Shown piece by piece: positions 1 through 64,000 of a DNA stretch of 64,000 nucleotides. The stretch is from a bacterium (lineage in GTDB: Bacteria; Babelota; Babeliae; Babelales; RVW-14). The notes beneath the pieces are model-generated. The model was not told the origin of the DNA. It saw only the letters and a program-made list of their open reading frames with translations, and did not search any database. Every line of letters begins with the position of its first letter. Within the stretch, counting starts at the first letter, position 1. The stretch lies in contig JBDRBF010000002.1 in NCBI GenBank assembly GCA_043822925.1, positions 14,562-78,561 of the forward strand. The letters run 5' to 3'. Position numbers and translations under genes: made by a program.

Positions 1-932
1 TGATTTCCCAATATAAAGCTCGAGACACTTTGTAACAGTAATAACCCAATTAACCATTGGCCTCTTTGAAGTACGAATTTCCAGGTTGGCGTTGCGAAAT
101 AGCTATGTTCGACGGCAGATAAACCAAATCGTCTGTATGCGTCTTCGCTTTCTTCTTCTTTTATGATTTGTACTACGTCGTTGGCTGTAATAGCTCCTAA
201 GAAGTGGTTATGTTTGTCGACTACAGGAACAGATGAGAGTTCGTAGTGGAGCATTTGGTTTGCGACATCTTCTTGGTCTTCATCGACGTATACATGTAAT
301 TCGTTTTTTTTTAGAATCTGGGAGAGTGGCGTTTCAGGTTTATTGAGTACGAGATTATCAAGTGTGATGTGCCCTACGAGAATATTGTCTTTATTCGTAA
401 CATAAATGCATTCTATAAGCTCTTGTTCTGGACTTAGTCTTTGAAGTAACGATATGCTTTGTTTCACCGTAAAGTCTTTTTGGAGGGTTATGATGCTACT
501 GTTCATACGTCCACCAGCAGACTCAGGGTCAAAGTGTAAAAGTGATATTATCTGGTTACGTTGTTTTTTCTGTAATAATTTAAGATATGTTTTTAGGTCT
601 TCGTCAGACAGGTGATCAAAAAGATCTGTTAGTTTGTCTGCATGCATGTGTTTAAGAATAGTTGTTGCGTGATCTATATCAAGAGCCGTAAGCAGTGTAG
701 CTTGTAAAATTTCAGGGATTTTGTTGAAAACTTCAATAGAAAGTTCAAGTGGAAGTTTTTTGAGTAATTGTATCTGGTCGTCTTCTTTTAGGTTTTCAAC
801 AACAAGTGCTATATCTGCAGGGTGTTGCTCGATCAAAATGTGCCACAAATCGCTCCCAAGGTGCGATTTGTTTTCTAGAACCTCTGTGATGTTGTTTTCG
901 ATCTGAAACAGGATTTTCTTTATTTCTAACAT
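1..932 (-). CDS. mgtE: Magnesium transporter MgtE, N-terminal ~310 codons (3' end runs off window start)
   Basis: Own translation of the minus strand from ATG 932..930: MLEIKKILFQIENN...HPADIALVVENL (MgtE N-domain), CBS-like segments, then the start of the TM region RGQWLIGLLLLQSVSSFILGN. Open to position 1. Absent from the ORF track because it is truncated. Confidence 0.8.
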   Translation of the reverse strand, partial: MLEIKKILFQIENNITEVLENKSHLGSDLWHILIEQHPADIALVVENLKEDDQIQLLKKLPLELSIEVFNKIPEILQATLLTALDIDHATTILKHMHADKLTDLFDHLSDEDLKTYLKLLQKKQRNQIISLLHFDPESAGGRMNSSIITLQKDFTVKQSISLLQRLSPEQELIECIYVTNKDNILVGHITLDNLVLNKPETPLSQILKKNELHVYVDEDQEDVANQMLHYELSSVPVVDKHNHFLGAITANDVVQIIKEEESEDAYRRFGLSAVEHSYFATPTWKFVLQRGQWLIGLLLLQSVSSFILGN

Positions 933-1142
933 TTTGACACCATGAAATTACTGAAACCCCAAGCCAATCTTTCTATTTGTCTTTATTTTACTAGAAAACG
1001 TATAAGAAAAGAAACAGTTTTTTGTATGTATTTGTACTTTTCTCATTATATATTATTTTTAGGTGGTATAATTCGTATACGAAAAATAAGTGTTTAATAA
1101 GTGTTTATAGAGAAAAAAGAGCTTATCATAGAGTTGGAGATT

Positions 1143-2114
1143 ATGACAGAAAAAGTGGTATCTATCACCTGCAGCGAGCCGAGCTTTAACCCTGAGCGGT
1201 TAGACAAGTATTTGCTTGGCCATTTCGCAACATATTCACGGACCTATTTTCAGGGTCTTATTTCCAAAAATTTGGTGCTTGTTAATGGTAAAGTTATGTC
1301 AAAAAGTAGTTATCTTGTGCAATCTGGTGATCAAATTTCTTTTTCTTTTATAATGCCGGCACTTTATGACATAGCTCCTCAAGATGTAACTTTTCAGGTT
1401 ATTGCTATCGAAAAAGATTTTTTAGTGATAAATAAACCCGCCGGGCTCGTTGTGCATGATGCTCCGAGTAATAAAGGGCAGCCGACGCTGGTCAGTGGCT
1501 TATTGCATCAGTTTCCTGAATTTCAAAAATTTGGAGATCAGGCTCAAAGACCGGGCATCGTACACCGTCTTGATAAAGATACATCAGGTATAATTCTTGT
1601 TGCGCGTAATTTTGAGGCGCAAATAGCGATAAGCAAGATGTTTAAAGACCGAAAAATTCATAAGACATACTTGGCAGTCGTTAAAGGGCATCCTGAGGCT
1701 AAAGGCAAAATTGATACGTTTATTGGCAGGCATCCAGTTTTGCGTCATAAGATGGCTTGTGTAAATAACTCCCAAACACCTGAGAGTACTCGTAATCGTA
1801 GCATGGGAGTCTTAAGAGGGGCTCTTACGTTCTATGAGACACTTAAGTACTATGAGCAAGATTCTCTTATAGCAGCCAGTCCCGTTACGGGGCGTACACA
1901 TCAAATTAGAGCGCATTGTGCTTTTATTGGTCACGGGATATTGGGCGACAAGGTGTATGGGCACGTCAGTGGGCATATTTCTCGGCAAGCGTTACATGCG
2001 TGGAAAATATCTTTTGAGCTTAATGGTAAGCAGTATGCTTATCAGGCCGATGTTCCTGAAGATTTTTTATGTTTGCTTAAGGCTTTACATGCTCAGAATC
2101 TGCAGCCCAAGTAA
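1143..2114 (+). CDS. rluD: RluA-family 23S rRNA pseudouridine synthase with N-terminal S4-like domain (RluD type)
   Basis: Catalytic motif HRLDKDTSGIILVAR and RTHQIR. ATG 1143 is preceded by GGAG. The track start at 1101 is GTG and lacks an SD. Confidence 0.8.
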   Translation: MTEKVVSITCSEPSFNPERLDKYLLGHFATYSRTYFQGLISKNLVLVNGKVMSKSSYLVQSGDQISFSFIMPALYDIAPQDVTFQVIAIEKDFLVINKPAGLVVHDAPSNKGQPTLVSGLLHQFPEFQKFGDQAQRPGIVHRLDKDTSGIILVARNFEAQIAISKMFKDRKIHKTYLAVVKGHPEAKGKIDTFIGRHPVLRHKMACVNNSQTPESTRNRSMGVLRGALTFYETLKYYEQDSLIAASPVTGRTHQIRAHCAFIGHGILGDKVYGHVSGHISRQALHAWKISFELNGKQYAYQADVPEDFLCLLKALHAQNLQPK

Positions 2115-2122
2115 AGAATAGT

Positions 2123-2150
2123 TTGACAAAGTCCCTGGTCATTCTATAAT
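2123..2150 (+). promoter_or_regulatory. Near-consensus sigma70-type promoter for tRNA-fMet
   Basis: TTGACA (2123-2128), 16-nt spacer, TATAAT (2145-2150), about 43 nt upstream of the tRNA 5' end. Confidence 0.55.
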
Positions 2151-2192
2151 TAGCCTACGTTTAAAAACGGTCCTTTGAAATATTGATGTCGT

Positions 2193-2269
<77 letters not shown>

Positions 2270-2274
2270 AAATC

Positions 2275-3021
2275 TTAAAAAATCCCAACTATTAACTTAA
2301 GTTCTTCGAGTGTTACTAAGTACCCTGAGATATCGTCATTTGCGACAATTTTATCTAATTCAAAAGCTGTTTCCAGCGAACAATTTCCAATTTTGGTACG
2401 TGTAAGTTCATAGGTTGTCGCGACAGTATTTGCTTTTTGAGCAATATCGTTTGCCAAAGACCGTATATATGTTCCTTTTGATACCGTTACTTTAAATATA
2501 AAAAATGGTAGCGTGAAATCGAGTAGTTCTATGTTAAGTATTTGTACTTCTCGCTGTTTTGTTTTTGCAATTTCTTCTATTTGGCTGTGCTCAATAATTT
2601 TGTGTCGTGCGAGTTTATATAATGGCTCGCCTTGATGTTTAAGCGCTGAGTATACTGGTGGCGTTTGCATATAGCTTGAACCAAGATCTTTGATTGCTTG
2701 TTCTATCTCTTGGCGTGTGATTATTAAGTTATTTGTTTCTTGTACTATTTTGCCTGAATAATCGAGCGTTTCTGTTAGTTCACCAAGTTTTGCTTTTATA
2801 ACATATTCTTTGTTAAGATTCATAAATAATGGGACTGAGCGAGTAGCCTCCCGTCCAGCACAAATTATAAGTAGTCCAGACGCTTCGTTGTCTAGCGTGC
2901 CGGTGTGTCCTATTTTTGTATTTTTGCTATATTTTTTTTTAATTCTTTTTACACAATCAAAAGAAGATACGGCAATTGGTTTGTTTATAATTAAAAAACC
3001 AGAAGATTGATTATTTTGCAT
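2275..3021 (-). CDS. truB: tRNA pseudouridine-55 synthase TruB
   Basis: GHTGTLDNEASGLLIICAGREATR catalytic Asp motif; 248 aa. Confidence 0.85.
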   Translation of the reverse strand: MQNNQSSGFLIINKPIAVSSFDCVKRIKKKYSKNTKIGHTGTLDNEASGLLIICAGREATRSVPLFMNLNKEYVIKAKLGELTETLDYSGKIVQETNNLIITRQEIEQAIKDLGSSYMQTPPVYSALKHQGEPLYKLARHKIIEHSQIEEIAKTKQREVQILNIELLDFTLPFFIFKVTVSKGTYIRSLANDIAQKANTVATTYELTRTKIGNCSLETAFELDKIVANDDISGYLVTLEELKLIVGIF

Positions 3022-3144
3022 GACAATTTTTTCATAATTAAGTAGTGTAGAACGGCAGAATTTATTGTTTAATATATCATAAAAGAGCCTGAGTCACAAT
3101 AATGGGGCAATGGGTTGAGTAGAGCGACATATTAGGGGTTTAAG

Positions 3145-3909
3145 ATGAATAGAAAGATGAAAAGAAACGTGATTTTGGGGTGTTTTGTTTCGTTTTTTTG
3201 TCTTGGGGGTTTTGTTACTACTTGTAATTTTGATAATAAAGATGGTGATATGTGGTCCTTTATTTCAAGATATCGAGAGAAATGGAAGCAAGTTGGGGCT
3301 GTTTGCCCAAGCTCTGACCAGTTGGCTGAAGCTATTACATGTAAAATCCCAGATAAAGAGGCTTCTGCAAATAAAGATGCTTCTGTCAGCGAACCCGTGC
3401 ACTATTTAGAGGTCGGGGCAGGAACCGGGTCTTTTACTGAGTATTTAGTTAAAAATAAACTTAAAAAAGGTGATATTCTTGATGCTATTGAAGTAGATCA
3501 TGATTTTTGTGAGATCTTGCGTAAAAAATTTAAAAACTTTCCACAAGTACACATAATTGAGAAATCGATCACTGACTGGAATCCTGATTATACGTATAAA
3601 TTTATTGTTTCTGGGTTGCCGTTTAATTCTTTACCTGCGAGCCTGGTTAAAGAAGTTTTGGCTAAGTACGCTCAATTAATAGAAAAGGGTGGGGTTATTT
3701 CTTATTTTGAATATATTGGGATTGCTTCGATACGAGAAATATTTTTACGCATGATAAGTTTATTTAAAGATGAAAAAGAGACAAATGAGTATCAAAAATT
3801 TTTAGAAATACGAAAAATAGTCGATGAGTTTACTCAAAAAAATGTATTTGAAGAAACGTCTGTTTTCTTGAATGTGCCGCCGGCTCGCGTATTTTATTTA
3901 AAATTTTAA
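3145..3909 (+). CDS. Class I SAM-dependent methyltransferase (phospholipid N-methyltransferase-like, COG3963 pattern)
   Basis: GAVCPSS...LEVGAGTGSFT motif I; N-terminal hydrophobic segment. Confidence 0.6.
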   Translation: MNRKMKRNVILGCFVSFFCLGGFVTTCNFDNKDGDMWSFISRYREKWKQVGAVCPSSDQLAEAITCKIPDKEASANKDASVSEPVHYLEVGAGTGSFTEYLVKNKLKKGDILDAIEVDHDFCEILRKKFKNFPQVHIIEKSITDWNPDYTYKFIVSGLPFNSLPASLVKEVLAKYAQLIEKGGVISYFEYIGIASIREIFLRMISLFKDEKETNEYQKFLEIRKIVDEFTQKNVFEETSVFLNVPPARVFYLKF

Positions 3910-5168
3910 GATAATTCTTCGTTATTCTTAAACACAAGTACCTGAAAGACTCGACGCAAGCTTGCTTGCTGAACTTGAAAACAAAAGCCCTTATAAACAA
4001 GGCGTTCGCCTTTTTTTGGTAGATGCTGCAAGCGCTCGGCTAAAAAGCCAGATAATGTGACAGATGTTTCTGTATCGATTGCAATTTTAAGCAAATCTTC
4101 AAGATCTTCAAGATCCGCTCCACCATCAACCAGCCAGCCACCATCTTCCAGGTGAACGATAGATGAACTGATTTTCTCGTGTTCGTCAGAAATATCCCCC
4201 ACAATTTCTTCAAGTATATTCTCGAGCGTGATAAGCCCAACCATGTTGCCGTATTCGTTTATTACAATAGCCATGTGTAAGCGTTTTTTTAAGAATTCGC
4301 TGAGCAGTTGGTTGATTTTTTGTGTTTCAGGTACAAATAAAATGGGCCGTACTATGCTTTTGAGTTGTTTTTTATCAGATTTATACAGGAGCTCAAAAAC
4401 GTCTTTTTGATGAATAATTCCCATAATATTGTCTTCTTTGCCTTCGTATACAGGCAAGCGAGAGAATCTGGTTTTATTGAATATTTCAACTGCTTGATGG
4501 AGCGAAGAGCCCATTTTTATAGACGCGATTTCGTTTTTTGGAATCATAATTTCTCTGACAAGCGTTTGTCCAAGACTAAAAATATTTTGGAGCATCTCTG
4601 TTTTTTTAGACTCCATTAATCCCTTTTGGTCACTATAATCGATTAAAAATTCGATTTCTTTTTCAGAGACATCATCTGCTTGTTTTTCGAGCATATGTTT
4701 TCTGCCGATTTTTGAAAAAAGAAAATCAGAAATTTTGAGTACGAGTGTTACCAGCGGGTATGAAACGCGGTAAATAATATTTATAAGCCATAAAAAAGAT
4801 CTGAAAACTTTTTCATGATGAGCTTTGGCAAGTGTCTTTGGTATTATTTCTCCGAAGATTAAGATGATTCCTGTAGCCATAAAAATACCAATAGCAACAC
4901 CAAGTGGCCCAAGAACTCTTTGCATCATATGTGATATAAGAACAGAAGTTACGACGTGTGCAAAGTTGTTTGCAATTAATATCGTAATTAAAATTCGTTG
5001 TGGGTTTTTTTCCCAACAGGCAAATAGACTATGATATTTTTCTACAGATATCTGTAATTCTTTTATTTTAAAAAGCCTGAGCGCTGTAAAAGCTGTTTCT
5101 AAAAAAGCAAAAAGAGCTGCAAAAAAGAGAGATATAATAAATAATAAAAACTCTGAAGAAATCTCCAT
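3906..5168 (-). CDS. CNNM/HlyC/CorC-family membrane protein (DUF21 + CBS pair + CorC_HlyC)
   Basis: Four N-terminal TM helices, CBS-pair region, and the C-terminal transporter-associated domain pattern. Confidence 0.8.
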   Translation of the reverse strand: MEISSEFLLFIISLFFAALFAFLETAFTALRLFKIKELQISVEKYHSLFACWEKNPQRILITILIANNFAHVVTSVLISHMMQRVLGPLGVAIGIFMATGIILIFGEIIPKTLAKAHHEKVFRSFLWLINIIYRVSYPLVTLVLKISDFLFSKIGRKHMLEKQADDVSEKEIEFLIDYSDQKGLMESKKTEMLQNIFSLGQTLVREIMIPKNEIASIKMGSSLHQAVEIFNKTRFSRLPVYEGKEDNIMGIIHQKDVFELLYKSDKKQLKSIVRPILFVPETQKINQLLSEFLKKRLHMAIVINEYGNMVGLITLENILEEIVGDISDEHEKISSSIVHLEDGGWLVDGGADLEDLEDLLKIAIDTETSVTLSGFLAERLQHLPKKGERLVYKGFCFQVQQASLRRVFQVLVFKNNEELS

Positions 5169-5182
5169 GAACTCTCCTTGAA

Positions 5183-6883
5183 TTAATCAGTCTGTTCTAA
5201 ACGTGCTATTTGCTTCTTATCAATTTTTCCGGTTGCACTCATGGGCAGATCTGTTAAGCAAATAAATTTACGCGGGATTTTGTAGGGGGCCAGGTTGTTG
5301 TTGCACAGTTTTTTAAGACTGTGTTCCAGGCTTGTTTTTTGTTCTTCTGTAAAATCTTTTACGGCAACATAGGCAATAGGAACTTGTCCCGTCCCATCTT
5401 CTAGTTTTCCGACAACAGCAGCTTTAAAAACAGCTGGGTGAGACATAAGTATATTTTCTATTTCTTGGGGATAAATATTAAAGCCCTTATGAATAATAAG
5501 ATCTTTGCTTCTTCCGGTAATATCCAGGAGCCCATTTGTGTTTATACGGGCCAAGTCTCCGGTGTTTAACCATTTGTCTTGCAGTACTTGAGCTGTTGCT
5601 TCAGGTGTTTTATAGTAACCAAGCATAATATTATCACCGCGAAGCCATAATGTGCCAATAGTGCCAACATCAACTTTTTGTCCGTTATTATCGCGAATTT
5701 CACAATCGATATGTGCAAGTGGGCAACCAACAACGGTTGTATCTTTTTCGTTATTATAAATATTAACTGCAACGACTGGAGATGCTTCGGTCAGCCCATA
5801 TCCAGCGCAAATTTTTCTGCCATAAATCATGGCGAAACCTAAACGAATTTTATCTGGAAGCATATCTGCACCAGAAATAAAAAATTTAACATTTTCAAGT
5901 GGTGCTGTTTTCATTAAACACAATAAACCATAAAGGGCTGGAAATCCCAAAAATAATGTTGGTTTATTGGTAAGTCCCTCGAGTATCAGTCGTCGGTCTA
6001 TTTTTCCGACAATTATAACAGAGCCGCCAGCTAAAATTGGGAGCCAAATACAGGTGTTTTGTGCAAATACATGAAAAAGTGGCAATACGCAAAAAAAACG
6101 TTCATCGCTGCGCAGGCCAAGTTTTATAAAGCGGGCCATACACTGCATCGCATTTGTTATAATATTGCGAGAAGAAAGCATGACGCCTTTTGGTTTGCCG
6201 GTTGTTCCTGACGTATAAAGTAATAAACATAATTCGTCATATGCTAAGCGCGCTTGTGAGTTAGTTTCGAGTTGCGTTATATATTCGTTAATCGTCTGTT
6301 TGGTTATAGGTGTTTGCCAGTCGACATCTTGTTGTGTGAAAATATGTGTGTTCTCAAGTTTGTAATCTTGAGCTGAGTTTTCCCTGGTTTGCCAGCCCTT
6401 CGAAGCCACGTAGGGCGTAGTAGGGTCTAAGTTTTTTTTAAGTTCTTGAGATGCGAATATTATTTTTGGTTGCGCATCTTGTATGATAAACGCAAGCTCT
6501 TTGGCATGTAAATATATATTTAATGGGACAACAACGCTTCCAAGCATCCAGGCTGCATAATATGCAACGTAAAATTCTAACGAATTCTCAACATACAATA
6601 ATACATGGTCTCGTGCGGTGACGCCTTGCTCTGTGTATTTTTTGCTTAATAAAATCGCGCGAAATAACAATTCTGTGTAGGTTACTTTTTTGTCTTGATA
6701 TATAAGCGCTGTTTTATCTGGATAATGTTTGTATGCATAGGCAAGAAGATCGCCAACAAAAAAATCTTCACGTGATTCCATGAGCGTCGATTTAATGAGT
6801 TCGTAAAGATAGATTTCGTCATAGGTATTAGTGCTTGTAGTAAGAATTTTATTAAGTTGATCGATCATTTTTAGCTTTGTCAT
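5183..6883 (-). CDS. AMP-dependent acyl-CoA ligase (long-chain fatty acid-CoA ligase-like)
   Basis: YTSGTTGKPKGV AMP-binding motif, GYGLTE, TGDLAR, C-terminal GKIDKK. Confidence 0.8.
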   Translation of the reverse strand: MTKLKMIDQLNKILTTSTNTYDEIYLYELIKSTLMESREDFFVGDLLAYAYKHYPDKTALIYQDKKVTYTELLFRAILLSKKYTEQGVTARDHVLLYVENSLEFYVAYYAAWMLGSVVVPLNIYLHAKELAFIIQDAQPKIIFASQELKKNLDPTTPYVASKGWQTRENSAQDYKLENTHIFTQQDVDWQTPITKQTINEYITQLETNSQARLAYDELCLLLYTSGTTGKPKGVMLSSRNIITNAMQCMARFIKLGLRSDERFFCVLPLFHVFAQNTCIWLPILAGGSVIIVGKIDRRLILEGLTNKPTLFLGFPALYGLLCLMKTAPLENVKFFISGADMLPDKIRLGFAMIYGRKICAGYGLTEASPVVAVNIYNNEKDTTVVGCPLAHIDCEIRDNNGQKVDVGTIGTLWLRGDNIMLGYYKTPEATAQVLQDKWLNTGDLARINTNGLLDITGRSKDLIIHKGFNIYPQEIENILMSHPAVFKAAVVGKLEDGTGQVPIAYVAVKDFTEEQKTSLEHSLKKLCNNNLAPYKIPRKFICLTDLPMSATGKIDKKQIARLEQTD

Positions 6884-6930
6884 CCTGGATTTTGAGCCTT
6901 ATCTCCCCCCCCCGACTTTATCTGGGGTAG
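6879..6930 (+). repeat. Possible degenerate palindromic element copy carrying a C9 tract
   Basis: GTCATCCTGGA...ATCTGGGGTAGG. The GGATGAC terminus on the minus strand contains the ATG of the acyl-CoA ligase gene. Confidence 0.35.
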
Positions 6931-6934
6931 GTTT

Positions 6935-7171
6935 TTATCCTACTTTTTTAATTTCTTCTTCTTGATCAATAAATTCGATTTCGATTGCACTGACAGGGCA
7001 CATGAGCGCCGCTTCGATTATCTTATCTTCGTTTTGTGCTATCGGTGCATTCTTTTTTACCTGAGCAACTTGTTTTATTTCAAAAATGTCAGGAGCGATC
7101 ATGTGGCAAGAGCCACATGATACGCAACCTGGAACTATTTTGACATTTTTGATGGTTGGTTTAGCAGCCAT
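6935..7171 (-). CDS. Small single-cluster ferredoxin
   Basis: CVSCGSC...CP cysteine pattern; 78 aa. Confidence 0.75.
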   Translation of the reverse strand: MAAKPTIKNVKIVPGCVSCGSCHMIAPDIFEIKQVAQVKKNAPIAQNEDKIIEAALMCPVSAIEIEFIDQEEEIKKVG

Positions 7172-7182
7172 TATTTTTTTTT

Positions 7183-7214
7183 GTCATCCTACGAAGCTTT
7201 ATGCAAAGTAGGAT
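7183..7214 (+). repeat. Short palindromic element (ATCCTAC variant)
   Basis: GTCATCCTACGAAGCTTTATGCAAAGTAGGAT. Close relative at 60256-60288. Confidence 0.6.
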
Positions 7215-7222
7215 ACAAATCC

Positions 7223-7936
7223 TTATTTTTTTGGTTTAGGTTTGTCAGCTGGTTTTTTGCTTGAAGCTGGGGTGAAAATATTCTTGTTGCCTTTTGTAGC
7301 TGGTATTTTATCTTCATCTTCGTCATCATCTTCTTCGTCTTCGCAACCCTCACAACCATCACAGCCGTCGCATTTTTCATCGTCGCAAAGCATGTTTTGG
7401 AAGTTTGCCAAGTCTTCGTCGCTGATGTCTTCATCTTCATGTTCGCTGAGTAATGCTTCAAGAAACAGTTTAACCTGTTTAGTATCGCCTTCATTGATAG
7501 ATGCCTTAATATCGCTGACCATTTCAATTAAAGCTTTTTTTGAAGCGTCATAGTCTTGATTGATTCTCGTTTTGAATTCTTTTGTTTCTGGCAATTCTTC
7601 TTCGTCATCAATGATTGCTGCAAGAAGTTCTTTTGCTTTTTTAGCATCTTTTACTTGTTTGATTTCAGCAAGAGCTTTAACTTGGTCATCCAAGAATTCA
7701 ATATCACTTTCTACTTCTTCGGTAAACTGTTGAGCATGACTGGTAAGCATTTCATGAATTTCTTCTAAGAGTTCTTTTGCATCTGCGCTTTGTGTTTGTT
7801 TTATCGTTGAATTAAGAAAAAGAAGCAGTTCAGAAAAAATAGCTTGAGTCTCATCTTTTGCTTTATGCTGTGCGTGCAATAAATAATCGGTCTGTTCCAT
7901 AAGCATTTCTAATCGTGACACGTGAAAACCTTTCAT
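7223..7936 (-). CDS. Acidic helical hypothetical protein with a CDGCDGCEGC tail
   Basis: Long ORF with E/D/K-rich helical composition; C-terminal CDDEKCDGCDGCEGCEDEEDDDEDEDK followed by a basic tail. Confidence 0.5.
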   Translation of the reverse strand: MKGFHVSRLEMLMEQTDYLLHAQHKAKDETQAIFSELLLFLNSTIKQTQSADAKELLEEIHEMLTSHAQQFTEEVESDIEFLDDQVKALAEIKQVKDAKKAKELLAAIIDDEEELPETKEFKTRINQDYDASKKALIEMVSDIKASINEGDTKQVKLFLEALLSEHEDEDISDEDLANFQNMLCDDEKCDGCDGCEGCEDEEDDDEDEDKIPATKGNKNIFTPASSKKPADKPKPKK

Positions 7937-8084
7937 GTAATTTTTCTCTTAGTCATTAATAAAAGAGAATAACGTAATATATGGGACTCAGGAAATACCT
8001 GTATGATAATAGCGTACTAGAAAAACGATTTCGCCACAAGAGGGCCTTGTGATATTGTGCTAAATCAAGAACCCACGTGTTTGT

Positions 8085-8117
8085 CATAATAGAAAAGGCA
8101 CGTATAAAACGTGCCTT
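8085..8117 (-). terminator. Rho-independent terminator candidate for the 8151-8426 gene
   Basis: 8-bp stem AAGGCACG/CGTGCCTT with a 7-nt loop, then TTTTCTATT on the minus strand. Confidence 0.45.
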
Positions 8118-8150
8118 CTAAAGTTTATTTGAAAATTTATTAAAGTAAGA

Positions 8151-8426
8151 TTATTCGTCTTCTGTGTCTGACATTTCGTCTGTGTCATCAGACATATCTT
8201 CTTCATCTGCCATTTCTTCTGTATCGTCTGATACTTTGCCGACGACTTCATCAGATTCATCAGATACTTTGTCTACTTCTTCAGTTTCTTCGCCCGTTGC
8301 TGACATTTCGTCTGTATCATCAGAAACTACGCCGATTTCTTCTTCTTCATTAGCCAGTACGATTGATGGGGTTACGCTGAAAACGAGAAAACCAGCAAGG
8401 GCAGCGATCAAAAGCTTTTTGTTCAT
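8151..8426 (-). CDS. Small acidic repeat protein with signal peptide
   Basis: Signal peptide MNKKLLIAALAGFLVFSVTPSIVLA, AAGGAG SD upstream, VSD(D/E)(T/S)(D/E)E(M/V) repeats, terminator downstream. Confidence 0.5.
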   Translation of the reverse strand: MNKKLLIAALAGFLVFSVTPSIVLANEEEEIGVVSDDTDEMSATGEETEEVDKVSDESDEVVGKVSDDTEEMADEEDMSDDTDEMSDTEDE

Positions 8427-8560
8427 CTTTTCTCCTTAAAACAACAAGAACATACGTTTTTTGTCGACAAGAATACGATCTAAAACTGATCGTAATTTGT
8501 TTTTAGTCTTTTGTCAAAATAAAACAGAGCCTAAAAAATACCCTTTGCAATATTATCATA

Positions 8561-8669
8561 GAGGCCATGGATTTTGCCACATTGCCCCATGGCCTCTTTG
8601 TGTTTGTGTTGCTAATTTATCTTGATTTCTAGAACTTGACCAACGCGCCTGCATGCATATTAGATTCGC
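8561..8669. repeat. Left copy of a ~105-bp direct duplication flanking the Y1-transposase cassette
   Basis: Hairpin GAGGCCATGG...CCATGGCCTC plus CTCTTTGTGTTTGTGTTGCTAATTTATCTTGATTT plus CTAGAACTTGACCAACGCGCCTGCATGCATAT. Matches 9501-9560 plus 9624-9666 almost exactly outside the hairpin. Confidence 0.8.
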
Positions 8670-8670
8670 C
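8629..8670 (-). pseudogene. Relic copy of the last 13 codons plus stop of the porin-like gene
   Basis: The reverse complement reads GESNMHAGALVKF*, versus RESDMHAGALVKF* at the true 3' end (9624-9665). No ORF continues upstream of it. Confidence 0.6.
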
Positions 8671-8894
8671 CCATTATCCCGGGGTCTCGCAGAGCTCGTG
8701 CCCGGGCTACAAAAAGCACAAGGTTACACCTTGTTTATGGAGTTTTTATATTGCCAGGGCTTGTTGGGTGCCAATTTAAAAATTGGTTTTTATTGCAAAA
8801 GCGTTGATCTGTTAGCATATGTTGTATTCGTTCGGGCTTTGTGTTAGCTTTTGTTTTTGTTCAATAATTTTATATATTTTTTATTTGGTGGCTT

Positions 8895-9326
8895 ATGAGT
8901 GATACATATTCAAGCTTATATTTTCACTGTGTTTGGAGTACTCAAAATCGATTTCCATCTCTTACTTCACCATTTGATGTTAAAGCGTATGGATTTATTG
9001 GAAGCATGGTAAATCGTGAAGGCGGCAAAATTCTTGCTATTGGTGGGATGCCAGATCATGTACATCTTCTTTTTTCAATAAAACCGTCAGATTCGGTTGC
9101 GCGTATGATGCGTTATGTAAAAGGGGGATCATCAAAGTTGTTGAAAGATTCACATATAAATATGAAATATTTTGCATGGCAAAAAGGGTATGGGGTTTTT
9201 TCGGTAAGCAGGTCAAATATTGATGTGGTTGCTCGATATATTAAAAATCAGGAAATTCATCATAAAGAACGTTCTTCTGAATCTGAATTTGCCATGCTAT
9301 TAAAATTGCATGACATAAAAATCTAG
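8895..9326 (+). CDS. tnpA: Y1 (HUH) transposase, IS200-like / REP-associated tyrosine transposase-like
   Basis: YFHCVWSTQNR, HUH motif DHVHLL, catalytic Tyr context WQKGYG; 143 aa. Confidence 0.8.
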   Translation: MSDTYSSLYFHCVWSTQNRFPSLTSPFDVKAYGFIGSMVNREGGKILAIGGMPDHVHLLFSIKPSDSVARMMRYVKGGSSKLLKDSHINMKYFAWQKGYGVFSVSRSNIDVVARYIKNQEIHHKERSSESEFAMLLKLHDIKI

Positions 9327-9388
9327 GCCAAGCTTAGGGATTTTCGTATAAATTTGCCGTTTGGTATTTTTTAATAAAATGGCATTAA

Positions 9389-9413
9389 ACAAGCCGTATG
9401 GCTTGTGTTTTTT
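9389..9413 (+). terminator. Rho-independent terminator of tnpA
   Basis: ACAAGCC-GTAT-GGCTTGT followed by GTTTTTT. Confidence 0.6.
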
Positions 9414-9500
9414 GTAGCCCGGGCACGAGAAGAGCTTTAGCTCTGCGAGACCCCGGGATTATAATCAACCCCCGCGACCTCGAATTTCCCATTAAATCAA

Positions 9501-9666
9501 AGAGGCCACGGTTTTGCCCCGCGGCCTCTTTGTGTTTGTGTTGCTAATTTATCTTGATTTGTCATCCCAGACTTCGCGCTCACCCTGAGCTTGTCGAAGG
9601 GGCTGGGATCTAGGTCAATTGTTCTAGAACTTGACCAACGCGCCTGCATGCATATCAGATTCGCGA
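9501..9666. repeat. Right copy of the ~105-bp direct duplication, interrupted by a palindromic element
   Basis: Same sequence as 8561-8669, but with 9561-9623 inserted between CTTGATTT and CTAGAAC. Includes the hairpin AGAGGCCACGG...CCGCGGCCTCT, which is the likely terminator of the porin gene. Confidence 0.8.
9561..9610 (+). repeat. Palindromic element with a nested GCTCACCCTGAGCTTGTCGAAG module
   Basis: GTCATCCCAGACTTCGCGCTCACCCTGAGCTTGTCGAAGGGGCTGGGATC, 14 nt after the porin stop codon. Confidence 0.8.
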
Positions 9667-11570
9667 GGCATATTTTGTCCTGCGAATGTGTATGTACCGC
9701 CGACATAGAGGTTCATGTATTTATTTGCTTTCCAGTTGCTTTCAAAGAACACTCTGTGTGCAACAGCTTCTGTGTTTGCTTCTGCAAGTTTGTTGTCTAA
9801 AGGCATTTCATAGTCAACAAATTGAGAACCTTTGTTTGTTAAAGGATCTTTGTTTGTTTTCAAGATAAGTTTTCCAGCTGCATCTGCCCATGCTTTGCCT
9901 AAAGCATGATTTGTTGCGAAAGATTTCTTGAAGTTAATTGTTTCTTCCGTCTTGTAGTAAATTTGATACCCGATTGTTGTTGCAAGGTCTTCAGTCTTTG
10001 GATGATAGAATGTTGCATCTATCTTACCAATGAAGTAACCCCAATCAACATCTGCATCAACTGATGGACCAAAGTTTTTGATTTTTGATCCTTTGAATAC
10101 TGCAAGGCGATGTTCTGTATCTTCAAGTACGAAAGAGTAAGAAGCTTCTGCTTTAAGATTCATCCAATCAAAAGCTGCCCAGCCAATGTTACCACCAAGT
10201 TTAATTTCAAAGTGGTTGCTGTTGCCAAGTTGTTGAGTAAATGGATTGTTGAACATTTTGTCTGAGCCGCCTGTAGGCAAGCGTAGGCCAGCAAAAACTT
10301 CGCCGCGCCAGTTGTTATTGAATGTATGTTCGTAGAATGCATCAAGATCGATATCGCCAAGGCCTGTGCGTTGATTTGTTGCCATAACGAAGCCAGCGTT
10401 ATCTTTCATGAATTCTTCAACGTTGTATCTGTAAACGTTTAAGAGATCATCGACGATTTTAATATCACCGTCTTTTGTAGGTCTTGTGTCAGAACCTAAG
10501 TGAACAGATGAAAGCCATAATTCATTGAAGTTTGGATCTTCATTTATTTTTGTATAGTTATGGGCAGCATCGTTGAGAAACACATAACCTTGATTTTGTT
10601 CTAGGCTTTCAAAACCAGATGTAGGCAACGCTTTAAGTGCTCCATAAGGGGCTTTCCAGAGATCAGTTCCACATGCTACAATACCAGCTTGTGCTTCCCA
10701 TTGTGTAGAATCAGTAACTGGGTTTGGTTTTACCGTGACGCCTGTTGGGGCTCCAAATGGAGGGAGTTTTCCAGGTTCTCCTTTTATGACGACCCAACTA
10801 ATTAAGTTTCCTGTTTCTGCGTTAAGATTATCTCCGGAAAATTGGAAATCGTGTATTCCTGATCCTTTTACAGCGACGGTTCCATCTGCTAAATAAAGAA
10901 GCGGAACTATTTGACCCTGGTCATTAAGGTATAAAGTATTGTCGAGCAATTGGAGTTTGTAGCGTGAGATGTTCTCAAATGCTTTAGGGCTTTGATGAGT
11001 AGGAGGAGCGACGACAGGATTACCGTCTGTGGCAACCATGCGCGTTGCATCGCCCTTGATAATGGCGTTTTGTAGGCCAAGCGCTGCATCTTCGCCGTTA
11101 TCATCTCTTTCCATACGAACTGTTTTGAATGGTACAGTTGCTCTTAATCCAACACGGCCCTTGTTATGCCACACAGGATATTCAAAACGGCCACCAAGTG
11201 TTGCGCCATATTCAGTGTAGCTGACACGTGGTGCGATTTTTGTTGTAGCTAAATATGGAGATCTGTTTTCTGTGAAATACTTTATTGGATTTGCATCTTC
11301 AAAAGCTTCTGCGAGTGTGAATTCTGATTTGCCAAAAATTAAAGATGTCAGGGGGTGTGTGTCTGTGCCGTGTTTTAAGAACGCTTTGTTTGCTGTGCGG
11401 TAATGGCCGGTAGAAAACATATCAAAAGTGCATTTGTTTTTTTTCTTGTACAAGTCATAACGGAGCGGTCCGTCTTTTGAGATGAAAGGAGCTCTTGTTT
11501 CACTCGCCATTGCTGCAGAAGATACAGCAAGTACGGTAAAGAGCGTTGTGCTTAAAATTTTTCTTATCAT
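9624..11570 (-). CDS. Putative outer-membrane beta-barrel (porin-like) protein
   Basis: Signal peptide MIRKILSTTLFTVLAVSSAAMA, alternating beta-strand composition, C-terminal ...GALVKF aromatic terminus. Confidence 0.6.
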   Translation of the reverse strand: MIRKILSTTLFTVLAVSSAAMASETRAPFISKDGPLRYDLYKKKNKCTFDMFSTGHYRTANKAFLKHGTDTHPLTSLIFGKSEFTLAEAFEDANPIKYFTENRSPYLATTKIAPRVSYTEYGATLGGRFEYPVWHNKGRVGLRATVPFKTVRMERDDNGEDAALGLQNAIIKGDATRMVATDGNPVVAPPTHQSPKAFENISRYKLQLLDNTLYLNDQGQIVPLLYLADGTVAVKGSGIHDFQFSGDNLNAETGNLISWVVIKGEPGKLPPFGAPTGVTVKPNPVTDSTQWEAQAGIVACGTDLWKAPYGALKALPTSGFESLEQNQGYVFLNDAAHNYTKINEDPNFNELWLSSVHLGSDTRPTKDGDIKIVDDLLNVYRYNVEEFMKDNAGFVMATNQRTGLGDIDLDAFYEHTFNNNWRGEVFAGLRLPTGGSDKMFNNPFTQQLGNSNHFEIKLGGNIGWAAFDWMNLKAEASYSFVLEDTEHRLAVFKGSKIKNFGPSVDADVDWGYFIGKIDATFYHPKTEDLATTIGYQIYYKTEETINFKKSFATNHALGKAWADAAGKLILKTNKDPLTNKGSQFVDYEMPLDNKLAEANTEAVAHRVFFESNWKANKYMNLYVGGTYTFAGQNMPRESDMHAGALVKF

Positions 11571-11691
11571 TCTCTTACCTCTCTTGAATTTGAGTTAGGT
11601 AAACTCTTGTTATGTACGTGTGTTATTTTTTCACGGGGGCTTTAGGTGAGGGCGTAGCTTAAAACTACGCCCTTATAGTTGTTGCGTTTAG

Positions 11692-14600
11692 TTATGCTAC
11701 TTCCATTGTACCAAATGCTGATGGGTCAATATCCAAGTCACTACGTGCAATGGCAGTTCCAACATTAAGAGGGGTTCTGACGGAACCTTCTTTAATGACT
11801 GGGCTGTCAAGACGTCTGATGACGTTCATTGTTGCAGGATATACAAGAGCGTTAACGTCAGCATTTACAAAGCCGGCAATTACATCAAAGCCTTCTGTTC
11901 CCCAACATACTTTTTTACGTGGTTGATCTTTAATTGTTTTAAATGAAAGCAGATTAAAGAATTGATCAAGAGTTGAGTATGTGAAGACTTTTCCACCATA
12001 GTATGCGCCATTATATATGTAGTTTGTTGCGGTGCTCAAGTCTGCAGCTATTGCTCTGTCAATAATAAGTGCTGCTGATGGAAGTATTGAGTAAGCTTCA
12101 CCGTTGGCGAGTGCGCCAGCGTAATCCCAAACATTGGCATTATAAATTGTGCCAAGGGTTGGAACTTTCATGATGTTACCACCACCACGAACTGTCGTGT
12201 ATAGTGGGCCGTTTACTTTAACGACGTAGTTGTCTGTGCCGTTACGTGATGAAGGTCCAACTGCCATTAAAGAACCGTTAGCGCTTGAACCATCTGCAAT
12301 GTTGTTGTGTTCAAATTGGCCACTCTTAAGATCAAGCGTTATTTGACCAACGTTATAAAGTGCTTGGATTGTCCAAGGGCTCTTAGCTGCTGTTACTGGA
12401 GCATCTACTCCGGTGAACATTGGCAAGCCATCTTCACCAAGAACTGCTTTACCATCTGCATCAACTACTGGGTTACCAGAAACGTTTACTGTGCCGGCTG
12501 CTGTTGCTGCGCCGTTGATCTTGTTGAACTTGTCGATAACTCCTGCGCCAAGGCCAAAAAAGCCAAGACGGTCGATGTGGAACTTGCTGTTGATATCGCC
12601 AAGGATAAGGCTGAAGTTAACTGCAGCATCTGTGATTTCTACTGGGTTACCAACTTGGAATGCACCGCCAGATACTGTAGGTGTACCGATGTTAAATGCT
12701 GATTCACGTTGTAAGCTGATGGTAACATCTGTTATTGGTGTTTGTGTATCAGACTGTACGCCAACAAGTACGTTGCCATTAACCATAATTTGGGCATCTT
12801 TGTTTGTCCAAATTTGGCCTTTACCAACGATCTTGATACGTTCTACGTCTGCTTTGGCTGCTGTCTCGAAAGCTTGAGTTACTGTTTGAGCTTCGCTGCC
12901 TTCTTGGAATATTAATTCAGATTCGTCATTGAAGTAAAGAACGACGCCGCCAACTACGCTTGATGCAGCTGGGAATCTGATTGTTGCGCCTGCTTCAATA
13001 ACAAGGCTGACCTTGCCACCGAATGCAATTTCTTGTCTGTTTGTTGCTTGACCAAAGCTTGATAAATCAAGTTCGCCGCCTGCTGGGATAACGATTTTGT
13101 GTGGCATATCTGAGCGGAACGTGATTCTGTTTGCTTTTGTATCAGCGCTGAACATTGTTGAACAGACAATAGCGTTCTTATCTGCGATTATTATATCAGA
13201 ATTCAAGTCTATGGTTCCATCACCAAGCGGAACTATTTGGACATGGTCTTGACCCAAGATTGTCCAAGAGTTACCACCTGAGTGTGAGTCCCAATCACGG
13301 CTACCAAGGCCAATACGTCCGCCGTATTCAAGGAACAATACTGCGTTATCGCCTTCACCAACAAAGTGATCAGTTGGCATATCGACTTGTCTGGATGCTG
13401 AAGTAAATTCACGTACGTGTCCTGGTGCTGGTAATATTTCATCGCCTGAAATATCAAGTTGGAACTTGTTGGATTGTGTTGCACCAGCAACGCGCATTTG
13501 CGCAATATCATCACCGGAACCGATGTACAGAAGTGATGTTGGTTTTGCGATAGGAGCTGTTATGTTTTGGGTGGCACGTGTTGTTGGGAATGAGAAGCGA
13601 CGGTCACCTGGAGCAAATTCTCTGTTGTCGCCTGCTCTGTTGAACCAATTAATAACAACTTCTTCTGCGCCTGTTTGATCAAACTTAGCGGTCAGACCTG
13701 TGCGAGTATCGTTATTATTAAAGCTTAAGCGTACATAACCATCTGTTTCATCAGATCTGTAAGCTAACATTTCTGGTGTGAAGCCGTATGGTTGTACTGC
13801 TGCATTGACCAAGAATTTAACTTGATCTGTTGGAAGGTCTACGCGGCCAGAGTATTCTACAACTCTATTTGTTCCATCGTAGTTGTAGTCGTTCCATGCT
13901 TTTTGAGCGATTATGGTTTCAACGATTGCTGTGTTTGTATCCGTGATGGTTATTTTTCCACCATGGTTAACGTACACTTTACCGCTTTCATCCATGCGTT
14001 CAATTGGCGTTGCTGTGCAGTTACCATTTCTGTCAAATCCACTAAAGACCATGTATTTGCCATCAATGATTAAGCGTGCTTGTTTTACCCCTGCAACAGC
14101 GTCAAGGTCAAAGCGGTTTGCTGCATCTTCGCTTAAAACTTCTTTGATTAACTTGTCGCCATAAAGTGTATTTTCGTATGGATAGCCTTCAGCACTGTCT
14201 CCTGAAGTTGTTGGCCAGCCGATTGCGATGTTTGCTGCACCTTTTTCCATGGTGGACATCAAGATGAGGTGATGTGCGCGTTGGGCTGCGTACTCTTCGT
14301 CTGTAAAGCCATTAGTTGGAAATTGGTTGCCATTTTGTAATGACACGTCAATTACGCTGGCGGTAATGCCTACAGCTGGGATGAAGCCATGTTTTCTGAA
14401 GATATTAAGATATGAACCTTCAGTTACCCAGTTTGTTGAATTATCAGCCATCATGTTTTTGTATGAACCAAACATGAGTGCGCGACCAAAGCCCTTGAAG
14501 TCTGTGTCGTTAGTGTTGCCATGGTCAAAGAATTTAATAACTGATTGGTTACCTGGACTTACTTCAGGCGTAACAGCAACAGCTCCGGTGATGTCGCGAA

Positions 14601-17256
14601 CGACAAAACGGATACCGGAGGTGTTAAGTGATTCTTGAAGTTGAAGCATAGATGTATAAAGTCTTACTTCTGGGAAGCGGTAACGGTCTGGATCTACTCC
14701 ATCATAGGTGATACGTTTATCTGCAAAGTACATGCGTTCGCCACCAAGCATTGCTGGATATGAGCTTGCTGGAACTCCGTCGATCATTTTTGTTACGTCG
14801 CTATGGACAATGTTCGTATCATAGAACGATGCATGGTTGTTAAAGAACATTGCAGGCGAGTTGTAACGCATGTATGAGTATTCTGGTAGAGCTGAAATTG
14901 TAAGTGGACGGGTTGCTACTTCATTGCCCATATAATCGAGCAAGATAGTTGGCATGTTTACAATACCAGCTTTATCAACTATTGAATCTGTTGCATAAGA
15001 ACGAGGGGCAAGTGTTGTTGGATCAATAATTGTTGTGTTTGATACTGATGTTACATCCAAGAGTCCTTCAACTTCAACAACATGTTGTCCGTCTTGGGTT
15101 GTATGGTCGCCGTCTTTTAGGCGGTATCCATCAAAGTTTGTGTCATCAACCATAAGACCTAATTGATAATCAAAATCTGGATCATCAATTGGGTTCATAG
15201 GATAGATAAGTTCACCTGGAATTTCTCCATCAGGATATGGTATATAGTCTTTCCAGAAGTTGTAGATGTAGCCATATGTTGATGAACCGGAGCAACGGAA
15301 GAGAGCTGTACCGTTGCCGCGCAGTGCTACTTGGGCATGACGATTAAGCAATGCAGGGTTTGCTGCGGTAAAAGAACTAAGTGATAATGATGGGTCAATA
15401 CGATCAAACAGATTTGCATCAAGACCGTCAACAACAAAAGCTGCTGGGTTCTTTTTCATGATTGTTGCAAGTGATGTTAATTCTGGAAGATCTGCAGTTT
15501 CGTTAAAGTCGTTTTGAGCCAAAAGATCGGTACGGTTTATGCTGCCGGCGACATAATCAAAGAAGGTATTGTGGTAAATATCAAGTTTACCGTTTACGCC
15601 GAGAACAAATCCGTTACGAACGATTGTTTGATAGTTTGCTGGATTTGAATAACACCAGTTGTAACCGTAGAGTTCTGAAGGTTCTCTACCTGTAGAGCGT
15701 TTTTGCGCAATTGTTTCTTCGCCTGGGGTTGTATTGAAATAATCCAAATAAGGGTCTGAAGCACGTTTGGTTACTGATTGTGCATCGTTAATAACCAAGA
15801 GACCGCGTCTTGTTGTTGGGTCTACGACGTAAGGCTTTGTTGTAGTATTATTGTATGTAACATCGTCGACTGTACGTAAGAAAGCTTGTCCACCAGCTGG
15901 ATATGAATAATCAAGTGATTCGCGAATTTCTGCTGGGGTATAACCTGCAACATAGTGACCTTGAACAATGACTGCTCCATCGTTAAATGGGAAACGTGCG
16001 GTCATTTGTTCGTATTCTGCGTCATCTATGGTGTAGCCGTCTTGGAAGCCAAGAAGATATGCACCAAGAATAAAGAGAACCATGCGACCGGAACCGGTAT
16101 TTGAAGGATCAAATGCCAAAGACGCAAAGTTGTTTAAATCTGGAACAAATTCAGGGTCTTCTGTTTTTGGAAGGTGCTTGATACCGGTATCGTCATTTGA
16201 TACATAGGTGATTATTGAGTTGTTACCAACGACAACGATGTTTCTTTGGTCTGTGCCTGTTGCATGTTGGAAGACAACTTTGTTAATACCGTTGGTTACG
16301 TCAGCTTCTGTTTGTTCCATGGTTATGAAGACTTTTGTACCGGCCATAGAGTTACCTACGCCTGTAAATGAGTCTCCATCTGTCATGTCAACATAGCTTG
16401 TTCCATCGATCTCGCCTAAGAATTTGATTGCGACGCCGCTTGCCATTTTGAAAATTGTTTGACCTTTACCTGCGAAGGTTAAGATCATATCAATTGCTGG
16501 CAGTGGAGCTCTTGAAGGATTAAGAATTTTTGTTCCATGTATAGTTTTGCTACGTGTTGTTAAGCCTGGGTTGATGCCAGAGAACTCAAGTGAGTTATTA
16601 ACGTTGACGGTAATATTTTTACCTTCTGCAACGTTAAAGTGAACTTGAGCATGTCCCCAGCCGTCTAAATCTGGATTTGCTGGATATGGATTTACATAAG
16701 GCATGATGTACGTTGTTGGATTGTCAATATCGGCCACGACGTTAATCGTCATATTTGCGTCTATTGCTTCCAGCGTTACATCACCATCAATCTTGAGGGG
16801 GCAAGATATTGTATGGCCATCACCATCAAGTACAGGTGTACTTTCTTCGTCATGGTCAGGATACAAAACACCGTAAATGTTTAACGTGTTGTCTATAGTA
16901 GTAGCTGCAAATTCTGTGTTAGATTCAATGATGACTTTTTTACCACGTTTTGCAGATGTTTTAGGTTTTGCTTTGGTGAAGATTGCTTTACTGTCGTTTA
17001 ATGTTTTTGAAACGACGTTAAAGCTTGAGGCTATATTGATTTTTGAATAGTCTCTTAAAACACCTTCTGTGGTGTTATAGATATAGTCGCTTTGTGCATA
17101 GGTAGCAATGTCGCTCGATGTGTTGGCATAATCTATGCCGTCTACTGTTGTGACTTCTGATCCAACGGGCTTCCATTCAAATGCTTGTGCGTTGAATGAA
17201 GCAAGCCCGAAGACTGCTGCCAAAAGAAGCAGTTTTCTGAACTGTTTTGATATCAT
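11692..17256 (-). CDS. Giant hypothetical protein with signal peptide (1,854 codons)
   Basis: Uninterrupted ORF. ATG 17256 is preceded by AGGGGAG and gives the signal peptide MISKQFRKLLLLAAVFGLASFNAQA. The track start at 17340 is TTG and would bury the signal peptide. Confidence 0.7.
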   Translation of the reverse strand: MISKQFRKLLLLAAVFGLASFNAQAFEWKPVGSEVTTVDGIDYANTSSDIATYAQSDYIYNTTEGVLRDYSKINIASSFNVVSKTLNDSKAIFTKAKPKTSAKRGKKVIIESNTEFAATTIDNTLNIYGVLYPDHDEESTPVLDGDGHTISCPLKIDGDVTLEAIDANMTINVVADIDNPTTYIMPYVNPYPANPDLDGWGHAQVHFNVAEGKNITVNVNNSLEFSGINPGLTTRSKTIHGTKILNPSRAPLPAIDMILTFAGKGQTIFKMASGVAIKFLGEIDGTSYVDMTDGDSFTGVGNSMAGTKVFITMEQTEADVTNGINKVVFQHATGTDQRNIVVVGNNSIITYVSNDDTGIKHLPKTEDPEFVPDLNNFASLAFDPSNTGSGRMVLFILGAYLLGFQDGYTIDDAEYEQMTARFPFNDGAVIVQGHYVAGYTPAEIRESLDYSYPAGGQAFLRTVDDVTYNNTTTKPYVVDPTTRRGLLVINDAQSVTKRASDPYLDYFNTTPGEETIAQKRSTGREPSELYGYNWCYSNPANYQTIVRNGFVLGVNGKLDIYHNTFFDYVAGSINRTDLLAQNDFNETADLPELTSLATIMKKNPAAFVVDGLDANLFDRIDPSLSLSSFTAANPALLNRHAQVALRGNGTALFRCSGSSTYGYIYNFWKDYIPYPDGEIPGELIYPMNPIDDPDFDYQLGLMVDDTNFDGYRLKDGDHTTQDGQHVVEVEGLLDVTSVSNTTIIDPTTLAPRSYATDSIVDKAGIVNMPTILLDYMGNEVATRPLTISALPEYSYMRYNSPAMFFNNHASFYDTNIVHSDVTKMIDGVPASSYPAMLGGERMYFADKRITYDGVDPDRYRFPEVRLYTSMLQLQESLNTSGIRFVVRDITGAVAVTPEVSPGNQSVIKFFDHGNTNDTDFKGFGRALMFGSYKNMMADNSTNWVTEGSYLNIFRKHGFIPAVGITASVIDVSLQNGNQFPTNGFTDEEYAAQRAHHLILMSTMEKGAANIAIGWPTTSGDSAEGYPYENTLYGDKLIKEVLSEDAANRFDLDAVAGVKQARLIIDGKYMVFSGFDRNGNCTATPIERMDESGKVYVNHGGKITITDTNTAIVETIIAQKAWNDYNYDGTNRVVEYSGRVDLPTDQVKFLVNAAVQPYGFTPEMLAYRSDETDGYVRLSFNNNDTRTGLTAKFDQTGAEEVVINWFNRAGDNREFAPGDRRFSFPTTRATQNITAPIAKPTSLLYIGSGDDIAQMRVAGATQSNKFQLDISGDEILPAPGHVREFTSASRQVDMPTDHFVGEGDNAVLFLEYGGRIGLGSRDWDSHSGGNSWTILGQDHVQIVPLGDGTIDLNSDIIIADKNAIVCSTMFSADTKANRITFRSDMPHKIVIPAGGELDLSSFGQATNRQEIAFGGKVSLVIEAGATIRFPAASSVVGGVVLYFNDESELIFQEGSEAQTVTQAFETAAKADVERIKIVGKGQIWTNKDAQIMVNGNVLVGVQSDTQTPITDVTISLQRESAFNIGTPTVSGGAFQVGNPVEITDAAVNFSLILGDINSKFHIDRLGFFGLGAGVIDKFNKINGAATAAGTVNVSGNPVVDADGKAVLGEDGLPMFTGVDAPVTAAKSPWTIQALYNVGQITLDLKSGQFEHNNIADGSSANGSLMAVGPSSRNGTDNYVVKVNGPLYTTVRGGGNIMKVPTLGTIYNANVWDYAGALANGEAYSILPSAALIIDRAIAADLSTATNYIYNGAYYGGKVFTYSTLDQFFNLLSFKTIKDQPRKKVCWGTEGFDVIAGFVNADVNALVYPATMNVIRRLDSPVIKEGSVRTPLNVGTAIARSDLDIDPSAFGTMEVA

Positions 17257-17791
17257 AGCTTCTCCCCTTTCAGGATAAAACTGAGTCCACCATACAATAT
17301 GGTTCGTTTTTGTTAGCACTTTGGTTAATTTCTCGACCAACGGCCTCCTTTCTTAGATTACGAAAAATTTTTTAATTTTTTTTTCGTTGGATTTGATTAA
17401 ATAATTAATACGTACAGATCAAATTTTTTTGTGGTTTTTTGTGGCTTGAAGACGTTTAAGATACTTTCCATGGAAAACTCTCCTTTTTTTGGTTGGTTTT
17501 CTCGGTCTTTACTCTCTTTTGCGTTTATTTTCTTTGTCCGCCTAAGCTTTAGGCTCGGCTGGGAGCTCATCGCAGGATTTTTTCTAGATTCTATATATCA
17601 TGTTTAACATGTCCATTTGTTGTTTAAATGTCAAGATCAAACTTACAGCCTGTAATGACCAGCAAAATCCAGATCTTTTTTTAGACAAACTTTATAAAAC
17701 ATCTAAACTTTTTAGAATAAAGATACTTGGACAGGGTAGAATTTTCATCAATCAAAAGTAAAGAGTTTTTTTTAACCAACGAAAAGATTAT

Positions 17792-19006
17792 ATGAAAAAG
17801 AGCATTATTCCTTTTTTTTCACTTGAACGTCATATTCAAAAAATTGAAAAGCCATGTCTTGATGTGGTTGCTGAAATTTTCCGTAAGCAAAGTTTTATTG
17901 GCGGAAAATTCGTAGAAGAATTTGAAGCTAAATTGGGTGAGTATCTTGGGCTTGATGCGCAAAACGTTGTTGCTTGTAATTCTGGAACCGATGGTTTGTG
18001 GCTTGCGCTTAAAGCGTTGGGCTGCAAAAAAGATTCTCTTGTTTTGACGACTGCGTTTTCTTTTATTGCATCAGCAAGTGAAATTGCATCACACGGTGGG
18101 CATCCAGTATTTATCGATATAGATCCAACAACATATAATATAGATCCAAAAAAAATACGGAGCTGGTTGCAAGAAAATGCAATACTTAAAAACGGCAAAG
18201 CTGTGCATAAAGTAACTGGGTTACCTGTTGAAGGCATAATTGTTGTTGATTTATATGGTCAATGTGCAAACTATGACGAGATTGTTGAAATTGCAAACGA
18301 ATGGCATTTGTGGATTATAGAAGATGCGTGCCAAGCAATTGGAGCACAACTTAATGGTAAACAAGCCGGAACATTTGGACACATTGGTGTTTATTCGTTC
18401 TATCCAACAAAAAATCTTGGTGCATTTGGTGATGGTGGCTGTGTAGTCAGTAGAGATGCTGAGCTTGCTGCTACTGTTCGTCAGCTTAAAAATCATGGTC
18501 GAAAGAGCCATTATAATTATGAAAGCCTGGGAATTAATAGCCGTCTTGATGCAATGCAGGCTGCGTTTTTAACTATTAAGCTTGGTGATCTTGATACTAT
18601 AAATCAAGCGCGTCATGATATTGCACAAAAATATGAACAAGCATTTTCAAAGTTTACAGGTGTAATTACTCCAAAAGAAATTACCGGCAAGCATGTGTAT
18701 CATCAATATTGTGTAACGTTTGCTGATAATCAAACCAGACAAGCTTTTATAGCGCATTTAGATAATTATGGTATTGGTTATAATTTTTATTACCCACAAG
18801 CACTTACTGAAATAGACTTTTTAAATACACACAAAGATTTAGTAAATGCATGTCCGGTATCTGCACATTTACCAAAAACTATTTTGGCGTTGCCTATTTG
18901 GCCAGAATTAAATGAACAAGAAATTACTTATATTTGCTCAGCGATTACACAATTTGAACAAACAATTACACCAGCAGCTACAAAAGTATCCCAATTAGGG
19001 GCATAA
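17792..19006 (+). CDS. DegT/DnrJ/EryC1/StrS-family sugar aminotransferase
   Basis: PLP-lysine context SFYPTKNLGAFGDGG; 404 aa. Confidence 0.85.
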   Translation: MKKSIIPFFSLERHIQKIEKPCLDVVAEIFRKQSFIGGKFVEEFEAKLGEYLGLDAQNVVACNSGTDGLWLALKALGCKKDSLVLTTAFSFIASASEIASHGGHPVFIDIDPTTYNIDPKKIRSWLQENAILKNGKAVHKVTGLPVEGIIVVDLYGQCANYDEIVEIANEWHLWIIEDACQAIGAQLNGKQAGTFGHIGVYSFYPTKNLGAFGDGGCVVSRDAELAATVRQLKNHGRKSHYNYESLGINSRLDAMQAAFLTIKLGDLDTINQARHDIAQKYEQAFSKFTGVITPKEITGKHVYHQYCVTFADNQTRQAFIAHLDNYGIGYNFYYPQALTEIDFLNTHKDLVNACPVSAHLPKTILALPIWPELNEQEITYICSAITQFEQTITPAATKVSQLGA

Positions 19007-19008
19007 AA

Positions 19009-25962: not shown

Positions 25963-27057
25963 TTAGCGTTGTTTTTGATCTAAAAAAATAGAAAATGGTT
26001 CGTTCTGAAATATAAATTTATAGGCTGCATGGCATAGGGGCATGTGTAGGTTGTCGCGTTCAATTAGTTCGCGCAGAGAGAGCAGGGTATTAAGCCCTTC
26101 GGGAAGCGTCTTAAAATTGAGCGATAAATTTTCTATAGATCGGTCTTGGGCGAGCAAGCGTCCAGCTTTGAGGTTTTTGCCGAGAGTCCCAGTGCAGCTT
26201 AAAATTAAATCGCCCAAGCCTGATAGCCCGTAGGCTGTTTGCGGGTCGCCACCGAGATGTTTGATCAAGTAAGCAATTTCACGCAGGCCCTGAGTTATTA
26301 AATAAGAAGCGGTATTTTCTTTATGTCCAGATCCGTAGGCGATGCCTATAATTAGCGCAAAAACATTTTTGATGGCGCCACATATTTGTGTGCCTATTGG
26401 GTCTTGTGACGGGAACGTCTTAAAATAATTATTATTAAGAAGCGTATCTAATTGGGTAATAAGTTTAGAATTTGTGCTTGCGATAGTTGCTGTTGTAAAT
26501 TGTCTGTCGGCCAGTTCTTTGGCGAAACTTGGGCCACCAAGTACGGCATAATTTATTGGTGCTTTTAATACGTCTTGAATTATTTGGGATGGGAGTAAGC
26601 GTGTTTTTTGTTCGATGCCCTTACTCAGGATTACCCAGGATGGGGCGCGCCCTTCGACAGGCTCCCAGGCTTCGCGTGAAGCTTCGCCGGGCACGGCAGG
26701 GTGAGTGCTCATGCTGAGTTTATCGAAGCATGAAGGGCAGGCCAGTCTGGGATGACGACATGTAGGGTCGGTTGCTAAAACTTGTTCAATAATTTGGCGT
26801 AAAAATTTGACGGGAATAGCTTCGAAAATTAAGCTTGCGCCGGTTATGGCTTCTTCGAGATTTGTTGTTGCGTTAATTTTTGGGCTCAGCGTAATATCAG
26901 GTAAATACTGGCTGTTTGTGTGTTGCTTGGTTATTTCGTAGGTAATTTCTGGTTCATGGCACCATAGGGTTACATGGTGGTCGTTGTGGGCCAGGAGCGT
27001 CGCGATAGCTGTTCCCCAAGCGCCTGCGCCAAGTATTGTTATTTTTTGTTCAGACAT
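25963..27057 (-). CDS. gpsA: NAD(P)H-dependent glycerol-3-phosphate dehydrogenase with a 42-codon repeat-derived insertion
   Basis: ITILGAGAWGTAIA Rossmann motif, SKGIE, GLGDLILSCTG. Residues 100-141 (CRHPRLACPSCFDKLSMSTHPAVPGEASREAWEPVEGRAPSW) are encoded by the element. Confidence 0.85.
   Translation of the reverse strand: MSEQKITILGAGAWGTAIATLLAHNDHHVTLWCHEPEITYEITKQHTNSQYLPDITLSPKINATTNLEEAITGASLIFEAIPVKFLRQIIEQVLATDPTCRHPRLACPSCFDKLSMSTHPAVPGEASREAWEPVEGRAPSWVILSKGIEQKTRLLPSQIIQDVLKAPINYAVLGGPSFAKELADRQFTTATIASTNSKLITQLDTLLNNNYFKTFPSQDPIGTQICGAIKNVFALIIGIAYGSGHKENTASYLITQGLREIAYLIKHLGGDPQTAYGLSGLGDLILSCTGTLGKNLKAGRLLAQDRSIENLSLNFKTLPEGLNTLLSLRELIERDNLHMPLCHAAYKFIFQNEPFSIFLDQKQR
26635..26760 (-). 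repeat. Composite palindromic element (three nested modules) inside gpsA
   Basis: Minus strand reads TGTCGTCATCCCAGACTGGCCTGCCC...GCTTCGATAAACTCAGCATGAGC...GTGCCCGGCGAAGCTTCACGCGAAGCCTGGG...CCATCCTGG. Length is 126 nt. Confidence 0.8.
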
Positions 27058-27079
27058 TTAGCTATTCCCGTTAAAAAAA

Positions 27080-27769
27080 TTACTTACCAAAGTTTCTCTG
27101 TATTGTCGTAAATTTTTCTAAACATTTTTTTAAGATATCTTCAGTGACGTCTGGCCAGAGTTCTTCAAGAAATAAAAATTCGCTGTAGGCTGCTTGATAT
27201 AATAAAAAGTTACTTATTCGGGTGAGCCCACTGGTGCGTATAATAAGATCTGGGGCTGGAATGTCTGCTGTCCAAAGAGATTTTGCAAATAGATCTGTTG
27301 TAATTTCTGAGATGTTTAGTGTGCCATCTTTTACTTGTTGTGCGAGTTTTTTTGTGGCGTGAACGATTTCTTGTTGTCCACCGTAACAAAATAATAAATT
27401 GAGATTTAGCTGCGTACAATCTTTTGTTGCTTCTTCAGCGTTTTTAACGGTGATGTTTACAACCTCTGGAAATATGCTTCTATCGCCGATAAAGCGAACG
27501 CGTATATTTTCTTTGATTAAGCTTGGGAGTTCTTTGGTTAATTGTTTTGAAAAGAGCTCTTCAAATAGATATCTTTTTTCTTGTTCTTCTCGTGTAAAGT
27601 TTTCGAGAGAAAAGATGTAAAAAGAGAGATGTTTAATATTGTTTTTGATGCTAAATTTGATTGATGCGCGTATTGCTTCCAGGCCAGCTTTGTGTCCTAA
27701 AAATGTTTGGAGTTTGTTTTTTAAAGCCCATCGGCGGTTGCCATCTGGGATTATTGCAAGATGTTGCAT
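27080..27769 (-). CDS. uppS: Undecaprenyl diphosphate synthase
   Basis: IIPDGNRRWA and RTSGLTRISNFLLYQAAYSE motifs. Confidence 0.9.
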   Translation of the reverse strand: MQHLAIIPDGNRRWALKNKLQTFLGHKAGLEAIRASIKFSIKNNIKHLSFYIFSLENFTREEQEKRYLFEELFSKQLTKELPSLIKENIRVRFIGDRSIFPEVVNITVKNAEEATKDCTQLNLNLLFCYGGQQEIVHATKKLAQQVKDGTLNISEITTDLFAKSLWTADIPAPDLIIRTSGLTRISNFLLYQAAYSEFLFLEELWPDVTEDILKKCLEKFTTIQRNFGK

Positions 27770-28303
27770 AAAAAGCCTTTATGGTTTCAAGCTATGTGAG
27801 CTTAGGTTTTTCTTGGGTGTGCTCAAGAGCGTTTTTTACGATTGCTTTATACTACATGAACTACGGTTTCTTGCAATGTTTTACCTCGTGTTAATTCGTC
27901 TGAGCTAAGGCTTGTATGTGACAAGAACTTTGGGCTGGCAAGAGCGTTTCAGGCGACCTGTCACGTCGAAGTTTCAGTGAAGACTAATTGCTTTAAGGTC
28001 TTGCAAGCCTATGGTTTCAACTATAGGAATTACCAAAAAAAGAAGCTTTTTGAGCTTTTAGGCCATATTTTGGGGCTCCATTTGAGTTTAATTGGTTTTT
28101 GCTATATTATTTAAATATATGAATAAAATAATAAATCGTCAGTTTGCCACAAATGTTGTGGCATATCTCAGAACCAATTTCCCCATAAGTTTCAAAATCG
28201 TATACTTCGTTATCAGCAATGATGTATCTTATGTATACAAAATAACGAGTGGTGCGGGGGTTTTGATGCCCATTGGAAACATAATTATGGAAGGGGGAAA
28301 ATC

Positions 28304-28987
28304 ATGGATATTATAAAAGGGAACGTCAAAGCGATAATTTTCGATATGGACGGGACCATTCTTAAGACGGAGCACATTTGGAACCAAGTGTCTCGCGAAG
28401 TACTGACGCATTGTGGTATTGCTACGTTGTCTCAAGAATCCGAAGTTTTATTAGATTCTTTGAGCGGGTCTTCGTTGCTCAAGGCAGCAACATTGATGAA
28501 AGACGTGTTTAAATTGCCGCAGACAGAAGAAGAAATTCTTGATTTGCACATTAAGTTGTCAAATAAGTTATTTGAAGAGCGATGTGAATTTATTGAGGGA
28601 TTTGAAGAATTTCATAAGCAGATTAGTTCTTATGCTATTCCAAGTAGTATTGCGACGAACGCTCATCATGATAATCTTAAGGGAATTGTTAAGGTTATGA
28701 GTTTAGATTCGTTTTTTGGTGAGAATATTTATTCTCCTATTCATGTGAATAATAAGTTTAAGCCAGATCCTGCATTATTTTTACATGCGGCAAAAATGTT
28801 GAATGTAAATCCTGCTGAATGTGTTGTTTTTGAAGATTCTGTGTATGGATTTCAGGCTGCAAATGCTGCTGGCATGAAGTGCATAGCTATAAAAAATAAG
28901 CTTAATGCGCCACAGCTTGAGAATTATCAGTTGCACAATGCGATTGAAACGTATCACGATGCGCTTGAAGCTTTACGCAAAGTTTAA
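28304..28987 (+). CDS. HAD-superfamily hydrolase (beta-phosphoglucomutase-like subfamily IA)
   Basis: IIFDMDGTIL (DxDxT), FEDSVYGFQAANAAGM; GGGGGA SD upstream. Confidence 0.8.
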   Translation: MDIIKGNVKAIIFDMDGTILKTEHIWNQVSREVLTHCGIATLSQESEVLLDSLSGSSLLKAATLMKDVFKLPQTEEEILDLHIKLSNKLFEERCEFIEGFEEFHKQISSYAIPSSIATNAHHDNLKGIVKVMSLDSFFGENIYSPIHVNNKFKPDPALFLHAAKMLNVNPAECVVFEDSVYGFQAANAAGMKCIAIKNKLNAPQLENYQLHNAIETYHDALEALRKV

Positions 28988-28996
28988 CGCTGACTT

Positions 28997-29055
28997 GTCA
29001 TCCTGGACTTGCCTGCCATTCGGAGCCACTTGGGCGTAGTAGAGATCCGGGATCC
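28997..29055 (+). repeat. Palindromic element just after the HAD gene stop
   Basis: GTCATCCTGGACTTGCCTGCCATTCGGAGCCACTTGGGCGTAGTAGAGATCCGGGATCC. Confidence 0.75.
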
Positions 29056-29087
29056 ATCCTGTTCTTAATATATTGTCTGTTTAATTT

Positions 29088-29114
29088 AGGGCCCACATCG
29101 GGCCTCTTTTTTTT
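29088..29114 (+). terminator. Rho-independent terminator
   Basis: GGGCCC-ACATC-GGGCCT stem-loop followed by a T8 run. Confidence 0.55.
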
Positions 29115-29190
29115 GAGTTTATGGGGCTGTTAAGAAATAAGATTTATATATTAAAAAACGCTCACCCTGAGCTTGTCGAAGGGTTCTCCG

Positions 29191-29841
29191 TTATTTGTAT
29201 GTTATATCAAAAATAAGTAGGCTTGTGTGGGCGATAAGAAGAGCTGTGTAATACTGCTTGAGAGTGTCATTTTTAGCGCATACTATTTCTTGAGCTGATC
29301 TGGTAATTCCATCAAGTGCTTTAAATAGGCAATCTAATTCTTCTGGAATATTTGTTGTTATAGATAGAGCTGTCGTTGTAATTATTTGGGCTTTGGCTGT
29401 TGTATCAAGAATAGATAAAATTGTTTTTTTTAGTTTTTCTTGGGCATCTGGTAATGTGTCTTCTTGTGTGGGAAAAAGAAGTTCGGCGAGTTTATTGAGT
29501 ATTGGCTCCGGAATAAAATTTGAGATAAAATTAAGAGCATCGATGGCCATCCAGATAAGAAGATATTTTTGTGATTTGTTGTTTTTGTGATTTATTTGGT
29601 TTTTGTATAGCGTGAGGCCTTTATTAATGGTAGATGCTCCGTCGCGTATTGTTTTAATGATGGGAGAGCTTGGTTTGTTACTGGTTGTAATAGTTATTCC
29701 TCGTGTGACTGCGTTGGTGAGTGTTATTGTGTCCAGATCGATGGCTTTTAGCGTAAAATTTGGGGCCAAAGTAAGCGTGAAAACGAGCCATAAAAGCCTG
29801 TTTAATTGGGTAATTTGATAAAAAACACTTTGTTTATTCAT
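29191..29841 (-). CDS. Hypothetical protein with N-terminal hydrophobic segment
   Basis: 216-aa ORF with N-terminal hydrophobic segment LLWLVFTLTLAPNFTLKA. No recognisable motif. Confidence 0.45.
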   Translation of the reverse strand: MNKQSVFYQITQLNRLLWLVFTLTLAPNFTLKAIDLDTITLTNAVTRGITITTSNKPSSPIIKTIRDGASTINKGLTLYKNQINHKNNKSQKYLLIWMAIDALNFISNFIPEPILNKLAELLFPTQEDTLPDAQEKLKKTILSILDTTAKAQIITTTALSITTNIPEELDCLFKALDGITRSAQEIVCAKNDTLKQYYTALLIAHTSLLIFDITYK

Positions 29842-29951
29842 ATTTATTGTTATTTCTTGGTAAAAATTTAAACTTTTTACTCTGACTCTGGATGCATTTT
29901 GGCTTATTAATGCGTATTAATACAAGAGTTTAAGATAAAAGGGGCTTGAGT

Positions 29952-30545
29952 ATGTTGGCAAATACTAATTTGGAACTTATTTGGTTTAAGCAAATTTTGG
30001 CAAATCAAGATTTGGTGAGCAACCTTGAAAATATTACGCTTATTATAACAGATGTTGATGGTTGTTTGACTGATGCCAATATCGATTATACTTGTGATCA
30101 GGAGTTTTCTCGTCGGTTTTCTATACAAGATGGCTTTGCAATTGAACAAGCATTAAAAGCGGGACTTCTTGTCGGCTTTATGAGCGGCAAAGCACATAGT
30201 TCCAGTAATATGCGTGCTCAGAAGCTTGGAATTCCGGAAGATTTAAATTTAGGTGGCAAAAAAGATAAAGTAGTCGCTCTTAAAACTATTTGCGAATCTC
30301 GTAATATAAATATGCAAAATATTTTGTTTTTTGGTGATGATTGTTACGATGCGCGTGTAAAGCTTGCCGTTCCAGAGATTATTTTTGCTACGCCGAGTAA
30401 TGCGCCTTTTTATTATCAAAATATTGCTAATATTGTTTTGCCTAAACAGGGTGGCCAGCATGTCTTTAGATTATTACTTGATTTAGTTTTGTATGTTCAA
30501 AAAAAGCATTTTTCTCAAGAACTAATCGATCGGCTTGTGCGGTAA
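29952..30545 (+). CDS. kdsC: 3-deoxy-D-manno-octulosonate 8-phosphate phosphatase (HAD IIIA)
   Basis: ITDVDGCLTD, FMSGK, FGDDCYD. ATG 29952 lies 7 nt after GGGG. Confidence 0.7.
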   Translation: MLANTNLELIWFKQILANQDLVSNLENITLIITDVDGCLTDANIDYTCDQEFSRRFSIQDGFAIEQALKAGLLVGFMSGKAHSSSNMRAQKLGIPEDLNLGGKKDKVVALKTICESRNINMQNILFFGDDCYDARVKLAVPEIIFATPSNAPFYYQNIANIVLPKQGGQHVFRLLLDLVLYVQKKHFSQELIDRLVR

Positions 30546-31180
30546 TGCGTATATCTAAAAAAAATATAGTTTTGATTTTTGTAGGCATACTTGCACTTTG
30601 CAGTACGCTTGGTTACTTGATAAGTAAGCGCAATCAAGATCTCAAGATAGCTACTAACACTGCGCAGCTTATTCGTTCAGAAGGGCAAGCAAGTAGTGTG
30701 AAAATTGAGCAAGATGCGGATATTGTTATTCGTGGTATAAAGTTGCAAGAAATGCGCCACGAAAAAAATAAAGATTATACATTGTTCATGAAGGCTAAAC
30801 AAAGTTCTTTTTCTCATGTTTCTAACGAAATGGATTGTCGTGATGCTGTTTGTACGGTTGTGGACAAAACAGGCACGATAGCTCAATTTAAAGCAGATAT
30901 TTCTTTGGTTGACCGTGAAAAACAGGGAGTTACTTTCCCGGGGCAAGTTGTTGGTAGGTTTGGCGACTATCGTATTTTAGGGCGCAATGCTTATTACGAT
31001 CCGACGAAAAATAATATTGAATTTAAAGATCTTTTTTATGGCACGTATAAAAATGTAAAATTTTTTGCACACCAGGGTTCTTTCGATCTCAAAACCAAAT
31101 CGATATCTTTGGGCAATGGCGTGCGCACTGAGATTGAGATCCCCGAAAAAGATAATAAAGACTGGAATATTGGTTTTTAA
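30545..31180 (+). CDS. Membrane-anchored periplasmic protein, LptC-like by position
   Basis: Single N-terminal TM helix and beta-rich body. Immediately follows kdsC, as in the kdsC-lptC order of E. coli. No strong motif. Confidence 0.35.
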   Translation: MRISKKNIVLIFVGILALCSTLGYLISKRNQDLKIATNTAQLIRSEGQASSVKIEQDADIVIRGIKLQEMRHEKNKDYTLFMKAKQSSFSHVSNEMDCRDAVCTVVDKTGTIAQFKADISLVDREKQGVTFPGQVVGRFGDYRILGRNAYYDPTKNNIEFKDLFYGTYKNVKFFAHQGSFDLKTKSISLGNGVRTEIEIPEKDNKDWNIGF

Positions 31181-31698
31181 TTTCGAACAGGTATCTTTAT
31201 AATAATTGGTTCATGTCCTATTTTTTGCATGCAGGTTAAAAAGTCTTCTGGGCGTAAGCCAATTGTCATATTGTTTTTAAGTGGGTGAAAGTTGACGTAT
31301 GTAGACGTCATGAAATCTTGGTCTAAAACAAACGTAACTTTTTTTTCTTGATCAAACATGAGCCCAAATGGCGTGACTGAACCTGGTTCAAGCTTAATAA
31401 GCTCGAGCATATTTTCTGCTTTTCCAAAAGAAAACCGGCCACATTCTAGTTCTGTGCTTAAAGCTTTTAGGTCGACTCGTTTGTGTTCGTCGATACTTAC
31501 TAGATAAAAAGTATTTTTTGTGTCTTTTAAAAATAGATTTTTGGATTGCATGCCTGGGATCTCGTCAAGATCGCTATCTATTAAAATTGGTTTTTCGTCT
31601 GAGGTGAACACTGCTTGATGCTTGTAAAGTGTGTATTTAATATTGTTGGTGTTCAGGAAATCGAATACTATTTTTTCGTTTATCATATTATCTTTCAA
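31177..31698 (-). CDS. YbaK/ProX-family aminoacyl-tRNA trans-editing (deacylase) domain protein
   Basis: KNLFLKD...YLVS...DLKAL...GSVTPFGL...FHPL.NN pattern typical of ProX/PrdX; 173 aa. Confidence 0.75.
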   Translation of the reverse strand: MKDNMINEKIVFDFLNTNNIKYTLYKHQAVFTSDEKPILIDSDLDEIPGMQSKNLFLKDTKNTFYLVSIDEHKRVDLKALSTELECGRFSFGKAENMLELIKLEPGSVTPFGLMFDQEKKVTFVLDQDFMTSTYVNFHPLKNNMTIGLRPEDFLTCMQKIGHEPIIIKIPVRN

Positions 31699-32842
31699 GA
31701 AGATCCGTCAGAGATTCAAGTCCTTGGGCTGTTATTTTTTCTGTTAACGGAAAAGTAACTTTGCCTGGATATATAACGGTAAGATGGTCAAGTTTAAGGT
31801 CTGCCAGGGCAATTTGCATAGACTTTGTGGTGCGAGGAACATCGGCGTACTTGAATTCAAAGCCGAGCCTCTTTCCATGTTTAATAATAAATAAGTCTAA
31901 TTCGGCATCAGAGTGGGTTGCCCAAAAAAAAGATTCCTCAGGGCTTGCATCATAAATTCTCAGTACTTCTTCCAACGCAAAGCCTTCCCAAAAGGCGCCC
32001 AGACGAGGATGAGTATCAAGTTCTGTTGCATCTTTAATATTAAGTAGAGCATGTAAAATGCCACTGTCTCTAAAATAAATTTTTGGGGATTTTACCTGTC
32101 TTTTTTGAATGTTTTCAAACCATGGGGACAACTCTCGAATCATGAACGTTCCGGCTAAGATATCAAGATAGCTACGCGCGGTATGATCAGAAACGCCTAA
32201 AGACCGTGATATCTCGCTTGCATTAAAGGTTTGGCCATGATAATGCACCAACATAAGCCAAAAACGACGCATTTGCAGCGGTGGAATATTAAATCCAAGA
32301 TTAGGAATATCTCGTTCAAGAAATGTTTTTATATAATTTTGTCGCCAAAGAAGGCTATCAGATTCGTTTAATGCTAAATAAGAAAGAGGAAAACCACCTC
32401 TCAACCAAAGTTGTGAGCTATTCTTGGTTTCATTTAAAGAAAATGGTGGCAATTCAATATACCCAATACGGCCAGCCAGAGTTTCTGATGATTGTTTAAT
32501 TAAGTCGCGTGAAGCACTTCCCAATATTAAAATTTTGTACTTATGTGAAGGATCATCAACTAAGACTCGAAGAATGGGGAAAAGGTCTGGTCGCATCTGG
32601 ATCTCATCAATGACGATAAGTTTTTCTGGATCTGATGAAAGTGCAAGCATTGGGTTATCCAGGCGGGCAAGATCTAAGGGGTTTTCCAAGTCAAAAAAAC
32701 GAGCAATCCCGCCCATTTTTTCTTGAACAAATGTTCGGGCGAGGGTTGTTTTTCCAACCTGACGTGGGCCTAAGATGGCACAAACTGAATGAACGCGAAA
32801 ATTCTGTTCAATTTGTTGTAAATAATGCTCTCTTCTAACCAT
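31688..32842 (-). CDS. AAA ATPase with C-terminal DUF4143-type PD-(D/E)xK nuclease-like domain (COG1373 type)
   Basis: Walker A GPRQVGKTTL, Walker B LIVIDEIQ, C-terminal SDAELDLFI...GFEFKY. Confidence 0.8.
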   Translation of the reverse strand: MVRREHYLQQIEQNFRVHSVCAILGPRQVGKTTLARTFVQEKMGGIARFFDLENPLDLARLDNPMLALSSDPEKLIVIDEIQMRPDLFPILRVLVDDPSHKYKILILGSASRDLIKQSSETLAGRIGYIELPPFSLNETKNSSQLWLRGGFPLSYLALNESDSLLWRQNYIKTFLERDIPNLGFNIPPLQMRRFWLMLVHYHGQTFNASEISRSLGVSDHTARSYLDILAGTFMIRELSPWFENIQKRQVKSPKIYFRDSGILHALLNIKDATELDTHPRLGAFWEGFALEEVLRIYDASPEESFFWATHSDAELDLFIIKHGKRLGFEFKYADVPRTTKSMQIALADLKLDHLTVIYPGKVTFPLTEKITAQGLESLTDLLER

Positions 32843-32984
32843 AAATCTCCTTGTAATTTCGAAGTCTAGGTTCGAGATTACAAGGATAAATTGGAAAAAT
32901 CAATAAATAACGCGAGTTTTTAAGAAAAACTGCTTTTTAGCTGAGATTGAAGATAGCTTAAGTCGATGCATAGGTTTATTTGTT

Positions 32985-33755
32985 CTATACGATGGTTTTT
33001 TTTGAAATTAAGCACATATCATTATATGAATCTTTAGTGTTAAAACCAATTTTTTCATACAAGGGCTTGCCCTCGGACGATGCCAGTAGACATATTTTTT
33101 TGATTTTTTTGGCGTCAAGTGTCTGTAATGTATAGCACGATACGGCTTTTCCAATCCCTTTTTTTCGATACGCGGGGAGGGTTCCGACAAACTGCAGGGC
33201 GGCACTATCGGGGTAAACAACCAGCATGCTCGTTGCAACAGGGGTATTTTGCCAATAACCAATAAAAAATTTAATGTTTTTGTGTTGTTCTGTTTTTTGT
33301 AGGTATTGGATAAATTGACTGCATTCTTTTTCACTGTCTGTTATATCGTATGCTTGGGTAACAAGTGGGACCCACGTATTAAAAATAGTGGCTTGGTCAG
33401 TTACTTCTTGAACAGAAATGTGTTCGTTTTTTGTGTAAGGGGCAATGGCGCTATGTTCTGCGGTCATAGCAAGAGACGATAGTATTGTTTTGAACCCATG
33501 TTCTTCTAGTAATTGTATCCCTTCTTTGTCCTGTTCAGATATGGTTATTGTGTATGGTGTCGGTCCAAAATAAGCATTCAAGTTTTGTAGATCTGTTGAT
33601 GTAAAAGGGGCGGTAATCATTGCTATATTCCAGAAGGGGAAGGGGTTTTTGCTATTAAAGGCACGTATGCTGTCTGAATGAAATTCTGTGGCAGGATCAA
33701 GCCCCAGAAAGACAAGTGTGTGAGCGTAACTTTTTTGTATAGAATTTTTTATCAT
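32985..33755 (-). CDS. GNAT-family N-acetyltransferase
   Basis: LPAYRKKGIGKAV acetyl-CoA motif A; KPLYEKIGF. Confidence 0.7.
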   Translation of the reverse strand: MIKNSIQKSYAHTLVFLGLDPATEFHSDSIRAFNSKNPFPFWNIAMITAPFTSTDLQNLNAYFGPTPYTITISEQDKEGIQLLEEHGFKTILSSLAMTAEHSAIAPYTKNEHISVQEVTDQATIFNTWVPLVTQAYDITDSEKECSQFIQYLQKTEQHKNIKFFIGYWQNTPVATSMLVVYPDSAALQFVGTLPAYRKKGIGKAVSCYTLQTLDAKKIKKICLLASSEGKPLYEKIGFNTKDSYNDMCLISKKTIV

Positions 33756-33781
33756 GATCTTCTCAATTTAATTTATAGAAA

Positions 33782-34447
33782 TTAAATTCTTCTGCAGGCA
33801 ACAATAGCTGAAATAGACGCGGGTTTAAAGTGCGCAATAATTTGTGCGGCGTTTTTGAGCGTTTCGCCGGTAGTGCACAGATCGTCGATAATAATAATTT
33901 TTTTGTTTTCTAAGCTTGGTGCTTTTTGTAAAATTTTGAGCAATTTGTATTTCCAGTGAATAGAAAACACGTTTTTTACGTTTTCCTGTTTTTCTTTTTT
34001 TGTTAAACGAGACTGAAACTGTGTGTGTGTTTTGCGTCCGAGTAAATTAATTATTGGGGTGTTTGTTTTTTTGCTTATAACGCGTGCCATTTCGTGAGCT
34101 TGATTAAAGCCTCTGTAGGCGTAGCGGCGCCAGTGTAGTGGGATTGGGATTATAAAATCGGCGTCTAGGTGATTTGAGGGGATTATATCGAGCATAATAT
34201 TGGCAAGCTGTCTGTTGGCGTTTATGTCTTCTGAGAATTTTCTTAAAATGAGTGTGCGTATTGGTTCTTCGTACGATGCTGCTGCATGTACTGGTAACGT
34301 ATATGTTTTATTAATGGGCAATAAGAGAGAGACGACCGGTTTAATTTGGGCGACACATGCTGGGCAAAATACAAGCTTTTCTGGAACCAGTTGCTTGCAG
34401 CTGGCGCACGTTGATGGGTAAAGCATTTGAAGTATGTAGCGGAGCAT
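33782..34447 (-). CDS. comF: ComF-family phosphoribosyltransferase-like protein
   Basis: N-terminal CASC...CPAC zinc ribbon; PRTase motif IIIIDDLCTTGETL. Confidence 0.8.
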   Translation of the reverse strand: MLRYILQMLYPSTCASCKQLVPEKLVFCPACVAQIKPVVSLLLPINKTYTLPVHAAASYEEPIRTLILRKFSEDINANRQLANIMLDIIPSNHLDADFIIPIPLHWRRYAYRGFNQAHEMARVISKKTNTPIINLLGRKTHTQFQSRLTKKEKQENVKNVFSIHWKYKLLKILQKAPSLENKKIIIIDDLCTTGETLKNAAQIIAHFKPASISAIVACRRI

Positions 34448-34547
34448 GTTGTTTGACCAAAATTAATTATTTTAATGTTATTGTAAGTAGTGAGTGCGCT
34501 CTTGAGTACGTTTTCTTGTTCTTTAGTCTGGTGGTTTTGACCTTAGG

Positions 34548-35039
34548 TTATTTGGCGATCCAAAAGACGAGCTGGAAAAACAGGTTAATAAAAAGACCAG
34601 TTAGTGTCGGACCAGCAAGAACGCCAAGGGCTCCAGGTAATCTTTCTAGATTTATGTCCCAGAGGCGGTGCAAAATAAAAGGGCGTAAAAAGTTGAGCAG
34701 CGTAAAGAAAAAGAAACCAACTGATATTATTTTAAATCCAAGTGGGATGCTCCAGAAAACGATAATAAAGCCAAGAGCTCTATCAAGGACCAGAACAGAA
34801 GAGTCTTTATCTGTGGGATAGGCAAGTGCGTAGTGAATAGTAAAGATGATACTAAGTATAGCGCAGGCAGCGATAATCCAAAAAAGGGTTGCATTGAACC
34901 AGTATAAAATTTGTATTAAATAAAGAAGAGGCGTTAAACATAGGGTAGCTATTAGGCCACCAAGTGCAAAATGTCCAAGTGGGCCAAGGGTTGCGGTTTT
35001 GAAGCAAAGTTCTCTAATTTTTAACAACATAAATTTCAT
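34548..35039 (-). CDS. PgpA-like polytopic membrane protein (divergent)
   Basis: VLVLDRALG and PGALGVLAGPTLTG sit where PgpA has V.DE..G and GG.G...DD..AG. The acidic residues are not conserved. Confidence 0.4.
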   Translation of the reverse strand: MKFMLLKIRELCFKTATLGPLGHFALGGLIATLCLTPLLYLIQILYWFNATLFWIIAACAILSIIFTIHYALAYPTDKDSSVLVLDRALGFIIVFWSIPLGFKIISVGFFFFTLLNFLRPFILHRLWDINLERLPGALGVLAGPTLTGLFINLFFQLVFWIAK

Positions 35040-35481
35040 ACATATTTTTTAAGATTATACCAAAAACTCCTACCACGACGAAGATATCAGCTACATTGAA
35101 CGTAGGCCAGTACCAAGTTTGCAGGTGGAATTCTAAGAAGTCGAGCACGGCTCCATATAAAAAACGGTCCACTACGTTTGATAGTGCTCCGGCCAGAACC
35201 ATTACCTCAAACATGATGTTATGACGATTTTTGAGTTGAATTAACGTGTAGATACTAAAACAGACGATAACACACAGGATAAAAGCCGTCAATAAGCTTT
35301 TGCCAAGCATTGAATCAAACGATAAAAGGCTCCAGCTTACGCCTTTGTTCCAGGCGATTGAAAGATTAAAATAGTCGGTAATTAGTTTTGGTTCTGTTAT
35401 ATATTTTAAGATGCAAAGTTTTGAAATTCGATCGAGCAAGAAACAGGTAAGAAAAAAGAGTGCGTATAAAAGTTTTTTCAT
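35014..35481 (-). CDS. lspA: Lipoprotein signal peptidase II
   Basis: [26 protein letters not shown] motifs. Confidence 0.85.
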
Positions 35482-37859
35482 GATCGTAATTGTGCTCCAA
35501 TTTTCTCAATAGCTGATATTACGGCAGTTCTGATTTCTTCTATTTCGTATCGTTCAAGCGTTTTTTCTGGATGTGAGACTCCGAGTCTAAATGTTAGAGA
35601 CCGTGAATCTGGCCACTCTTCTTTCTCGAAAAAGTCTATGAGTTGTACGTTATTAATTAAGTTTGAAGTAGCACGCATATTTTGTTCAAGAGTTTTTGTT
35701 GTTAATGTTAGTGGGACAAGGGCACTTATATCAAAATATGTTTCTTGAAAGCGAGAAAACGGTTTAAAGTTTTTTGTTTCGACCGGTTCTTGGAGTAAGA
35801 AATCACCATTAAGTTCAAAAATAAATGCGTCACTTTCTGGGAGCATTCCCATTTTGGCCAGGAGTGCTGGGTTGATTTTGCCGGCTGATCCAATAGTTTT
35901 TCCGTTAAGTGTTAGATGAGCTGATTGAAAAGGCATGTACCAGATGGGATCAGTAGTTGTTATTTTTTTCCAGTTTATATCATGTTTATCAAAACCCAAT
36001 GCTCCAAAAAGTTGTGAGATCTCTTGTTTCGCTACGTAAAAATCGACAGGCTTGCGTTTTTCAAAGAATATGCCTGCGATGCTTTTTTGTTCTAGTGCGC
36101 AATCGGGATTTGTACTGTTTTTTTGTACGGGCCAGATGCGTCCAGATTCAAAAAAGTTTATGCTTTCGTGATTGGCGCTATTTTCTTTAATATTTTTAAG
36201 TAACCCAGGTATAAGTGATGGGGTTAGGCGATAAAAGATTTCTGAGACGGGATTAACAATATGTATTGGCGCTTCTATTTGTATGCCGAGCTCAGTTAAA
36301 TTTTGTTCGTCGCACAGAGAGTAGTTTTGTTGCTCTATCATGTGCGAGCCATAGGCAAGCAGTTGCTTGATTTTTCTCATGCGCATGACGGGAGATAGGT
36401 CTGATGGAACGTTAATTCGGCGTGGGAGCTCGAGAGCGATTTTCTCAGAGCCGTATGTGCGTACAACTTCTTCTAATATGTCTTCTTTTATTTTGACGTC
36501 TTTGCTCGACCGGAACGTTGGCACGGTTATTGTATAAATTAGTGGTTTTTTAGATTTTATTGTAACGCCAAATTCGAGTGGAGAAAGTAATTTTTTTATT
36601 TCGCCAGGTGTTAATTTGATGCCAGATCTGTTTTCAAGAAATATATGATCGATTTCTATTGTTTCTTGTGGGGCTGGAGTGCCAACTGAGACTATTTCGT
36701 GAGCTGTTTTTATTTTGAGTTTATATTGTTTGGCTAAGTTAACAAAACGCATGATGGCTTGAATAGCTTGATTTGGATCAAGTGATTTTTCAAATCGAGA
36801 TGAGGCATCGCTTCTGGTTTTATGTTTGAGCGCCGTCTTGCGCACGGTGCCTGGGTCAAAGTTTGCTGATTCAAAAAAGAGTGACGTTGTTTGAGCGTTT
36901 ATAGAATCGTGCAGTCCGCCCATAATGCCGGCTAGTCCAATAGCTTTTTTTTCGTCTGCTATAACCAGGTCTTGAGGTGTGAGCGTTAGCTCATTACTAT
37001 CAAGTAAGATTAATTTTTCGTCTTGTTTGGCCATTCTTATAATAATCTTTTTTTCAGCAATTTTTTCTGCGTCATATGCATGAACCGGTTGGGACCAGTC
37101 GAGCATGACGTAATTGGTTAGGTCCACAAGACTATTAATTGGACGAGCATCAACTTTTAATAACCTGCTCATGATAAAAATATCTGACGGTTTATTTTTA
37201 ATGGAGGGGATATAAAGCCCGTTAAATATTTTGCATTGTTTTTGTGCGTTATTTTCTATTATAAATGGCGTTGTTTCTGTCGTTTGTGAGCTTGTATTAA
37301 ACTGCTTGCTGGTTAGCTTGGCTAAAAATTTCTTCTCAGGTAATAGGGGCAAATCTAAGAAAGCTGCTATTTCGCGGGCAAAGCCACGGTGTCCCCACAT
37401 GTCAGGGCGATGAGTGATAGATTTATTGTCTACTTCTATGATAATATCTTTTTTTTCAAATTTTGTGCGCCACACGCCAGTTAAGTCTTGAGCGTCAGCG
37501 TCTAGGGCTGGAATTAGGCCGGCTTTGTCTAGTCCAAAATCAGCCAGGCTTGCCCAAGTAAAAGTTTCTCCTGTCTTTTTAACTAAATAAACACTGCTTT
37601 TTGTTTTGGCTAAAACCTGTTCTGTTGGATCTGTTCTTTGTGATATTGTAACATCTTGTTTTAATTCTGGCACATGTACGGTGGTACTTGTTTGAGTTGT
37701 TCTTTGTGCCAAGTAAAAATTATCTAAATTTACTGATACATGGTGAACGTTTTCTATTTCGGCTGTTATTTTGTTAAATTTTGTAGCAATTGTATTAATA
37801 TCGATGTCTTGCCAGTTAGCATCTATGTGGTCAAATATCCATGCGATTGAAAGTTTCAT
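35478..37859 (-). CDS. pheT: Phenylalanine-tRNA ligase beta subunit
   Basis: 793 aa, [17 protein letters not shown]-terminal FDX-ACB-like domain. No pheS adjacent. Confidence 0.9.
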
Positions 37860-37909
37860 AGTGATCGCCCATTTCTAATCGAAAAATTGGTTTTGTAGGT
37901 GTTTGTTTT

Positions 37910-37933
37910 GTCATCCTGAACTTGTTTCAGGAT
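37910..37933 (+). repeat. Minimal palindromic element variant
   Basis: GTCATCCTGAACTTGTTTCAGGAT. Confidence 0.6.
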
Positions 37934-38085
37934 TTATTCATTAATCTCTTTTATGTACCTGTTAAATGTACCAGTTAGAAAATTGCTGTCAAAGGCGTTT
38001 TGTTTGACGAATGGTAGAGAGCTCGCTATAACTAGATAAGTTTTTAGGGTCTAAAAGGGTCTAAAACAAGGGAAAGGAGCCTGTT

Positions 38086-38994
38086 ATGAAGTCAAGAATA
38101 GGTCTATTTTTTGTCACGGTTTCGTTGTTTGGGGGGATAGTTCAGACGGCTGAGGTTTCGAGATATTCTGGTACGGCTAAAGCTGAAGTTATAAATGGGT
38201 TGCGCGCTGGTAAAAAAGTATGTGCTGCTGTTGCAACCATGTCTGATATCAAAGATTTTTTTACTACTGATAAGGCGGTAGCTCCAACGATAGTTATTCC
38301 GGCGCAGCTTGCCGAGCATATTTATAATGTCTTGTGTGCGGCGCTTGAAGAGGGCGATCTTTTAGTAAAAATCAAAAATATTACTCTTAGGCCGGTTATG
38401 AAATCCAATCGTATTGTAACAGAAACGATAGCTCCGGATGGAACTAAAACTATAGTTAAAGAGCTAAGGGGTTTATTGGATAGTAATAAGAATATAGAGG
38501 GGCGCAAATACGCTCGCCAGGTATCAAAAGCTTTTATAAAAGAAGTTGCTCATACGACAACAGGAAAAGTTGCTGGAATGGTCCTTGCAGGCGATGAAAA
38601 CAGAATTTACAGGCGTATTTGTAAGTTGGTAGTGAATACTATTCTTGATGGTGTTATCGCTTTTTCAGTAGATTATTATAAAAATACTGTGTCAGCAGAC
38701 TTGTTGAATACTCAGACTTTGGAAAATGCCTGGAAAAAGGGATATAAAGATGCCCTTGCAACGTTTGTTCCAGCTTTTTTATATGAAATTCTTGGAGAGA
38801 TGCTTATTAGTTCCATAGAGGGTGATGATGGCGTTGCGTTGCTTGATCTGCTTAAATTAAGTGGTTTGTCGTCTTATTTTACTGGCGCTAATCAAGATGG
38901 TCAGGTTGTCACGACAGAGCTTCCTGCTCCTGCTGTTGTTCAAACAGATCCTGTAGTTACTCCAGTAAGTCCTGAAGTTGTTCTCGTTGGTTAG
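38086..38994 (+). CDS. Hypothetical protein with signal peptide and P/V-rich C-terminus
   Basis: Signal peptide MKSRIGLFFVTVSLFGGIVQTA, GGAG SD, terminator downstream. Confidence 0.5.
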   Translation: MKSRIGLFFVTVSLFGGIVQTAEVSRYSGTAKAEVINGLRAGKKVCAAVATMSDIKDFFTTDKAVAPTIVIPAQLAEHIYNVLCAALEEGDLLVKIKNITLRPVMKSNRIVTETIAPDGTKTIVKELRGLLDSNKNIEGRKYARQVSKAFIKEVAHTTTGKVAGMVLAGDENRIYRRICKLVVNTILDGVIAFSVDYYKNTVSADLLNTQTLENAWKKGYKDALATFVPAFLYEILGEMLISSIEGDDGVALLDLLKLSGLSSYFTGANQDGQVVTTELPAPAVVQTDPVVTPVSPEVVLVG

Positions 38995-39021
38995 GTATAA
39001 TAAGTTTTAAGCTTTAAAATT

Positions 39022-39067
39022 AAATAAGCATGTATATTTTTGATATACATGCTTATTTAATTTTTTT
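39022..39067. terminator. Bidirectional terminator between convergent genes
   Basis: 16-bp stem AAATAAGCATGTATAT/ATATACATGCTTATTT with a 5-nt loop, then a T7 run on the + strand. Confidence 0.6.
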
Positions 39068-39082
39068 GAGAAAAAGTTTGGC

Positions 39083-42067
39083 TTAGAAAGCTTCGCCAAG
39101 TGTTAGATACCAGGCATATGGGCAGTCGTTTTTAACAAATTTTTTCCACTTCCAGCCAATATCAAAACGTATTGCGCCGACAGGTGTTTGATAACGTACG
39201 CCAAAGCCAGACGATGGGTACCAGCTTTTGGTTAGTCCGGCAAAGCTTGATTGGCTGAGTACTCCGACATCTTGAAATAAAACAGCACCAAACTTTTTGA
39301 ATACTGGTATGCGCAGTTCAAGATTACCGTTCATCATAGATGAGCCACCTTGAATTGTGTAACTGTGGGTTTCTGTTGTATTGTTATTTTCGTCTGTTTT
39401 TTTAGTTACGTTAAGGCCAAGTGGTGGTAGCGAATCTTTTTCGTAGCCACGAACAGAATATGGTCCGCCTAAATAAAAACGTTCGATTGGTTGAACTTGG
39501 TTAAAGTGTCGACTAAAAAGATGCCCAAAGCGTAAACGAGCAGCAAGAACTATTTTGTCATAGACGGGATAAAAAATTGATTGTTCGGCTGTAAAGCGTG
39601 ATGTGATAACGCCACGTGTATGTGGGACCATCACTTTTATAGAGAGATAGGTTAGGGAGCCTTTTGTTGTATTTATGGTCTCGTCACGTTTATCTATAAT
39701 AAAGCTTGGGTCAACAAAAAAATATGGGATAGTTTTGTTTATTAGCGATGGATGCAAGTTTAGATTGCCGCGTACACGGCTTGTTTTTATCCATTCGTTT
39801 CCGGCTGTAAGTCCCCAGTAGTAGTTATCTTTAAATTCATCGCTTAGGCCAGCCAGCAATCCTGTTTGTTCGGCTTCGTAGGCTGAATCGCTTGAGCCTA
39901 TTTGTACCGGGTGTATGTATTTATTTGCGTAACCACTGAACTTTGCAGTGTGTGATGACCCAAGAATTGATGGCTGTTGGTAGGTTGTTTCGCATTTTCG
40001 TTCAAAGCGTGTAAAAAATGTGTCAAAGTCGAGGTTGTCTGCTCTGTTAGTTAGATTTTTCATGGTCAAGCCAGCACCGATTTTTGGCGTCGATTGGCGT
40101 TTGAATAAAAAGTTTTTGTTGGTTAAAAAGTACCCGGCGCGCAGTCTTAGTTCTAGCTGGTCATCGTCAACCAGGTTAAGAATTACCGGTTTTTTACTTT
40201 TATTTTCTGTGATTTGATATGGGTGTATTTGAATTTGCTTAAATACGCCCAGACGTTTTAGTTTTTTTCTGGTGAGTTCTAATTTTTCTTTGCTCCATAA
40301 ATCGCCTTCTTTAAATTTTACTTCTTTGATAATGCGTTTGAATGGGAGCTTTGAGTTTCCGCGTACAACAAGTTTGCCAAATTTTACCCGTGGCCCAAGA
40401 ATAATATTCCAGTTTACAAAAACTTTTGTTGCATGCTTATATTTTATTTTTTGTAATTGTTCAGCTTCTACAGGATAGAGGTGAATGTGAGGCTTTACTT
40501 TTATGTACCAGTAGCCTAATTTTTGGAAATAATTGAGTAAATAAATTTTTTGTTGTCGCAACCAGTTCATGTTAAATGGAATCAAATAATCTGTATTTTC
40601 TGTAACATATTTTTGGAAGAATTCATGTTTTTCTAAGTTATGGTGTTTTTTTATAGAGAATCCGCCCCAAAAGTGTTGTTGCCCTTTTTTGATAAGTATT
40701 TTTATAGTGTATTTTTCGTTGTGTTTATTTTTTGTTATTTTCTTTTCAAGAATCGTAAAATTCCAGAAGCCATTTGAGAAATAAAAGTTTTTGAGTTCTT
40801 CGATGCTTTTGTCTAAAATTGTTTGATCTAGAATTTTGTTTTTAAGTAGATTTTTCCAAAAGAAAGCAGGCTCTTGGGTTTTTGGATGGGCGACATCGCA
40901 GACAGTTATTTTTTCAACTAGTACTGGTTTTTTTTCATTAATTATAAAAGAGAGTATTTGGTTGTCGAGCTTTTTGTGTGATATTTCTGTATCCCAGTAG
41001 CCTTTTTTATAGTATTCATATAAAAGTTGTTCGGTGATAATATCGGGGGAAAAGAGCCAATCTGGTTGTTCAATCCCGATAATGGTTTCTTTTATATATT
41101 GTTCTGTAAAGAGATTGTTACCAATAAAATGTAAATTCTTTTGTTTTCCCAGTGTAATATTAAATGTAATAAAGACTGTAAATTTTTTGTTATTACTTGT
41201 TCTGTCCATAGATATGTGACTATGCAGAAACCCTTTGTCTTTTAAGAAACGTTGTATTTTGCGCGCGAGTTTTTCTATTTGATTTTTATCGTATAAGCTT
41301 GGGACGATAATTTTGTGAAAATTTTTGTATAATTCTTGTTTAATGCTTGTAATATTGGCTACTTTTTCAGGATTATTATCCATGACGTTAAAATCAACTT
41401 TTTTTATAGTAAATCGACGTTTTTGTTTGGCGTATAATTTGACGGTTATAGTTTTGTTTCTTTTTGAGTAGAGTAGCTCATCGGTTAGTTTGCAGGCCAG
41501 GTAGCCTTGATCGTGTAGATATTTTTTTATGGTCTGTAAAGATTTTTCGTGTACTGTGATATCAAATAAGTCTCCAGGTTGTTGGGTATATAAATTTGTG
41601 TATAACTGTTTTCCGAAAATAATGCCTCTAAAAATAAATTTTTTAAGTATCCAGTTTCCAGTAAATTTGAACTCAATATGTTTACCCATGTTGTAATCAG
41701 AGATATTAATGTCGATCGAATTAAAACGTTTTTTATCTAAAAGATTTTTATATGCGTGATCAATATGAGCGAGTGTTACAAAAGAATTAACGGAAAGCTG
41801 TGTTAAATATAAAAATTCTTCTTTGCTGAATGGGATGTCTGACGTATATGTTAATTTTGTTAAGAGAAATGACGTGTTTTTTAATGTGGATGTTTTTATA
41901 AGTCGACCAAGAGTTCCCCCATACTGTTGGGGTTGTTCTTTTTGTGTCTCTTGCGTTTGTTTTTGTGCTTGTATTTGTACGTGAAGAGACAGGGGGAGGA
42001 AGAGTAATAAAAAAAAATATCGATAGATTCGACAAAAAGATACGTGTTCCAATTCAGCATACTCCAC
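39083..42067 (-). CDS. bamA: Outer membrane protein assembly factor BamA (Omp85)
   Basis: 994 aa, POTRA-like N-terminal repeats, RFYLGGPYSVRGY, terminal ...LTLGEAF. Confidence 0.85.
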   Translation of the reverse strand: MEYAELEHVSFCRIYRYFFLLLFLPLSLHVQIQAQKQTQETQKEQPQQYGGTLGRLIKTSTLKNTSFLLTKLTYTSDIPFSKEEFLYLTQLSVNSFVTLAHIDHAYKNLLDKKRFNSIDINISDYNMGKHIEFKFTGNWILKKFIFRGIIFGKQLYTNLYTQQPGDLFDITVHEKSLQTIKKYLHDQGYLACKLTDELLYSKRNKTITVKLYAKQKRRFTIKKVDFNVMDNNPEKVANITSIKQELYKNFHKIIVPSLYDKNQIEKLARKIQRFLKDKGFLHSHISMDRTSNNKKFTVFITFNITLGKQKNLHFIGNNLFTEQYIKETIIGIEQPDWLFSPDIITEQLLYEYYKKGYWDTEISHKKLDNQILSFIINEKKPVLVEKITVCDVAHPKTQEPAFFWKNLLKNKILDQTILDKSIEELKNFYFSNGFWNFTILEKKITKNKHNEKYTIKILIKKGQQHFWGGFSIKKHHNLEKHEFFQKYVTENTDYLIPFNMNWLRQQKIYLLNYFQKLGYWYIKVKPHIHLYPVEAEQLQKIKYKHATKVFVNWNIILGPRVKFGKLVVRGNSKLPFKRIIKEVKFKEGDLWSKEKLELTRKKLKRLGVFKQIQIHPYQITENKSKKPVILNLVDDDQLELRLRAGYFLTNKNFLFKRQSTPKIGAGLTMKNLTNRADNLDFDTFFTRFERKCETTYQQPSILGSSHTAKFSGYANKYIHPVQIGSSDSAYEAEQTGLLAGLSDEFKDNYYWGLTAGNEWIKTSRVRGNLNLHPSLINKTIPYFFVDPSFIIDKRDETINTTKGSLTYLSIKVMVPHTRGVITSRFTAEQSIFYPVYDKIVLAARLRFGHLFSRHFNQVQPIERFYLGGPYSVRGYEKDSLPPLGLNVTKKTDENNNTTETHSYTIQGGSSMMNGNLELRIPVFKKFGAVLFQDVGVLSQSSFAGLTKSWYPSSGFGVRYQTPVGAIRFDIGWKWKKFVKNDCPYAWYLTLGEAF

Positions 42068-42205
42068 GGTAAAATAGCATGTTTTTATTATTTTAACATA
42101 CTATTTTTGTCTCGTCTTGTCTGCTTTTTGTGATAAGTTAAAAAAGATTAATTGAAAATAAATAATGTCGAATCAATCTGTTTTATGGCTTATTTCGTTA
42201 TAATT

Positions 42206-42490
42206 TTATTCACGGTCGAGAATTCTAAAGACTCCTCGAAATGATTTTTCAGTAAGTAATGGTTCTATTTGAATGTCGGCTATTTTTGATTTATTTGGTC
42301 CTTTATATAAGAGATCGATAAATTGGTCTAGTTTGGTGGCGTCGCCGCAGACATATATAATGACGCTTTGGTCATCTAGGTTTTGAATGGTTCCTTCTAT
42401 TCCGAGAGTCTGGGCTTGTTTTTGAGCAAATTTCCGGTAGCCCACTTCTTGAACTTGGCCGGTAATTTTAATTTTGACACTCTGCTTCAT
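42206..42490 (-). CDS. acyP: Acylphosphatase
   Basis: VKIKITGQVQEVGYRKFA and GTIQNLDD motifs. ATG 42490 is preceded by GGAGAAAA. The track start at 42517 is GTG. Confidence 0.8.
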   Translation of the reverse strand: MKQSVKIKITGQVQEVGYRKFAQKQAQTLGIEGTIQNLDDQSVIIYVCGDATKLDQFIDLLYKGPNKSKIADIQIEPLLTEKSFRGVFRILDRE

Positions 42491-42622
42491 TTTTCTCCTT
42501 TTTCTTATTATGCCCACTCAGACGGGGCTTTCGTTATGAGCGTAGCGTCATAGTATCAGAATAAAAATTTAAAAGTCAAATATTTGTGTGAGCTTGTTCA
42601 ATATTCGCGCTCTGGTTCTATT

Positions 42623-43888
42623 TTATGAGGTTATTTTTTGAAAGAGTTTTGTGTATAAATTCACATGATATTTGATCATGTTCTCGTTTTTGAAGTCTAA
42701 AATGGTATCGGGAAAATTACTTAAATCTGTGTATAGTTTTTTATCCATTACGAGCGTCTCGAGTTTTTTTGATAGATCCTGCCAGTCTCCGGGTTTAATT
42801 AAGAAGCCATTTTTCCCATCATAAATTACTTCTGAGATGCCGCCGACGTTATACGCGACGATTGGCAATTTACTTAGGCGCGCTTCTATTATTGCACAGG
42901 GTAACCCCTCCCAGAGAGAGCTGAGGGCAAAAAGATCCCATTTTTTTACATATTTGGAAACGTCATGTTGCCAGCCTAAAAGTGTGATATATGACGACAT
43001 ATTATTTTTTGAAATCCAGTTTTCGAGCATTGGTCTTTGTTCTCCGTCGCCGATAATTTCAAGCTTTAGGCCGCAACCAAACCCTATACAGGTGGTTTGG
43101 TTTAGTGGTCTTTGTTGTGTGTTTTGAACGAGTAATTTAAAAGCTTTTAGCAAGTCTAAGCAGTTTTTTTGGGGTTTAAAGCAGGCGATAGAACCAATAG
43201 TAAAGTCGTGAGTGATATTTTGAGTATAATTTTGTTTTTGAGTGTGAGAATCATGAGTCTTAGAAATATTACTGGTGCGAGCTGGCATATAAAAATCGTC
43301 CCAATTTACGGCGGCTCGAATTAAGACACTTTTTTGTTCAAATTTGGGGAAAAGACGTATGCCCTCGAGTTGATCTTTTTTTGATACACAAATAAATTTT
43401 GTTGTAATAAGTGATGTTATATATTCGAGAAAATAAACTATAGCCCACTGGTGTTTTGGTTGATGCTCATGAAAGCCGTAACCATGTACAGTGTGTATGC
43501 GTTTTTTTGCGCCGGCAAAGAACGCAGCCCAGCGACCAAAAATGCCAGCTTTTGTACTGTGTGTGTGAATAATTAATTGGGGATATTTATTTTTGAGTGA
43601 GCGTATAATTTTTATGAGCGAAAAAAAAGCTTTTATTTCAGAAAAAATTATTTTAATGCCTATTTCGCGCTTGAGCGAATCAAGAAAAAAAACAGCGTCG
43701 GGCTTTGTTGCATGAGTTTGCGAATTAATAACTGTTGGAGCAAGTTCTCCTTGTGAGCCAGATACGAGGTGGGTTGGATATCCTGAATTTTGTATACCAT
43801 TAAATAAAGTGAGACAGACTTTTTGGGCACCGCCAAGCTCAAGTTTTGTTATAATATATAAGACGTGAATTTCTTTGTTTTCTTTCAT
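42623..43888 (-). CDS. Family 4 (group 1) glycosyltransferase
   Basis: GGAQKV N-terminus and EGLPCAIIEA...GGISEV (E-x7-E region). Confidence 0.8.
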   Translation of the reverse strand: MKENKEIHVLYIITKLELGGAQKVCLTLFNGIQNSGYPTHLVSGSQGELAPTVINSQTHATKPDAVFFLDSLKREIGIKIIFSEIKAFFSLIKIIRSLKNKYPQLIIHTHSTKAGIFGRWAAFFAGAKKRIHTVHGYGFHEHQPKHQWAIVYFLEYITSLITTKFICVSKKDQLEGIRLFPKFEQKSVLIRAAVNWDDFYMPARTSNISKTHDSHTQKQNYTQNITHDFTIGSIACFKPQKNCLDLLKAFKLLVQNTQQRPLNQTTCIGFGCGLKLEIIGDGEQRPMLENWISKNNMSSYITLLGWQHDVSKYVKKWDLFALSSLWEGLPCAIIEARLSKLPIVAYNVGGISEVIYDGKNGFLIKPGDWQDLSKKLETLVMDKKLYTDLSNFPDTILDFKNENMIKYHVNLYTKLFQKITS

Positions 43889-43956
43889 GAAGCTTTCCCC
43901 TTTTATTTAAAAAAATCATGAAAACAAATAGATTGCTATTTTTACAGTATATTGCA

Positions 43957-44628
43957 CTAAGTTTGTGATTTGTTCTTTGTTTCTGTAGGTGCGATCATGG
44001 TAGCTTTATTTTTTTCTTTTGGAAAAAGTTTTGCTATTTCAGGAGAATTATCACTCAATAAAAGTATTGATTTTTGGGTAGATGGCCTAAGGTTTTTGAA
44101 TGTGCTTATTAATTCTTTGTCTGTTGGATTTTCGTATAATTTTGTAAGCATTGTTTCGCACAGCAGTACAAAGAGATCTTTGTTATAGAATGAGCGAATA
44201 ATAAGAAATAATTTGAAAAGAGTAGGCAGTGTTTCGTTTTTAAGTTTCGTTTTTAAGATTGTTACTATATGTTCTTTTTTTTCTTTATTTTGTTCTTTTT
44301 TTATGGAGAGCGTCGTGCTTAGGTAGGTTAGAATTTTTTGACAACAGTCACAGATAATGGGAATGTGTATAAAAATGTTTTTATAGCTCATGTTTTTATG
44401 AGATTCTGTTTCGATTATTTGCATAATATCGGGTATTGTTTGGGCAATAGAAAGAGGCATTTTAACAATTCCATCAATACATTGTAGTTTTATGTATTCT
44501 GGCTCTTGATTGTTTTTTTGTTGTGTTGCTTGAAGTGTTTGGGCCCCTATTATTGTTAGTGTAAGCATGAAAAATATCGTGTGTCGAATTGATGTGTTTG
44601 AAGGGATGTTCTTTTGGTTTTTTTTCAA
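43957..44628 (-). CDS. Skp1/BTB-POZ-like protein with N-terminal hydrophobic segment
   Basis: IKLQCIDGIVKMPLSIAQ...IFIHIPIICDCCQKILTYL versus human Skp1 IKLQSSDGEIFEVDVEIAK...VPLPNVNAAILKKVIQWC. TLFKLFLIIRSFYNKDLFVLLCETM versus [25 protein letters not shown]. Confidence 0.5.
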   Translation of the reverse strand: MKKNQKNIPSNTSIRHTIFFMLTLTIIGAQTLQATQQKNNQEPEYIKLQCIDGIVKMPLSIAQTIPDIMQIIETESHKNMSYKNIFIHIPIICDCCQKILTYLSTTLSIKKEQNKEKKEHIVTILKTKLKNETLPTLFKLFLIIRSFYNKDLFVLLCETMLTKLYENPTDKELISTFKNLRPSTQKSILLLSDNSPEIAKLFPKEKNKATMIAPTETKNKSQT

Positions 44629-44855
44629 GGATTATTCCCGTTTTTTGACTTTTTTAAGCTGTACTTTGTATTGTGAGTTGTAATTATATAAATTTGTGAG
44701 TTAAATTCAAATTTTTTCATTAAATTGGGATTTATGGGAATACGATTTGTATTGTCATAAAAAAGTGCATGTTTATAATATACTGTTACTGGAGAAGGCT
44801 TAGAAATTAGGTTTGTTTTTTTTGAAAATCTTAATTTACGTGAGGGGACAAGAGT

Positions 44856-45536
44856 ATGTTTAATTCTGCGATTTGGCATCTTATTGTGATTTCTGACTGG
44901 ATAAGTAAGTATGTTATAATGCTTGGTCTTTTTGTTTTGTCTGTATTTTGTGTTGCTATAATTATTAATAAATTTGTTGCATTTAGACGAGAGAAATCTC
45001 GATTGCTCATGCTTGCTCTTAATGTGAAAAACTGTGTATCGCTAGATCAGCTTGCATTGTTAAGTGTTGGGTTTAAAGGGCACATAGGGGATGATTTTTT
45101 GACTAATGCTTTGGTTAGAATAAATCAGCTTGTAGATCAAAAACGAGTAGAGAACAAAGAGATTGTATATCAAGACATTGAGCAGCTTGATTTAGTGTTG
45201 AGCCAAGATATAGATGCTTTGATATTACAGGAAGAAGAGTATTTGCCTTTGCTTGGTACGAGTGCTGCGGTGGCGCCATTGATGGGTTTATTTGGAACTA
45301 TTTGGGGTCTTGTTAATGCATTTATTAGTATTGGGCAAGAAAAATCTGCAGACATCTCAGTTATTGCTCCTGGAATAGCGGCTGCTTTGCTTACAACGTT
45401 GGCGGGATTAATCGTCGCAATTCCAGCGCTTATTATGTTTAATTATTTTTCTAACGAATTGCGTAAGATTGAAGGCCAGCTTTGTAATATGCAAGATATT
45501 ATTTTGATGACCGCAAAGCAGGCGTTAATAAAATAG
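44856..45536 (+). CDS. tolQ: MotA/TolQ/ExbB proton-channel protein
   Basis: GLFGTIWGLVNAF and IAAALLTTLAGLIVAIPA. Confidence 0.85.
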   Translation: MFNSAIWHLIVISDWISKYVIMLGLFVLSVFCVAIIINKFVAFRREKSRLLMLALNVKNCVSLDQLALLSVGFKGHIGDDFLTNALVRINQLVDQKRVENKEIVYQDIEQLDLVLSQDIDALILQEEEYLPLLGTSAAVAPLMGLFGTIWGLVNAFISIGQEKSADISVIAPGIAAALLTTLAGLIVAIPALIMFNYFSNELRKIEGQLCNMQDIILMTAKQALIK

Positions 45537-45565
45537 GGTAGTGAAAATTTAGGGTAGTGGAAATT

Positions 45566-45982
45566 ATGAGTAGACTGAGAAGAGCTAAAACAAAGCGTTT
45601 TAGAATGCCTGAAGTTGTGTTGCTTCCATTAATTGATGCTGCGTTGACGTTGCTTGTTATTTTTATTGTTACTGCGCCGGCAATGCAAAATGGTATAAAA
45701 ATTGATCTACCGCAGGGCAGAAGTAGAGAAGTTGCATCTCAACAGGATCTCGTTGTGACCTTAAATAAACAGGGTTTAATGTACTTTAATGGGTACCCTG
45801 TTAAGAAAAAAGAATTACTTGAAACCGTACAAAGAGCTCTTGCAGGGAAAGATGATACTCCTGTATATGTTAGGGCTGATAAATTAGTTTCGTATGGAGA
45901 TGTTATAGAGATCGTGGATAGTCTTAAAGAGGCTGGCGTTAAGTATGTTGCTATGTCAACGGTGCCATTGTCAAAATCATGA
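45566..45982 (+). CDS. tolR: ExbD/TolR biopolymer transport protein
   Basis: PLIDAALTLLVIFIV TM helix; VYVRADKLVSYGDVIEIVDSLKEAG. Confidence 0.8.
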   Translation: MSRLRRAKTKRFRMPEVVLLPLIDAALTLLVIFIVTAPAMQNGIKIDLPQGRSREVASQQDLVVTLNKQGLMYFNGYPVKKKELLETVQRALAGKDDTPVYVRADKLVSYGDVIEIVDSLKEAGVKYVAMSTVPLSKS

Positions 45983-46941
45983 AAAATAAACTGACGGCTT
46001 TTTACCTGATTATATCGTTTGTTTTTCATACGATGGTCATTCTTTTGTTCGCCCTTTTTTATGATACCAGTGTTATTAATAAAAATTTTATTGTTTTTGG
46101 TGCGCATTCGAGTAAGCCAAGCCATGCTATTTATAGGCAAGGTAAGCCGGTGCCATTTGTTGGTGGACGTTCAGGGCGAGCGGTACAAGGGCGTAAACCT
46201 ACGCGATATTCAAAAAAATCACAGAAAAAAAGTGTCGTAAAAAAACAGGTAAAGCAGGTAAAGCAAAAAAAACAGTTAAAAAAGATATGTGTAAAAAAAA
46301 TCGCGTCAAAAGTTAAAGATCTTGAAGTTCCTAAGGAGTCTGGTAAGAAAAAAAAGGCGGACAAGATACAAAAAAAGATTATAGAAAAAGACGAGCAAAA
46401 AGAAGAGATTTTGAATCCTAAAAAACAGCAGAAAAAAGAACAGAAAGAAAAAAATGAAAAAGAGCTCGAGAAACAGATAGCGCTTGAGAAAAAACAGGAA
46501 GAGCTAAAAAACAAACAAAAAGAAGTAGAGAATAACGAAGAAAAAGAAGTAGAGCCGGAGCAAGAACCAGGGGAGCTCGATGAGGACAAAAGTTCTCTCG
46601 AAGAAGGGACTGATGGTCTGGATTCTGGATCTGAAGAATGGAATGATCAAGACACGTTGCAGTTTTCATTACAGTCAGGGTCTGATCCAGAAATGTTTAA
46701 GTATCAAGAGTGTATTCAACAGGAGGTTCTTCGTTTATGGCGGCCCCCTGTTGGTGTGTCAAAAAACACAGAAATTCGAGCGTTTTTCTATGTTAATAAA
46801 GCTGGATATGTTGAGAGATTTGAAATTATTAAGAAATCAAATGTTCTTATCTATGATTTAAGTATTTTACGTGTTGCGAAAAAGTTTTTATTTGATAAAT
46901 GCTTATGGGGCAAGAAGTTTACTATTGATTTTCGTCAGTAG
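45979..46941 (+). CDS. TolA/TonB-like protein (TM anchor, K/E-rich spacer, C-terminal TonB-type domain)
   Basis: Position between tolR and tolB. N-terminal TM helix, lysine/glutamate low-complexity region, and a C-terminal ~90-aa globular part. Confidence 0.6.
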   Translation: MKNKLTAFYLIISFVFHTMVILLFALFYDTSVINKNFIVFGAHSSKPSHAIYRQGKPVPFVGGRSGRAVQGRKPTRYSKKSQKKSVVKKQVKQVKQKKQLKKICVKKIASKVKDLEVPKESGKKKKADKIQKKIIEKDEQKEEILNPKKQQKKEQKEKNEKELEKQIALEKKQEELKNKQKEVENNEEKEVEPEQEPGELDEDKSSLEEGTDGLDSGSEEWNDQDTLQFSLQSGSDPEMFKYQECIQQEVLRLWRPPVGVSKNTEIRAFFYVNKAGYVERFEIIKKSNVLIYDLSILRVAKKFLFDKCLWGKKFTIDFRQ

Positions 46942-47019
46942 TTGATTGTATGCTGTGTAATCTTTTACATTGTAAGAACGAGTGCGATAGGGGCCCAGGA
47001 TGACAATTGGAGAAATTTT

Positions 47020-48498
47020 ATGACGTTAGTAAAAAACATGGCCTTATTGTTTTGTACGCTGAGCGCGTGCATATTTGGGGCTGCATTAAGTGGCGCTGAA
47101 AATATAATTAAAAAACCCTGTGGTCTTGTGTCTTTGGATAAAAAAGATAAATGCTTCGACAAGCTCAGCACGAGCGCGACGGGTGACGCAACACAAAAAG
47201 ATCTATCGTTTCAGGTAAGTGCAGGGGCTAGTTCTTATAAGCCGGTAAACATACAGGCTTTATGTGTTGGTCAAAATAAAGACCTTGAGGCGCTGGCTAA
47301 TATCGTGAAGTTTGATTTAGATTTTACGGATCAATTATTAGTAGATATTAAACGTATAGATAAAATCCCGAATGAAAAAAATGTTAAAGAGTTTGCAAAA
47401 TACAAAAAAACAATAGAAAAACTGTTTAATGACGAGACGTCTTTGTGTATGTATTTTAGGTTAGCTGTTCCTAAGCAGGACAAACTTAAGAAATTTGTGA
47501 ACATTACGATTAAAGATACGTCGTCTGATGAGTCTGTTTTCGATAGAACCTTTTCTTATGCAGATGCGTCTTTGATTTTTGATGCGCATTCTATTTCTCA
47601 AGCAATAATTCCAGTGCTGACGGGCCAAGATGGTATTTGTTTAAGTAGTTTTGCATTTTGCAAGCAGCTTTCTTCAAAAAAGAAGGTTATTTGCATTACT
47701 GATTATATGTGCAAGAAAGAAAAAATTATTGTTCCTCATTGTGGGATTAATGTTGCTCCTCGTTGGCACAGTCAGGCAGGATATCTTTTCTATTCACAAT
47801 TTTTGCGTGCGAGTTGTCAGCTTGTGTCCCTTAATATAAAAAATAAAACAGAAAAAATTATTTGTTCATATGATGGCTTAAATATGCAGCCATCATTTTC
47901 TCCTGATGGTATTCAGGTTGCGTTATGTATGTCGGGTGGGGGTGAGAACTCTGAACTTTATTTATATGATCAGCGGGTTTGCAAGCAACTTAAGAAGAGA
48001 GTTTTTAAGCAGATAACGAAAAATAAAGGTAATAACTCGTCACCGTGTTTGTTGCCTAACGGTGATATTGTTTTTTGTTCAGATTTTCAAACAGGAAGTC
48101 CCCAGTTATATTATTATCGTAAGTTAGATGGTCGGACCGTGCGATTATCCAGCGGTGTTGGGTATAGTGCTGCGCCGTCATATAGTGAAGCGAATAATGC
48201 GATAGCATATACGCGTCTTGTGAATAAAACATTTCAATTGTTTACGATGTCTTTTACTGAGCACGGTGTTGTTGAAAAGCAGTGTACATTTGGTTCAGGG
48301 GATAAGCTTGATGCTACGTGGTCTCCTTGCGGGCGGTACATAGCCTTTACTTATGATCATAAAAATGAAAAAACGAATAAGATGATCCCTCAAATAGGGG
48401 TACTTAACTGCCGTAGTGGGAATATTCGGGTTTTAACGCATAGTAAATTTCCTAAGAGTTTTCCTTGTTGGAGTGCAAATCCATATTTTCAACTTTAA
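47020..48498 (+). CDS. tolB: Tol-Pal system beta-propeller protein TolB
   Basis: Repeated SPDG/WSPCG propeller motifs. ATG 47020 follows GGAG. The N-terminus ends LFCTLSACIFG (lipobox-like). Confidence 0.8.
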   Translation: MTLVKNMALLFCTLSACIFGAALSGAENIIKKPCGLVSLDKKDKCFDKLSTSATGDATQKDLSFQVSAGASSYKPVNIQALCVGQNKDLEALANIVKFDLDFTDQLLVDIKRIDKIPNEKNVKEFAKYKKTIEKLFNDETSLCMYFRLAVPKQDKLKKFVNITIKDTSSDESVFDRTFSYADASLIFDAHSISQAIIPVLTGQDGICLSSFAFCKQLSSKKKVICITDYMCKKEKIIVPHCGINVAPRWHSQAGYLFYSQFLRASCQLVSLNIKNKTEKIICSYDGLNMQPSFSPDGIQVALCMSGGGENSELYLYDQRVCKQLKKRVFKQITKNKGNNSSPCLLPNGDIVFCSDFQTGSPQLYYYRKLDGRTVRLSSGVGYSAAPSYSEANNAIAYTRLVNKTFQLFTMSFTEHGVVEKQCTFGSGDKLDATWSPCGRYIAFTYDHKNEKTNKMIPQIGVLNCRSGNIRVLTHSKFPKSFPCWSANPYFQL

Positions 48499-48633
48499 AA
48501 AGTAATTGGTTTTTCTATTTTCTGGTTTTATTGGGATTTATTTATTAGAATAATACTATTAATAGTGGGTTTATCATTACTATTTTGGGTGTATTTTAGA
48601 GTTTAAAAAATAAGCGAAAATGAGTGTTGAGAC

Positions 48634-50616
48634 ATGAAAAAAGATTCAAAGAATAATAATCAAGATAATAGTCGAAAAAACAAGAATTTCCCTCAAAAAG
48701 GGCCAAATGCTGTATGGCTTCTGCTTTTGTTGCTAGCTGTGGGGACGGCCTATTTGTTTTGGTACAATAGTGTTAATCGAGATGTTGATCAAGTAACGTT
48801 TTCTAAGTTGCTTGCGCAGGTCCAAGCTAATCAGGTTAAAAGCATTAAAATGCAGGAACGCTTCGTCCAGGGCTCGTATCAAGATGGCAAAAAGTTTACT
48901 GGTTATGTTGAGCCTACACCGAAGTTTTGGGATTTGTTGGCCGAACATCGTGTAGATGTTGAAATATTCCCTCAAGAGAAGCAGTCTTGGGGAGGGTATC
49001 TCTTTTTGCTTTTGTTACCATTTATACTACTTTTTGTGTTCTTTTATTTTAAACAAAGCCAGAGTGGTGGTGGCGGTGGCGGCGGTAAGATTTTCAGTAT
49101 GGGTAAGAGTAAAGCAAAGTTTTTCTCCCCAAATACAGTGAATATTACATTTAAAGACGTTGCCGGTGTTACTGAAGCAAAAGATGACTTAAAAGATATT
49201 ATCGAATTTTTAAAAAGTCCGGAAAAATTTGAACGTTTAGGGGCTAAAATACCTCGTGGTGTATTGTTGACTGGTGCGCCAGGTAACGGTAAAACAATGT
49301 TGGCTAAAGCAGTTGCTGGGGAAGCAAGTTGTCCATTTTTTAGCATTAGCGGGTCTGATTTTGTTGAAGTGTTTGTTGGTGTTGGAGCGTCTCGTGTTCG
49401 AGATTTGTTCTTGCAAGCACGTAAGCATGCGCCATGTATCGTTTTTATAGATGAAATAGATGCTGTTGGTAGGCAACGTGGTATTGGTCTTGGTGGTGGT
49501 AACGATGAACGCGAACAGACGTTGAATCAGTTACTTGCTGAAATGGACGGGTTTTCTACTGAGCGTGGAGCTGTAATAGTTCTGGCTGCAACAAATAGGC
49601 CTGATGTTCTTGATAGTGCTTTGTTACGACCAGGCCGTTTTGACCGTGTTATTGAGGTGCCATATCCAGATCTTGAAAGCAGAGAACAAATTTTAAAAGT
49701 TCACGCAACTAAAGTAACACTGGATAAAGAAGTAGATCTTCGTAGAATAGCACGTGGTACTCCAGGTTTTAGTGGCGCCGATCTTGAAAATATTATTAAC
49801 GAAGCTGCTCTTTTGGCCTCAAAATTTAATGAAAAGACGATTACTTCGAAATATTTTGAAAAAGCTCGAGATAAGATAATTTTAGGGGCTGAAAGAAAAA
49901 CTTTGGTTTTAACTGATGACGAAAAGCGTATGACCGCATATCATGAAGCTGGACATACGATGCTTAATCTTTTATTAAGTGAAACTGATCCCTTTCATAA
50001 AGCGAGCATTATTCCTCGTGGGCGAGCTCTTGGTGTTTCTTGGTCTTTACCTGAGAAAGATAAGTATTCTCGTACAAAGAGCGAAATGCTTGCTCGCATT
50101 ACGCTGTCGTTTGGCGGGTTGCTTGCCGAGGAGCTTGTTTTCAATAATCAAACGAGCGGGGCTTCTAATGATATTCAAGAAGCAACTAAAACAGCTCGTG
50201 CGATGGTGCGTCAGTATGGCATGTCTGATTTGGGGCCTATAGATTTTAAAGTATCTATGGAGCATCCATATCTTGGCAGAGACATTCAAAGTACGCGTGA
50301 GTTTTCAGAGAAAACAGCTGAGGCTATCGATGTACAGGTGAAAAAGATCTTGGATGAGAGTTATCAGCGAGGTAAAAAGCTTTTAAGTGATAATCTTGAT
50401 AAGCTTAAGTTACTTGCTGAAACGCTCTTTGAAAAAGAAACGTTATATGCACATGAAGTGTATGAGCTTTTACATATAACGCCACGAGCAGATCATCGTT
50501 TTGCTTCTGATGCAGAAAAAGAAGAAGAGTTGGCTAAAAGAGAGGCAAATTTTGAGAGCGAGGGTCGAGATTTCAAGCAAGATCCTAAGTCTGAAACGAA
50601 GCAAGAAGATGAGTAA
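48634..50616 (+). CDS. ftsH: ATP-dependent zinc metalloprotease FtsH
   Basis: GAPGNGKT Walker A, DEIDAVG, HEAGH zinc site. Confidence 0.95.
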
Positions 50617-50743
50617 GTAAGTTTTCTAACAGCAATATTAAGCGGTTTTATTCTTATTGCTTTAAAAAAACTGAGCTTTTGCTAAAATATCTTTTATTAT
50701 TGATTACTAATTAATGTTATGAGAGTGAAAGGACCTAAGAACA

Positions 50744-50941
50744 ATGTCAAAAATCTGCATGTTGTGCGAAAAAAGACCACGTACTGTTAATAATGTAAGT
50801 AATGCGAATAATAAAACGATTCGCTGGGTGTATCCCAATGTTCATGTAATGCGTTTTAGTGTTAAAGGGCAAAAGACTGTTCAACGTGGTCCTGTTTGCA
50901 CAAAGTGTGTCAAAGCTGGTAAAGTTGAAAAAGTAATATAA
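50744..50941 (+). CDS. rpmB: 50S ribosomal protein L28
   Basis: MSKICMLCEKRPRTVNNVSNANNKT pattern; 65 aa. Confidence 0.9.
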   Translation: MSKICMLCEKRPRTVNNVSNANNKTIRWVYPNVHVMRFSVKGQKTVQRGPVCTKCVKAGKVEKVI

Positions 50942-50960
50942 AAATATCAAGAGTAATATA

Positions 50961-51227
50961 ATGGCAAATTTAAAATCGTCTAAGAAAAACGTACTGACAA
51001 GTGAAAAGCGTCGTAAAAACAATCTTGGCAGAAAATCTGAAATTAAAACATTAGCTAAAAAAGTTTTGGATGCTCTTGCTGCTAACAATATTGAATTAGC
51101 AAAAGAAATGTTGAGAGCGACCGAAGCGAAAGTTGCACGCGCTACTGGAAAACGTGTAATCAAAAAAAATACTGGCATGAGAAAAGTTAGTCGTTTAGCA
51201 AAAAAAGTCGCAGCGGCACAAAAATAA
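50961..51227 (+). CDS. rpsT: 30S ribosomal protein S20
   Basis: MANLKSSKKNVLTSEKRRKNN...; 88 aa, basic. Confidence 0.9.
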   Translation: MANLKSSKKNVLTSEKRRKNNLGRKSEIKTLAKKVLDALAANNIELAKEMLRATEAKVARATGKRVIKKNTGMRKVSRLAKKVAAAQK

Positions 51228-51291
51228 GCATAGTTCTTTCTATAAAAAGGTAGAAATGAGTAAATGGGGGATAACGTAACGTAATGAGGGT

Positions 51292-51894
51292 ATGAAGATG
51301 ATGAGAACAGGCGAACTTGTCGTTGTGGTTGATTCGGTAGAAGAAGCAGTAAAATTTTACACCGAAAAACTGGGCTTTGATATTGTTGAGCTTGTTGAAG
51401 ATCAAACAGATCCTCGAACACTTGGGTTTGCGCAGTTGCGTAAAAGTAAGTGCGGCGTTGTCTTCCGTAAGCCGTTGGTAGAAGAATTTGCTGAATTTAG
51501 TTTTATTAAGCGCTGCTTAAGTCGCTGTGTTGGTCTTTCTTTGGAAGTAAACAAAGGCATTGAAAAATTGTTTACGCGATGTTCAAAAAAAGGCATCGAT
51601 ATTGTACATGCTCTTGCCGATGATCCTAAGAGAAAAATAAAATTTTTTACCGTAAAAGATCCGTTTGGTATAAAACTTGAATTTATGCAAGCCCTTGAGG
51701 GTGCATCAAGTAAGCCTAGTTTGAATTTTCATGGTCTTTATATTAATGAACAAGATCTTAAAAAACTTTCTGAAACTGAAGAAGTACTGGTCGACAAAAT
51801 GGTCGATGTGCTTAAAAAGTTTGGCATTTTACGGCGAGCAGCAAAGAAGCATGCAAAAATACATCTTAAGCGGTTGGCAAAGAAAGTTTCTTAG
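51292..51894 (+). CDS. VOC/glyoxalase-fold protein with a basic C-terminal tail
   Basis: The N-terminal VVVVDSVEEAVKFYTEKLGFDIV pattern is typical of glyoxalase/bleomycin-resistance folds. Assignment is weak. Confidence 0.45.
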   Translation: MKMMRTGELVVVVDSVEEAVKFYTEKLGFDIVELVEDQTDPRTLGFAQLRKSKCGVVFRKPLVEEFAEFSFIKRCLSRCVGLSLEVNKGIEKLFTRCSKKGIDIVHALADDPKRKIKFFTVKDPFGIKLEFMQALEGASSKPSLNFHGLYINEQDLKKLSETEEVLVDKMVDVLKKFGILRRAAKKHAKIHLKRLAKKVS

Positions 51895-53369
51895 ATTAGA
51901 GAAAGTACTCGAGATTTTAGTTCTTCCAGATTAGTAACGCCCTCTTCAATTTGAATTCGATACGCTTCTTTCAAGAGCTCACCAAGTTGTTTTCCCGGTT
52001 TAATATGCTCAAGAAGATGGCGACCCATTAAGATAGCAGGCTCAGGTTCATTCAGAACCTGGGCCTTTTCTGCTTCTACTAAAAAATTTTTGTAGGTTTG
52101 GTTGCACCCCGTTAGAGGCTCAGAGCTTTCTGCGTTTCGTGCTCGCCCATCGGCAAGTGTAAGCAGTGCCAGTTGCCTCAAATTTACTTCTGGTGCAAGT
52201 TTTTTGGCCAGACGTTTATATGCGTTTGGGTTGGCTTTGCTTTTGGTGTCAATGAAGCTTGCGGGTAACATATGCGCAGCGACAAGTTTGCAGGTTGCAT
52301 CAATTAAGAAAGTATCTCGAGTGAAACGTTTTAAGAGTTTTTTTGCTATTTTTATGCCTTCTTGGTCATGCTTTTTGCAGCTTAAATCTGTATCTACGGT
52401 GATAGGTTTGCCCAGATCATGACACAGTGCCGCTATCATGATCAAAAACTTCTCGTCTTCTTGAGATAAACTTTCGTTTTCTTGATATAGGTTAATAATC
52501 GCAGCAGCATCAAGAGCCTGCATCGTATGTTCAAAGACGTCACCTTCCGGGTGATATTCAGGCTTTTGGGGTACGCCTATTAACGCATGTATTTCTGGAA
52601 ATAATTCTTGTAGGCGTCCAATATCGTTTAGCCACCTAAAGCCCAGAGATGGTCTACGAGACTTTAAAAATAATTTTTTAATTTCTTCGTATACCCGTTC
52701 TTTGGCTACTGGTTTTTGTGTTACTGGGTCGTTCAGATTAATTTTTGTGCATATTTCTTGTAATGTGTTGTCTGGGTACATTTCAAAACGTCCAATAAAT
52801 TGCATGACGCGATAAAATCTTAGAGGGTCTTCCAGAAATAATTTGGTATCGACGGCTCTTAGTTTTTTATCCTGCATGTCTTTTAGGCCCCCATAGGGGT
52901 CGATTATTTCTAAGCCAATATTTTTATAGTTATTAGTTTTGGATGCTTTTTGGTAAATACTTTCGAAATTTTTACTTAAGAGATTAAGATTTATAGCCAT
53001 GGCGTTCATGGTTAAATCGCGCCGACGCATGGCTTGTTCGATTGTTAAACTTGGGTCAATCGTGACGATCGGCTTGCGGCCCAGGCTATCTGTACGGGGT
53101 AACGACCAATCTATATCAAGTGTAAGTAAGCGCAGGACGCCAAACTTTTTGCCGACTAATTTTAGTGGTCCAAATTTTTTAAGAACAGCTTCAAGCTGCT
53201 CAAGCGTAAGTCCGTGTACTTCTATATCGAAATCTTTTACATGCCGGTCAAGCACCAAATCACGCACGCTCCCTCCAACGACATACGCCGTGCCTCCGGC
53301 AGCATCTATGCTATTTATAATGCGCAAAATGCTTTTGCAGGTATCAAGAAATGATATGAGATTGTTCAT
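51891..53369 (-). CDS. cca: CCA-adding tRNA nucleotidyltransferase with HD domain
   Basis: GGSVRDLVL, RRDLTMNAM, HD motif LCHDLGK. Confidence 0.85.
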   Translation of the reverse strand: MNNLISFLDTCKSILRIINSIDAAGGTAYVVGGSVRDLVLDRHVKDFDIEVHGLTLEQLEAVLKKFGPLKLVGKKFGVLRLLTLDIDWSLPRTDSLGRKPIVTIDPSLTIEQAMRRRDLTMNAMAINLNLLSKNFESIYQKASKTNNYKNIGLEIIDPYGGLKDMQDKKLRAVDTKLFLEDPLRFYRVMQFIGRFEMYPDNTLQEICTKINLNDPVTQKPVAKERVYEEIKKLFLKSRRPSLGFRWLNDIGRLQELFPEIHALIGVPQKPEYHPEGDVFEHTMQALDAAAIINLYQENESLSQEDEKFLIMIAALCHDLGKPITVDTDLSCKKHDQEGIKIAKKLLKRFTRDTFLIDATCKLVAAHMLPASFIDTKSKANPNAYKRLAKKLAPEVNLRQLALLTLADGRARNAESSEPLTGCNQTYKNFLVEAEKAQVLNEPEPAILMGRHLLEHIKPGKQLGELLKEAYRIQIEEGVTNLEELKSRVLSLI

Positions 53370-53451
53370 AAAACCCTCATAACGGTATATTAGTTTTAAT
53401 ATTAGGTGTTAAAATATATGTATAAAAAAGCATAGCACATTACGCAATTAC

Positions 53452-53479
53452 TTGCAGTTTTTTGGGTTTTTTATAGAAT
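53452..53479 (+). promoter_or_regulatory. Possible sigma70-type promoter for tRNA-Ala
   Basis: TTGCAG, 16-nt spacer, TAGAAT, about 25 nt upstream of the tRNA. Confidence 0.35.
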
Positions 53480-53504
53480 GATAACTGTTTCAAAAAGAAA
53501 TTTT

Positions 53505-53580
53505 GGGGCTATAGCTCAGATGGTAGAGCGCTTGAATGGCATTCAAGAGGTCACCGGTTCGATCCCGGTTAGCTCCACCA
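53505..53580 (+). tRNA. tRNA-Ala (anticodon GGC), CCA encoded
   Basis: GGGGCTA acceptor stem with G3:U70, anticodon loop ATGGCAT, GGTTCGATCCC T-arm, and terminal CCACCA. Confidence 0.92.
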
Positions 53581-53675
53581 TCCTACGCTCTTCGCCAAAA
53601 GGCTTGTAGCTACGGATGGCAGGCCACCTAGGCTAAAGCTTCGGATGTACAGGACGAAGAACGGGATGGTAGGGT
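53578..53675 (+). repeat. Longer imperfect palindromic element abutting the tRNA-Ala 3' end
   Basis: CCATCCTACGCTCTTCG...AGGCTAAAGCTTCGG...CGAAGAACGGGATGGTAGGG. The arms are imperfect inverted repeats, and the interior is shared with the element at 19604-19648. Confidence 0.4.
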
Positions 53676-53706
53676 ACAGTTCCAAAATATTTTCGGGAAA
53701 CATGTA

Positions 53707-54240
53707 ATGAAGTCAAAGAAGCTTAAAAATGGCCTTCTTTTTTACCGATACTTGTTTTCATTCGGTCTTTTTTTCAGCACTTTAATCTATTTAATTATAT
53801 CTTTTGGTTTGGGCAAGGGTTTTTATCTTATGCTTCTTTCCTGGAGCTTATATATCTTATGTTTGCCTGCAGCGCATGGGCAATTACTGATAGGGTACCC
53901 CGTTTATGCGCTTTTTCGTGTTTCTTTTTATATTGAAGCATATTTGTGGCTTATAGCTGTTTTGTTTAATCTATATACGTATTTTTGTGTCCCTGGTGCG
54001 TATATGTCATTTGCGCCGACTCATCTTTTATTTCGAATAATATCTGCGCCAAACCCATATTGGCTTATTATAGCTATTTCTGCTTTGGGCACGTTTTATA
54101 ACGTTATGGCTAGATTAGGGTACTTTTATAAAAAAGCTTATAAGCATGTCTTTACGCGTTATATTCTTGTTTTAGGCGGTTTTTTGACCTTTTTCTATTT
54201 GGCCTATCAAGAAATTATTATCGTTCTCAATTCTTTCTGA
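53707..54240 (+). CDS. Polytopic membrane protein, unknown function
   Basis: 177 aa with about five hydrophobic helices. Confidence 0.5.
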   Translation: MKSKKLKNGLLFYRYLFSFGLFFSTLIYLIISFGLGKGFYLMLLSWSLYILCLPAAHGQLLIGYPVYALFRVSFYIEAYLWLIAVLFNLYTYFCVPGAYMSFAPTHLLFRIISAPNPYWLIIAISALGTFYNVMARLGYFYKKAYKHVFTRYILVLGGFLTFFYLAYQEIIIVLNSF

Positions 54241-54356
54241 GCGTTTAAGGCTATTTTTGAGTAGCTAAAACGCAAAAAATATTTTATAAAGTATGTACTG
54301 GTAAAAATCGAAAAACATTGATCAATTAAACAATTTTTTGTATTTCAGGAGCTTTC

Positions 54357-55520
54357 ATGTTGCATATACCCCTTTCAGGGATAAAAAAGATCGAAGAAGT
54401 AGCTGGAAGCAGTAATGAGTATGTTTCTTTATCTCAGGGGTCAATAAAAGTTGGCGGGATTCCCCAACAAATAAAAGATTATATTCAAGGTCTCATGGCT
54501 ACTGATAAAACTGATTATTATGGCAGCTGCTGGGGTCTGAAGCTTTTGCGAGAAAAATTGTCGACCGTTCTTTCTGCTCGTTACGGGCAAAATATTACAG
54601 CCGGTCAAATATTGCCGACACATGGTTGTATTGGTGGCCTAACTCTTTTGTATATGACGTTACTTGATGCGGGCGATGAAGTTATTATTCCAGAGCCTGC
54701 TTATCCTGCTTATACCACACTTGCAGGTGCTGCTCGTGCTAAACCTGTTTTTGTTTCGTGCGTAAAGGCGGCGAGTAAGTGTTCTCGTCTTGGCTCGGTT
54801 GAATGGGAATTTGATATCGAAAAAATAAAACAAGCGACGACGTCAAAAACGAAGATGATTATTTTCTCAAACCCCTGTAATCCATTAGGGCTTGTTGTTG
54901 GTAAAACTGATTTATTAGAGCTTGTTTCTTGGTGTGAAAAGCACGGGATTTATTTAGTTATAGACGAAGCTTATGGTGATTATGTTTTTGAGGGCGAATT
55001 TTATTCTAGTCTAGAATTTATAAATAAGTCCCAGTGGGTAATTTCGGCTCACACGTTTTCAAAGAATATGGCTTTAAGTGGTTGGCGCATTGGGTACTTA
55101 GTTGTGCCTGAAAAAATTATTGCTGCACTTGCGGGTATGCAAGATGCTCTTTTAAATTGCTTAAATAACACTGCTCAATATGCTGCTATGTTTGCGCTTG
55201 ATTATCCAGAAGTAACGCGTGAATTTGCGCAAAAACTTAAGCTAAATCGTGATTTGGCTATGCAATTATTACAGCCATTAGTAGATCAGAAAATTTTTAC
55301 ATTAGGCCGTAAGCCAGTTGGTGGTTTTTATTTGTTTATTAAAACAGAGCATGAAGACTCTATGGATCTGTGCATGAGTATTTTAAATCAGGCTAAAGTG
55401 GGACTTATTCCTGGACGATCGTTTGGTCAGGCTGGAGCATCGTTTTTGCGTTTGTGTTATGCTCGTGAAACAGATGTTTTACGCGAAGGTATTAATCGTA
55501 TTTTGGGCTATTTTTTATAA
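54357..55520 (+). CDS. Class I/II PLP-dependent aminotransferase (copy 1)
   Basis: PEPAYPAY and the PLP-lysine context FSKNMALSGWRIGY. Confidence 0.85.
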   Translation: MLHIPLSGIKKIEEVAGSSNEYVSLSQGSIKVGGIPQQIKDYIQGLMATDKTDYYGSCWGLKLLREKLSTVLSARYGQNITAGQILPTHGCIGGLTLLYMTLLDAGDEVIIPEPAYPAYTTLAGAARAKPVFVSCVKAASKCSRLGSVEWEFDIEKIKQATTSKTKMIIFSNPCNPLGLVVGKTDLLELVSWCEKHGIYLVIDEAYGDYVFEGEFYSSLEFINKSQWVISAHTFSKNMALSGWRIGYLVVPEKIIAALAGMQDALLNCLNNTAQYAAMFALDYPEVTREFAQKLKLNRDLAMQLLQPLVDQKIFTLGRKPVGGFYLFIKTEHEDSMDLCMSILNQAKVGLIPGRSFGQAGASFLRLCYARETDVLREGINRILGYFL

Positions 55521-55540
55521 TAAAATAAAGGGGTAAGCCC

Positions 55541-56698
55541 ATGTTGCACATGCCTATTTCGACGATCAAAAAGATAGAAGATATTGCAGGAAATAATCCT
55601 GATTATGTTTCTTTGTCTCAGGGATCAGTAAAATTGGGTGGTGTGCCTGAAGAAATACGTGAATATGTACGGCAACAGCTTTTGACTAACAAGACTGATT
55701 ACTATCAAAGTTGTTGGGGGCTCGAGTTATATCGAGAAAAAGTTTCCCAAGTACTGACTCAGAAGTATGGGCAAGAATTTAAAGTAAGCCAAATATTACC
55801 AACACACGGGTGTCAGGGCGGCATAACACTCTTATTTATGACATTACTTGATGCTGATTCAGAAATTATTATTCCAGAGCCTGCATATCCGGCGTATACG
55901 AATATCGCACGTGTTTCGCGTGGAAATATTGTGTATGTGTCTTGTTCTCAAGATACGAGCACGTTAAATATGGTTAATTGGGATTTAGACATAGAAAAGA
56001 TCAAACAGGCAACAACGTCTAAAACAAAAGTAATTTTGTTTTCTAATCCAAGTAATCCTATGGGTATCGTTATTGGTAAACAAAAATTATTAGAATTGGT
56101 TTCTTGGTGTGAAAAGCACGGGATCTATTTAATTGTTGATGAAGCGTATCGAGAATACGTTTTTGATGGTGATTGTTATTCGAGTCTTGAGCTTGTGAAT
56201 AAATCTAAATTTGTTGTTTCTGTGCATACGTTTTCAAAAAGTATGGCTATGATTGGTTGGCGCGTTGGGTATATTGTTGCTCATGAAAAACTTATTACTA
56301 TGCTTGCTGGTATGCAAGATGCGCTTATGAATTGTCTTAATAATGCGTCACAATATGCAGCGCTTTATGCGCTTGATCATCCAGAGTTTACTCAAAAATT
56401 TTTTCAGATAATTAAAAATAATAGAGATTTGGCTATGCATGAGTTGCAGCCGCTCGTTGACCGGGGGATTTTGGCTTTTAAAAAACCAAATGGTGGGATT
56501 TTCTTGTTTCTTAAGACAAATCAGACTGATACAGCAGATTTGTGTATGGATATTTTGAATAAAGCTAAAGTGGGATTAATTCCAGGACGAGCATTTGGCC
56601 CAAGTGGTGCAGCGTCTATTCGTCTTTGTTATTCACGCGAGACAGATGTTTTGTATGAAGGCATAAGCCGTATTCTTGGTTATTTTGCACAAAAATAA
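55541..56698 (+). CDS. Class I/II PLP-dependent aminotransferase (copy 2, tandem paralog)
   Basis: PEPAYPAY and FSKSMAMIGWRVGY. Collinear with copy 1 along the full length. Confidence 0.85.
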   Translation: MLHMPISTIKKIEDIAGNNPDYVSLSQGSVKLGGVPEEIREYVRQQLLTNKTDYYQSCWGLELYREKVSQVLTQKYGQEFKVSQILPTHGCQGGITLLFMTLLDADSEIIIPEPAYPAYTNIARVSRGNIVYVSCSQDTSTLNMVNWDLDIEKIKQATTSKTKVILFSNPSNPMGIVIGKQKLLELVSWCEKHGIYLIVDEAYREYVFDGDCYSSLELVNKSKFVVSVHTFSKSMAMIGWRVGYIVAHEKLITMLAGMQDALMNCLNNASQYAALYALDHPEFTQKFFQIIKNNRDLAMHELQPLVDRGILAFKKPNGGIFLFLKTNQTDTADLCMDILNKAKVGLIPGRAFGPSGAASIRLCYSRETDVLYEGISRILGYFAQK

Positions 56699-56719
56699 AA
56701 ATTATAGGGAGATCGAAAA

Positions 56720-64000: not shown

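Follow-up and report, generated by a model that had tools for sequence, protein, structure and literature searches.

A Y1 transposase-like gene between inverted GTAG hairpins, bracketed by a duplicated barrel-gene end in a Dependentiae bacterium

RAYT-type genes are regarded as immobile, domesticated transposases, and the question of how they, and the hairpins that go with them, come to spread is still open (PMC8266576). In the stretch of Dependentiae/Babeliales DNA analysed here (64,000 nucleotides, hereafter the window), a Y1 (HUH) gene lies between inverted hairpins, and outside these hairpins the 3' end of an outer-membrane barrel gene is found twice. This locus raises the question of how the cassette arrived, what kind of Y1 protein it encodes and whether the gene end was duplicated on its arrival.

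The cassette and the duplicated end of the barrel gene

The features of the locus are as follows (window positions; strand given as + or -, or none).

8557..8669, -: left target copy, with a terminator-type hairpin (8557-8600), a spacer (8594-8628) and a 13-codon stub plus stop (8629-8669)
8670..9497, no strand: inserted segment of 828 nt, delimited by direct repeats and absent from the syntenic locus L098
8673..8722, -: left inverted end, with GTAG (8710-8707) and then a hairpin (8706-8678) with a 6-bp CCCGGG stem
8718..8734, -: small inner hairpin with a T-run after it, terminator-like, facing out of the cassette
8895..9326, +: Y1 (HUH) nuclease/transposase-like gene, 143 aa, with HuH at H55/H57, WQ at 95-96 and the Tyr at Y115
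9389..9406, +: small inner hairpin with a T-run after it, resembling an intrinsic terminator for the Y1 gene
9402..9462, +: right inverted end, with GTAG (9414-9417) and then a hairpin (9418-9457)
9463..9497, no strand: 35-nt sequence that separates the right inverted end from the right target copy and is unique in the window
9498..9560, -: right target copy, part 1, with the barrel gene's functional terminator hairpin (9498-9532) and the spacer (9526-9560)
9561..9623, no strand: 63-nt modular palindromic element (GTCATCCCAGACTT...CTGGGATCTAGGT), adjoining the stop codon, in the right copy only
9624..9664, -: right target copy, part 2, with the stop and the 13 codons before it (RESDMHAGALVKF), running on into the gene body
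9624..11570, -: gene for a 648-aa outer-membrane beta-barrel channel ("porin"), conserved in Dependentiae

An Rfam search of the window returned two tRNAs and nothing else.

Comparison with a genome lacking the cassette had been proposed to define the empty site, and such a site was found in another Babeliales genome (GCA_019749895.1, locus L098). Gene order is kept there (giant protein, barrel, x, ferredoxin, acyl-CoA ligase, CNNM), and just 173 nt follow the barrel gene, with the cassette absent. Window positions 8670-9497 are thus an insert: in this Dependentiae/Babeliales bacterium, a conserved barrel gene received the cassette at its 3' end.

On either side of the insert stands one copy of a 109-nt stretch of the target, duplicated in direct orientation; it comprises the barrel gene's terminator hairpin, a spacer of 35 nt, and the stop codon with the 13 codons before it. 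Both the anatomy of the cassette and the duplication can be seen directly at the locus. Positions 8582-8628 match 9514-9560 (96%), and 8627-8669 match 9622-9664 (98%); a gapped alignment takes the repeat across the hairpins (8557-8669 against 9498-9560 plus 9624-9664), and the spacer is identical in both copies. The original prediction, a direct repeat of 8561-8669 with 9501-9560 plus 9624-9666 that includes a 13-codon porin stub (GESNMHAGALVKF, then the stop), is therefore borne out and now extends over the hairpins. Residues 638-647 of the barrel protein form its last beta-strand, and the duplicated codons encode precisely this strand and the terminal Phe. A decayed barrel-gene paralog had been named as another possible source of the stub. 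A tblastn search of the barrel protein against the window found the 12-residue stub only; since there is no other porin-like sequence and the non-coding spacer and terminator were duplicated as well, we read the repeat as a target duplication and not as what is left of a paralog.

The two copies are not equally conserved along their length. The 78-nt coding and spacer part differs by 1 nt, and the hairpin part, with three of the four substitutions, is more diverged than this remainder (p about 0.04 by hand calculation), which is odd for a single simultaneous duplication and counts against the explanation that we favour below. Of the stem changes between the two hairpins, one is compensated (T-A to C-G) and another is not, leaving an A.C mismatch; the loops differ by an indel of 8-9 nt. 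Paired substitutions in both arms had been taken as a sign of selection on the stem: one such pair stands, but the adjoining change is a mismatch. A common terminator family was rejected as the origin of both hairpins, the AGAGGCC...GGCCTCT pattern matching these two sites only in the window. The boundary of the 63-nt palindromic element is uncertain by two nucleotides (TT). The element is one of a repeat family (seven matches at two mismatches or fewer versus 0.3 expected; at least six copies in the window) and is present in the right copy alone. It was inserted after the duplication, as the original prediction held.

Logan unitigs of SRR10605391 exactly match window positions 8631-9552 and 6905-8620, and the left target copy is contiguous with downstream DNA in unitig L095. 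Both inner junctions are supported by these independent k=31 unitigs, which end exactly 30 nt from copy-specific bases. Such breaks are what a true duplication predicts at k=31, so the inner junctions are not an assembly artefact. There is a very slim chance that a cassette-less chromosome and a circle of ~937 bp, carrying the cassette and one target copy, were threaded together: a k=31 graph has two ways into and two ways out of the 38-nt identical spacer, a repeat node at which both unitigs stop. However, the MAG contig (98,839 bp) resolves the structure as linear, the copy-specific bases are only ~40 nt apart and can be spanned by larger k-mers or single reads, and separate assemblies of two samples gave a structure of this kind in the relatives L090 and L091.

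The inverted ends and the class of the Y1 protein

The inverted ends pair in two blocks, 8695-8722 with 9402-9429 (28 nt, 96%) and 8673-8696 with 9439-9462 (24 nt, 96%), giving arms of 50 nt on the left and 61 nt on the right. The ends of 34 and 45 nt first described (8678-8711 and 9413-9457) are cores lying inside these arms, and the 11-nt insertion seen in the right one corresponds to an extra inner stem-loop of the right-end hairpin, which is the source of the length difference. Each end is composed of an outward-facing terminator-like hairpin and then a GTAG-footed GC hairpin; the strings that represent the ends and the hairpin type are CCCGGGGTCTCGCAGAGCT, CTCGTGCCCGGGCTACA and GTAGCCCGGG-type hairpins. 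The GTAG/TAGCCC-footed hairpins are putative recognition sites of the enzyme. Both ends are subterminal in the insert, 3 nt from its left and 35 nt from its right boundary.

Both halves of the ends are exact and have two occurrences only in 64 kb, against 0.00-0.01 expected by chance. With no dispersed copies of either half beyond these two and no excess of GT[AG]G-footed hairpins, no REP family that the enzyme might serve is visible within the 64 kb. A 19-mer of the end gave seven chance matches only, in GC-rich genomes, when searched against a 185,579-species genome collection that does not include the source MAG. Kinship of the ends with other GC-rich palindromic modules of the window (such as CGTGCCCGGCGTAGCC at 20607) was rejected, a shared 9-mer being within chance by hand estimate.

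The cassette holds one intact Y1 (HUH) gene and nothing more, tnpB being absent. Its product matches Pfam Y1_Tnp (E=1.3e-27), with no extra domain, and H55, H57, W95, Q96, Y115, Q119 and H123 are invariant across 26 relatives. The catalytic Tyr had been placed in WQKGYG; this was wrong, as the invariant Y115, in RYIKNQEIHH, is the residue that aligns with the YIxxQ Tyr of ISDra2 TnpA. The protein scores above the cutoff of NCBIfam transpos_IS200 (82.5 bits versus 55) and below that of REP_Tyr_transpos (31 bits versus 80). A profile search of the PDB matched the ISDra2, IS200 and IS608 TnpAs, with no match to E. coli TnpA-REP. Searching 5.8 billion proteins gave no near-identical one: the nearest homologue is 58% identical and the cluster has one member. 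An exact-protein look-up returned a single match, on a 922-bp unitig. Phage carriage was considered and rejected, IMG/VR containing no relatives of the protein.

The motifs DHVH, WQ and YIKNQEIHH and the length of 143 aa agree with TnpAY1 subclass 1.2 (Table 1, PMC6006769), which has DH[IV]H, WQ, Y---Q--HH and ~148 aa, ends in a short conserved C-terminal tail, is low in copy number and lacks tnpB; the likeness in copy number is drawn from the one gene copy in the 64-kb window. By these motifs the protein fits subclass 1.2 and lies closer to IS200 than to RAYTs; judged from its sequence, with Y---Q--HH and not Y---NP, it is not a canonical RAYT (class 2 TnpAY1). Subclass 1.2 is tabulated as "REP: no" and comes mostly from Cyanobacteria and Bacteroidetes (Quentin et al. 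2018, PMC6006769), whereas the host here is a Dependentiae bacterium and the gene lies between inverted hairpin repeats. So do 60 of 72 metagenomic relatives, with flanking inverted repeats beyond every shuffle, many of them [G/A/T]TAG-footed. We regard the GTAG-hairpin ends as a departure from the published description of the subclass and not as a ground for exclusion. Subclass 1.2 may be equivalent to Bertels' Group 3, which has no duplicates and moderately abundant flanking 16-mers (2017, PMC5581495).

The cassette had been called RAYT-like, and as regards its layout this holds. In REPtrons, inverted GTAG REPs stand on both sides of a RAYT/TnpA-REP gene (Nunvar 2010; Ton-Hoang 2012, PMC3333891; Corneloup 2021, PMC8266576). 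Here, too, a single and apparently single-copy Y1 gene stands between inverted REP-like hairpins with a 5' GTAG at the stem foot (GTAG and a CCCGGG-stem hairpin at 9414-9457 on the + strand and 8710-8678 on the - strand), and a layout that is REPtron-like rather than IS200/IS605-like is supported. The protein does not share in this likeness: it is outside class 2, lacks Y---NP and falls short of the RAYT cutoff. Moreover, there is no dispersed REP population within the 64 kb, and the cassette bears an insertion footprint, unlike REPtrons, for which the literature records "no evidence of tnpAREP mobility" (PMC8266576). TIRtrons (TIRYT) also have long terminal inverted repeats around a Y1 gene, in genomes without abundant GTAG REPs, and small families of such repeats occur in some cases (Di Nocera et al. 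2013, PMC3733652). Most TIRYTs, however, belong to subclass 2.1, with HTH C-terminal domains and a GGGGWSAS repeat motif (PMC6006769); the 143-aa protein lacks an extra domain, its arms lack GGGGWSAS and its repeats contain a GTAG hairpin.

It is very improbable that the cassette is an ordinary insertion sequence of the IS200/IS605 type, subclass 1.1 of TnpAY1, or that its stub is the paralog remnant weighed above. The transpos_IS200 score and the Y---Q motif speak for the former, as does the closeness of IS200/IS605 TnpAs (IS608, ISDra2) in sequence and solved structure; shared as well are the HUH and single-Tyr chemistry on single-stranded hairpin DNA and hairpins that are subterminal, not terminal. 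But in that family the hairpins lie on the same strand, the target is not duplicated, and elements are multi-copy and often carry tnpB. At this locus the ends are inverted (50/61 nt), the target duplication measures 109 nt and the gene is the only copy in the window, without tnpB or a near-identical protein among the 5.8 billion searched.

Recurrence in relatives and the origin of the duplication

Relatives at 40-58% protein identity have ends of the same order (small hairpin, GTAG, big hairpin) with an invariant TAGCCC head, and stem changes are compensated (CCCGGG/CCCGGG in the window versus CCCAGG/CCT(C)GGG in L089). [G/A/T]TAG-footed hairpins were found in 20-22 of 70 relative flanks versus 4 of 70 shuffled ones, and further repeat copies lie nearby in 20 of 42 relatives. 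When the end modules were masked, bracketing flank pairs scoring at least 50 were present in 9 of 44 cases versus 2 of 102 displaced controls (Fisher p=3.6e-4). In at least four other relatives, duplicated host gene ends of 38-115 nt stand on either side of the cassette, including the last ~12 codons of rmuC (L075), the last ~36 codons of an amidohydrolase gene (L047, copies 82% identical) and 50/50 nt across an overlap of Fic stop and Ham1 start (L090). Hairpin ends and host-derived bracketing duplications thus recur in relatives, and the suggestion of an unusual insertion route is strengthened by this shared footprint.

We lean towards the explanation that a REPtron-like cassette with a subclass 1.2 Y1 gene inserted into the barrel-gene 3' end and that ~109 bp of target were duplicated in the same event. 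The whole cassette (8670-9497) would have entered while the target was being duplicated, and owing to this duplication the barrel gene would still end, on one side, in its last beta-strand, its stop codon and a terminator; the other side would be left with a dead stub and a second terminator before the next gene begins. Such a structure could be produced by one break in each target strand, at points far apart, and subsequent fill-in. Equivalently, nick-primed synthesis with template switching might produce it, as for AAV Rep, and either route would make the duplication long and variable (38-115 bp). To our knowledge, a long and variable target duplication has not been reported for Y1 enzymes. 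Integration by AAV Rep takes place in a eukaryotic host and its Rep has a helicase domain; IS1549/IS1634 generate long variable direct repeats (8-514 bp) on insertion, for which there is no mechanistic model (PMC2266710), and are unrelated DDE enzymes. Both serve as analogies for the route, not as signs of family membership. Copies that land in gene ends may be those that survive, as the duplication would repair the gene.

Several observations count against insertion with simultaneous duplication. Clean host-derived cases number four to five only, and many other direct repeats in relatives consist of the hairpin modules themselves. The GTAG hairpin faces outward here and in AT-rich relatives but inward in most GC-rich ones. 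Distances between inverted end and duplication vary (3/35, 35/29, 72/37 and 146/5 nt), which is unexpected under precise end-defined transposition. In the long-contig relatives L101 and L104 a host-derived duplication is absent, though hairpin inverted repeats are present. No motif shared at the duplication boundaries was found; "GAT/ATC" near the repeat start was discarded as weak, three of four cases being too few to claim.

Two other routes to the repeat must be weighed. In the first, a Campbell-type integration that we consider unlikely, a circle carrying the cassette and ~109 bp of adjacent host DNA would recombine by homology into the empty site, having arisen by imprecise excision from a related chromosome with the cassette just downstream of the barrel-gene terminator. 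One crossover would yield the observed order exactly, and Y1 enzymes are known to form circular intermediates (IS200/IS605; PMC6006769). Differences between copies would then be donor/recipient divergence, for which the 82% identity in L047 is suggestive, and the unique 3-nt and 35-nt pieces between ends and repeats would be donor flank. On the other hand, the donor on this route must have had this very barrel gene and spacer, and the 78-nt part differs by 1 nt while the hairpin differs strongly; the 50 nt of L090, 100% identical and across an overlapping stop and start, fit de novo duplication better; and as targets differ among relatives, each case would need its own pre-existing neighbouring insertion.

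In the second, the duplication would be a secondary local rearrangement by slippage, template switching, or tandem duplication with loss of one cassette copy, with the inverted repeats or REP-like hairpins promoting it. Tandem duplications have been reported to have REP sequences at their join-points, and the flanks of several relatives are arrays of hairpin modules in both orientations that form long direct repeats; those of L053 (290 nt), L066 (226 nt), L033, L035 and L073 suggest that such flanks are duplication-prone. This origin nevertheless seems quite improbable: at least two events, including a precise loss, are needed to reach the order D-U-cassette-U-gene, and it leaves unexplained why the duplicated host segment so often includes precisely the end of the neighbouring gene.

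Implications for Y1 cassettes

The Y1 gene described here comes from the clade linking IS200 to the RAYTs. It lies in a clear insertion, and unrelated genomes show the footprint again; it is these footprints that suggest that the cassette is mobile. A tentative generalisation, which we hold to be rather doubtful, is that subclass-1.2 Y1 cassettes are autonomous units that integrate into double-stranded DNA with variable target duplications of 40-115 bp, typically at gene ends, the HUH enzyme nicking two strands at a distance or a nick priming template-switching synthesis as with AAV Rep. If true, an insertion footprint would be on record for the first time for any RAYT-like "domesticated" Y1 gene, and bacterial HUH enzymes would have a new mode of transposition. 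The current view of Y1 chemistry does not predict a long, variable duplication that preserves the target gene. If the footprint arises at insertion, it would give a testable handle on cassette movement, and the published view of subclass 1.2 as lacking hairpin repeats would need revision.

A hairpin-ended cassette between two copies of its target

Reading of positions 7000-11200 together with a repeat finder bore out all coordinates originally given for the locus, in which a single Y1 (HUH) gene lies between inverted ends.

Features of the cassette (window coordinates)
8895-9326, + strand: Y1 ORF, 143 aa (Pfam Y1_Tnp, E=1.3e-27)
8695-8722 and 9402-9429: inner halves of the inverted repeat, 96% complementary (repeat finder)
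8673-8696 and 9439-9462: outer halves of the inverted repeat, 96% complementary (repeat finder)
8734-8718, - strand: left inner small hairpin, then a T-run; scores as an outward-facing intrinsic terminator
9389-9406, + strand: right inner small hairpin, then a T-run; scores as an outward-facing intrinsic terminator
8710-8707, - strand: left GTAG foot, abutting the outer hairpin
9414-9417, + strand: right GTAG foot, abutting the outer hairpin

From the coordinates of the two paired segments, the arms are 50 and 61 nt long, the right one being 11 nt longer. Folding gave two hairpins per arm, the outer one GC-rich with a 6-bp CCCGGG stem directly preceded by GTAG. No further exact copies of either end half were found in the 64 kb, nor a dispersed family of ends in the window, GT[AG]G-footed hairpins numbering 12 versus 17.7 in shuffles (no excess).

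Outside the arms, 8557-8669 is a second copy of 9498-9560 plus 9624-9664. The duplicated unit (U) comprises a hairpin, a 35-nt spacer identical in both copies, and the stop and last 13 codons of a 648-aa gene on the minus strand (one mismatch in the coding part). The copies diverge more in the hairpin than in the remaining 78 nt. Of the paired hairpin substitutions originally described, one compensated pair (T-A to C-G) stood, the other differences being an A.C mismatch and a loop indel; these changes, a single observation, are compatible with a maintained stem. Since tblastn gave no other barrel-like sequence in the window, the left stub was ruled out as a decayed paralog. An ordinary insertion sequence or paralog stub is a very improbable account of the locus.

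In run SRR10605391, two Logan unitigs match 8631-9552 and 6905-8620 without a difference. Their ends lie precisely 30 nt away from the copy-specific bases (8661, 9521-9522 and 8589-8590), which is the behaviour of a k=31 graph at a real near-identical duplication, and a single unitig contains the inner junctions on both sides, where target copy meets cassette. While a 38-nt identical spacer would in principle allow another threading at k=31, giving a cassette-free chromosome and a 937-bp circle, the 98.8-kb MAG contig resolved the structure as linear, and such an assembly ambiguity is scarcely credible.

Palindromic elements and the host locus

A 63-nt insert (9561-9623) interrupts the right copy of the target only. 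It belongs to a GC-rich modular palindromic family whose arms (GTCATCCCAGACTT ... CTGGGATCYARGT) are constant and whose inner modules are interchangeable (7 hits in the window at ≤2 mismatches versus 0.3 expected). Because the left copy has an element-free junction, the element arrived after the duplication, in the order first proposed.

Copies of the palindromic family (window coordinates)
9561-9623
19804-19880
20588-20660
20693-20731
21107-21137
26640-26760
28995-29030
29159-29184

The inner module CGCTCACCCTGAGCTTGTCGAAGGG also stands alone, at 29159, and a close variant, CTGAGCCCTGTCGAAGGG, occurs at ~160-180 of L100, the locus of a relative. In two ORFs an element leaves the reading frame unbroken, much like the in-frame palindromic elements of Rickettsia. 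One is a DNA polymerase III delta'-like gene (19687-20553, element at 19804-19880); the other is gpsA (25963-27057), whose Pfam N-domain match is divided in two by the element at ~26640-26760. A GIY-YIG nuclease gene (20764-21069, 101 aa, Pfam E=7e-14) is flanked by perfect 31-nt inverted copies (20698-20728 and 21107-21137), this unit (20698-21137) being a second small-nuclease cassette between inverted palindromic repeats in the window.

All homologues of the 648-aa protein belong to Dependentiae/Babeliales (TM6), the nearest at 49% identity. Its AlphaFold model, built on 28 homologues (pLDDT 82.9), matches the outer-membrane barrels FapF, COG4313 channel 4RL8 (TM-score 0.8 on target), DcaP and OmpF. 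The model's final strand spans residues 638-647; the 13 codons that were duplicated thus specify precisely this C-terminal strand with its terminal Phe. The window has the gene order giant protein, barrel, small proteins, ferredoxin, acyl-CoA ligase and 420-aa protein; the Babeliales genome GCA_019749895.1 has the same order, ending in a CNNM-domain gene, with no Y1 gene at the syntenic site and just 173 nt after the barrel gene. Against this conserved order, the cassette stands out as an insertion.

The giant protein (1800-1970 aa, no Pfam domain) always precedes the barrel gene in three Dependentiae genomes (window 9624-17340; L096 1-6917; L098, the syntenic locus of GCA_019749895.1, 1-6902). 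This constant adjacency, and the barrel model's best structural matches to the FapF secretion channel and COG4313 channels, suggest that the two form a conserved pair, a channel with its giant substrate. The stretch from the cassette to the next conserved gene holds a 91-aa signal-peptide protein of acidic, D/E/S/T-rich repeats (8151-8426; internal 39-nt repeats) with no counterpart at L098. Elsewhere, adjacent paralogous genes of 387 and 385 aa (54357-56698; 72-75% DNA identity over most of their length) indicate a tandem gene duplication.

The Y1 clade and its hairpin ends

The Y1 protein passes the NCBIfam transpos_IS200 model (82.5 bits, cutoff 55) and falls below the cutoff of the RAYT model (31 versus 80). 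A profile of 26 relatives matches the ISDra2, IS200 and IS608 TnpA structures, with no match to E. coli TnpA-REP. Residues H55, H57, W95, Q96, Y115, Q119 and H123 are invariant in these relatives, and DHVH, WQ, YIKNQEIHH and the length follow the pattern of TnpAY1 subclass 1.2, described as low-copy, without IS features and without REP (PMC6006769). The invariant residues and these motifs place the catalytic tyrosine at Y115, in YIKNQEIHH, instead of in WQKGYG as first assigned. Bertels et al. (PMC5581495) described an 'RAYT-like IS200 Group 3' that lacks duplicates and whose flanking 16-mers are moderately abundant; this group is probably the same clade as subclass 1.2. The protein is unique in a 5.8-billion-protein collection (nearest relative 58% identical), and the cassette is a further member of this known, barely characterised clade.

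Among 80 metagenomic loci of Y1 relatives (33-46% identity; 72 analysable), the best inverted match between flanks exceeded every shuffle in 60/72 (z 5.8 to 92). The relatives' arms combine a small hairpin and a spacer with a [G/A/T]TAG foot and a larger GC hairpin. By a strict criterion, 20-22/70 flanks had a hairpin with this foot, versus 4/70 shuffled. Extra module copies lie nearby in 20/42 loci, as they do near the gene in REPtrons. AT-rich relatives (L089, 58%; L100, 47%; L090/L092, 40-41%) have the window's order of gene, small hairpin, GTAG and big hairpin, and share with it an invariant TAGCCC head, the rest of the arm having diverged with compensated stem changes. In most GC-rich relatives the foot is turned towards the gene. 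As a rule, members of the clade have inverted hairpin ends with a GTAG foot, which goes beyond the literature found. Given the conserved end architecture and TAGCCC head, the enzyme probably recognises GTAG/TAGCCC-type hairpins.

L090 and L092 probably come from Dependentiae, since a barrel-gene homologue is from the same metagenome. Their cassettes (5382-6117 and 5776-6567; Y1 paralogs 72% identical) have related inverted ends of ~100 nt with a 'double-footed' central hairpin (ATAG...CTAC), and lie between Fic and Ham1 and next to mevalonate-pathway kinases, respectively. In the AT-rich loci L053 (1-1265) and L066 (156-1088; Cas5d gene after the cassette), long direct repeats (290 and 226 nt, 91-94% identical), arrays of small hairpins, flank the Y1 gene instead of inverted repeats.

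Target duplications and a probable route of insertion

Direct repeats between the DNA immediately outside the two inverted ends were sought in the relatives' loci and were present in many. With all sequence similar to end modules masked before scoring, 9/44 bracketing flank pairs scored at least 50, versus 2/102 controls with one flank displaced by 350 nt (Fisher p=3.6e-4). In the clean cases the duplicated DNA is of host origin: the last ~12 codons and stop of rmuC in L075 (38 nt, 36/38 identical), ~36 codons at the 3' end of an amidohydrolase gene in L047 (115 nt, 82% identical), and the overlapping Fic stop and Ham1 start in L090 (50/50 nt), with Fic completed by the left copy and Ham1 started by the right one; in L009 it is probably an intergenic spacer of 115 nt separating two heptosyltransferase genes. 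The intact gene lies 3' of the Y1 gene in 4/4 gene-end cases, window included, too few for a rule. No boundary motif emerged among the cases compared. The direct repeats of L053, L066, L033, L035 and L073 were rejected as target duplications, being composed of hairpin modules.

As had been anticipated, such a long duplication is not expected of Y1 transposition, whose classical route through a single-stranded circle makes none, to our knowledge. Most likely, we infer, insertion was coupled to duplication of U, the simplest single event giving D-U-cassette-U-gene. Breaks on two strands, 38-115 bp apart, would be joined to the cassette, and fill-in would then duplicate U; an equivalent route would be synthesis primed by a nick, with a template switch to the cassette and a second one back. 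Precedents for both routes lie outside the Y1 family: IS1549 and IS1634 make variable 8-514-bp repeats, with no model for how (PMC2266710), and AAV, with an HUH nuclease and hairpin terminal repeats, integrates with partial target duplication (Henckaerts 2009, as cited in PMC2900306). For REPtrons, the literature records no movement of the gene itself (PMC8266576).

Two observations count against coupling: the greater hairpin divergence between copies, and the subterminal position of the ends at a variable distance from the duplication (gaps of 3/35 nt in the window, and 35/29, 72/37 and 146/5 nt). Campbell-type integration, by a circle that included host flank, is an unlikely alternative explanation, and a secondary rearrangement promoted by repeats is less likely still.

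With the target present on both sides, the barrel gene retains its final strand, its stop and its terminator, and a terminator still lies upstream of the next gene. The duplication explains how an insertion 13 codons short of the end of this conserved barrel gene is tolerated. In several unrelated genomes the cassette lies between long target duplications that vary in length and preserve the gene, which also goes beyond the literature found.

Follow-up and report, generated by a model that had tools for sequence, protein, structure and literature searches.

The gpsA gene in the 64-kb stretch of DNA analyzed here (the window) encodes an NAD(P)H-dependent glycerol-3-phosphate dehydrogenase with about 40 more residues than its nearest homologs, which raises the questions of where the additional codons came from and whether the enzyme tolerates them. 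The gene (25963..27057, minus strand) is an intact open reading frame of 364 amino acids, insert included, and was identified by its matches to Pfam NAD_Gly3P_dh_N (E = 8.7e-46, in two stretches) and NAD_Gly3P_dh_C. gpsA is an essential gene. The host of the insert is an AT-rich Dependentiae bacterium.

An In-Frame Insert in gpsA

As first delimited, the insert spans 26635..26760 on the minus strand (126 nt, 42 codons). A reading made earlier from the sequence only had assigned residues 100-141 of GpsA to this segment, and the mapping was found to be exact: residues C100-W141 (CRHPRLACPSCFDKLSMSTHPAVPGEASREAWEPVEGRAPSW) correspond to 26760..26635, and the strings quoted in that reading are present. 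The insert encodes the peptide CFDKLSMSTHPAVPGEASR and is bordered in gpsA by ...GACCCTACA on one side and by (GCCCCATCC)TGGGTAATCC on the other. It is absent from all 67 aligned GpsA homologs, as the sequence-only reading had anticipated. The nearest of these, 322-324 amino acids long, are distant relatives with an empty site (~60% identity over the alignment, 55% by BLASTP), in agreement with the further claim that the protein is about 40 residues longer than usual, with the excess just before SKGIE. GpsA chains in the PDB align to residues 5-92 and 142-352 only. The GC content of the insert was determined to be 63.5%, compared with 42.4% for the remainder of gpsA, and the insert is the longest GC-rich island of the window.

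The left edge of the insert is firm. The right edge is ambiguous because the CCATCCTGG terminus coincides in part with conserved codons of the native gene (A-P-S-W-V-I) and has only a loose resemblance to the canonical right arm. The candidate boundaries are 26635, 26638, and 26647, and the insert accordingly comprises 114-126 nt, or 38-42 additional codons.

Being in frame and free of stop codons, the insert should be translated. The left terminus is read as C-R-H-P in gpsA and as V-V-I-P in holB, as had been noted earlier, and the 3' end of tmk reads a related hairpin as C-H-P; the broader proposal that more than one frame of the element is open does not extend to the 126-nt gpsA copy, where the used frame is open and five of the six frames contain stops. 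An intein or a programmed bypass was rejected: the gene shows neither an intein domain nor a bypass signal, and its frame is simply open. A native lineage-specific loop was also rejected, since the modules of the insert recur in unrelated loci.

It is very improbable that the insert is an assembly artifact in which reads from repeats were misjoined into gpsA. The gene does come from one contig of one MAG, that assembly is the only recorded source of the exact protein, with nothing further from an exact-protein look-up, and other assemblies of the same organism break up around the repeats. No second assembly spanning the gpsA junctions was found, the look-up with uppS leading to a 1059-bp contig that ends before the insert, and a scan of JGI metagenomes with the native sequence 5' of the insert returned 0 matches, and hence neither an empty-site allele nor an independent junction. 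However, the insert is exactly divisible by three in length, its used frame is free of the stops found in the others, the composite is unique and does not duplicate any other locus of the window, and the holB and GIY-YIG repeats described below recur with 99.4% identity in an independent assembly from ENA.

Predicted Effect on the Protein

The AF2 model of GpsA has a mean pLDDT of 91.7, with values above 95 in the core, and superposes on the bacterial GpsA structures 3k96 and 1z82 with target-normalized TM scores of 0.93-0.94. The insert region has a pLDDT of 48-71, is modeled without secondary structure, and lies between helix 83-96 and strand 140-143. Structure prediction, which had been proposed as a check on the earlier claims, is consistent with them: the insert is predicted to form a disordered loop of ~40 residues on an intact GpsA core. 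In the model, the beta strand that bears the catalytic S-K-G motif at its C-terminal end would have this loop at its N-terminal end. From the topology of the Rossmann fold, the loop would occupy a surface position on the side of the sheet that faces away from the NAD/substrate cleft, and GpsA should therefore still work. The insert-bearing GpsA is presumably expressed and active, and the insert, taken alone, is probably neutral baggage.

If gpsA had instead been inactivated, it would be a recent pseudogene or would be redundant with another gpsA elsewhere in the genome, and we consider either very unlikely. The insert does split the Pfam N-terminal domain and lies ~5 residues before the catalytic S-K-G motif. 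On the other hand, the open reading frame is full-length and in frame, and all 23 of the columns that are invariant across 68 homologs are kept. The predicted core is of high confidence, with the insert modeled as an extruded loop, and the Dependentiae homologs look like single ordinary gpsA genes. Furthermore, the modules of the insert have diverged from their relatives (72-92% identity), yet the used frame has stayed open even though the other five have stops.

Architecture of the Composite

The gpsA composite is a nest in which a split CGTC-REP/SRM hairpin surrounds an inverted dimer of a module (B), and one B copy is in turn split by a 33-nt module (C). Three modules side by side had been described previously; at least four were found, and they are nested rather than adjacent. 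All parts are given here on the minus strand. The head and left stem arm, TGT-CGTC-ATCCCAGA-C (26745..26760), are the same as the heads at 20698 and 21137. Four matches to TGTCGTCATCCCAGAC at two or fewer mismatches are found in the window (19809, 20698, 21122, and 26745), compared with 0 in 100 shuffles, and the left terminus proposed earlier is thereby supported; the right one is doubtful, as it overlaps native codons. The linker TGGCCTG (26738..26744) contains part of a motif, TKGCCTGYC, that also follows the head in the holB and 28997 copies (a pair of 31 nt, 84% identical).

Module B in the forward orientation, CCCTTC[ATGCTTC]GATAAACTCAGCATGAGC (26707..26737), is a small hairpin repeat whose head is CTTCGAYAA. 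The segment GCTTCGATAAACTCAGCATGAGC is located at 26707-26729 and has a copy with three mismatches at 47153, and further copies of module B are present at 61310, 29180 (minus), and 9598 (minus), as well as in two Aquimarina loci. The reverse copy of module B consists of a left part, ACTCACCCTG (26697..26706), and a right part, AGCCTGTCGAAGGG (26650..26663), with module C, CCGTGCCCGGCGAAGCTTCACGCGAAGCCTGGG (33 nt, 26664..26696), nested between them. The segment GTGCCCGGCGAAGCTTCACGCGAAGCCTGGG at 26664-26694 has an inverted copy (85% identical) at 20607-20639. When module C is taken out, the joining of 26650-26663 to 26697-26707 restores module B, with 23 of 25 positions identical to 9577-9601 and 29159-29183.

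The final stretch, CGCGCC followed by CCATCCTGG (26635..26649), may be a degenerate SRM right arm or may represent the native A-P-S-W codons. GpsA orthologs carry x-A-x-W at this position, the stretch resembles ATCTGGGATCC only with indels, and the right-arm candidate ATC[C]TGGG[TA]ATCC overlaps native codons. The gpsA copy does not form the canonical CGTC-REP hairpin, as its intact part is limited to the head and left arm and ~100 nt intervene before the right arm; the whole composite folds only marginally better than shuffles (z -1.65). A second copy of the same composite was found neither in the window nor in the JGI metagenomes (SRM-head...module-B pattern, 0 matches). An Rfam search of 26400-27000 gave no match, a protein search with the 42-residue insert peptide gave no candidates, and literature searches with the module sequences and their peptides found nothing.

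Related Repeats in the Window

Intact relatives of the outer hairpin are found ~6 kb from the gpsA insert, where a perfect 31-nt inverted repeat (100% complementary) of intact hairpins brackets the gene for a single-domain, Ssn-like GIY-YIG nuclease (20764..21069, plus strand, 101 amino acids). The upstream hairpin (20698..20733, plus) has a CGTC tag, an 8-bp stem, a 5-nt loop, and a CCA tail, with a dG of -7.2 kcal/mol and a z score of -2.7. The downstream element (21073..21137, minus), inverted relative to that at 20698, combines an intact SRM hairpin (21107-21137) with a C-like module (21073-21106). Another intact hairpin (37906..37935, plus; z -4.2) has a different stem, ATCCTGAA/TTCAGGAT, and is of the type that flanks GIY-YIG homologs in loci L027 and L030.

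In other copies the loop is filled. Module C occupies the loop of an intergenic SRM at 20593..20661 (plus), and a 39-nt inner module occupies that of the SRM in holB (19809..19880, plus), which is read in frame as SVVIPDLPVRHSSTGATAGIWDPS. The holB repeat is absent from the nearest HolB homologs in the alignment. An intergenic SRM variant with the stem ATCCTGGA also contains an inner module (28993..29056, plus); its outer stem is predicted to pair, and the whole fold is no more stable than that of shuffles (z +0.47). A solitary module B in reverse orientation (29159..29183, plus) is likewise intergenic. In a 99.4%-identical strain (L023), one SRM loop contains an inner module, and the corresponding loop of the window is empty. 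At 9559..9621 (plus; z -3.3), an SRM with reverse module B in its loop forms a 63-nt insertion relative to a duplicated empty site at 8626-8630, such that one copy of a 90-nt duplication contains the SRM+B unit and the other copy does not. TT is found at both junctions of this filled/empty pair, by 2-bp duplication or by chance, and only the 8-bp stem arms are inverted, in comparison with the 15-30 bp TIR and the TSD of a MITE.

The number of repeats inside coding sequences within the 64 kb is at least three for SRM-bearing copies (gpsA, holB, and the 3' end of tmk) plus one for module B. In tmk, an SRM-like hairpin (19598..19622, plus) supplies the last codons, right before the stop (...ACHPTWG*), and in a TolB-like open reading frame (47020-48498) module B (47151..47175, plus) is read as CFDKLSTS. 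The CGTC strand is the sense strand in each of the three intragenic copies that bear an SRM. Termini and modules recur in the window much more often than chance predicts, and the heptamer GTCATCC has 13 occurrences, compared with 4.7 expected. Across 13 hairpins the stem pairing is 100%, with compensatory changes in 5 of 8 pairs. The tag is TGT-CGTC-AT in the gpsA, 20698, and 21137 copies, and TGTC in those at holB, 9559, 28997, and 37910.

Comparison with Known Repeat Families

CGTC-tagged REPs, which include dRS3 of Neisseria and RPE-4 and RPE-6 of Rickettsia conorii, are defined by an unpaired 5' CGTC (or TGTC/CCTC), an 8-9 bp stem that starts with A-T and T-A pairs, a loop of 4-5 nt, and a CCA tail (Di Nocera, De Gregorio & Rocco 2013, PMC3733652). 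The 5' tag is present in the gpsA and other window copies, and the bare copies at 20698, 21137, and 37910 also have the stem, loop, and tail (ATCCCAGA / CTTGA / TCTGGGAT / CCA). As in that study, the repeats are scattered, mostly intergenic, and sometimes in frame in known genes; clusters of CGTC-tagged REPs were found there to encode up to 43-82 amino acids (PMC3733652). In contrast, the Dependentiae are outside the five phyla of that study, and the gpsA hairpin is split by ~100 nt with a degenerate right arm.

A second resemblance is to the Ssn-related motifs (SRM/NTS) and their Ssn enzymes, single-domain GIY-YIG nucleases that act on ssDNA (Chenal et al. 2025, PMC11893778). The bare copies of the window parallel the published NTS layout, CGTCATTCCCGCGMAVGCGGGAATCYRG (PMC11893778). 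The order SRM-ssn-SRM, the inverted hairpins on both sides, the GIY-YIG-only protein of ~100 amino acids, the CGTCAT head, and the ATCC tail are all shared, the 101-residue gene being comparable to the single-domain Ssn of ~94 amino acids with inverted hairpins at its 5' and 3' sides. The published SRM pattern, HGTCWYN(0-2)YYVSBRHN(0-5)WNVSBRGN(0-2)RNCYNB, has 0 matches in the window, both strands considered; its allowed letters do not cover the stems CCCAGA and CCTGAA. The location of the copies also differs: only 2% of the NTS of N. meningitidis 8013 are inside genes (PMC11893778), whereas the window holds the intragenic copies enumerated above.

The RPE are palindromic repeats found in frame in housekeeping genes of host-dependent bacteria (Ogata et al. 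2000/2002, as cited in PMC3733652). They are tolerated as surplus surface peptides that the orthologs lack, and the gpsA insert is likewise in frame, free of stops, absent from orthologs, and located in an otherwise intact gene. The gpsA element differs from the RPE in being GC-rich in an AT-rich genome and in consisting of several short nested modules rather than one unit of 100-150 nt. Inverted REP dimers (here B forward and reverse), mosaics, and a nuclease gene amid its own repeats are also features of REPIN/RAYT systems and BIMEs (Bertels & Rainey 2011, PMC3116915; Nunvar 2010, PMC2817692). However, the window has neither GTAG-tagged REPs nor a RAYT gene flanked by them; the flanked gene encodes a GIY-YIG nuclease and not a Y1 transposase.

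With considerable confidence, we interpret the gpsA segment as selfish repetitive DNA whose insertion in frame has been tolerated, with a CGTC-tagged REP/SRM as its outer unit. That unit would have the SRM form of CGTC, an 8-bp stem starting with AT, a 5-nt loop, and a CCA tail, and in gpsA the other palindromic modules would sit where intact copies hold the loop. Most likely, the composite was built at another site and then copied to gpsA as a single unit; had it grown step by step within the gene, every step would have had to leave the frame open.

It could be asked whether the loop has since been co-opted, either through its peptide or with the intragenic hairpin serving as a site for Ssn or for regulation. 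An essential gene has retained the insertion, and the three SRM-bearing intragenic copies share the same orientation with respect to transcription, with CGTC on the sense strand. NTS repeats that surround genes in Neisseria have a modulating effect on transformation (PMC11893778). Nevertheless, such a function is improbable, since the loop is predicted to be disordered, no homolog has it, Rfam holds no match, and the same modules occur in unrelated proteins and in intergenic DNA.

Candidate Agents of Repeat Mobility

As to the agent that moves these selfish repeats, we infer, tentatively, that they may spread via single-stranded DNA intermediates cut by the neighboring Ssn-type GIY-YIG nuclease. 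The protein matches only Pfam GIY-YIG (residues 4-77), with no NCBIfam family above its cut-off and no relative in the PDB. It has 3272 homologs, and among those listed most are on very short contigs. Hairpins of the same type flank GIY-YIG homologs in four other genomes (L026-L030), the upstream copy in L029 being degenerate. The demonstrated activity of Ssn itself is site-specific cleavage of ssDNA, not transposition (PMC11893778).

A somewhat less probable arrangement is that the repeats are moved by the IS200/IS605-type Y1 transposase encoded at 8895-9326, as RAYTs probably do for REPINs, or by replication slippage or gene conversion without a dedicated enzyme. Y1 enzymes are proven transposases of ssDNA hairpins, while Ssn has only been shown to cut (PMC11893778). 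The Y1 gene is flanked by inverted repeats of ~50 nt that share CGTGCCCGG with module C, and the loop difference in the 99.4%-identical strain could reflect gene conversion with the holB copy, at a distance of 1.3 kb, as the donor. However, these flanking repeats are unrelated to the SRM, and the protein scores as an IS200 TnpA (82.5 bits), its RAYT score being below the cut-off (31 versus 80 bits). Moreover, it is the GIY-YIG gene that the SRM flanks, both here and in the four other genomes.

It is also conceivable, though doubtful, that the SRM hairpins of this Dependentiae lineage are actively mobile with their loops acting as landing pads for other palindromic modules, and that nested composites are copied by a GIY-YIG-dependent single-strand mechanism into new sites, essential genes included. 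If this were true, Ssn/SRM would constitute a new, GIY-YIG-driven class of bacterial transposable element and would answer the question raised in 2013 about the enzyme of the CGTC-REPs.

In-frame palindromic insertion is known from Rickettsia; the Dependentiae case and the link to CGTC-REP/Ssn are new. The former extends insertion of the Rickettsia type to a candidate phylum, and the latter ties it to a hairpin family whose nuclease was characterized only in 2025. The window also offers natural experiments, namely the filled/empty duplication, the loop difference between strains, and the restoration of module B upon removal of module C, that should be useful for studies of Ssn/SRM mobility and of the origin of protein loops.

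The terminus was also used to scan a genome collection that does not include the source MAG. There were 22 single matches, compared with ~17 estimated by chance, and a phmmer search of the fetched loci located neither a GIY-YIG nor a Y1 gene. Approximately 9 of the 22 matches are real hairpins in other phyla.

Results and Discussion

The minus-strand open reading frame at 25963..27057 (364 aa) was identified as gpsA by Pfam and PDB alignment. Its product contains NAD_Gly3P_dh_N (E = 8.7e-46, in two separate stretches) and NAD_Gly3P_dh_C and is a bona fide GpsA. The PDB GpsA chains cover residues 5-92 and 142-352, and nothing else. The sequence-only reading had placed a composite element at residues C100-W141; these correspond exactly to 26760..26635, and all of the strings quoted for the element are present. 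Alignments of 15 and 68 sequences bear out an insertion of about 38-42 residues that is unique to this protein and absent from every other aligned GpsA, located after the helix that ends in ...IIEQV and before the strand WVILSKGIE. The GC content of the insert is 63.5%, compared with 42.4% for the remainder of gpsA, and the insert is the longest GC-rich island within the 64-kb window. Two other GC-rich islands are the genes for tRNA-Met (CAT; 2193-2269) and tRNA-Ala (GGC; 53505-53580), not repeat elements.

In a search of 5.8 billion proteins, an identical GpsA was found once, on a 98.8-kb contig of an NCBI MAG, and all other relatives were of ordinary length. The closest are 322-324 aa with ~60% identity across the aligned region (55% by BLASTP); the named matches are from Babeliales, Dependentiae or TM6. 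Neither a second assembly spanning the gpsA junctions nor a close relative with an empty gpsA site was found; that the insert was created during assembly is unlikely. The protein retains 23 of the 23 invariant columns of the 68-sequence alignment, and it is likewise unlikely that gpsA with its insert is a pseudogene.

The structure of GpsA was predicted with AlphaFold2 using the 68-sequence alignment. The mean pLDDT of the model is 91.7, with values above 95 in the core on either side of the insert. Residues ~100-139 have pLDDT values of 48-71 and no secondary structure, and they connect helix 83-96 to strand 140-143. As the check proposed with the original claim, this prediction yields a disordered loop on a core that superposes on the known GpsA structures from Coxiella and Thermotoga (target-normalised TM 0.93-0.94). 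The loop leads into the N-terminal end of a strand, and the catalytic S-K-G stands at the other, C-terminal end of that strand. Given this point of entry and the Rossmann-fold topology, the loop would be expected to point away from the cofactor cleft. Recruitment of the insert for a function of its own is unlikely.

Anatomy of the Insert

On the sense strand, the insert begins with the head and left arm of an Ssn-related motif (SRM) hairpin (positions 1-16), followed by the linker TGGCCTG (17-23), which the holB and 28997 copies also have behind the head. Next are a forward copy of the small palindromic repeat B (24-54), the left part of a reverse copy of B (54-64), the 33-nt palindromic repeat C (65-97), the right part of the reverse copy of B (98-111), and finally CGCGCC plus CCATCCTGG (112-126). 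Relatives of the GCTTCGATAAACTCAGCATGAGC module lie at 47153, 61309, 9577, and 29159, and those of the GTGCCCGGCG...CCTGGG module at 20607 and 21073. Removal of module C in silico joins CACTCACCCTG to AGCCTGTCGAAGGG, and the product agrees with the solitary copies of B (9577-9601 and 29159-29183) in 23 of 25 positions. Because B is restored in this way, module C is nested in B, and the two copies of B make up an inverted dimer standing after the SRM head and left arm, at the loop position of intact copies.

Two termini had been proposed for the element. The left terminus holds; the 16-nt sequence TGTCGTCATCCCAGAC has four copies in the window at no more than two mismatches, compared with none in 100 shuffles. 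The right terminus is uncertain, for it overlaps GCC CCA TCC TGG GTA ATC, which encodes A-P-S-W-V-I. Of these, W, V, and I/L belong to the conserved native sequence of GpsA (orthologs have x-A-x before the W), and these bases resemble the SRM right arm solely when indels are allowed. Since they may be either native codons or a loose right arm, the insert could be 114, 123, or 126 nt long, and each of these lengths keeps the frame. Folding of the entire composite is only marginally better than that of shuffled sequences (z = -1.65), which fits a decayed copy.

It had also been suggested that more than one frame of the element is open. This is true of the common terminus, which gpsA reads as C-R-H-P and holB as V-V-I-P. 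It does not extend to the 126-nt gpsA copy, where stops occur in five of the six frames and the sole open frame is the one in use; that frame stays open in ~35% of composition-matched shuffles. Such a pattern would be expected if disruptive insertions are filtered out, and it gives no evidence of design.

SRM Hairpins and the GIY-YIG Gene

The 101-residue open reading frame at 20764-21069, with GIY-YIG as its sole domain, lies between bare SRM hairpins at 20698-20733 (upstream) and 21107-21137 (downstream, inverted), which form a perfect 31-nt inverted repeat. The bare motif is TGT-CGTC-ATCCCAGA-CTTGA-TCTGGGAT-CCA, with a predicted 8-bp hairpin. All four homologs fetched from other genomes (67-71% identical) are bordered by hairpins of the form GTCATCC-stem-ACTTGnT-stem'-GGATCC, the upstream copy at one of these loci (L029) being degenerate. 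The stem sequence varies from locus to locus. Among 13 hairpins, the stem pairing is 100%, with compensatory changes in 5 of 8 pairs versus 0 of 500 shuffles; the hairpins were hand-picked, and the result is thus supportive, not unbiased. About 12 SRM heads are found in the window. The CGTC strand is the plus strand for nine and the minus strand for three, and the GC skew is positive throughout; a bias to one replication strand is possible, 12 heads being too few to judge.

CGTC-tagged REPs, to which Neisseria dRS3 and Rickettsia RPE-4 and RPE-6 belong, have a CGTC or TGTC tag, a stem of 8-9 bp starting A-T, T-A, a loop of 4-5 nt, and a CCA tail; members of the family occur in frame within genes, with a dedicated enzyme said to be lacking in 2013 (PMC3733652). 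The bare hairpins of the window fit this definition point by point. The single-domain GIY-YIG nuclease Ssn binds its flanking hairpin (NTS, CGTCATTCCCGCGMAVGCGGGAATCYRG) as ssDNA and cuts a few nucleotides upstream of it; Chenal et al. (2025) noted the likeness to insertion sequences, with mobility not demonstrated (PMC11893778). Their SRM-ssn-SRM layout is the hairpin-GIY-YIG-hairpin layout found here. The published degenerate SRM pattern (PMC11893778) gave 0 matches in the window, and the hairpins are thus a variant that it does not capture.

Other Copies and Module Movement

In holB, an SRM with an inner module (72 nt, 19809-19880) is in frame and adds 24 residues, SVVIPDLPVRHSSTGATAGIWDPS, that the nearest HolB homologs lack. 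An SRM-like hairpin supplies the last ~6 codons of tmk and ends just before the stop (19598-19622). Module B is also in frame, read as CFDKLSTS, in a TolB-like open reading frame (PD40 repeat, 47020-48498), just after a signal-peptide-like N-terminus; an SRM-like head lies just upstream (~47004, minus strand).

The modules appear to move, on three grounds: a 63-nt SRM+B unit that is present or absent, a difference in loop content between assemblies, and the interruption of B by C in gpsA. The 63-nt unit, with TT at both junctions, is the clean difference between the copies of a ~90-nt direct duplication (8582-8669 and 9514-9664). In an independent assembly (L023, ENA ERZ27247128 k141_898695) that is 99.4% identical to 19813-21137, a holB-type inner module (~39 nt) occupies the loop of the SRM that lies downstream of the GIY-YIG gene; in the window this loop is empty. 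The difference may stem from a nested insertion or a loss, making it a strain-level polymorphism, or from gene conversion by the inverted holB copy 1.3 kb away.

The same direct repeats enclose an IS200/IS605-type Y1 transposase gene (8895-9326, Pfam Y1_Tnp) as a unit. With NCBIfam models the gene reaches 82.5 bits for IS200 TnpA but only 31 bits for RAYT, below the cut-off of 80, and it is bordered by ~50-nt inverted repeats (8673-8722 and 9402-9462) unrelated to the SRM. The exact protein is also encoded on a 922-bp Logan contig (SRR10605391).

The best-supported reading, which we consider quite probable, is that the gpsA segment is a tolerated, translated, selfish insertion. The repeats may have spread via the Ssn-like GIY-YIG nuclease, a natural candidate for moving them because the same hairpin borders its gene here and in relatives; the Y1 transposase is a rival candidate. 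In-frame palindromic repeats in housekeeping genes (Rickettsia RPEs, intragenic GTAG and CGTC REPs) are already known, as is, since 2025, the hairpin-nuclease pairing. What is new is the host phylum, an SRM variant missed by the published pattern, and a clearly resolved nested composite that codes for ~40 residues of an essential enzyme.

The SRM or variants of it also occur at loci of other genomes (L002, L004/L007, L006, L008, L009, L013, L014, L017, and L022), which suggests that the repeat system has spread horizontally.

Genomes of Aquimarina and Patescibacteria have the SRM hairpin TGTYGTCATCCCAGACTTGATCTGGGATCC without any change. Sphingomonas, Rhodospirillaceae, Longimonas, and Balneolaceae have near-identical versions of it, most of which differ once in the stem (...GATCCGGGATCC). 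The right arm is more diverged in Syntrophales, and a Coxiellaceae MAG has half-sites in a tandem array. Module B (CTTCGACAAGCTCAG) is present in both Aquimarina loci and adjoins the SRM in L014.

Other repeats in the window include two tandem paralogous ~1.18-kb copies at 54356-56701 (72-75% identical; repeat families D1-D4) and a near-perfect 25+25 nt palindrome at 60339-60388 (96% complementary, no spacer) whose sequence shows no relation to the SRM family. A small secreted-looking open reading frame with acidic SDDTDEM-type repeats (8151-8426, minus strand) is covered by a 39-nt repeat family (D5).
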